Assembly: GCF_006345805.1 (NCBI RefSeq)
Contig: NC_043013.1
Location: 11,718,001 to 11,782,000, forward strand
Length of the DNA: 64,000 bases
Direction: 5' to 3'
DNA from: Octopus sinensis
Taxonomy: Eukaryota
The notes beneath the pieces were generated by a model. That model worked only from the letters and a program-made list of their open reading frames with translations. It searched no databases and was not told where the DNA came from. The position numbers were made by a program, and so were the translations under genes. Positions 1 through 64,000 of this stretch are shown here, one piece after another (positions within the stretch are counted from its first letter, which is position 1; every line of letters begins with the position of its first letter).

Positions 1-93
1 TTCTTTTTCACATTCTTTGTTTTTTTTCATATTTACTCTTTATTTAGGAGAATTTACTTTATATATATATTGGTGTGTGTGTGTGCTATAAAG

Positions 94-127
<34 letters not shown>

Positions 128-298
128 TGATACATATATAGATAGATAGATAGTTAGATACATATATATATACGTACATATATATATATATAAATTTTAG
201 GTAAGTATATAACCATATGTGTGTATATATATATATATATATACATGTATACATATATATAATACTGTTTGCTGCGATTAGGAAAGTATATAACCATA

Positions 299-341
<43 letters not shown>

Positions 342-714
342 TCATATATACAGGCGCGTAAACATTGAACTCCGATACTCTATTACAATTCAGATATTTA
401 GACTAACTGTTTATATATAACCAAGAGAGCAAAAAGTAAACGAATATATATACTACTAATTGTTTCGGTTAATTGTAATTTCCTTGTAATTAAAAAAAAT
501 GTTTGCTTCAATAAATAATAAGCTTACATGATTATTTGTAGTCTTCATATAGTTTTTATCTCCTTTGTTTATTCTGTACATTGAATAATTGCTTACATAA
601 AAACATTGTGTAACAGGAGTCGATCCTTGGGCAACGTTCCATGCGTAATATCTCTCTATTTTCTCTCACTCTTTGTATACGAACTGGCCTATATGAATGC
701 GTATACTTGTATAC

Positions 715-807
<93 letters not shown>

Positions 808-817
808 AATGTATATC

Positions 818-850
<33 letters not shown>

Positions 851-1692
851 ATATTTGAATTCTTCCTTAGGAAGAAAGAAGTGGATTCTAATAAGGACAC
901 AGAACTCCATCGTTAGACTGTAGATAACGAAAACAATGTCACATTTTAAACCTGACAAAAGTCTTGCACATCTTTACTGTTCCACTCACAGATTGCATTT
1001 GTAAAGTCCGAGTTTTTTTGGTTGATTTCTTTTTCCTAAAACCAGAGCTTGTCCATATTGTCAATCACACATTGAATCACAAAACCTAGTGTACCAGTTA
1101 TTATTGATGTGTGTATAAATTTATAATCTGCTTATAGAAGCTGAAGGTTTCGCAGAAGGTGTCCATAGTTATACTCCTTTCCTTTGATTATTAGCGATAT
1201 TCAAAACAGCAGGACAGTTCACATCTGTGTCGGTACATAATTTTAATTCGTTTGTCCCGAACAACAATTTTCGGTCAGTTATATTTTACACTTGAGAGTT
1301 GTTTTCATGCGAATGTAACAAATATGTGCATTTTGTTTAGGTTTGTGTATGCATTCAATAACAAGGGAATTCTCTATATTTATTCCAATATTTTTTTTTT
1401 CCGAATGGCGTTGCATACTGTTTTTGCAACAACGTCGTATCGCATAGGGAGGTAGTATTCTGATGACATTTTTAGGCAGCTGCCAATCACATGTGTGATA
1501 TGTATATATGTATGTAATTATGTATGCATATATGTGTGTATATGTATGTATGTATAAATATACATGAAATTATATATAATTCCGTACAAAAATATACAAA
1601 CACAAATACAAGCATATACGTTACATACACGCACGCAAACACATACCTACATACATGCATAAATACATACATACATACATACATGCATATAA

Positions 1693-1756
<64 letters not shown>

Positions 1757-2355
1757 TGAGAGAGAGTGAGAGAGAAAGAGAGAGGGAGAGTGATAGATAG
1801 ATAAATAGAGACATAAATGGATAGGTATACCTATGTATATATACACATATACACACAACAAAAGACATATACCTATATACTTATCAATTCATTGGTAGCT
1901 ACTATATGTGTGCGTTTGTGTATACGTGCGTCTATCAGTGTGCGTTCGCTTCTGCGCATGTCTTTGTGTTTGTACTCGTGCCTCCCTCTAACACTTGACA
2001 ACCGTTGTTGGTGTGTTTACATCTCTGTGATGCAATAAGGGTGATGGAATAAGTACGAGGATTAAAAATGTACCATTCATTTTGAGGTCGAATCGTTCGA
2101 ATAAATCTCTTCAACACGGTGCTGCAACATGGCCACAGTCTAATGACTAAAACAAGATAAAATATAAAAGATGAAATATAAAGGGAGCTGCGTGGCTGTG
2201 TGGTAAGAAGCTTGCCTCCGAACAACATGGATCCTGGTTCAGTCCAACAGCGTGGCTCCTTGGGCAAGTGTCTTTTAGTGTGGCTTCATTCATATATATG
2301 TTTGTATGTATGTATGTATGTATGCATATGTATATATATCTATATCTATATCTGA

Positions 2356-2407
<52 letters not shown>

Positions 2408-2471
2408 ATATATATATATTATATATAATATATATATATACGTGTGTGTGTGTGTCTATATATATATATGC

Positions 2472-2544
<73 letters not shown>

Positions 2545-3232
2545 CGGATATGTTTGTAAATTATATGCATTTGAATACAAATGAAGTGACAGAATCATAA
2601 GTGATTACGAACCTACGGAGTTAAAAGATGGTAATTTCGTAAATAGAAGTGGAAGTTGTCTTACCACTCTTCTCTCATCGTGATAATTTCTTCTGAGTTG
2701 GATCAAACACAAAATAAAATTCTTCCTTGAGATAAAAAAAAATGTGAATATTTTTTTTCCAATGCGTGTGTAAATGTGTATATGTGTGTATGTGGGTGCT
2801 TGTGTGTGTCTGTGTGTCTGAGGGCGTGTAAGCTTATTTTGAAAATGTCAGGGGGAAGCACAAACGCATACATACATACGTTGGTACGGACGTACGTACA
2901 TACACAGAAACACACACACTCGCAAGTAACATCAGGAAATACCAACGTGGAGTCAAAGTGACGGACGTATATCATTATAGTCACTTTAAAACCAACGGAT
3001 ATATAACCGCATGCCCACATACATTCATACGTTCATACGTACACAGATGCATACATACGCACATAGAGGTATAGACGTACATGTACACATATATGCGTAA
3101 GTACGTACGCATCTATATCACTAGGTATTATGTGTATCTGTAATACACTCCCTGCTGCTCTACTCACGGGATTTACTTCAAATTTTATGGTGTAAGTTTA
3201 TGGAATACTCTAGGTTTGACTTCAAGTACCAG

Positions 3233-3272
<40 letters not shown>

Positions 3273-4936
3273 AATCCTCACCGTCGTTATTATCATCATC
3301 GACATCATCATCATCAACGTTGTCGTCGTCATTGTCGTTACCATCATCATCAGCAGCATCGTCATCGTAATGGCTACTAATATGTTCTCCATCAAATATC
3401 ATTTTCCCAAGCAATAGCAATACCACCACCACCACCACCATCAAAACCACCACCACAACCACCACCACCACCATCACCATCACTACCACCACCACCACCA
3501 TTACCACCACCATCACCACCAACAACACTACCACTACCACTACTACCACTACCACCACCGCCACCACCACAAACGCCACCATTAACATCACCAATACTAC
3601 CAACACCTCTACCAGCACTGCTGCTGCTACTACTACAACAACAACTACTACTACTACTACTACTTTTTACTATTAATTATTCTTCCTCTTCACATTGTAT
3701 CACACGCCTCACCAACTCTTCCCTGTCATTATTATGAGAATCGTTAGCAGGGCCACACAAAATGCCTTACACGTCTTGTTTGAGAGTTTTACCTTCTAAC
3801 TTCAAATCCTTGCTATTTCAATATTCAAGCTTGAATAAATTTAACTTCCACCCAATAGCATGGATCATTATCATCGAGTACTTCACTTACTAAAGTTTGC
3901 GGCCTCGTCTTTATATAACTCGACTGTAGAATCTGTGTAGTACTTTATAGAAGTACATTACGGGAAATTTCCAACCTTCTTAATCCTGGAAGGTTTACAT
4001 CAGTGCATTGCTTGTTCGTCCTGCATTATAGCAGCCTGACTGTGTTAGGATCAACAAAAGCAATGCATCCCGGTCACACAGTCCTTCAATATTCATGTGC
4101 CTTCGATTTCTAAGTTTATTTCGAAATGCTGGGTTTCTCATTTCAGATATGTCTGGATATAAATTGATATATTGTCTGTAGTGTGAATCGGATTACCACT
4201 TCCATTTAACAAACAAGAGCGAGTAGTCGAGTAATTTTTCATTATCTGATGTACGTTTATAGTGGACATGGTTGAAATTTCTGTGTATTGGGCCATTACA
4301 CCCATATCTTCATCAAGCACCATTTGAAAAGAGAGGTGATATCTCTCTATAAAATTTGTGAAAGTTAAGTCTTTCATTAGCCACGTGCCCTTCCTGTGTG
4401 CAATGCTTGGCTTGAGAAGACTCACCGGTTCCCTGTGTGTTTTACTGCATGAATACAATCACCCAAGTTCTTGGTTCCTATAGATTATTTGATGTCATCA
4501 ATTTCTAAACGTTTCTGGCGGCCTTTTAGTCTCTTGCCCTCAAACACTTCTAGTCAGGATTATCTTGGGCCGTGATTAGTTGTAAATTGTATATCCAAAT
4601 TTTATGAGCTGTGTGGGCCTGACTGGAATTGTTAAATTGACTTACATTTACTATGTCGTGCAGCCTGGGGACACTGCGAGGAATCACGGTGATAGTTTGA
4701 TGGTTTAAAAATACATCAATTCTTTCTCTTCAAAGAAATGCTCAGTTTGGAAAAGAAGCATAAATCATTTCAGTTAAATTACTTGTTTACTATGTGAAAG
4801 TTCATTATCAATACTTACAGCATCTAGTTTTGTTATTTCATAGAACATCTCTTCATCTATCCTTGTAGTAATCTCGTAAAATCTAGATGTAGTGTTCACT
4901 GTTATGCTGTGTGTTTGCCATAGCATTTGTTTTACG

Positions 4937-5016
<80 letters not shown>

Positions 5017-5024
5017 CATTATTA

Positions 5025-5068
<44 letters not shown>
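4937..5068. repeat. (ATT)n microsatellite
   Basis: Direct inspection; similar tracts at 10412-10563, 11522-11682, 15023-15170, 25377-25565 and 46052-46126. Confidence 0.98.
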
Positions 5069-5069
<1 letters not shown>

Positions 5070-6511
5070 CCGCTGGACGAAATGCTTAGCGGTATTTAAC
5101 CCGTCGCTACGTTCTGAGTTCAAATTCCGCGGAAGTCGACTTTACCTTTCATCCTTTCGGGGTCGATAAATTAAGTACCAGTGAAACACTAAGACCAGTG
5201 TAACAGAATTATCCTTTCCCTCAATAAGGCTGCCTTTGCGGCAAAATTTTAAACCATTGTAATTATTAAAAGAATTATTTTCGCATTCACTTCTCCGTGA
5301 TAATGATATAGTATGGGTTTAGTATATCTTGGAGTTGTCGCCGACAAACTAAACCATTTAAAACTAAGTAATACGTAAAATTAAAAATAATTATAAAATT
5401 TCCTCTTCCGTTTGCGTTGTTATTTTAAAATCATTGTTAATGCGCAGATCATAATTAGTTTAAGGAAGAATGAAATGAATATGGTATTTAGTCACATTGT
5501 CATTTCAAATCAGGCCAAGGTCGAAATTCGCCTCCCTACAGGGGTCTGCAATTTAAGTATATTTTGCACGCATCTACGTGATAGATTTTTCCTTCCAGAA
5601 ACATCAGAATCCTTGCTCGATGGGACTGACCCGCGTATAGAGATTGAACCTGAATCAAACGCGTTTACAAAGCGAGCTTTTTTATCTACATAACCATGCC
5701 TGCGCTATCTTAACCACAAAGGAAAACTGATTTAAACACCCTAAAACCTATAGACCTGAAAGAACTCTAAAACCCTTGAATTAATGTTTTGAACATGGAA
5801 AAATAGTTTCTAAGAATTGCGGTACTGCCAAAGGAGGAAGTAAGTCTTTCCGGACGAAATTTTTACGAAAACGTTTTGGAAATGCACATTATTAATTGAC
5901 TAGAATGAAAAGAAATTCTTTAAACTACAAAAGATATCTGTAATACGATTATAATCTTCAACATATTTTTATAGTATATGGTAGTTTAAAGACTTCCTGA
6001 TAAAGAACAGTTGTTTATAGTGATGTTAATTCAAGCGTTGTAGTCAGGTAATTGTAAATGTACCAATGAGATTTCATAACGAAAGATGTAAACGTTGAGA
6101 ATAATGGAAAATATAGTTGATTGAACGAGTATACGTAATTTGAAGTAAATTAAAGTCAGATAAATTTTGGAATGATCATCAATTGTAATATATTTGTAAA
6201 TTGTGATTTTCAATGAGATCTTTGCCTTTTGATGTCTTATAGCGATATATGTTTGGTAGAAAAATTAGAAGTTATTTCGATTTATGGTAAAATAATTAGG
6301 GTGACTTTAAAAAATATAGATCTGGATAATGAAACAACTTAAATAAAACTAATTCTAGAATTATTTCTAGAAAGAGGAATGCTTATCATACATTAGTTCT
6401 TAAAATATAATGATTTTTTAAAAATAATTTTTTATACTGATTTAAAGAAAAGTATATCTATTTAATGAAATATGATATAAAACAATATAGAAAAAGTAAG
6501 ATTCATTATGA

Positions 6512-6732
6512 AATATCGGTTTCAAATTTTTGCACAAGACCGACAATTTTGGGGAAAGATTGAGTCGATTACATCGACCCCAGTGCTCAACTGGTACTTA
6601 TATTATCGACCCCGGTAAAGGATGAAAGGCGGAGTCGACCGCGGCGGAATTTGAACTCGAAGCATAAAGACGAGCGAAATACAGCTATGCATTTTGCCCG
6701 GCGCGGTAAGGATTCTGCCAGCTCGTCGCCTT
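6512..6732 (-). mobile_element. SINE type A (standard tail) directly downstream of the 5S copy
   Basis: Head AAGGCGACGAGCTGGCAGAATC, B box GAGTTCAAATTCC, core CCTTTCATCCTTT...GTCGATAA...AAGTACCAG, tail ...TGTGCAAAAATTTGAAACC. Confidence 0.85.
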
Positions 6733-6746
6733 AAAAGTGTGGGAGT

Positions 6747-6865
6747 TGCTTATACCACCGAGGTTTCCCAAGCGGTTACCCATCTAAGTACTAACTAGGC
6801 TTCACGTTGCTTAACTTCGATAATCAGACGAGAACCGGTGTATTCAACATGATATGGACGTAAGC
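6747..6865 (-). rRNA. 5S rRNA copy, 119 nt, diverged (likely pseudogene)
   Basis: GCTTACGTCCATATCATGTTGAATACACCGGTTCTCGTCTGATTATCGAAGTTAAGCAACG...GTTAGTACTTAGATGGGTAACCGCTTGGGAAACC...TAAGCA; box A and box C motifs recognisable; TTTT at 6733-6736 after a 10-nt trailer. Confidence 0.92.
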
Positions 6866-7214
6866 GATTTATTACGACCTATTGAACTATGAATTAAGAC
6901 ATCTTCATTGCAAAAAAAAAAGTATTTTCTAAATGTTATAAAGACCTTTGAGGTATGATTTTCTTAAATATAACGAACGATGTATGTGATAAAAGTGTGT
7001 TAAGATGTATTGGGGGAAAATTAAATCACTGTAATATAAGAGTCAATGGATGTATGATGCATCATCATAATTATATACATTAATCTGATTCTTCTTAATT
7101 GTTATTAGAATAGTCTCTTGGACAAATAAACCTAAAAATAAGATTTACCTTCACTTCAAACGACTTTGCCGGTCATACAATGAATGTCAAATATACTAGA
7201 ACTTGTGTTTACAC

Positions 7215-7525
7215 CAGGAGTTCTAACTACTTTTCATCTATCGACCCTTTTGACTACTATTTTATTCTGGTGGCCCTCACCATAGCCATTCGATGTTTAA
7301 AACTAATTTTATGGATACTTCTTTCAAAATTCCTATTTAGTATTTCACGCGTTCACTTGACCTATGTAAAACATTAGAGAAAGAAATCGAGCTGTTTCTT
7401 TCAATACATACATTTAAAACAATATTTTTTAAGGGGCTCTTAAAATACTATTGTGGATCCCCAATTTGCTATTGTGTTGCATGGACCCTCAAAAATCTTA
7501 TATGAACTGTGGTTGAGAAACAGTG
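7215..7525. mobile_element. hAT (Charlie-like) MITE
   Basis: Degenerate TIRs CAGGAGTTCTAAC / GGTTGAGAAACAGTG; 8-bp TSD GTTTACAC (7207-7214) / GTCTACAC (7526-7533); subterminal GACCC motifs. Confidence 0.7.
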
Positions 7526-8364
7526 GTCTACACAAAACGCTATTATAACCTGGTGCGCTTTAACACACTTCCTGTGCATAATTTCATTCACATATTTATG
7601 CAAACCGTATTTCTATGTATTTCTGCATTTTTATAACAATGCCTAAAAAGTCCCACAATGAAAAAAATATTTAAAAACCGTCAAACTTGAAGTCATTTTA
7701 GTGTATTCATTTTATTCCACTTTATCTATGCCTCTTGTTATTTAAATTTTATCTTACATTTTTTCTGAGATTTAAACCTTCTTTCAAAATCATTGTAAAC
7801 ATTCAAATATTTTTTAAATCGTTATCTTCAATGAACTAGTGGACGATAATGATTTCCCCTTCTCAAAACGTATTTGTGAAGATAACAATGAGGTTTTGTT
7901 ACAGAGATAATGGAATAGACATGATTACATAAAGTAAGATTGCAGAGATAAGCTCGATAAAAGTTTAAGTGATTATAAATACCAGTATATTCGTAAATAG
8001 TATTTTGCGATGAGACGTTTGGTGTTGAAATAATATAGGGATAAAGTTAGTATAAACATCATAAACCATTATGAAGTATTGTAAAACATTTAGTCGTAAG
8101 TTAAAAAAACAGTTAAAAGTGAAGAATACAAATATTATAAATAAAAATAATTTCAGAAACTATTTAAATGGCTAAGAAAAGAAAGCGCAGTGAATACACT
8201 TCTAAATGTTTAACAATCGTTACTAATGTTTTCTTTTATTGGCGACAAGGCCCCAAGACAATAAGGATAACAGTGAAGTACGAAATGGAACACAGAAGCA
8301 AGTAGGGGTCTCATAGATCAAAGGGGAAAACAACAAAAAAGACATAGAAAATATTAGAATTCAG

Positions 8365-8407
<43 letters not shown>

Positions 8408-8786
8408 CGGTAACAGGACAGCCCACCTATGATCGTTAGGGTAAAATCCCATACAAAAATTCTAACATTCCGTCCCGTGTTTACGTTCTGAGTTCAAATT
8501 ACACTGAGACCGACTGTGCCTTTCATTCTTACAGGGTCGACAGAATAATTACCAATTGAACACTTAGGTCAATGTAATCGACTGAACCCATCCCCCAAAA
8601 TTGCTGGCCTTGTGTCAAAGTTTGAGACTTTTATTGTTATAGTTTATCAAAAATTAATAATGATATGTGTGTGTATGTATATAAGCATATTCATATATAC
8701 ACAGACATATATATATATATACATGCACATATATCTAAAACACACACATATGTATACATATATGCATAGATACATACATGCGTACA

Positions 8787-8846
<60 letters not shown>

Positions 8847-9742
8847 TATATACATGCATACATACACATAAATACATATATACGTACACATATATATATG
8901 CATAGATATACATATATACATATATACAAGCATCCATACACGTATATACATATATACATGCATATACATGCATACATGCACGTAAGTGTGAGAGTTTATA
9001 TAATATAAAGATTAAAATATCTCGATCCCTTCTATTCTCCAAGAGTCAAACATTGATCAACCATGATTAACTTCAGGGGAGAGCAACATGAGGAAGCTTT
9101 AACATTCCTAAACTCGTTAATTGCATGAAACTGATTATGTAATGAAGTTATTTTCAAAACTACATAATTAAATAATCTACGCAATATATTAAATAAATAG
9201 CATCGAAGACGAATAGGTCACATTTCCGGATTTTTGTCACATTACTTCCGCTTTTCTCGACAGGAAATATTTCAACCTTCCCCCAACAAATAGTCTCATA
9301 GGAGTTACTTATGTAGACTCTCCCTCTCGTTTTTATTTTTTACTTTTTGTTTTGTTTTATCTGTTCGATTTGTATTTCAAATATTTTTATAAAAGGTTTC
9401 CATAGAGTTTTCGTCTATCTTATAAACTCACAAAGCATTGGGCGGTCTTGGGCTATAGTTATAGATGAAAGTACTGTGCAGTGGAACAGAACCCGATACC
9501 ACGTTGTTGCCAAGCCAGCTTCTAAACTAAACAGCCATGCTTGAGTTAATAGACCACTCTTTGGATTTTTCTTATATTTGATCAATAATAGCAAAAATTG
9601 AAAGGTAGTTGATGGGCCCAAAGCAGAACCAAAACCTCCTCACGATAAACCATCAAAAGCATATGATGAATAAGAATAGAGTAAATACAGAATACGTGGG
9701 AAATGGTAAGAAATAATCACTTTATGACTGAGGTCTTAAACT

Positions 9743-9965
9743 TATTGCTTTATTGCCCAGAAGGGGCCAAACATAGAGGAGACAAACAAGGACAGACAAA
9801 GGGATTAATTCGACGACATCGACTCCAGTACGTAACTGGTACATTAGTTATCGACCCCGAAAGGAAGAAAAGCAAAGTCGACCTCAGCGGAATTTGAACT
9901 CAGAACGTAACGGCAGACGAAATACCGCTAAGCATTTCGCCCGGCGTGCTAACGTTTCTGCCAGT
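9743..9965 (-). mobile_element. SINE type A, Tx1-tailed monomer
   Basis: Reverse strand CTGGCAGAAACGTTAGCACGCCGGG...TGTCTGTCCTTGTTTGTCTCCTCT...GGGCAATAAAGCAATA. Confidence 0.85.
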
Positions 9966-10409
9966 TAGTACCCAATCTTAGTACCAAACTTAATTCTTCA
10001 GACATGGCAGAGTTCGGGTATACATACACTAGACAGTATGACAGCATTATGAAATACCAATAGAAAAGAGACGACATAGATGCTGAACTGGTACTTATTT
10101 GATCGGCCCCGAAAAGATGAAATGTCGATTTGACGGAATTTGAACTTAGAGCGTAAGGACAGACGAAATGCCGCTAAGTATTATACCCGGCGTGCTAAAG
10201 ATTCTCAACTTACCACCCTAATAATAATGTTTGTGGTTTCTAGTTTTGGCACAAGACCAGAAAATTCTGTTAAGTCGATTACAGTCAATTGGTACTTACT
10301 TTATCAACCCCGAAAGGATGAAAAGCAAAGTCGACCTCAGCGAAGTTTTAAATCAGAATTTGAAAATAGGTAAAATACAAGCTTGCTAACGAGTCAGCCA
10401 GCATGACGC

Positions 10410-10473
<64 letters not shown>

Positions 10474-10490
10474 TAACAATAGTAATAATG

Positions 10491-10591
<101 letters not shown>

Positions 10592-10979
10592 AAGAAGAAG
10601 AAGAAGAAGAAGGACAACAACAACAACAACAACAATAACAGGTCACCCTTACCTGAATGAAATAGCTGTTATAATTTCTTAACAAAGATATAAATGTTCT
10701 TTGTAAAAGTATTTCAGCTTGTTTCTGGCAGACAGAAAGGCACGTGCCGAGAGAGGAATATATAAGAATCAATAACATTGTCATTAACACTAACACACGA
10801 AACATAATTTGACTACAAGGAAGGGAGCCACATGCTAGAAATAAGCATCTATATTAACCACAGTTTTTCTTCTCACTGGTAAGGGGTACGAGATTGAATT
10901 GCATTTTATCCATCTTGTGTCCGAGTCTCAACCAAAGACCTAGGGCATTATTATTATCATTATTAATATTATTATTATT

Positions 10980-11520
10980 ATTGAGTGAGAGAGCAGTGCA
11001 TGTCATCAATGTGACACTGGGGTAAAATATACGAAGCCCAATATACCCATCATGACTACCCATCTGATAAGGGTACACCAGGCACATGCATCACAACCAT
11101 ATGTGCGTGACATGGTGATCTCATATCAAGATAAACAGCACATGACCTTGCAGGTGGGGCCCAGTTAGAATTTTCTTCAGGTTGAGTAGCCCATCCCGCT
11201 CAAAAGGTCCCTGAATAAGGGTTCTTTAACGATGTTGAAAGAACCACCCATGTTCCCCGAGGTGAATTATTCAAACCCCAAAGAATCCCTCTCAACACAT
11301 GGCTATGATGCTCCCCCACTACTTCTGCTCGTGATCAGAGATGCACATATCGTCAGCCACTAAGGGACATGCTCAACTGGTTAAGGTCAAACAACTGACA
11401 AGCAAATCTGTGGTATTGAGCAGAATATTTGCTGTAGCCCATCTTTTATACCAAGACAAAACAATGTACATGATAACACTTCCAATCAGTTAAGATCAGA
11501 AGCCATGAGAGCCATTGCCT

Positions 11521-11521
<1 letters not shown>
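10980..11521 (-). mobile_element. (TAA)n-inserted retroelement 3' portion, ~540 bp, no recognisable ORF
   Basis: Near-identical copies at 13341-13785 and 13829-14012 share the 3' end GCTCTCTCACTCAATAATAA with different 5' truncations; all embedded in ATT/TAA runs. Confidence 0.8.
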
Positions 11522-11591
<70 letters not shown>

Positions 11592-11620
11592 ATTATTATT
11601 ATTAATATAATTATTATTAA

Positions 11621-11653
<33 letters not shown>

Positions 11654-11702
11654 GATTATTATTATTATTATTATTATTATTATGTATTTCACATAAAATG
11701 AA

Positions 11703-11733
<31 letters not shown>

Positions 11734-12102
11734 GAGAAAGATAGACAAGAAACGATATGATCATCGAACAGTGATCAATATTGAAATGAGCTTCACATGT
11801 AGCAGTATACAATACAACGACTAAACGTCTACGAAGGCGATGATGACGGTGACGAAAGTAGCAGCGACAACAAGACCCTGAAATAAATGTGACAGAAAAA
11901 ATGTCTTAATTTCTCTACTAAACTTCCAATATCACATTCATTAATATTTTTGCAGATAGAGATTAAACTTCTTATTTCCTCTCGTCTCTTTCTTCCTCTC
12001 TTTTCTCTCTCACTTCACACACACACATACATACACACGTGCATACACACACAAATATATATATACATCTATGTATACATATATATATATATATATATAT
12101 AA

Positions 12103-12152
<50 letters not shown>

Positions 12153-12203
12153 ACGCATATATATATATATATATTATATATATATATATACATCTATGTA
12201 TAC

Positions 12204-12234
<31 letters not shown>

Positions 12235-12645
12235 ATATATATACATAGATATAGATATATAGATAGTTATATATATACATTTATATATATATATATACAA
12301 ACATATGTATGTGTGTATGTATGTGTATATATGCATATATATGCATATATGTGTGTATAGATGTGTGTGTGTGTGTAAGTATATATCCACATTTCCATTT
12401 ATATACGTACGTATTTGTCACACACACACACACAAACGTATATATGGAAAAACATCATATTCCCATGTATAAGTTAGTATCCATAATAAAAATAAATACA
12501 CATATCATAGAAGAAACATTGATCAAATTATTCAAGACTTGTCTGGCATCGGTAAATACATACACGCATACATACATACGTCTATGTATATATTTATGCG
12601 TGTATGTACATATATACATATATATACGTATGTATATATGTATAA

Positions 12646-12700
<55 letters not shown>

Positions 12701-12727
12701 ACGCATATATATATATATAATATATAT

Positions 12728-12770
<43 letters not shown>

Positions 12771-13282
12771 CCGGATACCAACATGAAACCAGTATACATA
12801 TTAAAATTACATTAAAACCTTTAGTGAGGTGAGCTAGTTGGCACCATGGTAAGATGATATCATCTATTTGGCTGAGAATTCTATAAAATAACTTACGATT
12901 AGCTTATTTTATGTTTTGGAATTTTTGGTCTTTTTTTATGATTTCTATATGTTTGGCAATACAATATGTTGACGAAAAACCCTTACTTAATAGATGCCGT
13001 TCAGACTGAAGTCTTAACCAAAAACATCAATGGACAATAAGGTTTTGTATCTGAAGATGCGAACAGGTGAGGTGCCTTGTAATTGGAATCACAGATACCT
13101 GTTGTGGAAAAGACACAGAGTGAGTATGGTTGCATTTTCACTCTACATAGAATATTTGTGATACACGTAAGTATGATCTTTGGTAATTCTTTTATTTTGG
13201 GACTAACATGTATAACTATATACATGTATGCTCCACTTGGCTGCATTCAAAGTGCACCAATAAAGTGGGCAATAAAGAAATA

Positions 13283-13337
<55 letters not shown>

Positions 13338-13340
13338 TTT

Positions 13341-14012
13341 ATTGAGTGAGAGAGCAGTGCATGCCATCAAAGTGACACTGGGGTAAAGAATACGAAGCCC
13401 AATATACCCATCATGACTACCCGTCTGATAAAGGTACACCAGGCACATGCATCACAACCATATGTACGCGACATGGTGATCTCATATCAAGATAAACAGC
13501 ACATGACCTTGCAGGTGGGGCCGAGTTAGAATTTTCTTCAGGTTGAGTAGCCCATCCCGCTCAAAAGGTCCCCGAATAAGGGTTGTTTAAGGATGTTGAA
13601 AGAACCACCCATGTTTCCCGAGGTGAATTATTCAAACCCCAAAGAATCCCTCTCAACACATGGCTATGATGCTCCCCCACTACTTCTGCTCGTGATCAGA
13701 GATGCACATATCGTCAGCCACTAAGGGACATGCTCAACTGGTTAAGGTCAAACAACTGGCAAGCAAATCTGTGGTATTGAGCAGATATTATTATTATTAT
13801 TATTTTATTATTATTACTATTATTATTATTGAGTGAGAGAGCAGTTCATGCCATCAAAGTTACACTGGGGTAAAGAATACGAAGCCCAATATACCCATCA
13901 TGACTACCCGTCTGATAAGGGTACACCAGGCACATGCATCACAACCATATGTGCGCGACATGGTGATCTCATATCAAGATAAACAGCACATGACCTTGCA
14001 GGTGGGACCCAG
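13341..14012 (-). mobile_element. Two more 5'-truncated copies of the (TAA)n-inserted element
   Basis: ~445-bp and ~185-bp copies colinear with 10980-11521, separated by (ATT)n. Confidence 0.8.
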
Positions 14013-14066
<54 letters not shown>

Positions 14067-14107
14067 CATCATTATTATTATTATTATTATTGTTATTACT
14101 ATTATTA

Positions 14108-14963
14108 TATGAAAACTCTCAAAATATTTTGTTTGCTATGATGGAAAGTCTCAGCTGTCCACATCCAGCAGACTAAGGGGACACTTGTATACTGGTCATG
14201 CTTCAAGAACCTTGCAAAAATTCTTGCAGTTCCAAGCAAAGCTGACTTTTGTAGGTGTTCTACCTTCACACTTGCACCAATCTTTTTCAGCCATGCTGGT
14301 AGTTGAGTGCTGATACTTCCAAGCGCACCAATTACTATTGTTATCACGTCTACTCTCTTCATTAACCACAACGTTCGTATTCCCCACTTTAAATCGTAGT
14401 AGGTGTCTAGGCCAATTGTAGCAATCTTCATTGTTATTGCCAGTTGTAAAAGACAACGGCCTCCCCCCTTTCTTGGCAGATAAAGTCGTTCTGTATCTGC
14501 CTTAGGGTGGTGCATTCTATGCATTGTCAACAGTTTTCGTATTTTTCTGTCGAGCTGACATATTTCAGTAATTGACCAGTTAACGATGTTGAAACTGTAA
14601 GTCACGACTGGTATGGCTAATGCATTGATCGTTTCGATCCTGTTTCTTGCATTCAGCTCTGTCTTGAGTATTGCTCTCACTCTTCGATAACATTCTCTCC
14701 TGATCCTTTCCTTCATCTCTGAATGCCTTATTCCGTCCCCTTCAATTACGCCTAGGTACTTGTAGCTCTCCGCTGGGTCTAGTTCTTTTATGACATTCTG
14801 CTGGTCAAGGTTAACGTTAGATGTTTCTGTCATTTTTCCTTTGATAAAGGTAGCTTTTGCACATTTATCGAGTCCGAATTGCATTTTGATGTCGTCACTG
14901 AATTGTTTGACTATCGCTAGTAAGCCCTTGAGTTGTTGGTCATTTTTTGCAAATATTTTTATC
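14108..14963 (-). mobile_element. R4/Dong-like non-LTR retrotransposon fragment (RT thumb + RLE C-terminus), 5'-truncated and internally deleted
   Basis: MQFGLDKCA, YKYLGV, LDRKIRKLLT..HHPKAD.ERLYLPRKGGGR then a jump at ~14400 to YDLKW.IR.LW, IVIGALG, LQKSALLGTARI; 3' end abuts (TAA)n, the established Dong target. Confidence 0.85.
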
Positions 14964-15059
14964 AAACATTTTATATCCGTACTGCGCGTCATTGAGCGGT
15001 TTTGAGAGAGGTATTAAGGCTCATTATTATTATCATTAATATTATTATTATTATCATCA

Positions 15060-15102
<43 letters not shown>

Positions 15103-15104
15103 CA

Positions 15105-15135
<31 letters not shown>

Positions 15136-16659
15136 GATGATCATCATCATCATCATTATTATTATTATATTACTTCTCAGAGCGCTCTGTATTGTTTACT
15201 CTGGTAGATTCTCTGAGAGCGGACAGCAGCTTGCTGTCAGAAGCCTTACAGTGTCTCTTTCGGTGCAATATAGCTTTGATACTTCGTTTTAGATTATTGT
15301 GGGAGACATTCAACATCCAAGTACCAATCTTAAAATCATAGCTGTCCGCTGCAGAACAGCTTTTGCGGCTTACTCTGCTCTCAATTCCGATTTCTCTGAT
15401 AAAATGACAATATTCGTTGAAGACGTCATTGAGCTGGGTTTTACGCAAAATATTTAACGGCCATTTTCTCGGTTGTACGCTCTCAGATAAAATTCGAGTT
15501 CGGTTTCGTCTTTCTTCATTTCGGGTTGATAAAATTACTTGTGTCAATGTAATCCACGTTGCTCCATGCTCTGTCTATAATTGTTGGCTTTGTGCAATAA
15601 TTTGAAAGAATCTAAAAGCATATTTAGTTAAAGAAATTTTACTTTCAAATTTCAAAATATGCCGATATCAGCTTTATCGTTCATATATCTTGGCGTCTAT
15701 AAATTTAATACCAATCAAAATCTGAGATTTATTATATGGAATGTTCTATTGACTAAAATATGTAGCTTATCTGCGTAGCTGAAAATTTATTTTGTTTCCT
15801 TACTAATTGTTTAGCCCTAGGTATGCTCTGAGTGGGTAGATCAATACTCAAAAGCGCTCAAGCCATGACCCTCCCATCCTACTCTCAGTCACTTTTTATT
15901 TATAACTTCATTATCTGTCCATTATGTCCATGTCTGTTGAAGATTAAAAATGTAATAGAGTTTTATAGATATCGCATTTTGTAATTATTATTGTAGCTGT
16001 TGTTATTGATGTGGTGGTGCTTGTGACAGTGGTAGTAGCGGTGATGTATGGTGAGATGAGACTTCTGCTTTTTAAAAGAGAGTTTCGGTTATTTATGGCT
16101 TGTGAATCCATCAGAGAATGTTACGCTTTTGATAGCAAAATGGAATTATTCATTATCATGATGATGGTAATGTAAGTACATCTACATACGTAACCGAAAC
16201 ACTGCGAGTTCTTTCTCTCATTACCAATGAAACCTCTTACTTTACTTAATTAAGTCACTCACATATCAGCGATATCAAACATACCTCTGAAAGAATGAAA
16301 TAGAAGATGTAATAGAGAAAGACGGAGAGAAAAAGGAGCAAGAAGATGATAGAGGAAGAGAGAGATAAAAGTGAGTTGTTTTCTATTGGGTTGCCTAACA
16401 TGCAACGTGACATCAATATCAGTCAGTAGGTTTTCATGTTCCTCAGTAGAACTATATGATCTGAAGATAAGCAGCAATTAGATAGCCAATGTTCCTCAAA
16501 TCATACTCTTTGGACTTTAGACAATGGGTAAGTTAGAAAATGTAAGACCGGGATTTGAACTCAAAATTTAAAGAGGGAATAATGCCGCTTGACATTTTGC
16601 CCAGCATACTAAAGAATATGCCTTAACAAGAATACGTCTTAACAAGAATAGTAATAACC

Positions 16660-17056
16660 CTTTCTTCTAAAGGCCAAAAATCTTAAATTTGTTTGGAAGG
16701 GATTAGCCGTTTACACCTATCCAAGTGCTTCACTGGTATTTAATTTATCGACCCCGAAAGGATGAAAGGCAAAGTCAGCCTTGGCGGAATTTGAACTCAG
16801 AATGTAAAGACAGACGAAATACCTATTTCTTTACTACCCACAATGGGCTAAACACAGAGAGGACAAACAAGGTCAGACAAACGGATTAAATCGATTATAT
16901 CGACACCAGTGCGTAACTGGTACTTAATTTATCGACCCCCGAAAGGATGAAAGGCAAAGTCGACCTCGGCGGAATTTGAACTCAGAACGTAGCGGCAGAC
17001 GAAATACCGCTACGCATTTCGCCCGCGTGCATATGATTCTGTCAGCTCGCTACCTT
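16660..17056 (-). mobile_element. Composite SINE A: Tx1-tailed unit followed by a standard-tailed unit
   Basis: Junction AAAGAAATA|GGTATTTCG at ~16823; the downstream unit ends in the standard GGCC...TAGAAGAAAGG tail. Another degenerate A copy at 17080-17282. Confidence 0.85.
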
Positions 17057-17422
17057 AAAAAATAATAATATTAATGATTTTTAATTTTGGCACAAGCCCA
17101 TAAACTTTGAGGTTGGGCTTTAGTCGATTACATCGATCTCAGTGCTCGACTGGGCCTCACTTTATCGACTCCGAGAGGATGAAAGGCAAGGTCGATCCCG
17201 GAGGAATTTGAACTCAGGATGTATAGGCAGACGAAATGTTGCTAAGCCTGGTGCGATAATGAGTCTGCCAGCACGCCGCTCTAACAATAATAATAATCGT
17301 AACAATAATTCTATAAAATGAAACGACTATGAGTGCAACAATAGCAACAAGAATACAGAATAACACCAAAGTAAAAGAAAAAATACAGTAACTGCAGCGC
17401 ACAATACATCACCACCACCACC

Positions 17423-17453
<31 letters not shown>

Positions 17454-17821
17454 GCAGCAGCAGCAACAACAACAACAGTAGCAACAACAACACCACTACC
17501 ACCACCACCATCATGAAAACCGCTTCGTCAGCAACAACAACAATAATAGCAGGAATAGCAAAAACAAAACGCCAACAAGGAGAACAACAACCGGTGGTAA
17601 GAATAGAAATTACCACCAATGACACACACAAGAATAAAACGGTAAGACCATGTCACACATCACCAGAAACATCACAACATCAAATCAACTACCAGATCAA
17701 CAATAGCATAGTAATAACAATAGGAAGAAGAAGAAAACAGGGTCTCAATCTAGCAAAGACAACACCAACAACAACAGTGGCAAAATGCAAAAATACTTTC
17801 TATAAAATACAAACAAACAAA

Positions 17822-18036
17822 GACGGCGAGCTGGCCGAAACGTTAGCACTCCGGGCGAAATGCTTAGCAGTATTTCCTCTATATTTACGTTCTGAGTTCA
17901 AATTTCGCCGAGGTCAACTTTGCTTTTCATTCTTTCGTGGTTGATAAAATAAGTACCAGTTGCGTTCTGTGGTCGATCTAATCGATTGGTCTCCCTCCGC
18001 AAAAATTTTGGGCCTTGTGCCTAGAGTAGAAAAGAA
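17822..18036 (+). mobile_element. SINE type A, standard tail, full length
   Basis: Head to tail ...GGCCTTGTGCCTAGAGTAGAAAAGAAT; direct repeat AAAATACAAACAAA on both sides. Confidence 0.88.
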
Positions 18037-19838
18037 TAAAAATACAAACAAAAATTAAGAAAAAATGTATTGTGTCTGCCGTATTATGCCGTATATTATC
18101 AGCACGACCACCCCGACAGACAGTACTCAATCAACAACAACAACTATGTTAAAACCAACAATAACAATTATATACGCCTTCAAGAGCAATACCACCACCA
18201 CCAACAACAACAACAACAAGAGCAACACCATCATCAGCAACAACAGAACACCAACAACATTGGTATTCTGAATACAGAACACCAATAACCACATTCTTTT
18301 TTAATAACACCCACACCACGCTAACATCACCACTTACACCACCGCCACCGCCGCAAACTCCACAACATCAACAACAACAGCAACAACAGTATGTACACGG
18401 GTTACAACAACAGTAGGTACTACAACAATAACAAAAACAACGTTATGAACACACAAGTTAGTTTAAAACTCATGGTATTTTTCGCTCTGCTATAATATTT
18501 CCGAGCAATTCTCACTTATCAATGTAAGATTAGACTGAATTTAATGGCGGTTACTTAGACTTTCTTGTCATAAAATTGTACCCACTTAGGGCGTTAAGTG
18601 GGGAACAGGGTTTATTGGCAAAATTGATAGCTTTTTACTTCTACTTATTGATATAATATATTCACTAGGTGAAATTAATTATGTTTTTTACAGTGCGTAT
18701 GTAGATGCGGATGTATCTATATATGTATGAATGTATGTATGTATGTATATATATATATTTATGTATGTGCGTTGGTGTTTGCGAAGAGAGAATGCGATTG
18801 TGTGTGCTATTTTCTTTAGTTTTTTTTAATTTCTCTCAGTGTGTTGGTGGTGGCGCTGGGGTCTCTTGCGAGGGAGAGCATGGGTTTTTGTTGTTTGGTT
18901 TGTGCTTGTTTTCGTATAATTATTTATGTATATCCGTGTGCTACTGTAGCAATGTATGAGTATCAGTGTAAGAATTTTTGGTGTAAATGTGCGCATTCAT
19001 TTATATGGTTATATATATATATATATGTCAATATCTATATCTCTATATGTCTGAATGTCTGTGCGCATGTGTGTGATCTTGTGTAATTGCATATGTTTTA
19101 CCAGTTTTACTATCGCGAATGAAAACAAAACAAAACAAAAAACAACAACAAAAAACACTTTTGCTTTTTTCTTTATATAAAGTATTATTATAATTTTTTT
19201 ATCCTAAAATATGCTGCTTTTAAGACTTGGCACATTTTAAATTTATGTATTTCCATTTACTATTATTTATTACTTATATGTGTCTGTCTCTATATAACCG
19301 AGTGTATTTTCGTAAATTTGCATGTAGAAGCATTGATGTATATGTATGAACGTAAGAGTGCGTTAGAGATCATATTTGTAAGAATGTAAGAATGAGAATG
19401 TGTCAAGTTGTTTTTGTAGGTGTATATGTGTGTGTCTATGTATGTATGTATATATGTATGTTTGTGTGTGTATATGTCTGTCTGTGCTTCCATGGGTATG
19501 TACATCGGTCTAACTGTACAAAGTAGCGAAACGTCTGTTAACCATTTTAATGTTGAGCTATACATATTCTCCGACTGTTTAACTGTTTATTATATGACTT
19601 TAATATCAAAAATTCGTTTAGACTTGCAAAGAAGAGGCTTTTTCGTAGTGATGACCAATTAAAATATAACTACCAAATATTCAACATGACTATAACTAGT
19701 TTAGTATCTACTAACCAAGACCTATATCTATATTGAATCAGTGGTATTAGTTTTACATAGGTATTCATTCAGTTATTACGTTTATTAAGGAATGAAATTG
19801 ACTATTTATTGAGCATTTTGTTTCATGCCTCCAATGCG

Positions 19839-19901
<63 letters not shown>

Positions 19902-20534
19902 TTAAAGTATGTAGAGGTAGTTGAGCCGAAAACTAGTCTGATATGATGATTGCGGCTCATATGATCGACTAAAACATTTCAAGTAGTGGTCTCCGCATGA
20001 ACGCAATTCAATACGTAAAACAAAAAAGCTAAATACGAATATACAATCTCATATTAAATCGGACAAATTCACAAGGGCAAGGAAATATAAAGGGAATTTT
20101 TACCTGGCATACATACAAATATATCTACATATATGTAAATTGTATAAGATTAGGCAAGACGAGCTATAAAAGTTTTTAAAGTTTCGTACATAGAGAATGG
20201 CTAGGTGGAAACTGTGCAAAACACTGTGTTTATATATATATATATATATATATATAATATCTTTTAATTTACTGAGTAACTGAAGGCCACGCATCCCGAC
20301 TTTTGTTAACATCATATATATATATATATATATATATATCATACTTTTACGAGGAAGAAGTTTCGGTCAAATCGTTGAAATCACTCCCACCTCGTTCTTG
20401 TAAATCTATACTGTTAGTAAATATGTGCTGTACAAAAATTCTGGTGTAATTATTTAGTAATAATTTATAATAATTCGACGAACATTAAAATGCACATATC
20501 TGTATTATATATAGTATAGTCATCTCTCTCTCTG

Positions 20535-20600
<66 letters not shown>

Positions 20601-23600
20601 GTTAGACATGGCCTAGACCATTCTTTGGTCGAAACATATCTAAGTTTATCTAAGTTTATATATATATATATATACACACATACATACATTCATATATATA
20701 TATATATATTACAATGAGGTAGTTTTGGTAAAACATTGTGAGGTATAACTTTACACAATAACCGTCTTTCGTGGATGTGGGCTAAGAAGCTTACTTTCCG
20801 ACCACCTGTTCCTGGGTTCAGTCTCACTTCGTCGCACCTTGGGCGAATGTCTTCTTCTATAGCCTCGTGGAGACCAAAGCCTTGTGAGTAGATTTGGTAA
20901 ACGGAAACTGAAACAATCCCGTCGTATAAATGTGTGCCTGTGCGTGTGTGAACGTGTGTGTGTGTGTGTGGGGGGTATTTGTGTGTTTGTCCCATCACAT
21001 CGCTTGACAACCGATGTTGATGTGTTTATGACCCTGTAACTTAGCGCTTCGGCAGAAAAAAAAACCGATAGAATAAGTACTTGTCTTACAAAGAATACGT
21101 CCTGGAGTTGATTTGTTCTACGAAAGGCCATGATCCAGTATGGCCGCACTAAAATAACTGAAACAAAAGAATAAAAGAACATATATATACACAGGGATAT
21201 TTATGCGTAAATATACACACACAAACACACACACACACATATATATGTATATCATATATAATATCTATAATATATATATATATTTATCTAGTTGCTGTTA
21301 TGTTGGTCAAATTCTTTTGTTACAATAATTATTTTTGCTTGCGATAGCCAGTTTTTTGGCAAGCTATTGTATCTCCAGCTGCTTCAGATCCCAAGATATC
21401 AAAAATTGTTCAAGTGTTGTACAACGTGTTTGCTTTGGAATGGTGAAACTATTTTTTATTGTTTTGAAAAAGCAATGTTTTGAATTTACGACACTTTTGT
21501 ATAATATCAACGATACATAGAGGTCATAGTCTATCACCATCCTACATTGTAAATCCATGGTTGTATTCCAATTATTCTCTCTGTTACAGATGAAGGTAAA
21601 AATAATCCGCCATTAAACATAGAAAAATTTAAGTTGTCGATTCACCTACTCTAATATAATCCATAACAACTCATCCATCTTAAATCAAATTCTACGCTGT
21701 CTTAATGTGATAACCTACACTACTTTCGATTATATAAAATTAGGTACACAACATGAGCGATTGAACAAGAAGTTTCCTTTGCAGTTATAAAGCCTCGTGT
21801 TCCATCCTATTAGTGGAATCTTAGGCAAGTTTCTTTTACCATTGCCTTAGTTTAATCCAAGGATTGTGAGTAGAACTGGTTATACGGAAACTGTACAGAA
21901 ACCCGTTGGATAAATTGAAGCTGTAATTCAAATATAGAGCTTTGTAGCACACTGTATCACGCTGGTTCTACCAGAGAATCCCTTTATAGAAGGTATCTGT
22001 AGAATGTCTAACTGAACCGCTAATAGTATAATTCAATGGATAGATAATTCGATTGATCGAATAACTCGATGCTCATCATTGAAACCGACTGAGAGCCATC
22101 AACTTTACTTACGTATTGATTACACAATGCATGGAGGGAAAAACGATAAGAATGAACGAACCGTATTTCATCGTAGTTTTATTCATTCTCGGCTAACCTG
22201 GGGTTATGCAAGAATAAAACAATATTCTGTAATATATTCTATCAATTTCCAGAAGTTGTACAGCAGCTATCCTCATGTTTCACTCATCTCTGAACCAAGA
22301 TAGCTTGGTACGGTCACTGAGAATCATATTACGATTATCGTGGATTGATCTGCGATAACACGGGTCGGCGATCAGTGAAAATCTGGTTGGATGGCAAACG
22401 AACTCTCCAGCGATCATTCACAATGTTCAGGATAACTTAGAATTTCAGAACGAAACCTATTTTCTCCACATGTTCTTTTATTCATTTATCAGTGATTCAC
22501 CTAACACGTTTTCTGTTTTTGCTTTATTATGAAACACCCGTGATAAATGAGGATATGTGTATTACAAATAAGTCAAGGATTGAACATATCTTCTATAACA
22601 CGTCATAAGTTTACATAACTCAGAATGGACTTCTGACAACTAATTCAGATGTTGTTTTGAGGAGTTATATGAGATTAAATATCGCTCTATCGCGTCGACT
22701 AACTATGCATGTATAAAATACAGATATTAAAACGCACTGCACTACATAGCACAATAGAAAACAACTCAGAAATCTTTTCTTGGTAAGTTGGTAAAAAGGG
22801 TGTTATCACAGATCGACAAGCGATGTTAATGTGCTATTCCGACGGTCTAGTTCGGCAAACTAGACCGATAGAATAAGTACCAAACTTATAAAGAAAATAA
22901 GTACTGGTGTAGATCAGTTCGACTAAAAATCGTCAAGGCGGTGCCCCAGCATCGCCGGATAAGAAATAAAAGAAAAGATGACGAAAAAATATAATTAAAA
23001 ATAAAATGTGTAGAAAATAAAAGTTACACTGAGGCAGTTTGCGGGAAAAAGAACAATTAAAATTAATAAAATTAATATTGTAGATATTAAAAATCTAACT
23101 AGAAATAAATACTCTCTTTTACTCTTTTATTTGTTTCAGTCATTTGACTGTGGCTATGCTGGAGCACCGCGTTTAGTCGATCAAATCGTTCCCATGACTT
23201 ATTCTTTGTAAGCCTAGTACTTATTCTATCGGTCTCTTTTGCCGAACCGCTAAGTTACGGGGACGTAAACACACGAGCGTCGGTTGTCAAGCGATGTTGG
23301 GGGAGGGACAAACACAGACACACAAACATATACACACACATATATAATATATATACATGTATACATATATACGACGGGCTTTTTTCAGTTTCCGTCTACC
23401 AAATCCATTCACAAGGCTTTGGTCGGCCTGAGGCTATAGTAGAAGACACATATAAAATAAATAAAACAAACGCAAAGAATATTAGCCAATGATTGATATG
23501 TTAATTAATTCCATATGACAAAGCGTGAATATGTTTCGGTCTAAGAGTAACATCGTCAGAAAAGCCCGATATAGATTTCAACGTACGTTTCGAAGTAGAT

Positions 23601-23989
23601 TATCGGAAAATTATTAAATAAATATGGTAAGTTTCTTGAATAGCTTGATACGTTTTGTGCAAAATGCATTGCAAAATTAATGAATTAATGTTACATTCTA
23701 AGGATTAATTAACGCCAGTGATAATGGTCAAATTGTTTCGCAATTTCTAAAAGAAGCCAGTCAATAAAGTTTAGAAAAATGTTTTATCATCATCGTTAAC
23801 ATCGTCGTCATCATCACTGTCAACGTCACCGTCACCATCATCATTTCCATCCTTCGGCTCCTCGTCCTAGTCGTTTTCGATGTCGTTGTCCTCCCCTCCT
23901 CATCATCATCTTTGTCATTGACGTCATCGTTGCCATCATCGCCACGTCATTGTGACCATTGGCGTTACCGTCGTCTTTGTTGTCGTTGC

Positions 23990-24019
23990 CATCATCATCA
24001 TCATAATCCTCCTCATCAC

Positions 24020-24079
<60 letters not shown>

Positions 24080-24143
24080 TATCCTCCTCCTCATCATCAT
24101 CAACATCATCCTCATCACCATCATCATCATCATCATCATCATT

Positions 24144-24178
<35 letters not shown>

Positions 24179-24183
24179 TATCC

Positions 24184-24232
<49 letters not shown>

Positions 24233-24265
24233 TATCCTCATCATCATCATCATCATCATCATATT
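23990..24265. repeat. (CAT)n microsatellite
   Basis: Direct inspection; source of the poly-His/Met/Ile ORFs. Similar tract at 3233-3365. Confidence 0.98.
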
Positions 24266-24460
24266 TATCATTACTGCAACAGTAACTATCTTTAGCATAT
24301 CAGTTGTAGTTGTTGCTGTTACTGTTCTTAGAGTCCTTGCGGTAGTTATTTAGCCTCCAACCACCACCACCACCACCACAAACAATAACAACAATCCTTA
24401 ATCAGCCCAATCCCAGTACACGCGACACATGGTCCAAGACGTTTCTCACGTAGCAACGCA

Positions 24461-24836
24461 AGGCGGTGAGCTGGCAGAATCATAAGCACGCCGGGCGAAA
24501 TGCTTAGCGGTATTTCGTCTGTCGTTACGTTGTGAGTTCAAATTCCGCCGAGGTCGATAAATTAAGTACCAGTTACGCACTGGGGTTGATGTAATCGACT
24601 TAATACCTATGTCTGTCCTTGTTTGTCCCGTCTATGTTTAGCCCCTTGTGGGTAGTAAAGAATTAGATAGTTCGTCTGCCGTTACGTTCTGAGTTCAAAT
24701 TCCGCCGAGGTCGACTTTGCTTTTCATCCTTTCGGGGTCGATTAAATAAGTACCAGTCGATGTAATCAACTTAATCCCTTTCTCTTTCCTTGTTTGTCCT
24801 CTCTATGTTTAGCCCCCTGTGGGCAATAAAGAAATA
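24461..24836 (+). mobile_element. SINE type A Tx1-tailed dimer; first unit has a core deletion between GGTCGA repeats
   Basis: Head AAGGCGGTGAGCTGGCAG; two tails ending AAAGAATTA and AAAGAAATA. Confidence 0.85.
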
Positions 24837-25501
24837 TATAACACCAACACAACAGGACTTATTTTCCCTATATGTCACTTCTCTGTTTTTGACAATAATG
24901 CGTGAGTGAGATTAATATGTCTGCAATTTTCAGTAGGATCGAGTCACTATATAAACGTTGTCCGCAAGAATTTCAAGTATAGGAATCTTAATATTTTATC
25001 TGAAAGCCACATAACCAACTTGCACATTATTGACGAATACGATTTTTTTTTTCTCCTAATCTATATTTTGGAAATAAAATTGTAATTCCATCGACATTTT
25101 GTCGTAAACTAGTTTTCCTTTATTCATTTATTTATTTTTTTGTTTTTGCAAACGTCGCCACAAAAAGTCAAAAATAAAAAAAAAATGATGCTGTAAACAA
25201 AAACATAAGGAATATAAAAAACATATTAAAATATAAATATATATGTGAAAAAAATATAAATAAATATAACGAATATTAAAATAAAAAATAAATATAATAT
25301 ATGTATGCTATGAAATATATATGTATATGTGTGTACGTTTGTGTGTGTATGTATATATATCTTATGCTATATTAAATGATGATAATAATAATAATAATGA
25401 TAATAATAATAATGATAATAATAATAATAATAATAATGATAATAATAATAATAAAATAATAGTAATAATAATAACAATAAAATAATAATAATAATAATAA
25501 C

Positions 25502-25541
<40 letters not shown>

Positions 25542-26809
25542 TAATAATAATAATAATAATAATAACGATCAAGTAAAAGAGCAAAAAAAAATAAAAGAAA
25601 ATTAAAAGGAAATGGAAGAAGAAATGAGAAAAGAAGAGAAAAAGCTGCTGCTATCATAATTGAATTGCTCACAACACTGAATTTTGATATGGCAGTATAT
25701 GAAATGATATCTCGTGGAAAAATCATATCATTCATTTTGATATGATTAAGTGGTGTGTCATAAATTAGGAAGCATTTTATTTGGTCACTGAGTCGGATGT
25801 TCTATGATGTGGTTTGATACACTTTGTAATTTCTGACGGTTGGCAGGAAGGGCGGAGAAGGAAGAAAGGATGGAAGGAAGGAATGAAGGAAGGAAAGCTA
25901 TGTAGGGAAGAAACCTGTGAACGAAAGAAGACAGAACGAATGGAATGGTAAAATCAAAGAAGTGGAAAGAAAGAAAAGAAGGAAACATTGGCATCTAAGA
26001 AGGATGAAGTAAAAAATATTTAAATAAGTAATTGAGAAATAAATGAAGGAAAATGGAAAGACTGAAGGACATATGTGTTGAAGGAATTCAAGAAGGAAAA
26101 CTTAAGGAAAAGTTAAAGAGGTAAGATAAAAAAAGGAATAATGAATGGGGAAAGACAGAAAAGAGATAAATGAAGGAATGAAAGAAATAATGAAGTTATA
26201 AAAGGGGAATGTACAAAGAAAAAGTGAAAATAAAATGGAGAGTGAAAGAAGGAAGGAAAGCAAATAGGAAGAGATTAAAAGAAATGAAGAAAGTAAGAAA
26301 GAAAGAATGAATGAATGAAAGAGGAAAGGAAGAAAGACGACAAAATGCATAGCAATGCAAAATGAAAAAGGAAAGTAAAGAAGAAACAAAAGAATGGAAT
26401 GAATGAAATAGAATGAAAGAGTAACAGCCGAATTTAGGGAAACTGAATATGATGAATGAAAGGTTACTAAAATAAGATACGGGGGAAATGTGCCAAAAAA
26501 TAGTAAAAAACAATAAAATAAGAAAGAATGAAAAATTTAAATAAAATGAGAAAGACTATAAGACAAAGAAAGGAAAGGAAGAAAAGGAGTAGAAAGTAGC
26601 GGGAAATAAAAATACCAAGACAATACGAAAATTTTAGGAAAGAAATCAAAGAGATATTACTGAGTGTTATATGAGTATAGCTCTTGGGGTCCATAAAAGA
26701 AACACTTGTTGAATATTGGAGCAAGTGTAATCGACTTCCCTGAAATTGCGGTCCTTGTACTATACTTGTGCCACAATTTGAAACCAACGTTCGGGTGTAG
26801 AATGTATTG

Positions 26810-27203
26810 TCTATTCTAGGCACAAGGCCAGAAATTTTTGAGGAATGTCCCTATCAGTTAGATCGATTTCAGTAAGGAAACTGGTATTTAATTTATCGAC
26901 CCCGAAAAGATGAAAGGCAAAGTCGACCTCGTTGGGATTTGAACTCACAACGTAAAGACAGACGAAATATTTATTTCTTTACTACACACAAGAGGCTAAA
27001 CACAGAGAGGACAAACAAGGACAGACAAAGGGATTATTCGATTACATCGAACCCAGTGCGTAACTGGTACTTAATTCATCGACTCCGAAAGGATGAAAGG
27101 CAAAGTCGACCTCGTTGGAATTTGAACCTAGAACGTAAAGACAGACGAAATGCCGCTAGGCATTTCGCCCACGTGCTAACATTTCTGCCAGCTCGCCGCC
27201 TTA
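26810..27203 (-). mobile_element. Composite SINE A: Tx1-tailed unit + standard-tailed unit
   Basis: Junction AAAGAAATA|AATATTTCG at ~26971; both units share the CAACGAGG and TCTGTCTTTACG variants. Confidence 0.85.
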
Positions 27204-27363
27204 GAATGTACAATAACTTATATAAGCATTCAAATGAATGTTCATATGAATTTCTTTGGAGGCTATGGAATAAAATGAGGAAGAGTGTATGTGTTATACG
27301 GAAGTGATGTATATGTGGATAAATTGGGATTAAACTGGTACGCTTACCTTTAAATATTAATAT

Positions 27364-27674
27364 CACCATGATCACCGTAACCGACCAGGCAATCAGATGT
27401 TGCTACACATCGCTGGTCACAATGCGCTTCGCATTGTTTTAGCCTTCAAATGACACCACCCCGCTGGCTAAGCGAGAAGGGCAACAGAAGAATGAGTCAG
27501 AGAAAGCTGTGGCGAAAGATACAGTAGGGATCGCCACCACCCCCTGCTGGAGTCGCGTGGAGCTTTAAGTGTTTTCGCTCAATAAACACTCACAACGCCC
27601 GGCCTGGGAATCGAAACCGCGATTCTACAACTACGAGTCCGCTGCCCTAACCACTGGGCCATTGCGCCTCCACG
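27364..27674 (-). mobile_element. SINE type C (tRNA-Arg-like head), full length
   Basis: GTGGAGGCGCAATGGCCCAGTGGTTAGGGCAGCGGACTCG...GGTTTCGATTCCC; 11-bp TSD AATATTAATAT (27353-27363, 27675-27685). Second, 5'-clipped copy at 62950-63225. Confidence 0.85.
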
Positions 27675-28194
27675 AATATTAATATGCTCGTAATTAAACC
27701 ACTAGGAAATTTTCCTGTGAATGAAACTAAGCTGAGGATCGAAGAGGTATTGAATACTTATCAGATGTATCTTACTCTTGCAAGTCATAAACAGAGAAGC
27801 AACGGGTTAGAAAAACTATGAGAAATTATACGATTGTACTAAATAGCGTATCTGTACATTCGCTTGTAGTGCGTACTGAGTTATTAATAAGCAGAGTGAC
27901 AGTGTGAATGTGGATAAATTGCAATTAACTTCGTATACATACGTTTCGATAATTGTAACTTCAATCTCACCGAGGTAGCAAACCTCACAATCATACAAGA
28001 ATGATATCTCTATGAATGAAACTAAATAACTAAATGTGGGAAACGAATTATTGCCTACTTATTGAATGTATCTACTCCGGTTAGTCGTAAAGAGAGAGGC
28101 AACTTAGAGCTGCTTAGAAGTAAAATGCGATTTTATTCAAAAGAATAACAATACATTCGTTGACAGCGTGTATTCAATGGTTACATTCTCTAGA

Positions 28195-28607
28195 GGTGGC
28201 GAGCTGGCAGAAACGTTAGCACGCCGGGCGAAATGCTTAGCGGTATTTCGTCTGCGTTACGTTGTGAGTTCAAATTCCGCCGAGGTCGACTTTGCCTTTC
28301 ATCCTTTCGGGGTCGATAAATTAAGTACCAGTTACGCACTGGGGTCGATATAATCGACTTAATACCTATGTCTGTCCTTGTTTGTCCCCTCTGTGTTTAG
28401 CCCCTTGTGGGTAATAAAGAAATAGGTATTTCGTCTGCGTTACGTTGTGAGTTCAAATTCCGCCGAGGTCGACTTTGCCTTTCATCCTTTTGGGGTCGAT
28501 AAATTAAGTACCAGTTACGCACTGGGGTCGATGTAATCGACTTAATACCTATGTCTGTCCCTGTTTGTCCTCCTCTGTGTTAGCCCCTTGTGGGTAATAA
28601 AGAAATA
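28195..28607 (+). mobile_element. SINE type A with Tx1-like tail, head-to-tail dimer
   Basis: Full unit plus a second unit starting at GGTATTTCG (28425); both end GCCCCTTGTGGGTAATAAAGAAATA. Perfect 16-bp TSD GGTTACATTCTCTAGA (28179-28194, 28608-28623). Confidence 0.92.
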
Positions 28608-30339
28608 GGTTACATTCTCTAGACAAATTGTATAAATTCACGTAATTAGGCTCAATAAACGTAGACCCATAAACAGTTTTACAAACAGGTAACAAAACGC
28701 TCGAGTTAAGACATGGGGATATTAAAGCAGGAAGAACCTCAGAACAGCTTGACTGGTTTCTGCCGTTATGGCGGTCTTAGTAAAATCGTTCACTCTCATT
28801 CGTTCTGTAAGATAGCGGAAGCTACTTCGAGCTACATCTGAAAACAAAACAAAAATGCAACTGCATGATATACGCCGCGAGGCTGAGTGATTATTTAATA
28901 AACGCACGCATGTGAACTCATCACGAATTTATTGATTTATTTTCATAATCTTTACTGAAAACAGACATACGATCGTTTATTACTGTTGCGGTTATTGTTG
29001 ATACGAGAATTGAGGTTGTTGGTTTGATACCGTTGATGTTTTCGTAGATTTTAGAGTTAGCTTCAGCTGTTGAAGAAACAGTAGTAGCTGTTTTTGTTGT
29101 TGTCTAAAGTTGTTGGTGTTGCTAAAGATGTTACTGTTGTTGGTGGTGCTGTTGTTGTTGTTGTTGTTACTCTAGTTTTATTTTTTTTCTCAATTTAGAC
29201 GTTCCAGTTTAGTTTTTCACTGTGTTGGTTACCGGAGTTGCTGTTTCCACTACTACGACTACGATTAGCGACGTCTTTGATCTTATAGTAGTAGTAGTAG
29301 TAGTAGTAGTAGTAGGAGGAGGAGGAGGAGGAGGAGGAGGAGTAGCAGTAGTAATAATAGTAGTGAGAGGAACAAGAAAAGAAGGAAGAACGTGAAGAAA
29401 AAGGGGAAAATAGAGAAAAAGTAGCAGATGATGATGATGATGACGATGATAATGATGATGATGAAGCAAGAAGAAGAAGAAGAAGACGAGAAGAAGAAGA
29501 AGAAAGAGATGACAATGAAGGAAGCTGAGGAGGAGGAGGAGGAGGAGACGAGAAGGAGGAGAAGAAGACGAGAAGGAGGAGAAGAAGACGAGAAGGATGG
29601 GTAGTAGTAGTAGTAGTAGTAGTAGTAACTGTTGTTGCTGTTGTTTATTTGTTTCCGACATTTGAATCTGGTTCTCAGAAACCAGTGGTTATTGAAGTCA
29701 GTTCCTACCACTCACACAACTTAAACTACACCTAACGTTGCTGTTCAAGTTCTCCATGTTCCTCTTCTTGAAAACATTAGTAGTATTAGTAATATTAGTA
29801 GCAGTTGCCGTTGTTTATCAATTTAGACGTTTCAGTATAATATTTCTTTATTTTATTTTATTTTGTTTTTCTCTCTGTTTTCTTTTTATTATATATTCCC
29901 TGAGACTTGCTTGTCAGAAATGCTGTCGAAAATGATTTTATTATTGTTGTTGTTTTTATTGTTTTTGTTGTTGTTTTTTTTTATGAATTTAGACGTTTGA
30001 AGATGTTTTTCATCGACTTGTTGTTAGTGTTGCTGTTTCAACTACTGCCAACACCGTTTGTTGTTGTAGTTGTTGTTGTAGTAGTTGTTGTCGCTACTGC
30101 TGTTGCTGAGGCGAATGTTTATCAGGTGAGACACTCGAAAATGTCTTTAGACATGTTCTAGCATTCACACTACTTTTTGATAGAGCCATCACCATTTCCA
30201 CTACTAATTTTACTAATACTACCACCACAACCACCACCAACACTGCTACTACTACTACCACTACTACTACTACTACTGACAATAATAATAATAGCACCAC
30301 AGTTATTATTAATTATTACTACTACCACTAATAATCTTT

Positions 30340-30744
30340 TCTACTATAAGCATAAGGCTTGAAATTTTCGGGAGGGTTACAGTCGATTACCTCAAGCCCC
30401 AGTACTCAACTGGTACTTATTTTATCGACCCTTAAAGGATGAAAGGCACATTCGACTCCGGTGGAATTTGAACTCAGAATATAGCGACGGCGAAAACACC
30501 TATTTCTTTACTACCTATTTCTTTACTACCTACAAGGGGCTAAACACAGAGAGGACAAAGACTGACAAACAGATGAAGTCGATTATATCGACGCCAGTGC
30601 GTAACTGGTACTTATTTAATCGACCCCGAAAGGATGAAAGGCAAAGTCGACCTCGGTGGAATTTGAACTCAGAACGTAGCGGCAGACAAAATACGGCTAC
30701 GCATTTCGCCCGGCGTGCTAACGATTCTGCCAGCTCGCCGCCTT
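30340..30744 (-). mobile_element. Composite SINE A: young Tx1-tailed unit upstream of an older standard-tailed unit
   Basis: Duplicated terminus GGTAGTAAAGAAATA-GGTAGTAAAGAAATA then GGTGTTTTCG; the downstream unit is more diverged. Confidence 0.85.
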
Positions 30745-31061
30745 AACCACTACCATTAATAATTCTAATACTACAACCATCACGACCAAAGAAACCACCA
30801 CCACTACTACTGCTGATACTTTTTCTAGCAAGGAAATCGGGACTGATTTAAATGTAGATCAAAAATCAGATATCCTCAATCTGTGTCCCTTTCGACAGAA
30901 AAAACACCACATGGATTAAAATACTCTCAATTATTCTTAAGGTAGTACGAGAAAAGAACTAGATTTCCTTGCTGACTTGTAACAATTTGAATAACAGAGC
31001 ATAAAAGCTCTCTCGACGGATAATCATTTTGTTGTTGTAATAATGGCGGTGACAACAGCGA

Positions 31062-31102
<41 letters not shown>

Positions 31103-31141
31103 AAAGTAATAGTAATAGTAGTAGTAGTAGTAGCAGTAGTG

Positions 31142-31172
<31 letters not shown>

Positions 31173-31610
31173 TAGTAGTAGCAGCAGAAGCAGCAGCAGC
31201 AGTAGTAGTAGTAGTAGTAGTAGTAGTAGTTGCTGATGCTGTTTTTGTTGTTACTCTGCAGTTGTTGCTGTTGTTGGAATTTATTAATCTATACCCGCGA
31301 TTCTTGATCAAAACGTGAAGATCCCTGAGAAAATATAGAGGAATTGGCGAGTGAAAATACTTGGTGGAACTGGAAAGCTCTTTACCATTGCACTTGAGGA
31401 AAGGCGGACTGTCAGTTAAAACGCAATCACTTCTGGGATTTTTTATCGATTAAGATCATTAGTAGTCAAAGTGTTTTTACCACAAACTGTGACGTCATCC
31501 ATGAAAACTGCTTCTCTTACTCCTTCTTTCAAGGAATCATTCCCAGCTCATTGTTTACATTTCGGCTTCTAATGGTTTATTTTATCCAGTTTGGTATTTA
31601 TCAGAGGGTG

Positions 31611-32438
31611 AAGGCGGCGAGCTGGCAGAATCGTTAGCACGCCGGGCGAAATGCGTAGCCGTATTTCGTCTGCCGTTACGTCCTGAGTTCAAATTCCGCC
31701 GAGGTCGACTTTGCCTTTCATCCTTTCGTGGTTGATAAATTAAGTACCATCTACCCACTGGAGGTCGATATAATCGACTTAATACCTATGTCTGTCCTTG
31801 TTTGTCCTCTCTGTGTTTAGCCCCTTCGGGGTAGTAAAGAAATAGGTATTTCGTCTGCCGCTGCGTTCTGAGTTCAAATTCCGCCGAGGTCGACTTTGCC
31901 TTTCATCCTTTCGGGGTTGATAAATTAAAGTACCATCTACGCACTGGGGGTCGATGTAATCGACTTAATACCTATGTCTGTCCTTGTTTGTCCTCTCTGT
32001 GTTTAGCCCCTTGTGGGCTGAGTTCAAATTCCGCCTGTGTTTAGCCCCTTGTGGGTAGTAAAGAAATAGGTATTTCGTCTGCCGCTGCGTTCTGAGTTCA
32101 AATTCCGCCGAGGTCGACTTTGCCTTTCATCCTTTCGGGGTTGATAAATTAAGTACCATCTACGCACTGGGGGTCGATGTAATCGACTTAATACCTATGT
32201 CTGTCTTTGTTTGTCCTCTCTATGTTTAGCCCCTTGTGGGTAGTAAAGAAATAGGTATTTCGTCTGCGGCTACGTTCTGAGTTCAAATTCCGCGGAGGTC
32301 GACTTTGCCTTTTATCCTTTCGGGGTTGATAAATTAAGTACCATCTACGCACTGGGGGCCGATGTAATCGACTTAATACCTATGTCTGTCCTTGTTTGTC
32401 CTCTCTGTGTTTAGCCCCTTGTGGGTAGTAAAGAAATA
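31611..32438 (+). mobile_element. SINE type A with Tx1-like tail, tetramer (185-bp period)
   Basis: Junctions GAAATA|GGTATTTCG at 31844/5, 32068/9 and 32253/4; 15-bp TSD GGTATTTAT(C/G)AGAGG at 31593-31607 and 32439-32453; small internal rearrangement at ~32018-32035. Confidence 0.92.
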
Positions 32439-33860
32439 GGTATTTATGAGAGGCTTATCTGGTGTTCGAACACGGTTTTCTACATTTAGTCTCCCATTTA
32501 GTGACGAATTTAATGAAGCTAATGCAAAAATTAATATTTAATGCTCATGTTATTGCATGAATTGTCTTATTATAGAAGACTAAATTAATTTTCACTTTTA
32601 AGTGTGGTTGTGCTGGATTCCGCATTCGTAAAAATGTTGCACGAAAACAATAGGAAAGAGTTTAAAAATATTGGATTAAACACTAGACGTGCGCATGTGT
32701 GAGATACAAATATGCGTGAAGTGTTTTGCTCAAGAACACAACGCGTCGCCCGGTCCAGGAATCGAAACCGCAATCTTACGATCATGATGCTGACACACTA
32801 ACCGCTAAGCGAAGCGCCTCCACACAGGTCTCTCCTGTGTGTACAATTTTGTAAACCCTATTTGTAAATGAAACACATGTAATAGTGAATGAATAATAAA
32901 AAAAAATTTCCCAATCTTTTGTTTTGAAATGTAATTACATCGCAAAAAAAATGTACAAGAAAATTTATCGCCAAGGTGCGGTGCAGTGCAATTGAACCTC
33001 AAACCTCGTAGTTGCAAAGCAAATTTCCAAAACATACAAAAATGTAGAATAATGATGAAAAGTACTTCAGTTGTGCCGAGTATGTTTTTCTATACGCAGG
33101 GAGCGGTTAACTACATCACCGAATGTATTATTTTCCAAAAGGAACCAGAATGATGTAAGGAGATTGGACTACTATTTCTAGCAGATACAAAAATCACTTA
33201 GAGTCTCTCCCATTTCTTGGGGATGATCGTAGTGGTAATGGCACTAGTAATGTTGTTGACTTATCTGCTGTTATGTATCAATTATAGTCTAAGTAAATTT
33301 TAAGTAACTTACGGTATATGGTTAAGAAATCTCTCTCGAGAACACTTCTCCAAACACTGGATTATAATATATTACCGGGGGAGATATCAGCCTATGTTAT
33401 TACTTAGTAGCAGTGGGAAACAAACAAATCTACCTCGCCCAAAAATAAAATCAGTCTCATATGACGAGAAAACGCTTATAAATTTGTGCGTGTCTGCCTG
33501 TCTGTGTGTGTGCGTGAGTGTGCATGTGTCTCTGTGTGTGTTTTTGTGCCACACAGTCATAGATGTTAAATACAGTTCCTTTTAAAATATGATTAAGTAT
33601 ATCAACATAACATTTGCTATTAGGGAACTCAATGATAAGCAGAGGAAAATTTGATGCAAATTTCATCATAGCAGTGACTTCGTATTTTACCTAATGGTTT
33701 ACCAAAGCAATATATATGCAATCATACGCATACGCACACGCAAATTCATTCGGAAACACACATATATGCATACATAAATGAATTGACAATAGATATTAAT
33801 TCTGATGCATTTGTATACACACACAGACATATGCATGTACATATATATATGTATATAAGT

Positions 33861-33899
<39 letters not shown>

Positions 33900-34027
33900 T
33901 ATTTTATTCTTTTATTCTTTTATTCCTTTCAGTCATTTTGACTGCGGGCATGCTGGAGCACCGCCTTTAGTCGAGCAAATCGACCCCATGACCTATTGCT
34001 TGTAAGCCTAGTACTTATTCTATCGGG

Positions 34028-34099
<72 letters not shown>

Positions 34100-34508
34100 A
34101 CACACACACACCACACACACACACACATATATATATATACAACGGGTTTATTTCAGTTTCCGTCTACCAAATCCATTCACAAGGCTTTGGCCGGCCCGAG
34201 GCTATCGTAGAAGACATTTCCCCAAGGTGTCACGTAGTGGGACTGAACCTGGAACCATGTGGTTGGTTAGCAAGCTACTTTATTTCATATAATTTGCCAT
34301 TTAGGCATTTACAAAGAGGGGACAAACAAGGACAGACAAATATAAAGAGTGAAGTAGCTTAACACAGTTACAATTTTCGAATGAAATTACGGATAAGATT
34401 ATAAGCAATGAATTTTACGAAGGCAATGTTTAAAAATATTAATGATCATGTCGAAGGACGGACATCCAGCCATCCGGGTAGAACCTTTACTTTCTGATCC
34501 GGTCACAC

Positions 34509-37500
34509 TTACCTGGTGCCAAACATACCCATCTTGTATGCCACAGGCTTCCATCTTTTCACAAACATATCTCGTGACAGACACCTCTTCTCCAGCCTGA
34601 TTTTGCTACTGAGGTGGTAACTAAAAAAGTTAATCAACCCCTGGCCGGAGACAAAGGTGCCTGTCACTATACCTTTCGTACGCGTCTTCCATACTGTTTC
34701 TTTCAGTATGGCTACTACACAGAAAAAACAAGCCTTTCTTTCCCTGTTAAGGAAAGGGGGCGGCACAATCTCGATGATAGACTCAGCTGATAGCTGTACT
34801 CTTCCCATCACTGACAACAGTTGTTCAACAAAAGCTATCAGTCCCGATAACTCCGGACACTCCACGAATGCGTGCAAGACGGTCTCCCTATCCTGCTCAC
34901 ATCGCGGGCATGTCGGCGAGACGGCACTACCGTGCCTTGACAGCTTGTCGCGAACAGGTAAAGCCGCACGGAACACTGCCAGGCAGGGATTTCTGGTAAT
35001 TATCCAGATACCCCGGCCCGAACGTCCTCCGGAACAGGTTGACCAACTGATTTTCATCGTATCCCAGGGTCTCCCCCAAGGCGTCTTCGGACTTAATCTC
35101 CACTAACCCGCTATAGAAATCCGTGGTGGAACTCCTGTTGCCGGCGTTGCCCACCCGAGATAGTAGCTGGAGCGCCTGACGGCACTCCAAATGCCATTCA
35201 CTCAGTTTAGGTCTCCGCTTGATCCATGCACCGTTAGGGATGTTAACTGGGGAAGGTAGAACCGGACGTGCGGTGACCACACCTGCTCTCCATCCAGGTA
35301 AAGCCAGAGGTGCCTCAACCTTAACGCGAGTTTTCGCATCCTCAGCCAAGGCATCCCTAGCCCACCCTTTAGCGGTTTCTGGCAGCAGACAGAGCGCTTT
35401 ACAAGTGGCTTTCCTCCTTTCCACAAAAATCGGAAAAGGATTCTCTCCAACTTGTTCAGCCACAAATCGGGGCAAGGCACCACGGTCAGACGGTAGGTGA
35501 TTACTGATGCTATAAACATCTGCACCACCTCCGCCTTCCCTAGCAGGGATAACGCCCGCCCAGACCAGGTCTGGGTTAGAGCGGTCACCTTGTTGGCCAC
35601 CTCACTCCAATTTTTCTCAATCTGGAGGTCTGGCCCGAACCAGACTCCGAGCAGCTTAACAGGACCTTCCGTCCAACGCCCTACGACGTTATTGGACGGC
35701 ATCGGCTTGCCCCTCCAGGTGCCGAGTTGCAAACCGACCGACTTGTCCTTGTTAACCTTTGCTCCTGCCACCGCCTCGTAGCATTTGATGGCCTCTTCCA
35801 CCACTGGAAGCTGGCCTTCGTCTGCCACGATGATGGAGGTGTCATCCGCATACGCCGTAGCTCCTCTTCCACACCATAGATCATGCGGCGCGCCCCCTAG
35901 TGCCTCCAACTTCCGCAGCAAAGGCTCAAGAGCCAATACGTATAGGAGCGAGGACAGGGGACACCCTTGACGAACTGAACGCTCGATCCTGAACGGCTTC
36001 GAAAAGGAACCGTTCACCTTGACTACAGACTCGATGTCGCTATACAAAGCAGCGATCCAACCTCGAAAGGTCGGGCCTAGGCCAGCCTCTCCGAGGACCG
36101 CCGCCAGGTACCGATGGTCGACCCTATCAAATGCTTTGGACTGGTCTAAATGTACCAGTGCTCCCCCTACGCCAGAAAGCTTCCCCACCCTCTCTAAGGA
36201 GTAGCGTATAAGGTGGAGATTGTCGTGGATCGTTCTGCCGGGGATAGCGCACGTTTGCGCTTCCCCGACAAGTTTGTCCACGACCCGCGCCAACCTTTTT
36301 GCTAGCACCTTGGCCAGAATCTTTAACTCTGTGTTTAACAGAGTTATGGGCCTGAAGTTCCCTATCTCGTCCCCCTTGTTCGGGTCCTTCCTGATCAATG
36401 TCACCGCCCCCCGGCTCGCAGACTTGGGAATTCTCCCATTCTGCTGCCAGTTGGCGTAGACGCTAGCCAGCAGGTGCCCGAACAAGTCTGGCATACTTCT
36501 ATAAAATTCATAGGGCAGACCATCGAGACCCGGCGACTTCTCCCCGGGGCACTTGCCCAACACCTCGATTACTTCCTCGGCTGTGATTGGCCCTACACAG
36601 CACTCAGCCTCTCGTGTCGAGAGGCGCGGGCCACCAGACAGGAAGTCCCTAAGGGCCTCACCATGATCCAGCGTCCCGCACCTCCCGAACAACTCGGCGA
36701 AGTGCTTGTGAAGTGCCTCACACATCTCGTCCCGCTTCTTGATCGTGCATCCGTTTTCATCAACAAGAGACCCAATTGTGGCATCGTTTCCACGCTGTGT
36801 TTCTATCGTACGGGCCCATCCGGCAACATTAATTCCCTCACGGCCCAATGCTCGTACTTTAGCCCGGACTCTACATCCCTCATGTTTGGTTTTGAGGTGA
36901 CGGTCTAATGCCGTTCTCGCCGCTAAAATGTGAGATGCAGAGCCCAACCTCAACGCCTCCTCTAAGTTCTTAACTAGTTGCCCTTCTATTCTAGCCCTAT
37001 CTAGTCTTAGTTGTTTACTAAATCTAATGGACTCGAATCGAATGGCTCTTTTGAGGGTGAACCACCACCGGTTATTAACCACGGCTCCGGTTAACGCCCT
37101 CTGCACTAACACCTTAATCCGGCTACGGTATGCCTCGCGTGTCAAAATAGACTTGTTCAGCTTCCAGTAGCCGGTTCCTATCTTAAGTGTGCTATCTATG
37201 TCCAGTCTACACGTGACCATTCTATGGTCAGTATAGGGCACCTGGACGAGCTGTGGACAACTAAAACTAGACTTATCTCTAGTTCTTATCACTATCCTGT
37301 CTAGATAAGACTTGAACCTTCCGTCGCCACTCATCCAGGTCCACTCTGGGACGTTCGGATGGTCAAGTCTGTAACGATCTGCCAGCTGAAACCGCTTAAG
37401 CAGATCCACGAGACGTGAGTTCACTTTCCTATAGATCGAGCCAACGCTATCGATGTGTACGTCAACGATAGCATTAAAGTCCCCTAATATCACTAAAGTC

Positions 37501-37901
37501 TTCGACGTCACGAGAAAGCCCTCTAGGCGCCGATAAAAATCAGTTTGGAAACCTCTAGCACAAGGTGCATAGAGTCCGATCAACCTGAAGGCCTTACTGC
37601 TGTATGTCACATCAAGGACGACCAGTCCACCTTCTGGGTCTACATAGACTGTACTTGTCTGTAGAGCCAAGTCTTTACGGATCAGTACCACTACGCCCCC
37701 TCGCCCTCCGGTCTGGCCAGGAGACATGATTTTCTCGTAGCCATTCAGGAGAGGCGAGAAGGTTTGTAGGCTGTCCAGCTTGGTCTCTGTAGCAACCATC
37801 ACATGTATATCATGTGATCTGAGGTCGTCGAGGAAACAAGCCTGCTTCCACTTCGAACTCAGACCACGCACATTTAAACAACCAAGGTTAAGCGAAGCCA
37901 T
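34509..37901 (-). CDS. Tx1 ORF2p, APE endonuclease / reverse transcriptase, frameshifted near the C-terminus
   Basis: APE motifs LNVRGL, ATETK, LGDFNA, SYLDRI, TDH; RT motifs KSPGLDGLP, NFRPITLLN, LDQSKAFDRVDH, VRQGCPLS, YADD, KLLGVWF. Frame changes at ~35233 and ~34985; C-terminal CPRC...H...C (34509-35057 frame). Confidence 0.92.
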
Positions 37902-37952
37902 TACAAAAGTAAAAGTTCTACTTACATTTCGTTGGAGAGGTGGGGGCCGATC

Positions 37953-39317
37953 TCACCACACGTTTGGGGCCCCTTTCTCCTCTTTCTTCAGATAGTCCGG
38001 CAAGTTCGCGATATGCCGGATGGCGTTTGGGTGTCTGTCTTTTAATTGTTTGAACGTTGTTTCCGCAATCCACGCGTGTCTATTTCGATCTTTGTATTTG
38101 TTGTACAGTCTTGCTGACTGATGCTGAACCACAATATCGTTTATGTATTTGTCTTGTGTGTCGAATTCAATTAATATGAGTTCATTTTCTTTTTTGTCTT
38201 CTTTTTCTGGGCCAGTTGAGCGGGATTTTTTTTTCCGTGTCTGTGGTGTGTTTTTGTTTTTATTATTTTTTGTAGGGGATGTGGACGGGGATGCTGCACG
38301 AATTCTTTTACGAATTGGTGTAAATCCCCCCTCTGATACCTCCATGGTATCGTCTGGGGTAGCAATAGTTTGTTCGGTAGGCGCCGCAGTTTTTAGGGGG
38401 GTGGGAGGTTTTAATAGTGTAGGGGTTTGTGAGTGCGAGGGCTGGGGTTTTTCTTCAGTCTGTTTTGGGGTTGGCACCGTAACAGCAGGAGTGGGATTTT
38501 TTGTTTTTGTAGGGGTATGTGTGTTTGCAAGGGTAGGGACTTTTTTATTATCTGAGGGGCCTGGTGTCTGCGGTTTCTTTTGCTTGTCTGGACAGTCTAC
38601 ACGAATGTGGCCCTTTTTGCCGCAGGCGTAACAGGTGGGTTTTCGGCCTTCGACCTGTACCCTGAGGGCTACGTTCTCGCCCACGAGCACCCTCTCAGGA
38701 AGGAGCTGCAGGTCCTCCGCTGTTCCTTGAATTAATATATTAATGTTACGCCCGAGCCAAAATAGAGGGGCAGAGCATGTTACTTGTAGTATTTTTATTT
38801 TGTCCGCCCTTTTATATAACAGGGCGGCCACTACCTCTACCGGATCTACTTCCGGCGGGGCTTCTACAATCCTGACCCGGGACGTCCTGCGTCTCCTATA
38901 GCTTGGGAAAAGTACCACCTCCTTGATTTTTAGGGGGTTCACAGAATGCCCGCGGGCCATTTCTTCCCCCGAGAAGCGGACATCCACAGTGCCATATTCC
39001 CGTCCCCTGGCGACGTACACGATGTCCTTCCAAATCGGGGAGAGGCATTTCTCGATGGTGCTTTTTTCAAAGTGTTTGAACCTTCTGCTTTGTGGACAGA
39101 AAGTTTTAAACACTACGGTCCGCTTCTCGGTCTCCACCATACTGGCGGAGGGTGATATTTTAACATCACCACCCTCCTCTTGCATTCTTTTAAATAGCTC
39201 GACGAGCTGGTTGACATCGATGTCAATGTTCTCGGTAGCCAATGCGGCTACCGCAGAAAATTTTTTAACATTGCTCTCCTCAAGAGCACTACTTTCGTGA
39301 ATAATTTCAACAGACAT
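37953..39317 (-). CDS. Tx1 ORF1p, gag-like nucleic-acid chaperone with zinc knuckle
   Basis: Open frame of ~454 aa from ATG 39317 (MSVEIIHES); CX2CX4HX4C knuckle CYACGKKGHIRVDC followed by a Pro/Thr/Lys-rich low-complexity region. Confidence 0.9.
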   Translation of the reverse strand: MSVEIIHESSALEESNVKKFSAVAALATENIDIDVNQLVELFKRMQEEGGDVKISPSASMVETEKRTVVFKTFCPQSRRFKHFEKSTIEKCLSPIWKDIVYVARGREYGTVDVRFSGEEMARGHSVNPLKIKEVVLFPSYRRRRTSRVRIVEAPPEVDPVEVVAALLYKRADKIKILQVTCSAPLFWLGRNINILIQGTAEDLQLLPERVLVGENVALRVQVEGRKPTCYACGKKGHIRVDCPDKQKKPQTPGPSDNKKVPTLANTHTPTKTKNPTPAVTVPTPKQTEEKPQPSHSQTPTLLKPPTPLKTAAPTEQTIATPDDTMEVSEGGFTPIRKRIRAASPSTSPTKNNKNKNTPQTRKKKSRSTGPEKEDKKENELILIEFDTQDKYINDIVVQHQSARLYNKYKDRNRHAWIAETTFKQLKDRHPNAIRHIANLPDYLKKEEKGAPNVW

Positions 39318-39754
39318 TATTCTGTTGAAATTAGACAACACAAAAATTACGAGTATTGGTTTCCCACAAAACTGGGAAACCTATAGAAAGTTTTTCTTCC
39401 AAAGTAGTTCAAAAAAGCAGTTCAAAAATTCCAATTCCCACCCCCATTCGGGGGAGGGGCACGAAAATAGTCTGGCAGGACTATATATAGTCACGTAAAT
39501 AAAAAGCCACAGTGGCTAACAGTTCAACGGTAAGAAATTATTCAATTATTTCCCGGTAAATCCGGAGAACAAGACAGTTCAGCAACGTTTAAAGGCAAAT
39601 TTTCAGTAGTAGGAATTCAACAATTAACAACACAGCAAAACTCTTACCGGGAAGAAAACGCGTCCAAACCGTAGTACGGTAAGCAAAGTCACTCTTCTGT
39701 CAGTGAGGTTAGCAAGCTACTTACCACACAGCCACTCCTGCGCCTAAAATATTG

Positions 39755-39848
39755 TGCCCCAGGTGAGGATCGAACTCACACCCTTCAGAGTCGTCTGACT
39801 TTATTCTTGATTATGAGACTGACGCGCTGCCTAATGCGCTACCGTATA
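39755..39848 (-). tRNA. Elongator tRNA-Met(CAT) copy with 21-nt intron, probable pseudogene (positions 1-4 replaced by TATA)
   Basis: CGGTAGCGCATTAGGCAGCGCGTCAGTCTCATA-[ATCAAGAATAAAGTCAGACGA]-CTCTGAAGGGTGTGAGTTCGATCCTCACCTGGGGCA closely follows metazoan elongator tRNA-Met; insert at canonical 37/38; TTTT at 39746-39749. Confidence 0.85.
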
Positions 39849-41032
39849 TATTTGTATGTACGTATTAATAAACACAGTATATATTTTTATGAGCTGCTAA
39901 TAGTTTCATGCGATAGAAACATCCCAGACAGCATTTTGAACACGCCTGGTGCCATCACTCAATACTCAGGCTATGCCCACATGGCAAAAGAAGATAAAAC
40001 TGGATGATAGGATGAGAAAAAATCGCGAAGAGGCGAAAACGGATTAGATGTGAAACGTGGAAGGTTGAAAATCGGTAAACGAAAACGAAAAGAGAAAAGA
40101 GAAAGAGGAGGAAATAGAGTTATGCCCCTTTTCATCGTAAGGTCATAAGGCTGAATGGATAGTGCCCTACAATCTGTGTTACAGCTGCTCAATCTAGAGT
40201 GGGTGGTATTTTCCACCAGAAACTTATCCATATATTTACAACCGCTGAAAATTTCAGATCTAGAATTCAGTAGAGAGGTGGAGGGCTTAGATCTGAGAAG
40301 TATTTGTGCGTTTCAGCAACGAATAGCGTCAATTTGTTTTATCTGTTGATATATATTGAAGACGTTTCAACTATTTTCTACTTTATTGAATGTGGTGTGT
40401 CGTTAGACTTCAAACCCTCATACGTGGCTTTACTTTTCACCCTGTGTCAGAAAGAAGATATGTAGTTAGCATAACGATTTTTGAGATCGCATTCATTTAG
40501 CCTAATGTAGCTCTTCTTTTCGGTTACGTTATCAGCTTGCATTGCGTGAAGGTACAAGAACTGTTAAAAAATGTAGTCTGGGATGTTTTCATCGCACGAA
40601 ACCATAAACAACACTTAGAAATATAAAATGACTTGGAAGAACAACTTGACATTTTTTATCTGCAACAAAAAAAAATAATATCAAATAGTCCTTGTGGAAT
40701 TCTTCTGTAGTGTAGACTGTAATTGCAACGACATTAAGGAGCTTTTTCCAAGGTTGTTATGCATGGAAATGCAAATCATCATGTAAAAAATTCCTCTCTC
40801 TTCTTACTCTGTTGCTGAGCTATTAATTGGCAATGATGGGAAGGAAAGTAAAAGGGAAAAAAGTTCGATGAATGCTTTTTAGAATATGAATTATTTTTTA
40901 TTCTGTAAGGATTGTCAAACTTTGTAAAATATTTAATTTAGCATAATTTATTTGTTTTGCCTTATACCATACTGATGAATTCAAATAAGGATGAAATAGC
41001 GCTTTACATAGCTACCAATGACTAGAAATATT

Positions 41033-41448
41033 GGTTTCAAATTTTGACACTAGGCCAGCAGTTTTAGGGAAGAGGCCAGGTAAAATAAATCAACCCATGC
41101 TGAAATAATACATATTTTATCGACCCTGAAATTCAACCTTGGCAGATTTTGAACTGAGAACGTAGCGACGAATGACAGACCACTAAACATCTTGCCAAAC
41201 GTGCTAACGATTCTTATTTCTTTATTGCCCACATGGGGTTAAACATAGAGGGGACAAACAAGGACAGACAAATGTATTAAGTCGATGATATCGACCCCAG
41301 TGCGTAACTGGTACTTATTTAATCGACCCCAAAAGGATGAAAGGCAAAGTCGACCTCGGCGGAATTTGAATTCAGAACGTAACGGCAGACGAAATACGGC
41401 TACGCATTTCGCCCGGCGTGCTAACGATTCTGCCAGCTCACAAGCTTA
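41033..41448 (-). mobile_element. Composite SINE A: Tx1-tailed unit + older standard-tailed unit
   Basis: Junction AAAGAAATA|AGAATCGTTAGC at ~41215; direct repeat ACTAGAAATATT flanks the composite. Confidence 0.82.
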
Positions 41449-42781
41449 ACAACTAGAAATATTAAGATGATTATAATATGAAAGAAAAACAAATTCAATG
41501 TAGATATTCTCTGCACTTCTTTTTTATTCATTTATTTAAAAGTCAAACGACTAATCAAGCCCTAACTTAATGTAGAAGGTTTCTGTCTTCCCTACGATAC
41601 CATGAATATAAACTTTGCATCATCTATTATTTTTGTAGTCATGCAGTGGTTATTTTATTATAATTTTCAAATTGAAAAAAATTACGAGGTTTTAATCGTA
41701 ATAGATAAAATATCGCTACAATATTCTCTGCTAGGTATTGCAAATAATCTCATTATTTTATTATTTGCCAGTCTAGTCGTATTAATTAAATTATTTTTTA
41801 GTTGAGACCATTGTTACTAAAAGTTATTGCTGAAATTTCTACAGTACTGATAAATATTATCACAGATTTAATCAATTCAGATTTGTATTACATGTTAATC
41901 TGTAATATTCCTTTCAAAACTATTTTTCCCAGTCGTATATGTTCGTCATTGCTTCCTAACTATGTGTAATTCTGCGTTCGTTGTATTTTTCTTATCTTTA
42001 TTTCTTTATTATTATATTAGTGTCCCTCCACTCTACAAAATTGCTTCGGCACATTTCCCAAATCAGAATGTCAAATGAATTTCCTGGATAAATGTATGCA
42101 CTATCTGAAGTAGTGTTTCTGGTTGTTTATCGTCTGCAGCAAATATGTTGTGATAGTCTTTATAGACCGGACGTTTGGTTTTATTTACATATCATTTACA
42201 CCTGAATCCATTTTGGTTGAACATGATGATTAAAGATGTTAACGTTGGGTAGAATTTGACTTAAAAGAGAGGGAGAGAGAGGAAAACCCATTAGAATATT
42301 ATTTTTCTAATAGACATGATGTTAATTTCATAATTCTATTAAATCCTTGTATTTGAATTTTAAACTTTTATCAATGAGTTAATGTGACGCTTATTTGCTA
42401 ACTTAATCATGCCTAATATTTCCAAGATACTCGTATGATGATGCTTGGCATTAATATATTACCGGCAATAAAATTGCAGCTAAGAGGATCTAAGCTCTAT
42501 GCAACCATGTTGTAGGTCACTAGTTTTCAGTATTTGCTATCTACTTAACACTGAGGCTTAAGTAAGCAATTTACGTGTTGTTTTTACATATTTCAGTCAT
42601 TTTATTAAATAATTTTTTATAGTATTTTCAACGTGATACATGCATACTTACAAACATACATACATGCATGCATACAAGCGCACACGCACAAACAGACACA
42701 GTTACACAGACACAGTTACACAGATACACACGCATACACACACAAACTCACTCTCTCTCTCTCTCTTTCTTTCTCTCTCTT

Positions 42782-42823
<42 letters not shown>

Positions 42824-42869
42824 ACATATATAGGAAAATAATGTCATTCTGAAAGGCAACAGAAATGTT

Positions 42870-43850
42870 ATTATTTCCTGGTGATTTTTCTGCAATTTCA
42901 TTTTCTGTTGCGTTCGCACTGCTTCTTGAGGTAAAATAGTTTCTCCGATTTCTCAGAGACTACAATTTATTCTTTGAACATTCTCATTCTTGGCAATATC
43001 TCCGGTGTCCATACTGCTGCCTGGAAATCTTGTACAGCTGTTGCTGTTGACGCTGAAATGATTTCTGCTTTATTTTTTTACCCAGTTCTTGATAAATCGG
43101 TTTGGGTTGAAGTCGAGCTGTTTGTTTTGTTCAAAAGAATCATCGCCTCTTTTCATAAAGACGTTTTCTTTGCGATTTTGGGATTCCTGGTTTCGTGCAT
43201 TCTTTGATTATTTTGAAAACTTTTCTCTTTTTGTTATGCTATATTTCTCTAGCATTTGTCTCTAACGTTTTTTGTGCCTTTTCCTTATTGATTTCATTGC
43301 AGATTAAGAGACCTTTCATTTTCCTTTATTATTTTTTCGTCTGTTTGTTCTCCACAAAGCATTTTCACATTGCTATGTCATTTCTGTAAACAACTACACT
43401 GGATGCCTGACGGTATTGCTCTTCGCATCTGTTTTTATTCAATCATCATTGACCATATTCATGCCTTTAGTCTTTTATCATACTTATGTTTTAGAATATT
43501 AGTTTAAACTCTTCGGATATATTTTCCTTGTTCCACAGGAGTAATTTCCGTTGATTTTAATTTTTGGAAATTTCCACGTGTTATTTCAATATTCGAAATG
43601 TCAAAATTTACCATTTCATTTGAATGAATTTTTATCACATACCGATTTAATCATTACTTAATTCGTATTACTTTGGTTCATATTATGGAACTCAAAATTC
43701 TTTTGAAATTGTTTCAGGTGTGTGTTTGCGGTAATTACTTCTTTTTCCTTGCATTCCATTATTTTCTGTATGTTTTTTAAAAAATTATTTTGGCTTGTAT
43801 TTTAATATTCCTACATAACATTCCTTTTTCGTAAATTCTTCAATTGCAGC
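42870..43850 (-). pseudogene. Highly decayed R4/Dong-like ORF fragment (region N-terminal to RT)
   Basis: Frameshifted reading at ~43000-43175 gives QRKRLYEKR.DSFEQNKQLDFNPNRF.QELGK.KAEI...VQDFQAAVW, resembling the R.RRY.KR...F.QN..F..N...FY.EL...FW..IW motif of R4-clade ORFs. Boundaries approximate. Confidence 0.5.
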
Positions 43851-43940
43851 TTTTTACCGTTAATCTACGGCGATCCAAAGTTATTTCTAGATCATGAAAC
43901 ATGCTCTCCCAAAAACTTTGCTCAATTATTATTATGATTA

Positions 43941-44137
43941 TTATTACCTCCGCCGAGGAAGGAGGTTATGTTTTCATCGGCGTTGGTTTCTTTGGATGTC
44001 CCTCTGTGTGCAAAATAACTCAAAAAGTTGCAAACGGTATTCAATGAAACTTGCACGAAAAGTTAGTAATGACACAAGAAGTGATCTGGGAATTTTTATG
44101 GGTTCTTGAAGGATTTTTTTATTTGTTATATTTACTT

Positions 44138-44201
<64 letters not shown>

Positions 44202-44429
44202 CCTCCACTGTGTTCTACTTTTGCCACTTCAAAATTGTAGTTGTTTTCCTTCTTAGTTTATTTCCGGTAAGACAGAGGCAGCATAATAGAATATCCTGTC
44301 TGTTGAAAATCTGTATTTTTGCTACTGTAGATGGTGCTGTATTTCAAATTGATCTCATGATTGCATTGTTCGATAAATGGAGCCGCCTGAAACGGCCGTA
44401 ATGCTCTAATGCCTTGACATCCTTGTTAC
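43941..44429 (+). mobile_element. Helentron-associated non-autonomous element (HINE-like)
   Basis: 5' TTATTACCTCCGCCGAGGAAGGAGGTTATGTTTTCA...ATAACTCAAAAAGTTG...ATGAAACTTG, a pattern typical of HINEs; 3' end with weak hairpin then CTTGTT. Confidence 0.6.
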
Positions 44430-46051
44430 TTATTTGATTTTTATTCATTTTACTTCGAGCTGTGCGGATAATACATTAGCTTATCCGTATTTCATCTTAT
44501 ATTTTTCTAATCATCATCAGTCTGACTGACTTGGTGCCTCAACTTAAGTACCTAATTCAACTGAATCTTAATTATTTGCTAATATATATGTAAATTTGAT
44601 TGTTATGGAAAAGGAGACAGAATCGTCTTAAAAGTCTGTCTTGTTATTGTTATTTATTTTGATTTTATAGCAGTGAGGTGGTGAAATTGTTAGCGCAGCG
44701 TACAAAATGCACACATATTTGAAATATGATATCAAAATATTATGTACGTTTGTAAAGACGTTAATGTTTATTGTAGACTACAAACAAATAAATATTTAGT
44801 AAATGGAAATACACAAATATTCAGCATGCGAATGATGGAATTTTATCTGGTTGCTAAAAAAATAATTCTCCCGTCATTTAAGCCTCATTCTCTACAAAAG
44901 AAAGTGACTGAGTTAGTGAGTGAGTGTGTGAGTGGAGTGTGTGTGTGAGAGATAGATTTACATTTAGCAATGTTATCTTAGATAATCACTCGAGTTCCCT
45001 CCACCTGTGCCTAGCTAGACTGATGATATCACTGAATATTTGTGTATGTTTAGTACTCATTGCAGCACTCGCTTTTCCTCTTTCACCTATGTAGCTACTA
45101 CACCAAATAACTGCAAGTTTATCCAGTATCACAGCAAAATATTTTAATTACACTTTGAGGAATTTTTCTTCTATCAAACTCAAGATATATAATGCCAACT
45201 GTTTTATTTTCACTTAGAAAATTCTATGTAGCTATGTCAAGGAAAATGTCAAAATGTTCACAAATGGTGTCTGAACTGAAGTTTACCGGGTTGAATTATT
45301 TAAAAAAGAAAAGTATCACCTAAATACTTATTGCAGGAAAATACTTCTATTTTATTTCTCCTGCTGTTATTTTCATTGATTACACAGTACACCATTGATA
45401 AAATGCTTCTAATTGAGTTTTAATCGTTCAGAAAGTGTCCGTTATCACCGACTGTCCAAGTTGATAGATGTTCATTAGAACGAAATACATTTCTTTGTAA
45501 GTTCTAGCTCAAGTTTCCGGCTGTAGATACGGTCACAAGTTCCTTGAAGACATCATATTAAATAAAGGTAGTAAAATGCTTAAGCAGTGAAATACTTACA
45601 ATAAAACTTGGAGCATCATACAGTTCCAATATAGAAACATGGCGACAAATATCAAAACAGAATAATGAAGTAAATTTTAACGAGAACGCTCTGTACGAAA
45701 TAAAAAAAGCTCTTGTTAGAAAAGGAATTTAGAGCCGAAATTAATCACGTGTCTTATATTAAAAATATCTTAAATAATTCTAACAAAATTTTTTTCTTGA
45801 TTTTTCAGTCAATCAATTTGTTTAATTAAATTTACATTAGCTTATTAGTATTTCATCTTATATTTTTCTAATCATCATCAGTCATCATTCATTATTCATT
45901 GTCAACTATAGCAGCAACAACCAGTGATGTAGACCAACGTGAAAGTGGGCACACAATCGTAGTATTAACAAAAATACTCGGTAACAATACTCCAACGCTA
46001 TACCTTAGAATATTAATATTAATACTAATACTACTGCTAATAAGAATAAGA

Positions 46052-46126
<75 letters not shown>

Positions 46127-46321
46127 TTAAGAAACATTAACAAAGTAAGCTAGGAACTATATGAATAAATAAGTAAATAAATAACGAAATACATATATGA
46201 ATATAAAAAAATATAAAATAAAAAATAATTATATTTTCAGAGAACAATGTTATCAGGAGTGTTTTCAAGTGAAAGAAAACAATGTTTTGAAATGAAGAGG
46301 CAAAGAAGAAAACTTATATAC

Positions 46322-46352
<31 letters not shown>

Positions 46353-46392
46353 CGTATATATATATATATATGTGCATGAATACACACATATA

Positions 46393-46423
<31 letters not shown>

Positions 46424-46425
46424 GC

Positions 46426-46457
<32 letters not shown>

Positions 46458-47443
46458 TCCGATATATACTAACTACACACAAACACACACATACACACTT
46501 ATATGTGTATATACTGATGAAATAGCAAACACAAAATGAACCACGTCGACGACAACAATAACTAGAACGACAGCAACAACAATAACGAAGAGAACAAAGG
46601 AAAGAGAAGCAAGAGCTATGACAAAGCACTTTTGAGCATGAAAACTTCTGAAAAAATACATACAACAAAAAGTTATCTACAATAAACTTATCTCAAAAAT
46701 ACGAAAAAAAAAAGTCCTTAAAGTATAATATATAATAAATATAGATAAAAATAATATAAGAAATGAATTGAAAAAGGAATTTTGATCAATAGATTGATAA
46801 ACCGAAGAAGAAGAAGAATCAAATAAATTATCCAAAAAGGGCAAGGGTAACAAAGAACGTCGACATAAACACATCAACGAAGTTATACATGCAATATAAG
46901 GAACGTAGCGAGACATAACTTGGGATGAATATACAAATACACATACATACATACATACATACATACATACATACACATACATACATACATAAATACATAC
47001 ATGCATGCTTGTGTGTATGTGAGTATGTGTCTATGTGTGTATCTATGCGTATGCGTGTTTGTGTATGTATGTATGTAAGTAAGCATACAGACGGAAATAT
47101 ATACACGCGCACGCATATATCTATCGAAATATAATCTATGGGAGCAGACATGAATGCATAATTATACAAAGCCGCATATATCCATACGTATTTACATATA
47201 TATACACATAGTTATACAAAATATAAACTCACGCACACATGTAACAGAGGGACTCGCTAATATGTGTGTTTGTGTGCGTGCATGCCTCTGTGTGTGTGCG
47301 TGCGTGTCTGTGTGTGTGCGTGCGTGTCTGCGTGTGTGCGTGCATGTTTGCGTGTGAACGGTTTAAAACTGGAACACACACCTTTAAACATTTAATTATA
47401 CAAGAAATACATATCCTATATATATATATATAATATATATATA

Positions 47444-47542
<99 letters not shown>

Positions 47543-48471
47543 CGATATATACTAACTACACACAAACACACACATAACACTTATATGTGTATATACTGAT
47601 GAAATAGCAAACACAAAATGAACCACGTCGACGACAACAATAACTAGAACGACAGCAACAACAATAACGAGAGAACAAAGGAAAGAGAAGCAAGAGCTAT
47701 GACAAAGCACTTTTGAGCATGAAAACTTCTGAAAAAATACATACAACAAAAGTTATCTACAATAAACTTATCTCAAAAATACGAAAAAAAAAAGTCCTTA
47801 AAGTATAATATATAATAAATATAGATAAAAATAATATAAGAAATGAATTGAAAAAGGAATTTTGATCAATAGATTGATAAACCGAAGAAGAATCAAATAA
47901 ATTATCCAAAAAGGGCAAGGGTAACAAAGAACGTCGACATAAACACATCAACGAAGTTATACATGCAATATAAGGAACGTAGCGAGACATAACTTGGGAT
48001 GAATATACAAATACACATACATACATACATACATACATACATACATACATACATACATACATACATAAATACATACATGCATGCTTGTGTGTATGTGAGT
48101 ATGTGTCTATGTGTGTATCTATGCGTATGCGTGTTTGTGTATGTATGTATGTAAGTAAGCATACAGACGGAAATATATACACGCGCACGCATATAATCTA
48201 TCGAAATATAATCTATGGGAGCAGACATGAATGCATAATTATACAAAGCCGCATATATCCATACGTATTTACATATATATACACATAGTTATACAAAATA
48301 TAAACTCACGCACACATGTAACAGAGGGACTCGCTAATATGTGTGTTTGTGTGCGTGCATGCCTCTGTGTGTGTGCGTGCGTGTCTGTGTGTGTGCGTGC
48401 ATGTTTGCGTGTGAACGGTTAAAAACTGGAACACACACCTTTAAACATTTAATTATACAAGAAATACATAT

Positions 48472-48476
<5 letters not shown>
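46458..48476 (+). repeat. Tandem duplication of ~0.95 kb of unique + microsatellite sequence (46458-47418 and 47540-48476)
   Basis: Near-identical copies differing mainly by small indels, separated by (TA)n. Confidence 0.95.
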
Positions 48477-48512
<36 letters not shown>

Positions 48513-48613
48513 TATATATATATAATATATATATATATATACATATATATATAACATAATATATACATATATGTATTATTACATATATATATTATGTATG
48601 TATTATTGTATGA

Positions 48614-48647
<34 letters not shown>

Positions 48648-48819
48648 ATATATATGTATATATGCATATATACATACATACCCAAGCTAGCACTGAATTT
48701 TGTCATAAGGGCTTGTGTTCCTTTCGTTTCTTCCTTTGTACTTTATAGATTTTACCGATTTATACACCCTACCCGCCCCCTTCTCTATTTCTTTATTTAA
48801 CCATTCCCTCATTCTGTCA

Positions 48820-48976
48820 ATGTCACTCACATCCCTTTATTCCTTTCCTCTCTCTTTCTCTCTCATCTCTCTACCCTCTCTCTCTCTCTCTTCTTTTTCT
48901 TTCCTTCTCCTCATCTTCTCGGTCTGCTTTCAAAGTTAATTTTCTTTCCTCCTTACTCTTTCGTTGATTATTTCCT

Positions 48977-49034
<58 letters not shown>

Positions 49035-49346
49035 TTCTCTTTCTTCTTTCTTTCTTTCCTTCTTTCTTTCCTTCTGTCTTTCTTTCTTTCCTTCTTCTTT
49101 CCTTCTTTCTTTCTTTCTTTTTGCCTTTCTTTCACTTCATTTCACTCTCTCTTTCTCCTCTCTCTCTCTCTCTCACTCTTTATTTCTGTCGTCTACATCA
49201 CGTCTGTCTCTCATCTTCATATTTCTTGTCCCTCTCTGTCTCTCATCCTCTTTCACTTTTTCTTTTTCTTTCATTATCTCCTTCTCGTTCAATATTTTAC
49301 CGCTCTCACTTCTTTTCTAAGTTTTTTTTAATACAGACTCTCTCCC

Positions 49347-49377
<31 letters not shown>

Positions 49378-49760
49378 TCCCCTTCTCTCTTCTTGTCCTC
49401 ATTGTTTTCATTCTTCTCTACTACTCTTTCTCTGTCTCTCTGTCTCTCTCTCTCTTTGTCATTCTCTATCTTCTTCTCTACTTCACTTCATCTTCCTCTC
49501 ACCCACCATTTTCCATCTCTCTTTTGCATTGTCCTCCCTCTCTCCGATTCCCTTTCTCTCGCTCACTCTTTCTCTCTCGCTTTGTCCTCATTCCCTTTCT
49601 TTTTCTCTACCTCACTTCATCTCCCTCTCCCCCACCATTTTCCATCTCTTTCACTCCCTCTCTTTTTCTCTTCTCCCTCTTTCTCTTTGTCTTTCTCTCT
49701 ATCTCTTTCTCCCCTCTTTATTTCTATGTTCCCTACCACTATGTCTTCTTTACCTTTAGA
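48820..49760. repeat. Polypyrimidine (CT/CTTT) low-complexity tract with an internal ~130-bp-spaced duplication
   Basis: CTTCACTTCATCT..CTCTC.CCCACCATTTTCCATCTCT occurs twice; a purine-rich counterpart lies at 25845-26650. Confidence 0.9.
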
Positions 49761-50315
49761 ATTTATTTAAAACACAACAACAAAAACAACAACCAACAAA
49801 CTCCTTCTTTCTTTGCTATCTTCTTTTGTACTCAATTCTACTGTACAACATCCTGTACTGCGTGTATTGTTTCGATACAATCCATTGTCAACGATATTCA
49901 GAACACCCGCCTTCGTTTGCCAAAATACTGGCAACAAAATGTTTTGTAAAGTCGCAAAAAAGACAACAAATACAATAATACCAAGCCAACAACAACAACA
50001 ACAATAATATGAACAAGAACAACACTAACAAGAAAATGCAACTTCAATAGCATAATCCAGAGCTGCAGCATCAAAAACTACAAGAATGGAACGTCCACGA
50101 GAATGAATGTAACAAATGAATCCAACGATATATTAAAGCATTATAAGTAGGGTACATGAAGTTCAAATTAGGGGTCACCCTTTCTTTCTTTCTCCCCCTC
50201 CCCTTCGTTCCCTCCCTCTGTCTATTTACTGGCATCAATATGGTAAACGGCCGTAGTTTACATGATATGCTTTACTTGTCATATAGGGTCTCCGGACTGT
50301 TGAAGATGTATTATA

Positions 50316-50360
<45 letters not shown>

Positions 50361-50363
50361 TTA

Positions 50364-50616
50364 AATGCACAACCCTTTTAAAGCCTAGCCAGGCTCATGG
50401 GCCCGGTTTCTCGGTTTCTATGGCGTATGTGTTCCCCAGCTGGACGGGACACCAGTCCATCACAGCGTTACTCATGTTTGCCAGCTGAGTGGACTGGAGC
50501 AACGTGAAATGAAGTATTTTGCTCAAGAACACAACGCGTCGCCCGATCCAGGAATCGAAACCACAATCTTACGATCATGATGCTGACACTTCAACCACTA
50601 AGCCACTCGCCTCCAC
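50364..50616 (-). mobile_element. SINE type D (head related to C, CORE-like segment, GATGGACTGGTGTCCCGTCCAG segment)
   Basis: GTGGAGGCGAGTGGCTTAGTGGTT...GGTTTCGATTCCTGG...TGTGTTCTTGAGCAAAATACTT; partial copy at 32715-32825. Confidence 0.8.
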
Positions 50617-51429
50617 ATACACACACACATACATAAATATATATATATATATATAATATTATACATCACATACATGCATACATACATATATATATACATA
50701 CATAACACACACACACACCACACACACACATATATTATATATACATATATATATATATATATTATATATATATATTATATATGTAAAGCACACATAGATT
50801 ATAACCATTTGTGTATCATAGTTAAACTCTACACACTGTTGATTTGCTGCTTATTGCACTATGTGTCCTCAAACAAAATCGTATGGACGTGTAGTGTTTA
50901 AAAGCCATAAATATCAGAGCGAGAGGAAAATTTGTTTTAGCAGCAGTCAGTAAGTATATCTGCATTTTGGGGTTATTTAGACGAGCCCTAAAAGGGCCCA
51001 AAATGCATCTGGCGTTCTCAGTATTTACTTCTGGAACAATTTTTCGTCTCCCTTTAATAATTTTTTCTGTTATTATTTAGCATACCTGGAGCCTGTAACA
51101 GAGACTCCAGTAAAATCAAATGTAACTGCATATACTTGAAGTTAAAAAGGGTTCTTTTCTTTTATACCATATAACATTTAAACGTGTATTAATGGCGTAG
51201 AAAAGAAAGTTCATTCCTAGACATTTATATTGCGTACAAAGTTTTTGAAAGCTAGTAATAATTTAATCTGGTCGTATTTGAGGTATCGATACGAGGTGCT
51301 ATCCAAAAATGTTAATGGTTGTGAATACCATTCAAGATCTCTGAAACCATTGAACGGATTTTAAAGAAAGCTAAGTAGAAAAAAATATGACCCTTAAACT
51401 GACTGTAATAAACACATGTATAATTTGCC

Positions 51430-52300
51430 AAACCAATAGGAAGAAGCGAGAAAGAAGAATATCATTAATTAGTGATATTTGTCAAGGCGAAGAATATGGC
51501 ATATCTCTTTTCCTTTAATAGTTTTCCTAAATACAGAAGCGGGAGCTTCCATATTCACTCAAAAGAGAAGTTGAGAATGTTTTGGTCGACATGTATCCTG
51601 AATGTATTTTCCATCAACCGGGGTAGGATATACGGAAACTTGTGTCTGGTTTACAGGGGAGATGACGAAGCTAGAATACAGCCAGAGCTAGTTCTCCACA
51701 TATCTACCCAGAGACTGGCCTCACTGAAATAATGAAATGAAATGCGATGATCACAGAAAGATATAAAAATAGGAACGCCAGTCCGTGCCTTATAATCACA
51801 TTTGCTGTATACACATCCCGCTGTCTAAAAGCACCAAAATTTTCTGTGTTAGAGAGCTATAGTGCTCTGAAGGTGTATAGAGGTCTATTACACTGGTGTG
51901 CGGCATGTGCAAGGAACTGTTTTAATGAATTTATTAGTTAAGGGTACGAGATGATTGTAAAGAAAAGTAAAGCAGAAGTGGATTGCAGATAGTTGTAGAG
52001 AAAGCAACAGGTCCCAAGGTGAAGGCCATACTGGCTGCTACAATCAATATCCGTGGATTACCTCATATCATTTAATCTTATGAGCCACTAATAACAGAAA
52101 TCATCAGCGTTCGTAGAGTAAATTTTCACATGCTGTAGTACAGGTCTAACCAGAGTCTACGTACAGCAGCATCACAACCTCGTCTTATAGCGATAGGCCT
52201 TGGTGAAAAATGTATAGATCTCTTGAGGGAAGATACCGATGGTGGGTGAATAATAAGTGGAACCAATAGGAAAGCAATCGGCCAGAAGTTACCCACAAAT
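51430..52300 (+). pseudogene. Decayed ORF1 of a distant Tx1-like element
   Basis: VFSINRGRIYGNLCLVYRGDDEAR aligns by eye to IVYVARGREYGTVDVRFSGEEMAR of the resident Tx1 ORF1; CGMC remnant at ~51899. Confidence 0.45.
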
Positions 52301-53349
52301 TCTCCTTCTACTGTGTAACGGGTCTTTCATTAATGTTAATAACCTCTCGTATTACCGGCAACGATAACACGGATTCTATGGTGCGAAAATTTTATGGACC
52401 AATCACAGGAGCCTTTTCCTTAAATAAATTGCTAGCCCTGTGCCAAAATTTGAAACCTTGATTATTATTAATGTTAACAAGGGACTCGCTGGCAGAATAG
52501 TTAACGCATCGAAACGAAATGCTTAACAGCATTTCTTTCCACTCAATTCGTTCTGAGTTCAAATACCACCGAGGTCGACTTACCCTTTCATCTACCTGGG
52601 CTTTGATAAAAATAAGTACCAGTCAAGTTATGGGATCCATATTACCGATTAATCTTCATTCTCCATGAAACTGCTAACCTTGCGCTAAAATTCGAGTCCA
52701 TTGTTGTTTTCAGAATTTTAGCTCCAGTCCAGCAACTTCAATGGAGTGTGTATATCGATTGCATCGATCCCAGTATTCAACTGTTACTTATTTTATCGAC
52801 CTCGAAATGATGAAAGACAAAGTAGACCGTAGCGAAGTTCGAACTCAGAATGTAAATGCTGACGAAGAACAGTTAAGCATTTGGTCAGGTGTGCTAACGA
52901 TTCTGCCAGCTCGTCGACTTAACTGGAACAAAAATTATCATTAAATTAGAAAACTTGCTGAGTCGTTTGAAAGTCGGAAATTGATTGGCCGTATTGTTTT
53001 CTGTTCTTTTAAAAAGATGCCGGGCGAATATCAGATTGCCATGAATATTAAAATAGTTCATAAGAGGCACGTCAATGTCGTATAAAAACAATGAGAGCCA
53101 ATATTTCTTCCAGTCTGAGCTTTTCGTTACGTTTTCAAGGCCAGAAAAATGCCTAAGGACTGTTTCCGATCACCTAGTTTGGTGAAAATCTTTAGAACGG
53201 AGATAGTATTAAGTTCAAATCTTGCCGATGTTAGCTAAATCTTTCATCTTTTCAGAGACCGATAAAACATTCATGTCAAGCACTGGATTCCAAAGAAATC
53301 GACTAAATATTCCGCCTCAAAATTGTTCGTCTTGTTTCTTAATAAAAAT

Positions 53350-53560
53350 AATTATTATCCTTTAACACCCATGGTTATGAGTGGGTCCTCTCTAACGCTC
53401 ATCATCGTGGCAAAGAAGCAAATGGTTCTTATACTATTTGTATATAGTCATATGCTGGCAATTGTCCCCAGTTTGATTCAAGCTACAACAATGGTGAAAT
53501 ATCGTTATCCATCACTCCTGAATGAGAGTGAAGGCAAATTGTCTCCCATGTAACTTAAAG
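53350..53560 (+). pseudogene. Possible Ty3/Gypsy RT N-terminal remnant
   Basis: Broken reading LTP.....IIVAK-ANGSYTIC......YRYPSLL resembles Gypsy RT ..W..PIVVVKKANGSIRIC...YPLP. Confidence 0.3.
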
Positions 53561-53870
53561 TGCTTTGACACCCAGCATTTTGAGGGAGTCGTCTCCAAAC
53601 CGCACTACACAGCGAACTGGTGAACAATAAAAACACATAAGTTGAGTAGTTGTGGTCTATAATGTTCACAGCAGTAGCGTTGTTTTTAATTCGTAATTGA
53701 ATATGTGTATGTGTGTGTTTGTTTGTATGTGTGTGTATGTGTGTATGCGCGCGCGTATGTATATATAGCGTAGGCACAATATATAAAAGACCTTTTCATT
53801 TTCCTCGTGCGTCAAACTAAAACACTTGCTTGTTGTTCATACACGTATATATATATATTTATATATACAT

Positions 53871-54279
53871 AGGCGCAAGAGTGGCTGTGTGGTGAGTAGC
53901 TTGCTTACCAGTCACATGGTTCCAGGTTCAGTCCCACTGCATGGCACCTTGGGCAAGTGACTTCTACTATAGCCTCGAGCCGACCGAAGCTTTCCCTGAG
54001 GATTTGGTAGACGGATAATGAAAGAAGCCCGTCGTATCTATATACATATACATGTATGTGTGTGTGTGTTTGTGTGTCTGTGTTTGTCCCCCCAACATCG
54101 CTTGACAACCGATGCTGGCGCGTTTACGTCCCGGTAACTTGGCGGTCAGTAAAAGAGACCGATAGCCTAAGTACTAGGCTTACAAAGAATAAGTCATGGG
54201 GTCGATTTTTTCGACTATAGGCAGTGCTCTAGCATTGCGGCTGCCAAATTACTGAAACAAGTAAAAGAGTAAAAGAGTA
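53871..54279 (+). mobile_element. SINE type B, full length (tRNA head, CORE-like CCTTGGGCAAGT, internal microsatellite, GAGTAAAA tail)
   Basis: A/B boxes TGGCTGTGTGG and GGTTCAGTCCC. Other copies at 20770-21180(+), 23110-23450(-), 57360-57720(+); fragments at 1985-2275, 9420-9545, 22815-22975 and 54440-54600. Confidence 0.88.
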
Positions 54280-54287
54280 TATATACA

Positions 54288-54321
<34 letters not shown>

Positions 54322-54814
54322 CATATACATAATATATAATATGTTATATATATCGAATAATCATATATAATATATAGTATATATATATATAATATATATA
54401 TATATACAGAGAGAGAAAGAGAGAGACAGAGAGAAACCCAGCTCCCACACTGTTTCCTTAACCAAATTTACTCACACAGCATTCGTCCGCCTACTGCTAT
54501 AGATAGTACAAGATACTTGCCGAAGGTGCCGAGCAGCACAACCAAGACGAAAAACCATACGGTTCCAAAGCGAGCTTCTTAATGACACGGCCATGCAAAT
54601 ATAGAAAAATGTACAAGCCATTTCGAAATAGAAAACCGACTTTAAACAAATATTAATCTGAAATCCTTTTGTGAAACATTTGTTTGTTTGTTGTTGTAGT
54701 TATTTTTGCTCCTTTTGTTGTTACAGTTTGACACCTGCTACATTGCTCAGTTTACTGAAGATGTAAATTGAATAAAGTTGACTGTTATCTCTAGCAGGTT
54801 GAATAACTACGTAT

Positions 54815-56093
54815 ACATTACGCCATATGGGGGAAGATCTCATTCCATGTTCAAGCTCTCGCTAAACCTTGCAATGAAGAGTCTCAAATGCGCAACATTC
54901 GCAACAATTTGCAATAGCAACAGTTCTCCAACAAACTTGCCTCATTGTTTAGGACGAGTGCACTGTCACAGTGGTACTTGACTGTACCCTCCAAATAATA
55001 GTACGCTCATGGGGGGAGTAAGAGTTCTTCTTGCAAGAGATGTTTTCGTTAAACGTTGCCAGTTATCCCCAAAGGAACAAAAGCTGATGAGGTCAATGCA
55101 TACTTCAAAAAATCGTACCTTTGAAGACATGTGATAGAACTTCGTCTTACAAGCAATATCAGAGTTCTTCTACAAGGTGATTATACGGCCTTCTTAAGAT
55201 TCGTAATATGATATTAACATTCAACTCAAGACTTCAGTTACATGAAATTCCATGCGGTCAAATGATACTTTCTCTTAGGGATCTTATGGATAAAATATTT
55301 CCTAATCTATCTGTCAATTACACTGATGTAAACTGGCTATGTGAAAGAGCTATACTAGCACCAACTAATGAAACAGTTGGTAAACTCAATCATCAACTTC
55401 ATAAGGTAACAGACACATCAGAAACGACTTTTCCATCCATTGACAACAGTTGATCAAGATCAGGTTGTCCAATACCCTGTTGAATTTCTGAACACACTTA
55501 AACCCATTTGGATGCCACTGCATAATTTGACACTAACACTGGGTGCTCTCACTATGTTGCTTTGGAATCTTGACCCATCTCACTTGTGTAATGGAACTCG
55601 CTTAATTATGACTTCCATGAAGCTCCATGTAATACAGGCAACAATAAGAACAGGTAGTCACAAAGGAGAATATATCTTTATTCCAAAAATTCTTCTCATT
55701 CTTATAGTTGTTCCATTTGAAATTAAGACGCTTCAGATTCCAGTCAAACTAAGTTTTGGTATTTCAATTCATAAATCTCAGGGTCAATCCCTCAAGGTAG
55801 TTGCACTTGATTTTTATGCTACATGCTTCTCCCACGGCCAACTCTATGCTGCTTGCTCGCAAATTGGAAGCAGATACAATATTCATTTCGATAACATAAA
55901 ATTACACAATGAATATTGTTTACCCTGAGATACTTCAACATTGACAAATTTTCAGTTCAAAATTCTATTATCATTACAATTTGGCTATTTAAAAGATTAA
56001 ATGTAGATATTTTGAAATAATTATGAGAATATATGTTTATATTTATTGTTTACTTATCTGAATAACCCGGGCAACGTCAGGTCATTCAACTAG
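54815..56093 (+). mobile_element. Helitron relic: decayed PIF1-family helicase plus 3' terminus
   Basis: GGRSHSMFKLSLN, TLPVIPKGTKADEVNA, WLCERAILAPTNE, YPVEFLN, LCNGTRL, SIHKSQGQSL, FSHGQLYAACS across broken frames; subterminal hairpin ACCCGGGCAACGTCAGGT then CTAG|T at 56090-56094. Confidence 0.9.
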
Positions 56094-56500
56094 TGTATAT
56101 ACATATATATCAAAAAGATGTGTTATAATACTATTTGCCAGCCATATCAAGAATCTAACATACCTCCATCATCAGCTGCCCAGCAGATATCATTATGGTT
56201 TCGACATCTGCGAAGTACCATTCAATCCGGCGGTAACACCGGCACTAAAATAAGGGAAGTTTGGGACCAGACAAAACAAAGAAACCACAACTTTCAAACA
56301 CATTTACCTTAATCTTGCATCTGTTTTATTTGTCTCAATTGTACTGAACTGCAACCACGCTTTGCCACCGATATGAATGTATTTATCTGAAAGAAACGGC
56401 ACATAATTTATTTTTAAGGCGGTTATTTATTCTATCGGCTTTTCCAAACCGCTACATCACACGGACGTAAATGAACCAGCGCCTGTTGTCAAGCGGTGAT

Positions 56501-56729
56501 AGGCGAGCTGGCAGAAACGTTAGCACACCGGGCGAAATGCTTACCGGTATTACGTCTGCCGTTACGTTCTGAGTTCAAATTCCGCCGAGGTCGACTTTGC
56601 CTTTCAGCCTTTCGGGGTCGATAAATTAAGTACCAGTTACGCACTGGGGTCGATGTAATCGACTTAATCCGTTTGTCTGTCCTTGTTTGTCCCCTCTGTG
56701 TTTGGCCCCTTATGGGTAGTAAAGAAATA
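56501..56729 (+). mobile_element. SINE type A Tx1-tailed monomer nested in an old minus-strand SINE B (56330-56815)
   Basis: Intact head, core and Tx1-like tail; flanks TGTCAAGCGGTGAT and GACGAACACAAAC continue the SINE B sequence. Confidence 0.85.
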
Positions 56730-57495
56730 TGAGACGAACACAAACACAAAAACGCAAACGTATACACACACTCACATAGGATGAACTTCTTTGGTTTCTT
56801 TCAGTTTCCGTCTAAATTATTCGCTAACAAATCCAAAAGATGCCCCTGTATAGCCTCGGTTCAATTACGGAATCAAGTGTAAGCGTAAATCTATAAGAAA
56901 AATATTCCAGCAATTTCACAATCTAGCATCCCTTGCAGCATCCGCTTCATGGGAATAGATTACACGAACTGCGAAAAAGAGATGGGGGGAGACAGGGATG
57001 AGAATGAGAGCGAAGGAGAAAATCAGTGCTAATTACAATGAATATATTTGAATATATTACGTAAAACGAGATTTGATTTTGTTTTAACGTAATTAGCAGA
57101 AACCAATTTATCAATTTAATAGAAGAGCATCATTTAAACGGTTTACTATTATTATTAGTACTATTCATTTATTTATTTATTTGCTTTATTTAGTTTTAAT
57201 TGTTTCTAATGCCCTCTGTTTTTCATGTTTTTTTCTGTTCTTATTTTATATTGGTATCATATGGAGATCCAACAGTGGACCTTAAGCTTTAAGTGGATAA
57301 TCTATGGGATAATCTAAGATTGCTTAAGAATGAAATGATTAAGAAGTAACTCAGTAAAAATCTAAGGCTTTAGTCGGCCCAAAGCCTTCTGAGTGGATTT
57401 GGTAGATGGAAACTGAAACAAGCTCATCCTATCCCCATAAAGCGGATGATGCAAGGGATGCTAGATTGTGAAATTGTTGGAATATTTTCCTTATA

Positions 57496-57529
<34 letters not shown>

Positions 57530-58084
57530 CTGTTTTTGTCCTCGACCTCCGCTTGATGACCGGTGTTGGAGTGTTTACGTCCCAGTAAGTTAGTGGTTCG
57601 GTAAAAAGTGAATGATAGAATAACTACCGGGCCTTAAAGAAAAAATGCCACCGAGGTTGATTCGCTCAAGGTGGTGCCCCAGCATGGCCGCAGTCTGATA
57701 ACTGAAACAAGTAAAGTATAAAAGATTCCAAGCAGTTGGACTAAACCCAGTATATTGTGGCTGAGAAGCAAGATTCTTACCACACGCAGCAAACGTAAAA
57801 TCATATTGCTCGTTCTAAAATATGCATACAACCAGAAATTTGATGACTGGTATATTTCTGTTTCATTGCGTGCGTTGGTCGTTTGTTGATTTATTCTATC
57901 GACCCGGAAAGGATGAAGGAAAATTTGCACGCGTCGTGATTTGATCACATGACCTAATGAGCCACATAAACATCACAAAGTATTTTGCCTAATTATTAGG
58001 CACAATGTACAATAGATTTGTTTGTTTATATTTCGTTTAATCGATAACTTATCTGCTGTTTGCTATTGATTTCTTTTGCTGTTG

Positions 58085-58710
58085 TTATAATTGTTTAGTA
58101 CCCAACTCAACCATGATTAAGTAGTTGTGTTACCAAAGAAACTCCAGCCGTGACTATCACATCTTTTGTGATATACAGCAAACTATTGAATACTTTATCC
58201 AATGAACTACGTCACACCTCTCAAAGCGTGTGATTAATGAATATTTAGCTCCTATTTCTAGCAGATATGGAGACCACATTACCCTTCGCTGGATAGTGAT
58301 ATTGTTTTTGATAAGAACCCAGTTTAGCATTAACTGAGCAGATTTAAGCTCATATACGTTCCGTCCGTGACCGTCCCATTTGTTATGTAACCTTGACTAG
58401 CATACGTAATACGCTGCTCCGTTTTTTAAGTCAATTCTTTGTAAATGGAGAGTGATTTGACGGCTATATCTAGCATAGATACCGACCACGAAGAGTGATC
58501 TAACAGTAAGCTTGGTTTTTGTTTGTGTTCGTATTTAGCCCCTGGAGAATCCGCGTCAACCAATTCTCAAAGACGTTCCAGCGGCGACCTTGCAATTTTT
58601 TTATAGCTTTGATTACATTATGCAATGTCATTCAAATTTTAAAGACAGCACGGTGTGAGTTGAAGGCGATGTAGCTGTTATTTCGAGCAGGTCACTCTAC
58701 CCTATTAAGA
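58085..58710 (+). repeat. Three degenerate head-to-tail copies of an old dispersed repeat (~240-bp spacing)
   Basis: Recurrent TCCAGCCGTGAC and TAGCTGCTATTTCTAGCAG-like motifs; related fragments near 15810, 24920, 33165, 54775 and 59085. Confidence 0.55.
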
Positions 58711-58948
58711 CTCCGTTGTTGAATGTTTAGTTTATGGGATAAGCTGTCGCCCGAAATAGGAATATGGAAATTAGAAGTAAAAAATATTTAAAAAATACAT
58801 TCAACAACAACAACAATGCCAGTAACAAAAACTATAAAAAAGAAACAGAGATTAAAGGGTGAATGGTTTCAGAAGAGAAAGCAAGGAAGAAAGGAAGGAA
58901 GGAAAGAAAGAAAGAAAGAAAGAAAGAAAAAAAGAAAGAAAGAAGAAA

Positions 58949-58981
<33 letters not shown>

Positions 58982-59418
58982 ACCTGAAAACAAAATGGAA
59001 GAAACGAAGGAAGGGAGAAGCGACAACGTGTTCAATGTGCCCTTCGCTTTTCGAGATCTCAGGATTTTCCTTGAAGAAAAAATGTGGCTGCTATTTCTAG
59101 CAGTAGTGGTAACAGTGTAAATACTCTTTTATTGGCACGATCAATGGTTGGGTCATAAGGTAGGTCAAAGTAAAGAAGAAAAGAAAAATAAAGAAAGAAA
59201 ACATTAAAAACAACCACGGCAGAAAGAAGGCAAAAAAAAAATAAATAAATAAAATAAAAATAAAAATAGAAAAAAATGGAAAGAAAAATAAAACAAACAA
59301 ATACAACAACAAACACGAGTAGGGATTACTAGCTGAATAACTGCAAGAAAGAAAGGAGCAAAACAATATATATATATATATATGTATTTATATATGTTTG
59401 TTTGTGTGCGTATATATG

Positions 59419-59470
<52 letters not shown>

Positions 59471-60180
59471 CTATATATATATATATATAGTATGTATGTA
59501 TATGTATGTATGTTATGTATGTGTATGTATGTATGTATACGGCCTTTAAGCAGATTCGTGAGTTGATGACGTGCTAGCTGGCCAGCTGATCTTTAACGAA
59601 TCAGTTGATCCGTTGAAGGAATTGCATAGCGTCTCAACAATACCCAATGAATGCTATTAATTCTGCAAGACTGATTAAAGTCGGCTATTAATAATGAAAA
59701 GGCGCGTTTCAACGACTTTGAAATCTAAGTTGAATGCTTGGTGTTTCTCTTGTGTTTGTGCTGTGTTCTCCTCTCTTCTCATCTGTTACAGCATCTCCCA
59801 ATGTGTGCGTGTGCGTGTGCCTCTGTGAGTGTGTGTGCGTGTGCCTCTGTGAGTGTGTGTGTGTGTGTGAGTGAATGTGTATGTATGTGTATACGTGTGT
59901 ATGTGGATGTATGTGGGTACATGTATGTGCGTGTGTACATGTTTGTATGTGTGTACATGTATGTATGTGTGTGTCTGTGTGTGTGTATACGTGTCTGTGT
60001 GTGAGGGTGTGAAACGAAATCAAGGCACTCATACGTGCCCCCCCACACCGCCTCCACCCCCACCCAGCCCCGCCCCGCCCCGCCAACACCTTCATTGCGA
60101 GGTGAGAGGCAAAATCAAAATTACCAAATGAGACCGAATTTTCTATCGCATGGAGCCCTGTTTTAAAATTCTAAAGAGGT

Positions 60181-60194
60181 GTTGCTATAGCAAC
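60181..60194. promoter_or_regulatory. Candidate RFX X-box (perfect palindrome GTTGCTATAGCAAC) near tandem GC boxes (60067-60084)
   Basis: Matches the RFX consensus GTNRC(C/T)-N0-3-RGYAAC; three overlapping CCGCCC-type motifs ~100 bp upstream. Confidence 0.45.
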
Positions 60195-60534
60195 CATATT
60201 CATCCGTTAGTTTTTCACACACACACGCACGCACACACACATCAAACAAACGCATGTACATCCACTGCACACACACACACACACGCATACACGCACATAC
60301 TCACATACAGATGCTCAAGCACACCCTGATACTAAACCCTAGCGGTGCAGAGATACGAATAGAAACTTGCATGAAAACACACGCACTCTTAAAACGCACA
60401 TGCGCAATGGTATCCTGGGGGCTCATATCATACACGAAATGCATTCACACACTAGCGTATAAAAACATTCATACCGAAATACTGTCATATAAACGTATAT
60501 AACGATTCATATAGACACGTCAGAAATGTGCTCA

Positions 60535-60679
60535 ATTTTATGTATGTATGTATGTTATGTATTGTATGTATGTATGTATTATGTATGTTGTATTATATAT
60601 ATATATATATATAATATATATATATATATATTTACACATATATATATATATAATGTATATATGATATATATATATATTA

Positions 60680-60712
<33 letters not shown>

Positions 60713-60726
60713 TTTATATATACTAT

Positions 60727-60764
<38 letters not shown>

Positions 60765-60924
60765 TATATATTATTATATCTATATATATATATATATAAT
60801 ATATATATATATATACATATATATACATATATATATATATATATATCAGCGCACGCACATACAGAAACAGACGCATACATATATATAGTAAACATCATTC
60901 CCAATATATACGAGGATAAATATG

Positions 60925-60960
<36 letters not shown>
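60535..60960. repeat. (TA)n/(CA)n microsatellite field
   Basis: Representative of many such fields (60-340, 710-850, 2290-2545, 8660-8980, 12015-12770, 47415-47540, 59365-59540). Confidence 0.97.
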
Positions 60961-60964
<4 letters not shown>

Positions 60965-61149
60965 CGCAATCGTAAACGAGCGTCCCTAAATATGCGTTTG
61001 CATATATAATAACCTTCCTCCTTTATACACACATCGATATATGGATTATTCTGCATCACCTATATTATACTTTCAAACATATTTCTATCAATAACTATTC
61101 AAGCTCATTGGATGGTACGAGCATAATAACTTTGAATTCATTTATGTTT

Positions 61150-62170
61150 TAAAAGGGTTTGAAAGTTTGGCACTAGGCCAGCCATTTTAGCGGGAGGGAG
61201 AAATCGATTCATCGATCCCTAACGTTCAACTGGTATTTCTTTTATCGTTTCCGAAACGATGAAAAGGAATGTTGAGCTTGATGGCGTTTGAACCCAGATC
61301 ATAAAGTCGGAACAAATGCTGCTAAGCATTTTCTCCGGCATGCTAAGCATACAACCGCCAGCCAGCTTCCTTAATAAAATTAATAATCCTTCCTTTTTTA
61401 GGCACAAGGCCTAAGACTAGCGGAGTGGGTATAGTCGATTATATCGACTCAATGCTCAACTGATACTCATTTCATTGACCCCGAAAGGGATGAAATGCAA
61501 AGCCAACCTCGGCGGCATTTGAACTCAGACCGTAAAGACGGACGAAATGCTACTAAGTATTTCGTTCGGAGTGTTGACGATTCTACCATCCCGACGCCTT
61601 AAATAATCCTGTCTATTATACGCACACGGCTGAAGTTTTGGAGGAAGGGGTTTAATCGATTACAGCGACTCCAGAATTTCACTGGTACTTAATTTATCGC
61701 AATGTCGAATTCGGGGGAATTTGAACTCAGAAATTAAAGACAGCAATTTGCGGCAAGTGGATAAATCGATTACACAGACTCCAGTGTTCAAATGGTAGGA
61801 ATTTTATCGACCCCGAAGGGTAGAAAGGCAAAGTGGAACTTGGCAGAATTAGAACCCGGAACGTAAAGGCTGTCGAAATGCAGCTCAGCATTTTGTTGAG
61901 CGTGATAACCATTTCACCAGCTCGCTACCTTACATATAGATATTATTAAGAAGCAATATGCAGACGACGAGTTGGTAGAATCGTTAGCACACCGGGCAAG
62001 ATGCTTAGCGGCATTTCGCCCGTCGCTACGTTCTGAGTTCAAATCACGCCGATGTCGACATTGCCTTGCATCCATTCTAGGCCGATAAAATAAGTACCAG
62101 CTGAACTCTGGGTGACGCAAACCGCTTACTCCTCCCCCAAAATCACTAGCTTCGTACCAAAATTTGAGAT
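61150..62170. mobile_element. Cluster of about five degenerate SINE A copies (four minus, one plus)
   Basis: Repeated CGACCCCGAAAGG / GGAATTTGAACTC / TTTCGCCCG motifs. Similar degenerate copies at 5069-5258, 8455-8635, 10083-10405 and 52430-52920. Confidence 0.75.
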
Positions 62171-62828
62171 CATTGTTAACACGTAAGATAACAAAAATGA
62201 TATGCTGTAGCTCTGTCTGCTTCGACGATGACTATTCCTGTCGTTACTTCAGCTAAACTCCCTCTTCACGGAATATGTGTATGAATGACTAACTTGTTAC
62301 AAACATTTGTGTCTTTAATGTTATTTTCATGTAAAATCAACGAGACTCGGTATATGAAGAGGCTGGATTTTCAGTTTCATGTACAGTTGTCTCGAGATGC
62401 CTTTGCAATACCATTCTATCAAATTTCAAGATTTGGGTCGAGTAAACACGAAGTTAGAAGACGTTTAAACGAGATTTCTAAACTAAAATTATAGGAAGCT
62501 ATAACGTTTGGCCATGCTAGATTCAGTACTATGAATATGCTTATATATTAGGCATTTACGTAGTAGAACTCACACACATACACACACGCAGTCAGACACA
62601 CACACACACGTGTATGTAAATACGATAATTCATTTTGTTACTAATGGAGTTTCTCGTTAAGTATTCTTTTTCCAGACCACATAATATTTGTAAGATATAT
62701 ATACAGCACGTATAGAAAAACTCTGAGTGACGAAAGAGAGAATAATCGCCGTCGAAGGAATTAAGCGTGCTATATAATATACATACATGTATGCACACAT
62801 GCCTCCATAAATATATAATCATATATAT

Positions 62829-62875
<47 letters not shown>

Positions 62876-62902
62876 TTGTGGATCAAACGCAATATTACCC
62901 GA

Positions 62903-62949
<47 letters not shown>

Positions 62950-64000
62950 TCACGTGATCACCGTGACCGACCAGACCATCAGATGTTGTTACACATCGCT
63001 GGTCCCAATGCGTTCGCATTGTTTTAGCCTTCGAGTGACGCCACCCCGCTGGCTAAGCGAGCAGGCAAACAGAGAAAGAGTGGTGGAAGAGTACAGCAGG
63101 GATCACCACCCCCTGCCAGAGCGTCGTGGAGCTTTTAGGTGTTTTTGCTCAATAAACACTCACAAGGCCCGGTCTGGGAATCGAAACCGCGATCCTACGA
63201 CCGCGAGTCCGCTGCCCTAACCCTAACCACAACACACACACACACACACACACACCATATATATACATATATGTTGTATTTTTCTACATACCTTAACATA
63301 TATTCAGGCGCCACGTACCCTCTTAACATTAATGTGAGCACATATTCTTAATAACTGGTACGACTCTTTGTTTGTCTCTCTCTCTCTCTCTCTCTTTTAC
63401 TTGATCTGTCCCCTTCTCTCTCTAACTCATCTCTTTTTCTCTTCTCTTTCCTCTGATTCTTTGGTCTAATCTTCCACTACCCTCCTAATTCTTTGTCTCG
63501 CTCTGCACTCACAGGTCAACCTTCGACACCCATCCTTCTCCTCTCTGATCCTTCTTCTCTCTCTCTTCTCTCTCTTTGTTGGCGTTTGTCCCTCCTCTCT
63601 CTCTCTCTCCTCTCTCTCTCTCTTCTCTCCGCTGCTTCTCTTCTTTTCTTTCTCTCTCCTCTGTCACGTGACTACTGCTGGCCGAAATCTGCCTTTCAGC
63701 TTCTGACCAGCGTCGTGTTACATCGTTGTTTTTCGTCCGCCGCTATAGGCATCGCCGATAAGGCTCCTTTCCTTGCGCCAGAGAAAAAATGTTTGCTTGT
63801 TATCAGTCGTAGACACTTGTTGTTGTTTTCACACCGTTAATGCTTCTGTATTTCATGTTTCTGTATTCCATTATTTTTTTGTTTTTTATATTCGTCCCTT
63901 TTGCTGTCCTGGTTCCGTATGCATTCGATCCTTCTTCCAGGAAATCTACGCTCCCAGCTTAGTTTTTCTAATGCTCGTTGCTTAGTTTTTCTTGAGGGCT

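Follow-up and report, generated by a model that had tools for sequence, protein, structure and literature searches.

Tail-to-head composites in a SINE family of Octopus sinensis and their possible origin by insertion into the heads of sibling copies

Described arrays and target-preferring retroelements

The crocodilian SINEU and its partner Tx1-Mar (Kojima 2015, PMC4494074) form, according to the accessible text of that paper, a TE-targeting Tx1/SINE pair in which two hotspots are used by different subfamilies and tandems are produced by sequential insertion. A SINE family identified in a 64 kb stretch of Octopus sinensis contig NC_043013.1 (hereafter the window) is similar in that it would share a partner's preference for target sites within another repeat and has two hotspots. 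However, the crocodilian target is a Mariner element, and its tandems consist of complete copies with a TSD between them, whereas in the octopus the family's own head would be the target and the join is headless and seamless. The same text describes other APE-type LINEs preferring multicopy targets, namely Xenopus Tx1L, which inserts into Tx1D, Keno, which inserts into U2, and Kibi/Koshi, which insert into microsatellites; for the LINE present in the window the target is a tRNA-like SINE head, a single copy from which specificity is not demonstrable.

In Scapharca broughtonii, arrays of the type TSD-(SINE)n-TSD contain one full tRNA head, followed by units that have a common truncation point within the head (Martelossi et al. 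2024, PMC11481361). The octopus arrays likewise have one head, headless repeats and one TSD. Within the accessible sections of that description, internal tails are truncated and unequal TSD recombination is suggested, whereas in the octopus the tails are complete and subfamilies are mixed at the junctions; these sections contain no target preference or partner evidence. The squamate SINE-derived satellites (sSat) consist of tandem units shorter than the SINE and have many independent origins (Vassetzky et al. 2023, PMC10702118). Their units span varied SINE parts and can number hundreds of copies, and the part of the paper available contains no fixed tail-to-head junction or target preference. 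The longest octopus array comprises four units, two of them middle ones, as compared with the sSat cut-off of at least four middle monomers.

Metazoan non-LTR retrozymes are 150-450 bp tandem units, sometimes with a TSD, which carry a type I hammerhead and have demonstrated circRNAs (Cervera and de la Pena 2020, PMC7229834); their partners are treated in a 2026 preprint (10.64898/2026.07.22.740005). As far as the accessible text goes, retrozymes are a natural precedent for the formation of concatemers through circular RNA, one of the two mechanisms proposed in an earlier sequence-only reading of the locus, but the octopus SINE differs from them by its Pol III-like head, its LINE tail and the fact that no hammerhead core was found. 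For L1, microhomology at 5' junctions and target-site deletion are documented (review PMC10760644). The octopus composites resemble L1 in that the cDNA 5' end would be resolved on a homologous target, sometimes with loss of target bases, a process which appears rare for L1 in the accessible part of the review and apparently usual at one site here. The literature used for comparison also included PMC4824008 and PMC4758252.

No description of the junction reported below, or of a SINE targeting its own head, was found in the openly accessible literature covered, and an earlier description may exist. Within that scope, what appears new is the proposed self-targeting, which would link a known array architecture with known TE-targeting Tx1/SINE pairs. 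The reading favoured here, with a probability of roughly 0.6, is that target-primed insertion with a sequence preference places new copies in SINE heads, that their 5' end is resolved through homology, and that local expansion follows.

The SINE family, its junctions and the 31593 array

One SINE family accounts for 33 matches and 9.7% of the window bases. Its copies are short, non-coding and dispersed, and share a head and a body, while the tails are of two kinds, A and B. In A-tail copies the tail stops ahead of ATT-like tracts, and identity to the reference unit is mostly 70-85%. Copies with a B tail terminate in GAAATA, are mostly 86-95% identical to that unit, and comprise two subtypes, B1 (GGGCAATAAAG) and B2 (GGGTA[G/A]TAAAG). 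TSDs are present at five of the nine B-containing loci. The central body may resemble that of MetaSINEs or another central-domain superfamily, but a text search for its motif brought up nothing relevant. The head of unit 1 in the 31593 array contains the B-box-like GAGTTCAAATTCC, one base off the strict pattern, and an A-box pattern match occurs at 31623 but not in the 28193 allele. The loop of the head hairpin, previously termed anticodon-like, is so by position only; ARAGORN identified no tRNA genes. The one locus retrieved by a core pattern (L001) has only about 33 core bases in common and was rejected as a different element.

The head is predicted to fold into a hairpin with a 12-13 bp stem and a 4-nt UAGC loop (z about -3). 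The hairpin proposed from sequence alone was therefore recovered by folding, but the junction base, head position 50, is the first base of the 3' arm at the edge of the UAGC loop and does not lie in mid-loop. The closing pair covaries among 16 heads (U-G, G-C, C-G and A-U). The C allele at position 50 compensates the G at 31655, keeping the hairpin and removing the first G of the GGTATTT site; this compensatory allele is found in three of the nine first units and makes up about 18% of the depth in run X12. The head G allele and the A allele at column 162 occur together in four of four first units versus one of five (p=0.048). A-to-I editing was considered as the origin of the A/G dimorphisms and set aside, since free A-tail copies mostly have G at column 162 and A therefore looks derived.

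Tail-first joining to a fixed spot in the head is a real, recurrent feature, and is confirmed. The exact junction GAAATAGGTATTTC is present at 16823 (minus strand), 28425, 31845, 32069 and 32254, and decayed forms are present at 26971 and 30500 (both minus strand) and at 24666, which gives eight junctions at the six loci originally reported. A junction search allowing up to two mismatches returned 14 strand-matches versus 1.14 expected; the near-palindromic junction scores on both strands, so that these correspond to seven places, one of which is the 3' TSD. Eight of the 12 B2 3' ends are joined to head position 50 (GGTATTT) of another copy, two enter GGT-starting TSDs, one enters a 15-nt tail-end repeat starting GGTAG, and one (56729) enters unrelated sequence. 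None of the three B1 ends is located at position 50, and one is at position 17. The downstream partners at the junction loci have A tails at three loci, a B1 tail at one and B2 tails at two, and are of differing ages, often older; three of the eight junctions (24665, 26971 and 30500) are on decayed sites, a point against strict recognition of the motif. The hairpin said to be rebuilt at the junction (GAAATA GG TATTTC) is weak and has a 5-bp AU-rich stem with a z of -2.1 in 31 nt, but the signal is lost in 61 nt (z 0.05) and at 28424 (z 0.24).

Table 1. Features of the SINE loci and of the LINE in the window
Feature	Coordinates	Strand	Remarks
5' TSD copy of the array	31593..31607	+	15 bp, starts GGTATTT; pairs with 32439..32453, 1 mismatch
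Unit 1, full SINE	31611..31844	+	tRNA-like head, central body, LINE-derived tail ending GAAATA
Head hairpin of unit 1	31643..31672	+	13-bp stem, UAGC loop 31656-31659, head position 50 = 31660 (C allele)
Unit 2, headless	31845..32068	+	tail broken at 32017, 17-nt B-box patch 32018-32034, then restarted 34-nt tail
Unit 3, headless	32069..32253	+	185 nt
Unit 4, headless	32254..32438	+	185 nt
3' TSD copy of the array	32439..32453	+	
Dimer	28179..28623	+	exact 16-bp TSD (28179-28194 / 28608-28623, starts GGT), full unit 28195-28424, junction 28425, headless unit to 28607
B2 unit on A-tail body	16655..17056	-	older-looking head, joined at 16823 to the A-tail copy's body; 13 bases common to both sides
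B2 unit on B1-tail body	24460..24835	+	decayed junction at 24666; the B1-tail body is the more diverged part
B2 unit on A-tail body	26805..27202	-	joined at 26971; 9-bp outer TSD
B2 unit on old A-tail body	30340..30744	-	young head, 15-nt tail-end repeat, joined at 30500; 15-bp outer TSD (1 mismatch, low-complexity context)
B1 unit nested in old A-tail copy	41035..41447	-	at head position 17; exact 15-bp duplication 41431-41417 / 41214-41200; 12-bp outer TSD
Free B2 monomer	56502..56729	+	3' flank without GGT start, no TSD found: counter-example
Full-length L1/Tx1-group LINE	34281..39706	-	zinc knuckle in ORF1; APE endonuclease and RT in ORF2; frameshifts before zf-RVT; ends GAAATA
LINE 5' TSD copy	39707..39722	-	exact 16 bp, in head of second tRNA-like SINE family
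LINE 3' TSD copy	34265..34280	-	followed by remainder of interrupted second-family SINE

At 26971, 30500 and 41215 the entire composite lies between outer TSDs, which adjoin the A tail; no outer TSD was found at 16823, 24460, 9743 and 56502. The proposal that whole arrays sit inside a single TSD holds for the loci at 31593 and 28179; the outer TSD of the 31593 array begins with GGTATTT, as had been noted. At 16823 the head has 8 differences in 49 positions versus 8 in 186 for the body (Fisher p=0.007), and the head at 30500 is young, with 1 difference in 49. In the 26971 composite both parts carry a private change of two bases, situated some 40 nt beyond the site. At 24665, 26971 and 30500 the bases after the junction mismatch the upstream copy of the site, and no simple short TSD is visible; at these three loci the head must therefore have been replaced, or target bases deleted, in the course of joining, unless conversion acted later. 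The composite at 41215 has a B1 unit with 90% identity to the reference nested in an A copy with 73%, and the first 16 bases of head are diverged. This composite (at 41033 in the earlier account) does not use the position-50 junction and is joined at head position 17, which represents a second hotspot with its own 15-bp duplication. The position-17 joint (28423/4 to 28209) was also detected in 12 contigs of run X12.

The private variants claimed for the 31593 array were recovered as four alignment columns common to all four units and absent from the 10 other B units. In the 28195 dimer, a 1-base deletion is likewise private (0/12 others in the window), but TTGTGAG also occurs at 24460, in the 26971 remainder and in about 20% of the X12 contig depth. 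The within- versus between-array phylogeny gave a divided answer: the 31593 array is the only starred clade among 14 units (97/91), while neither dimer forms a clade, the units of 28194 grouping in 8% of bootstrap trees and those of 24460 in 0%, with the first unit on the shorter branch; the distances of 28194_2 are inflated by about 7 misaligned columns in the alignment. Within the 31593 array the distances are stepwise (3/172, 6-7/171 and 10-12/171), yet the private changes are compatible with a star tree (p 0.21 and 0.053). Two sites, columns 66 and 162, set unit 1 apart from units 2-4; both are dimorphic across the family, and in both arrays column 162 is A in unit 1 and G in the later units. 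Independent insertions from a genome-wide pool do not account for the four shared columns of this clade. The array has the appearance of a mosaic of two parental haplotypes that have a 29-base tract in common; conversion, template switching or a multimeric source may each have produced it. Runs of T4 in the arrays are limited to 32310 and 28488, and the first units have no T4 terminator.

It is extremely improbable that the array at 31593 was created by misassembly of a repeat-rich region. The odd patch in unit 2 would be compatible with such an error, and no reads were placed on the locus itself, but the units differ among themselves by 2-7%, a TSD is present, and the junction occurs at five other loci and in independent runs. 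Tandem duplication at the DNA level, through microhomology between the GGT(ATTT) after the tail and the GGTATTT in the head, is an unlikely origin of the junctions, even though the flank and the head at 31593 have GTATTT in common, with the junction reading as the G of the flank and then the CG of the head, the array distances are stepwise, and slippage would fit the 17-nt patch as well as the repeat of 15 nt of tail at 30515. Duplication cannot produce the four loci at which a B tail is followed by the body of an A-tail or B1 copy, just three bases of homology are available at 28194, the GGT flanks would still lack a reason, and both changes between unit 1 and units 2-4 fall at the family-dimorphic columns. 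Tandem duplication is accepted as a secondary step and not as the origin.

The L1/Tx1-group LINE and target preference

The LINE of the window contains the Pfam domains PF03372 (APE), PF00078 (RT), PF13966 (zf-RVT) and, in ORF1, PF00098 (zf-CCHC, E 2e-5). A CCHC knuckle in ORF1 is a feature of the Tx1 clade. The best solved relative is human L1 ORF2p (E 3e-66 versus 4e-20 for R2) and the nearest named homologue is from Argonauta hians (51% identity over 57% of the query). The name Tx1 does not occur among the 53 homologues, the 6 clusters or the Atlas rows, and sequence comparison supports membership at the level of the L1/Tx1 group only. When the 3' end of the LINE was compared with the core of 13 SINE B tails, the best match was 29/30 and the global score 51.5, versus a maximum of 43.5 in 2000 shuffles. 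The insertion of the LINE, with its exact 16-bp TSD, interrupts the head of a member of a second SINE family, free copies of which are located at about 2190, 20770 and 53870; this is one copy (n=1), from which specificity is not inferable. The tail match and the insertion into a SINE head suggest that GAAATA was inherited from a LINE, and that such machinery inserts into SINE heads. However, the last 25 nt of the LINE and its own target differ from those of B2, suggesting that it is a sister of the partner rather than the exact partner. SINE tail patterns had no match in the viral, metagenome and prokaryote contigs searched.

Both free TSDs start with GGT in the upstream copy, and these bases therefore predate the insertion; a GGT start is found in two of the three free B2 flanks (p 3e-4). 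Among the read runs, a flank in X23 starts with GGTATT (9 reads) and one in X19 with GGTAT (1 contig), only downstream sides being seen, and one X23 locus (6 reads) lacks the GGT start. In all five site types with a defined boundary, a pyrimidine precedes the boundary and two purines follow it (post hoc, p about 2e-5). The window contains GGTATTT 14 times within the family, junction-made copies counted, and 11 times elsewhere. As about half of these sites are in the family, a moderate 7-base preference would send about half of the insertions into siblings. Such a preference alone, whether from the endonuclease or from RNA-target pairing, would give the observed pattern, and special self-recognition would be unneeded.

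In run X12 there are 905 contigs that extend past an end of the reference stretch, and since the depth at the left end is zero these contigs carry the junction. The summed depth is 4.6 million at 28417, drops to 2.2 million at 28426 and is 1.25 million in the interval 28430-28438. By a very rough estimate, between a quarter and a half of the X12 tails continue into the junction, these values being depth and not copy number. The 15 joints listed of 61 comprise 8 at the main junction (59 contigs), 2 at the second site, one 67-nt tandem and 4 others. Among the 12 listed of 216 rows, the letters right after the X12 junction vary and include A-type alleles. In X23, 50 reads that probably come from a single locus contain a 67-nt tandem made up of a truncated tail and a 13-nt spacer, which corresponds to head positions 50-62 and looks like a visible TSD. 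Of the two 1.9-Gb runs X22 and X23, the former yielded 16 matching reads and the latter 208, too sparse and clumped for a histogram, and X19 yielded two contigs.

The variety of sequence downstream of the junction bears on the possibility that Pol III reads through a small number of dimeric or multimeric master loci and that the transcripts are retrotransposed in one piece, so that the junction is inherited and RNA extending into GGUAUUU primes at GGT-starting targets. A single TSD around entire arrays, the first units without a terminator and the A-then-G pattern of column 162 in both arrays are in keeping with such masters, and the 31593 clade would fit a multimeric source. Nevertheless, this origin is rather unlikely, given that the downstream partners belong to three tail classes of varied ages, that the letters after the X12 junction are varied, and that the second site has its own duplication at 41215; many masters would be needed, and each junction would still have to be made once. 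Descent of all arrays from one dimeric master, named in the sequence-only reading as the outcome that would overturn it, is not what was found, the downstream partners differing in subfamily and age.

Origin of the composites and arrays

Of the two mechanisms originally put forward, the re-targeting of SINE heads by a Tx1 endonuclease survives in a broader form. It is favoured by the LINE inserted in a SINE head with a TSD, by the duplication at 41215, by the old head at 16823 and by the GGT-starting free TSDs, but the attribution to Tx1 extends only to the L1/Tx1 group. The SINE tail is in common with an L1/Tx1-group LINE, and the endonuclease of the partner likely nicks just before GGT(ATTT). 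B2 elements land at pre-existing GGT-starting sites, as seen at the two free TSDs, and sibling heads would be hit frequently. The cDNA would then anneal to the target's own head or overhang, generating the order head, new body, old body, an anatomy observed at 41215 and 16823, and the likely homologous pairing of the 5' end would leave no second head in the composite. Homology-joined L1 and Alu chimeras exist. Every junction would recreate GGTATTTCG and thereby be re-targetable. Once two units are present, the array is likely to grow, and to be homogenised in part, through unequal exchange, slippage and conversion, as may have occurred for units 2-4 at 31593. Pairing of the end of a read-through RNA with the target may, more speculatively, add to the site preference.

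The other original mechanism, in which cleavage of the RNA at the edge of the loop is followed by circularisation, or reverse transcriptase re-copies the RNA or jumps templates, would give concatemers in one event and is improbable. The tail end GAAAUA is able to base-pair with the UAUUUC directly beyond the site, the site itself borders a loop with a covarying closing pair, the star tree for the 31593 array is not rejected, and the patch in unit 2 resembles template switching. However, GGT is already present in the upstream TSDs and is thus a property of the target, young-on-old composites are not predicted by circularisation, GAAATA also ends the LINE at an unrelated target, and only one of the three B-on-B arrays is a clade. 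The hammerhead core CUGANGA has no matches on either strand of both arrays, and an Rfam search of 28000-32600 with E up to 5 gave no ribozyme, the matches being microsatellite or chance. The circular fold (-36.8 kcal/mol) has no unusual stability, shuffled sequences giving -37.2 +/- 3.8 kcal/mol, with 108/200 as good. On present sequence evidence the circular RNA model is unsupported, and it would not be needed for most loci.

Target-primed insertion into heads could be extended to a SINE homing to its own family, which is doubtful. In that case read-through RNA ending in the GGUAUUUCG of the next unit would pair with nicked sibling heads, so that junctions would breed junctions and old copies would be overwritten with young heads; the compensatory head allele would possibly be an escape mutation in an intra-family arms race, and the process might be a general route from SINE to array, including the bivalve arrays.

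In the O. vulgaris assembly SINEs make up 11.6%, and most of the recently active ones are unclassified (PMC13282606). Composites of the kind described here distort the building of SINE consensus sequences and age estimates. Arrays with one head and headless units are known in bivalves and reptiles, and a tested origin for them was not found in the literature covered. If the favoured reading is true, scattered SINEs would be converted to tandem arrays without circular RNA, through preference for a motif that they carry themselves and homology-resolved joining, and the nucleation of satellites from SINEs would become testable.

Insertion sites and alleles of the SINE head

Head position 17 is a second recurrent insertion site, distinct from the GGTATTT target at position 50, and its user is the B1 subtype of the GAAATA-ending tail (41200-41447, minus strand). 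The same site is found in sequencing run X12, in which position 28424 is joined to 28209 (window numbering). A compensatory head allele (heads at 31655/31660, 30744 and 41447), in which G-C replaces U-G and the hairpin is kept, lacks the initial G of that target and accounts for approximately 18% of the X12 depth.

Stacked copies and tail rearrangements

Stacking takes another, distinct form in the head-to-tail runs of A-type copies, where the ATT-like tail of one copy is followed by the head of the next. Two SINE copies are arranged head to head at 61931/61961.

In run X23, the joint 28437 to 28371 (same numbering) produces a tandem of 67 nt that consists of a truncated tail and 13 target-site bases, and which may represent a mini-satellite or recurrent insertion of truncated copies. 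A templated patch of B-box sequence lies within a SINE tail at 32018-32034, and a contig of run X19 (record 9) carries a distinct tail duplication, some 30 nt long, which restarts in the same region. Outside the window, a metagenome contig (L001, 798-831, minus strand) has about 33 bases of the SINE central domain in common, while the element is otherwise different.

LINEs and other repeats

Repeats and coding remnants in the window
Feature	Position	Strand	Details
Head-to-tail runs of A-type SINE copies	10040-10420, 16655-17282, 61170-61931	-	
L1/Tx1-group LINE, full-length	34281-39706	-	ORF2 part open over 916 codons; frameshifts C-terminal
302-codon frame	14105-15013	-	flanked by (TAA)n tracts
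Pif1 helicase 2B-domain fragment	55410-55925	+	PF21530, E 2e-12
Direct duplication, ~1.1-1.2 kb	46317-47541 / 47397-48593		94% identity; microsatellite-rich
Direct repeat, 483 bp	10947-11429 / 13308-13789		96% identity

The full-length LINE, flanked by an exact 16-bp TSD, interrupts a SINE head that belongs to a second tRNA-like family. The 302-codon frame gave no match in a Pfam search at E 0.01; from its motifs, we take it to resemble the C-terminal portion of Dong/R4-type LINEs. The Pif1 fragment is possibly a Helitron remnant.

What the first reader, a model, noticed from the sequence alone, without database searches (positions are those of the whole stretch)
34281..34341. A SINE subfamily carries the 3' terminus of the Tx1 element: candidate Tx1-mobilised tRNA-SINE
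Seen: the Tx1 3' UTR ends ATTTGTCTGTCCTTGTTTGTCCCCTCT-TTGTAAAT-GCC TAAAT GGC-AAATTATATGAAATA. Young SINE-A copies end TGTCTGTCCTTGTTTGTCCCCTCT-GTGTTTA-GCCC CTTGT GGGY-ARTAAAGAAATA. 34315-34341 is identical over 27 nt to 41247-41273, and over 26 nt to 56672-56697. A small GC hairpin and the terminal GAAATA are kept, with no poly(A). The TSDs are similar in length (16 bp for Tx1, 16 and 15 bp for the SINE arrays). Other SINE-A copies with the same head and core have an unrelated tail (e.g. 17822-18036). Established: SINEs borrow the 3' tail of their partner LINE, usually CR1/L2/RTE; L1-group elements mostly recognise poly(A). Inference: SINE A swapped tails and is now mobilised by a Tx1 family that recognises a specific 3' sequence or structure.
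Basis: partly seen in the sequence, partly recalled or inferred. Interest (0 to 1): 0.82.

Follow-up and report, generated by a model that had tools for sequence, protein, structure and literature searches.

The report
Octopus SINE with a Tx1 tail
A very abundant short jumping element in this (likely octopus) genome ends in the same small hairpin tail as a whole group of Tx1 retrotransposons and lands at the same spot as one of them, so it is likely copied by Tx1 enzymes that are predicted to recognise that tail rather than a poly(A) end.

Summary
The 27-nt block at the Tx1 3' end is shared with young SINE-A copies, and all Tx1 copies examined carry it. The tail is wider than one family: five further Tx1 families or fragments and several ORF1-only (HAL1-like) elements end in a related pyrimidine tract, a 5-nt-loop hairpin and an A-rich end, without poly(A). 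The SINE has more than 104,000 copies, a precise 3' end and TSDs of median 15 bp. The window's Tx1 (Tx1-a) is probably not the main driver. It has about 70 exact copies, is younger than the SINE, and inserts only in the head of another SINE, where just 19 SINE tails sit. A sister family, Tx1-d, matches the SINE's last 33 nt at 27 positions and inserts in the SINE-A head at the same nick, with the same 16-bp TSD, where 25,341 SINE tails sit. Best reading: a tRNA-type SINE moved in trans by Tx1-clade proteins (0.85), most likely the Tx1-d lineage. Tx1-moved SINEs (SINEU) and L1-tailed plant and algal SINEs are known; I found no Tx1-tailed SINE in print. Repbase and Dfam could not be checked. Mobilisation itself is untested.

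The parts
34281..39706 (-). Full-length Tx1-type LINE (Tx1-a), 5.4 kb
37953..39317 (-). Tx1-a ORF1 with CCHC zinc knuckle
34509..37901 (-). Tx1-a ORF2 (APE endonuclease, RT, zf-RVT); frameshifted near its 3' end in this copy
34281..34341 (-). Tx1-a 3' tail: 27-nt tract identical to the SINE, hairpin, A-rich end, no poly(A)
34265..34280 (-). Downstream copy of the 16-bp TSD, inside a SINE-B head
39707..39745 (-). 5' part of the SINE-B head, including the upstream TSD copy; probably co-transcribed in this family
33900..34280 (-). Remainder of the SINE-B copy interrupted by Tx1-a
41215..41439 (-). Tx1-tailed SINE-A, C type, inserted at head site 1 of an older SINE-A with another tail
56501..56729 (+). 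Tx1-tailed SINE-A, T type, single copy
28195..28607 (+). Tx1-tailed SINE-A dimer joined at head site 2, outer 16-bp TSD; in the first unit site 1 lies at 28208/28209 and site 2 at 28241/28242
31608..32438 (+). Four-unit Tx1-tailed SINE-A array, outer 15-bp TSD
24460..24836 (+). Tx1-tailed SINE-A dimer
16824..17050 (-). Tx1-tailed SINE-A followed at site 2 by an older SINE-A with another tail
26972..27202 (-). Tx1-tailed SINE-A followed at site 2 by an older SINE-A with another tail
30516..30744 (-). Tx1-tailed SINE-A followed at site 2 by an older SINE-A with another tail
9743..9964 (-). Tx1-tailed SINE-A, C type, single copy
17820..18036 (+). SINE-A with the older tail type (hairpin with the same loop; about 14-bp TSD seen by eye)

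Best explanation
A subfamily of a short SINE with a likely tRNA-derived head carries the 3' tail that this genome's Tx1 retrotransposons share, and it is likely copied in trans by Tx1 ORF2 proteins predicted to bind that tail, most likely those of the Tx1-d lineage that inserts in this SINE's own head rather than the Tx1 copy in the window. Shown: a shared tail across Tx1-a to Tx1-e, ORF1-only derivatives and the SINE; a precise 3' end with no poly(A); TSDs near 15-16 bp; Tx1-d and T-type SINEs share one nick between the A and B boxes of the SINE-A head; ORF1-only elements and C-type SINEs share a second nick 33 nt upstream; Tx1-a uses the head of a second SINE. Inferred steps: (1) Pol III transcribes the SINE and, as there is no run of four T in the copy read, runs a few bases past the tail; (2) ORF2p binds the pyrimidine tract and hairpin; (3) the endonuclease nicks a loose purine-rich site, and pairing of the read-through bases with the freed primer probably helps choose the site and fixes the exact start of reverse transcription; (4) in a SINE head the cDNA end can anneal to the homologous upstream head, giving seamless head-to-tail arrays, which later also grow by duplication.
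For: Tail in all Tx1-a copies examined and related tails in Tx1-b (29 of 30 loci), Tx1-c (one locus), Tx1-d (30/30), Tx1-e (one locus), a decayed copy and ORF1-only elements (30/30); ORF2 identity among a, b and d is only 60-69%. Hairpin: 77% of cells paired against 43-50% for slid controls, covariation reached by 10 of 500 shuffles. SINE: 33 of 38 hits in 600 kb reach the same last base; TSDs found for 42 of 103 non-array ends, 8-22 bp, median 15. Shared target: Tx1-d at site 2 in 30/30 and about 97 of the first 100 of 138 pattern hits; 25,341 SINE tails at that site. Independent insertion: 12 of 60 site-2 and 7 of 10 site-1 junctions run into a SINE-A of another tail type; full-length SINEs with a 13-16 bp TSD at site 2 in 6 of the first 100 of 129 hits. 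Subfamily predicts the first flank base: C type A 41 vs G 7, T type A 13 vs G 89, p=3e-18; non-array sites only p=2e-10.
Against: No Tx1 family with the whole 58-nt SINE tail was found (no recurring non-SINE upstream in the first 100 of 992 hits; none among 70): the SINE matches Tx1-a in the 5' block and Tx1-d in the 3' block. Sampled Tx1-d copies (97% pairwise, chosen as top hits) are younger than T-type SINEs (93%), so the driver would be an ancestor. Tx1-d has only 138 exact terminal matches against more than 104,000 SINE tails. Tx1-d is almost strictly site-specific, whereas 103 of 177 SINE ends are at other sites. No autonomous family for site 1 was found. Covariation support is modest: 215 of 500 shuffles reach the number of doubly changed pairs, and two of 13 rows are out of register. 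45 of 60 site-2 junctions are same-type and could be duplications.
Confidence: 0.72

Rival explanations
1. The window's family (Tx1-a) or its direct ancestor gave the tail and drove the SINE expansion; its last 30 nt and its target changed later.
For: The only exact 27-nt identity is with Tx1-a; same last six bases and 16-bp TSD; 19 SINE tails do sit at its site.
Against: 19 of about 104,700 tails at its site, and one base out of register with Tx1-a junctions; only 70 exact copies and none with a SINE-type end; 98.6% pairwise identity, younger than the SINE; poorest match over the last 33 nt.
Confidence: 0.2
2. The 27-nt block moved the other way: the founder of Tx1-a took it from the very abundant SINE by template switch or gene conversion. 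This can hold together with the best explanation.
For: Tx1-a is younger than the SINE; other Tx1 families carry only diverged forms of the tract; SINE tails outnumber Tx1-a copies more than a thousandfold.
Against: A related tract sits at the same place in all Tx1 tails, so descent alone can explain it; no intermediate was found.
Confidence: 0.3
3. Target choice is set only by different Tx1 endonucleases, one per SINE subfamily (Tx1-d for T type, an unfound family for C type and the ORF1-only elements); RNA-target pairing plays no part.
For: C type looks older than T type (0.88 from 4 copies vs 0.93 from 25); different Tx1 families clearly have different targets.
Against: No autonomous site-1 family found; the ORF1-only HAL-g has a T-type tail yet uses site 1; one Tx1-a copy (L028) carries 8 target-like bases ahead of a shifted site; upstream head sequence tracks the element subfamily in Tx1-a and Tx1-d.
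Confidence: 0.4
4. The SINE only carries a Tx1-derived tail as a passenger and is moved by an abundant LINE of another clade (RTE-BovB, R4/Dong, CR1).
For: Those clades are among the most enriched in coleoids (PMC8967140 passages); the Tx1 families with matching target are small.
Against: The SINE stops at the same last bases as Tx1-d and HAL-g, has no terminal microsatellite, and shares the Tx1-d nick and TSD length; the R4/Dong-like 3' ends seen look unrelated by eye.
Confidence: 0.07

Closest known systems
SINEU and Tx1-Mar, crocodilians (Kojima 2015, PMC4494074; passages and sections 15, 16, 18 read)
   Same: SINE inferred to be moved by Tx1 because both share a target inside another transposon; tandem insertions; SINE-like heads on some Tx1 5' ends; co-transcription with the target proposed.
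   Different: SINEU has snRNA heads and poly(A) tails, and no LINE sharing the SINEU-1 3' end was found; here the head is tRNA-like, the tail is shared with Tx1, there is no poly(A), and the target is the SINE's own head.
L1-clade SINE/LINE pairs: ZmSINE2/3 with LINE1-1_ZM, SINEX-3_CR with L1-1_CR (Ohshima 2013, PMC3747384; passages read)
   Same: SINE shares a conserved 3' stem-loop with an L1-clade LINE (stringent type).
   Different: Only 3 of 58 pairs were L1-tailed, all in plants or a green alga; the algal pair ends in poly(A); the five occurrences of 'Tx1' in the text are not in the table of pairs. Here it is an animal Tx1 group with site-specific insertion.
Tx1 families that target other transposons or small-RNA genes (Tx1L in Tx1D, Keno, Kibi, Koshi; as described in PMC4494074)
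   Same: APE-type LINE with strict targets in repeats and microsatellites.
   Different: Targets here are tRNA-type SINE heads, an ATT microsatellite and another repeat; several families share one tail.
MetaSINEs (Nishihara 2016, PMC4824008; passages read) and octopus OK/OR1/OR2 (Ohshima and Okada 1994; seen only as citation, OK recalled)
   Same: tRNA head, conserved core and exchangeable tails; the paper says MetaSINE partner LINEs are unknown.
   Different: Membership of SINE-A is a recalled resemblance, not tested; a Tx1 tail is not mentioned (0 occurrences of 'Tx1').
HAL1 and other ORF1-only non-autonomous LINEs (as described in PMC5786205, passage read)
   Same: HAL-g has one 448-codon ORF1-like frame followed directly by the 3' tail.
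   Different: Tx1-derived, site-specific, forms 1.75-kb tandem arrays.

Membership tests
Tx1 clade LINE (window element) | ORF1 with CCHC knuckle; ORF2 with APE endonuclease, RT and C-terminal zinc motif | tested here: met
   Pfam zf-CCHC (24.9 bits, cut-off 20.8), Exo_endo_phos, RVT_1, zf-RVT
Tx1 clade LINE (window element) | ORF2 of the L1 group rather than R2-type | tested here: met
   Human L1 ORF2 E 2e-66 over residues 6-870, R2 E 4e-20
Tx1 clade LINE (window element) | RT phylogeny groups with reference Tx1 elements rather than other L1 lineages | not testable with these tools
   No named Tx1 reference came back; the name rests on architecture, host and targeting
Tx1 clade LINE (window element) | Sequence-specific insertion with TSD | tested here: met
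   30/30 with a flank-free query; 20/20; TSD copies identical in 8 of 13
tRNA-derived SINE (SINE2) | Head homologous to a tRNA with A and B boxes | tested here: inconclusive
   Box-like motifs seen by eye; ARAGORN 0 genes; no Rfam hit to E 10 on 28180-28440
tRNA-derived SINE (SINE2) | Short, non-coding, dispersed, TSD-flanked, high copy | tested here: met
   About 230 nt; 104,717 exact terminal 22-mers; TSDs
tRNA-derived SINE (SINE2) | Pol III transcription | not testable with these tools
   Only assembled contigs were available
Stringent SINE/LINE pair | Shared 3' tail with conserved stem-loop | tested here: met
   (covariation modest)
Stringent SINE/LINE pair | LINE protein needs the tail to mobilise the RNA | not testable with these tools
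   needs a retrotransposition assay
MetaSINE | 66-bp Meta domain after a tRNA-Thr-like head | not tested
   Consensus is in figures; supplement file 1 of PMC4824008 could not be searched
HAL1-like ORF1-only element (HAL-g) | ORF1 only, no ORF2, parent-type 3' end | tested here: met
   448-codon frame, 33-45% to Tx1-a ORF1 in pieces, no ORF2 hit, 1.75-kb unit

The most novel reading that the evidence does not exclude
Octopus Tx1 elements form a stringent-type guild: several families recognise one tail hairpin, home into the promoters of tRNA SINEs and carry the SINE head on their own transcripts, while a SINE that took the tail is steered back into its own head by pairing of its read-through RNA with the target, so that one ORF2 gives different target sites depending on the RNA it carries, and several percent of the genome's SINE load is built this way.
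Probability: 0.35. Interest if true: 0.8.

Novelty: new variant of a known kind. Interest (0 to 1): 0.64.

Why it matters
Whether ancestral L1-group elements recognised a specific 3' RNA structure or only poly(A) is an open question that rests on three plant and algal SINE/LINE pairs (PMC3747384). A Tx1-tailed SINE with more than 100,000 copies, plus a hairpin kept across Tx1 families only 60-69% alike, would give an animal case and a direct assay. It would name a partner LINE for one of the large octopus SINE expansions, and possibly for a MetaSINE. The link between SINE subfamily and first target base offers a natural test of RNA-guided site choice in an APE-type LINE.

Tried and rejected
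Single-copy capture of a SINE fragment: rejected. Chance match: rejected (reversed-pattern controls 0). Search for a Tx1 with the entire SINE tail: none in the first 100 of 992 hits, none among 70; patterns with exclusion letters can miss a family. Search for an autonomous site-1 family: only SINEs and ORF1-only elements (listing only, no loci). Named Tx1 reference for a tree: none. tRNA of origin: no hit. Expression: no listed holder is on record as RNA; contigs of four runs guessed to be RNA cover 28-30 of 30 bins of Tx1-a but cannot show starts, ends or strand, so this is not used as evidence. TSDs for older-tail SINEs: only 3 of 57 by script, which needed an intact head motif; inconclusive. 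A fuzzy-regex scan timed out and was redone with BLAST. In one search the C-type SINE slice ended 2 nt short, so only its longest-substring value is used. PMC4176376 'TX1' hits are mutant names, not the clade. Literature searches for a prior description; none lists a Tx1-tailed SINE; Repbase, Dfam, SINEBase and subscription journals were not available.

Full report
Setting. The window lies in G000:C17, a 2.72-Gb animal genome. The nearest named relatives of the LINE protein are from Argonauta hians, so I take the host to be an octopus; that is inference. Names used here (SINE-A, SINE-B, Tx1-a to Tx1-e, HAL-g) are working labels. Sequences are given by coordinates and calls rather than letters.

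Observation. The 27-nt identity between 34315-34341 and 41247-41273 and the 26-nt identity with 56672-56697 are real; the window holds 13 matches within 3 mismatches and 100 shuffles hold none. The LINE spans 34281-39706 on the minus strand with a 16-bp duplication. It has an ORF1 with a zinc knuckle and an ORF2 with APE endonuclease, RT and zf-RVT, much closer to L1 than to R2. No reference Tx1 could be fetched for a tree, so 'Tx1' rests on architecture and targeting. The SINE arrays have outer TSDs of 16 and 15 bp.

The tail belongs to the family. All 30 top copies found with a query that held 6 flank bases, all 30 found with a flank-free query and the first 20 of 70 pattern hits carry the tail; these sets overlap.

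The tail is older and wider than Tx1-a. A search with the C-terminus of a relative gave Tx1-b, next to ATT repeats, whose tail has a diverged tract and a hairpin close to the SINE's (29 of 30 loci; one is interrupted). Single loci gave Tx1-c, Tx1-e and a decayed copy. A fragment in L203 led to Tx1-d. ORF1-only elements carry the tail too. ORF2 identity among a, b and d is 60-69%. All 13 tails fold into a short stem with a 4-8 nt loop, mostly 5. On the alignment 77% of cells pair, against 43-50% for slid partners; the covariation score is reached by 10 of 500 shuffles, but the number of doubly changed pairs by 215 of 500, and the Tx1-c and Tx1-e rows are out of register. Structural support is real but modest.

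The SINE behaves like Tx1 cargo. Sixty 10-kb stretches picked by round coordinates (two adjoin the window) gave 38 tail hits, 33 of them reaching the same last base with no poly(A) or terminal repeat. The terminal 22-mer occurs exactly 104,717 times. Among 177 distinct complete ends in all loci except those chosen for their flank, 103 lie outside SINE-A heads; 42 of these gave a TSD, 8-22 bp, median 15, and their flanks share a loose 5-nt consensus.

Which Tx1? Targets separate the families. Only 19 SINE tails sit exactly at the Tx1-a site, one base out of register with Tx1-a junctions. Tx1-d inserts between the A and B boxes of the SINE-A head (site 2; 28241/28242 in the window copy) in 30 of 30 loci and about 97 of the first 100 of 138 hits (read by eye), with a 16-bp TSD. 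25,341 SINE tails are followed by exactly that site. Over the last 33 nt the SINE matches Tx1-d at 27 and HAL-g at 29 positions without gaps, but Tx1-a at only 18. Many site-2 junctions may be later duplications (45 of 60 are same-type), but 12 of 60, and 7 of 10 at site 1, run into a SINE-A of another tail type (loci not random), and full-length SINEs with 13-16 bp TSDs sit at site 2 (6 of the first 100 of 129 hits). So these are true insertions at the Tx1-d nick. Median pairwise identity is 0.82 for older-tail SINE-A (28 copies), 0.88 for C type (4), 0.93 for T type (25), 0.97 for Tx1-d (30 top hits, biased young) and 0.986 for Tx1-a (19). Tx1-a is thus too young, too rare and aimed elsewhere to be the main driver. 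Against Tx1-d: it too looks younger than the burst, it is far stricter than the SINE, and it lacks the exact 5' tract. No family with the whole SINE tail turned up. The exact 27-nt block with Tx1-a may be a donation from its lineage or a capture by its founder.

Target choice follows the SINE subfamily. One base at the foot of the hairpin splits the SINE into C and T types. The first flank base is A in 41 and G in 7 C-type ends, A in 13 and G in 89 T-type ends (p=3e-18; p=2e-10 without arrays). Of the first 100 listed hits, 98 at site 2 are T type and 92 at site 1 are C type (a loop-variant subset). Either two endonucleases served two subfamilies, or read-through bases on the RNA pair with the target. 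For the second: no autonomous site-1 family was found, HAL-g has a T-type tail but uses site 1, and one Tx1-a copy carries target-like bases ahead of a shifted site (L028). Neither is shown. At the 5' side, the upstream TSD copy equals the downstream one in 8 of 13 Tx1-a copies (two with target-specific variants, so true TSDs) and differs in 5, four sharing one inserted base; in Tx1-d it tracks the 5' UTR variant. This suggests the SINE head rides on the LINE transcript and helps join the 5' end, as Kojima proposed for SINEU and as cited there for R2.

The tail swap. SINE-A does carry several tails on one head and core. The older tails also hold a hairpin with the same loop and a covarying closing pair (51 of 57). 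They may come from another Tx1 lineage or another clade; I did not find their LINE.

Comparison with what is known. Tail sharing is the rule for L2, CR1 and RTE partners (established knowledge). Ohshima 2013 counts 58 pairs, only 3 with L1 tails, in plants and an alga, and leaves open whether stringent recognition is ancestral (passages). Kojima 2015 infers Tx1-Mar as the mover of SINEU from shared targets; SINEU ends in poly(A) and no LINE shares the SINEU-1 3' end (passages and three sections). Nishihara 2016 describes tail exchange in MetaSINEs and says their partners are unknown (passages); that SINE-A is a MetaSINE is my recollection, untested, and one supplement was not readable. Octopus repeat papers list L1-Tx1 and SINE classes but no pairing in the passages seen. 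ORF1-only LINE derivatives are known. Nine searches listed no Tx1-tailed SINE; Repbase, Dfam and the 1994 octopus SINE paper were out of reach. Two earlier AI notes from other genomes describe LINEs lodged in SINEs; they are unchecked leads and suggest SINE-targeting alone is not rare.

Verdict. Observation confirmed; interpretation partly supported, with the partner reassigned. Tx1-clade mobilisation about 0.85; Tx1-d lineage as main partner about 0.55-0.6; the combined mechanism as stated 0.72 for its core. New variant of a known kind; interest 0.64.

Noticed in passing
window 39707-39745; L208-L219; L312-L329: All 12 Tx1-a copies fetched and 17 of 18 Tx1-d copies reach the 5' end region. 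The upstream 'TSD' differs from the downstream one in 5 of 13 Tx1-a copies (4 share one inserted base) and tracks the 5' UTR variant in Tx1-d; L218 and L219 have a doubled head. The SINE head seems to be part of the transcript.
   Followed up: partly
L330-L359, L310, L113, L360, L365: ORF1-only Tx1 derivatives of about 1.7 kb with the same tail; HAL-g forms tandem arrays of up to 8 units at 1.75-kb spacing and inserts at SINE-A head site 1.
   Followed up: partly
L061-L090: Abundant young Tx1-b family, ending next to ATT repeats, with several natural open frames of about 1,145 codons.
   Followed up: partly
L200:4240-8600 and L203:4096-6050: Tx1-c-type copies inserted at one position of another repeat that resembles a Penelope-type terminal repeat (recalled resemblance); L200 has a TSD of about 18 bp.
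   Followed up: no
window 17990-18036 and 56 other copies: Older SINE-A tails keep a hairpin with the same 5-nt loop; its closing pair is a standard pair in 51 of 57 copies, in three pair types. Their partner LINE is unknown.
   Followed up: partly
window 39760-39844 (-): tRNA-like sequence above the Rfam gathering score, CAT anticodon by eye, with a 23-nt insert, 15 nt upstream of the SINE-B head that holds Tx1-a.
   Followed up: no
window 14000-15013 (-): 3' fragment of another LINE that looks like R4/Dong (recalled motif; no Pfam hit), ending in AAT repeats.
   Followed up: no
window 54071-54094; L048: The middle of SINE-B holds a tract with 5 mismatches to the 24-nt core of the Tx1 tail; may be low-complexity chance.
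   Followed up: no
window 55410-55928 (+): Decayed frame resembling a Helitron Pif1-type helicase (recalled motif).
   Followed up: no
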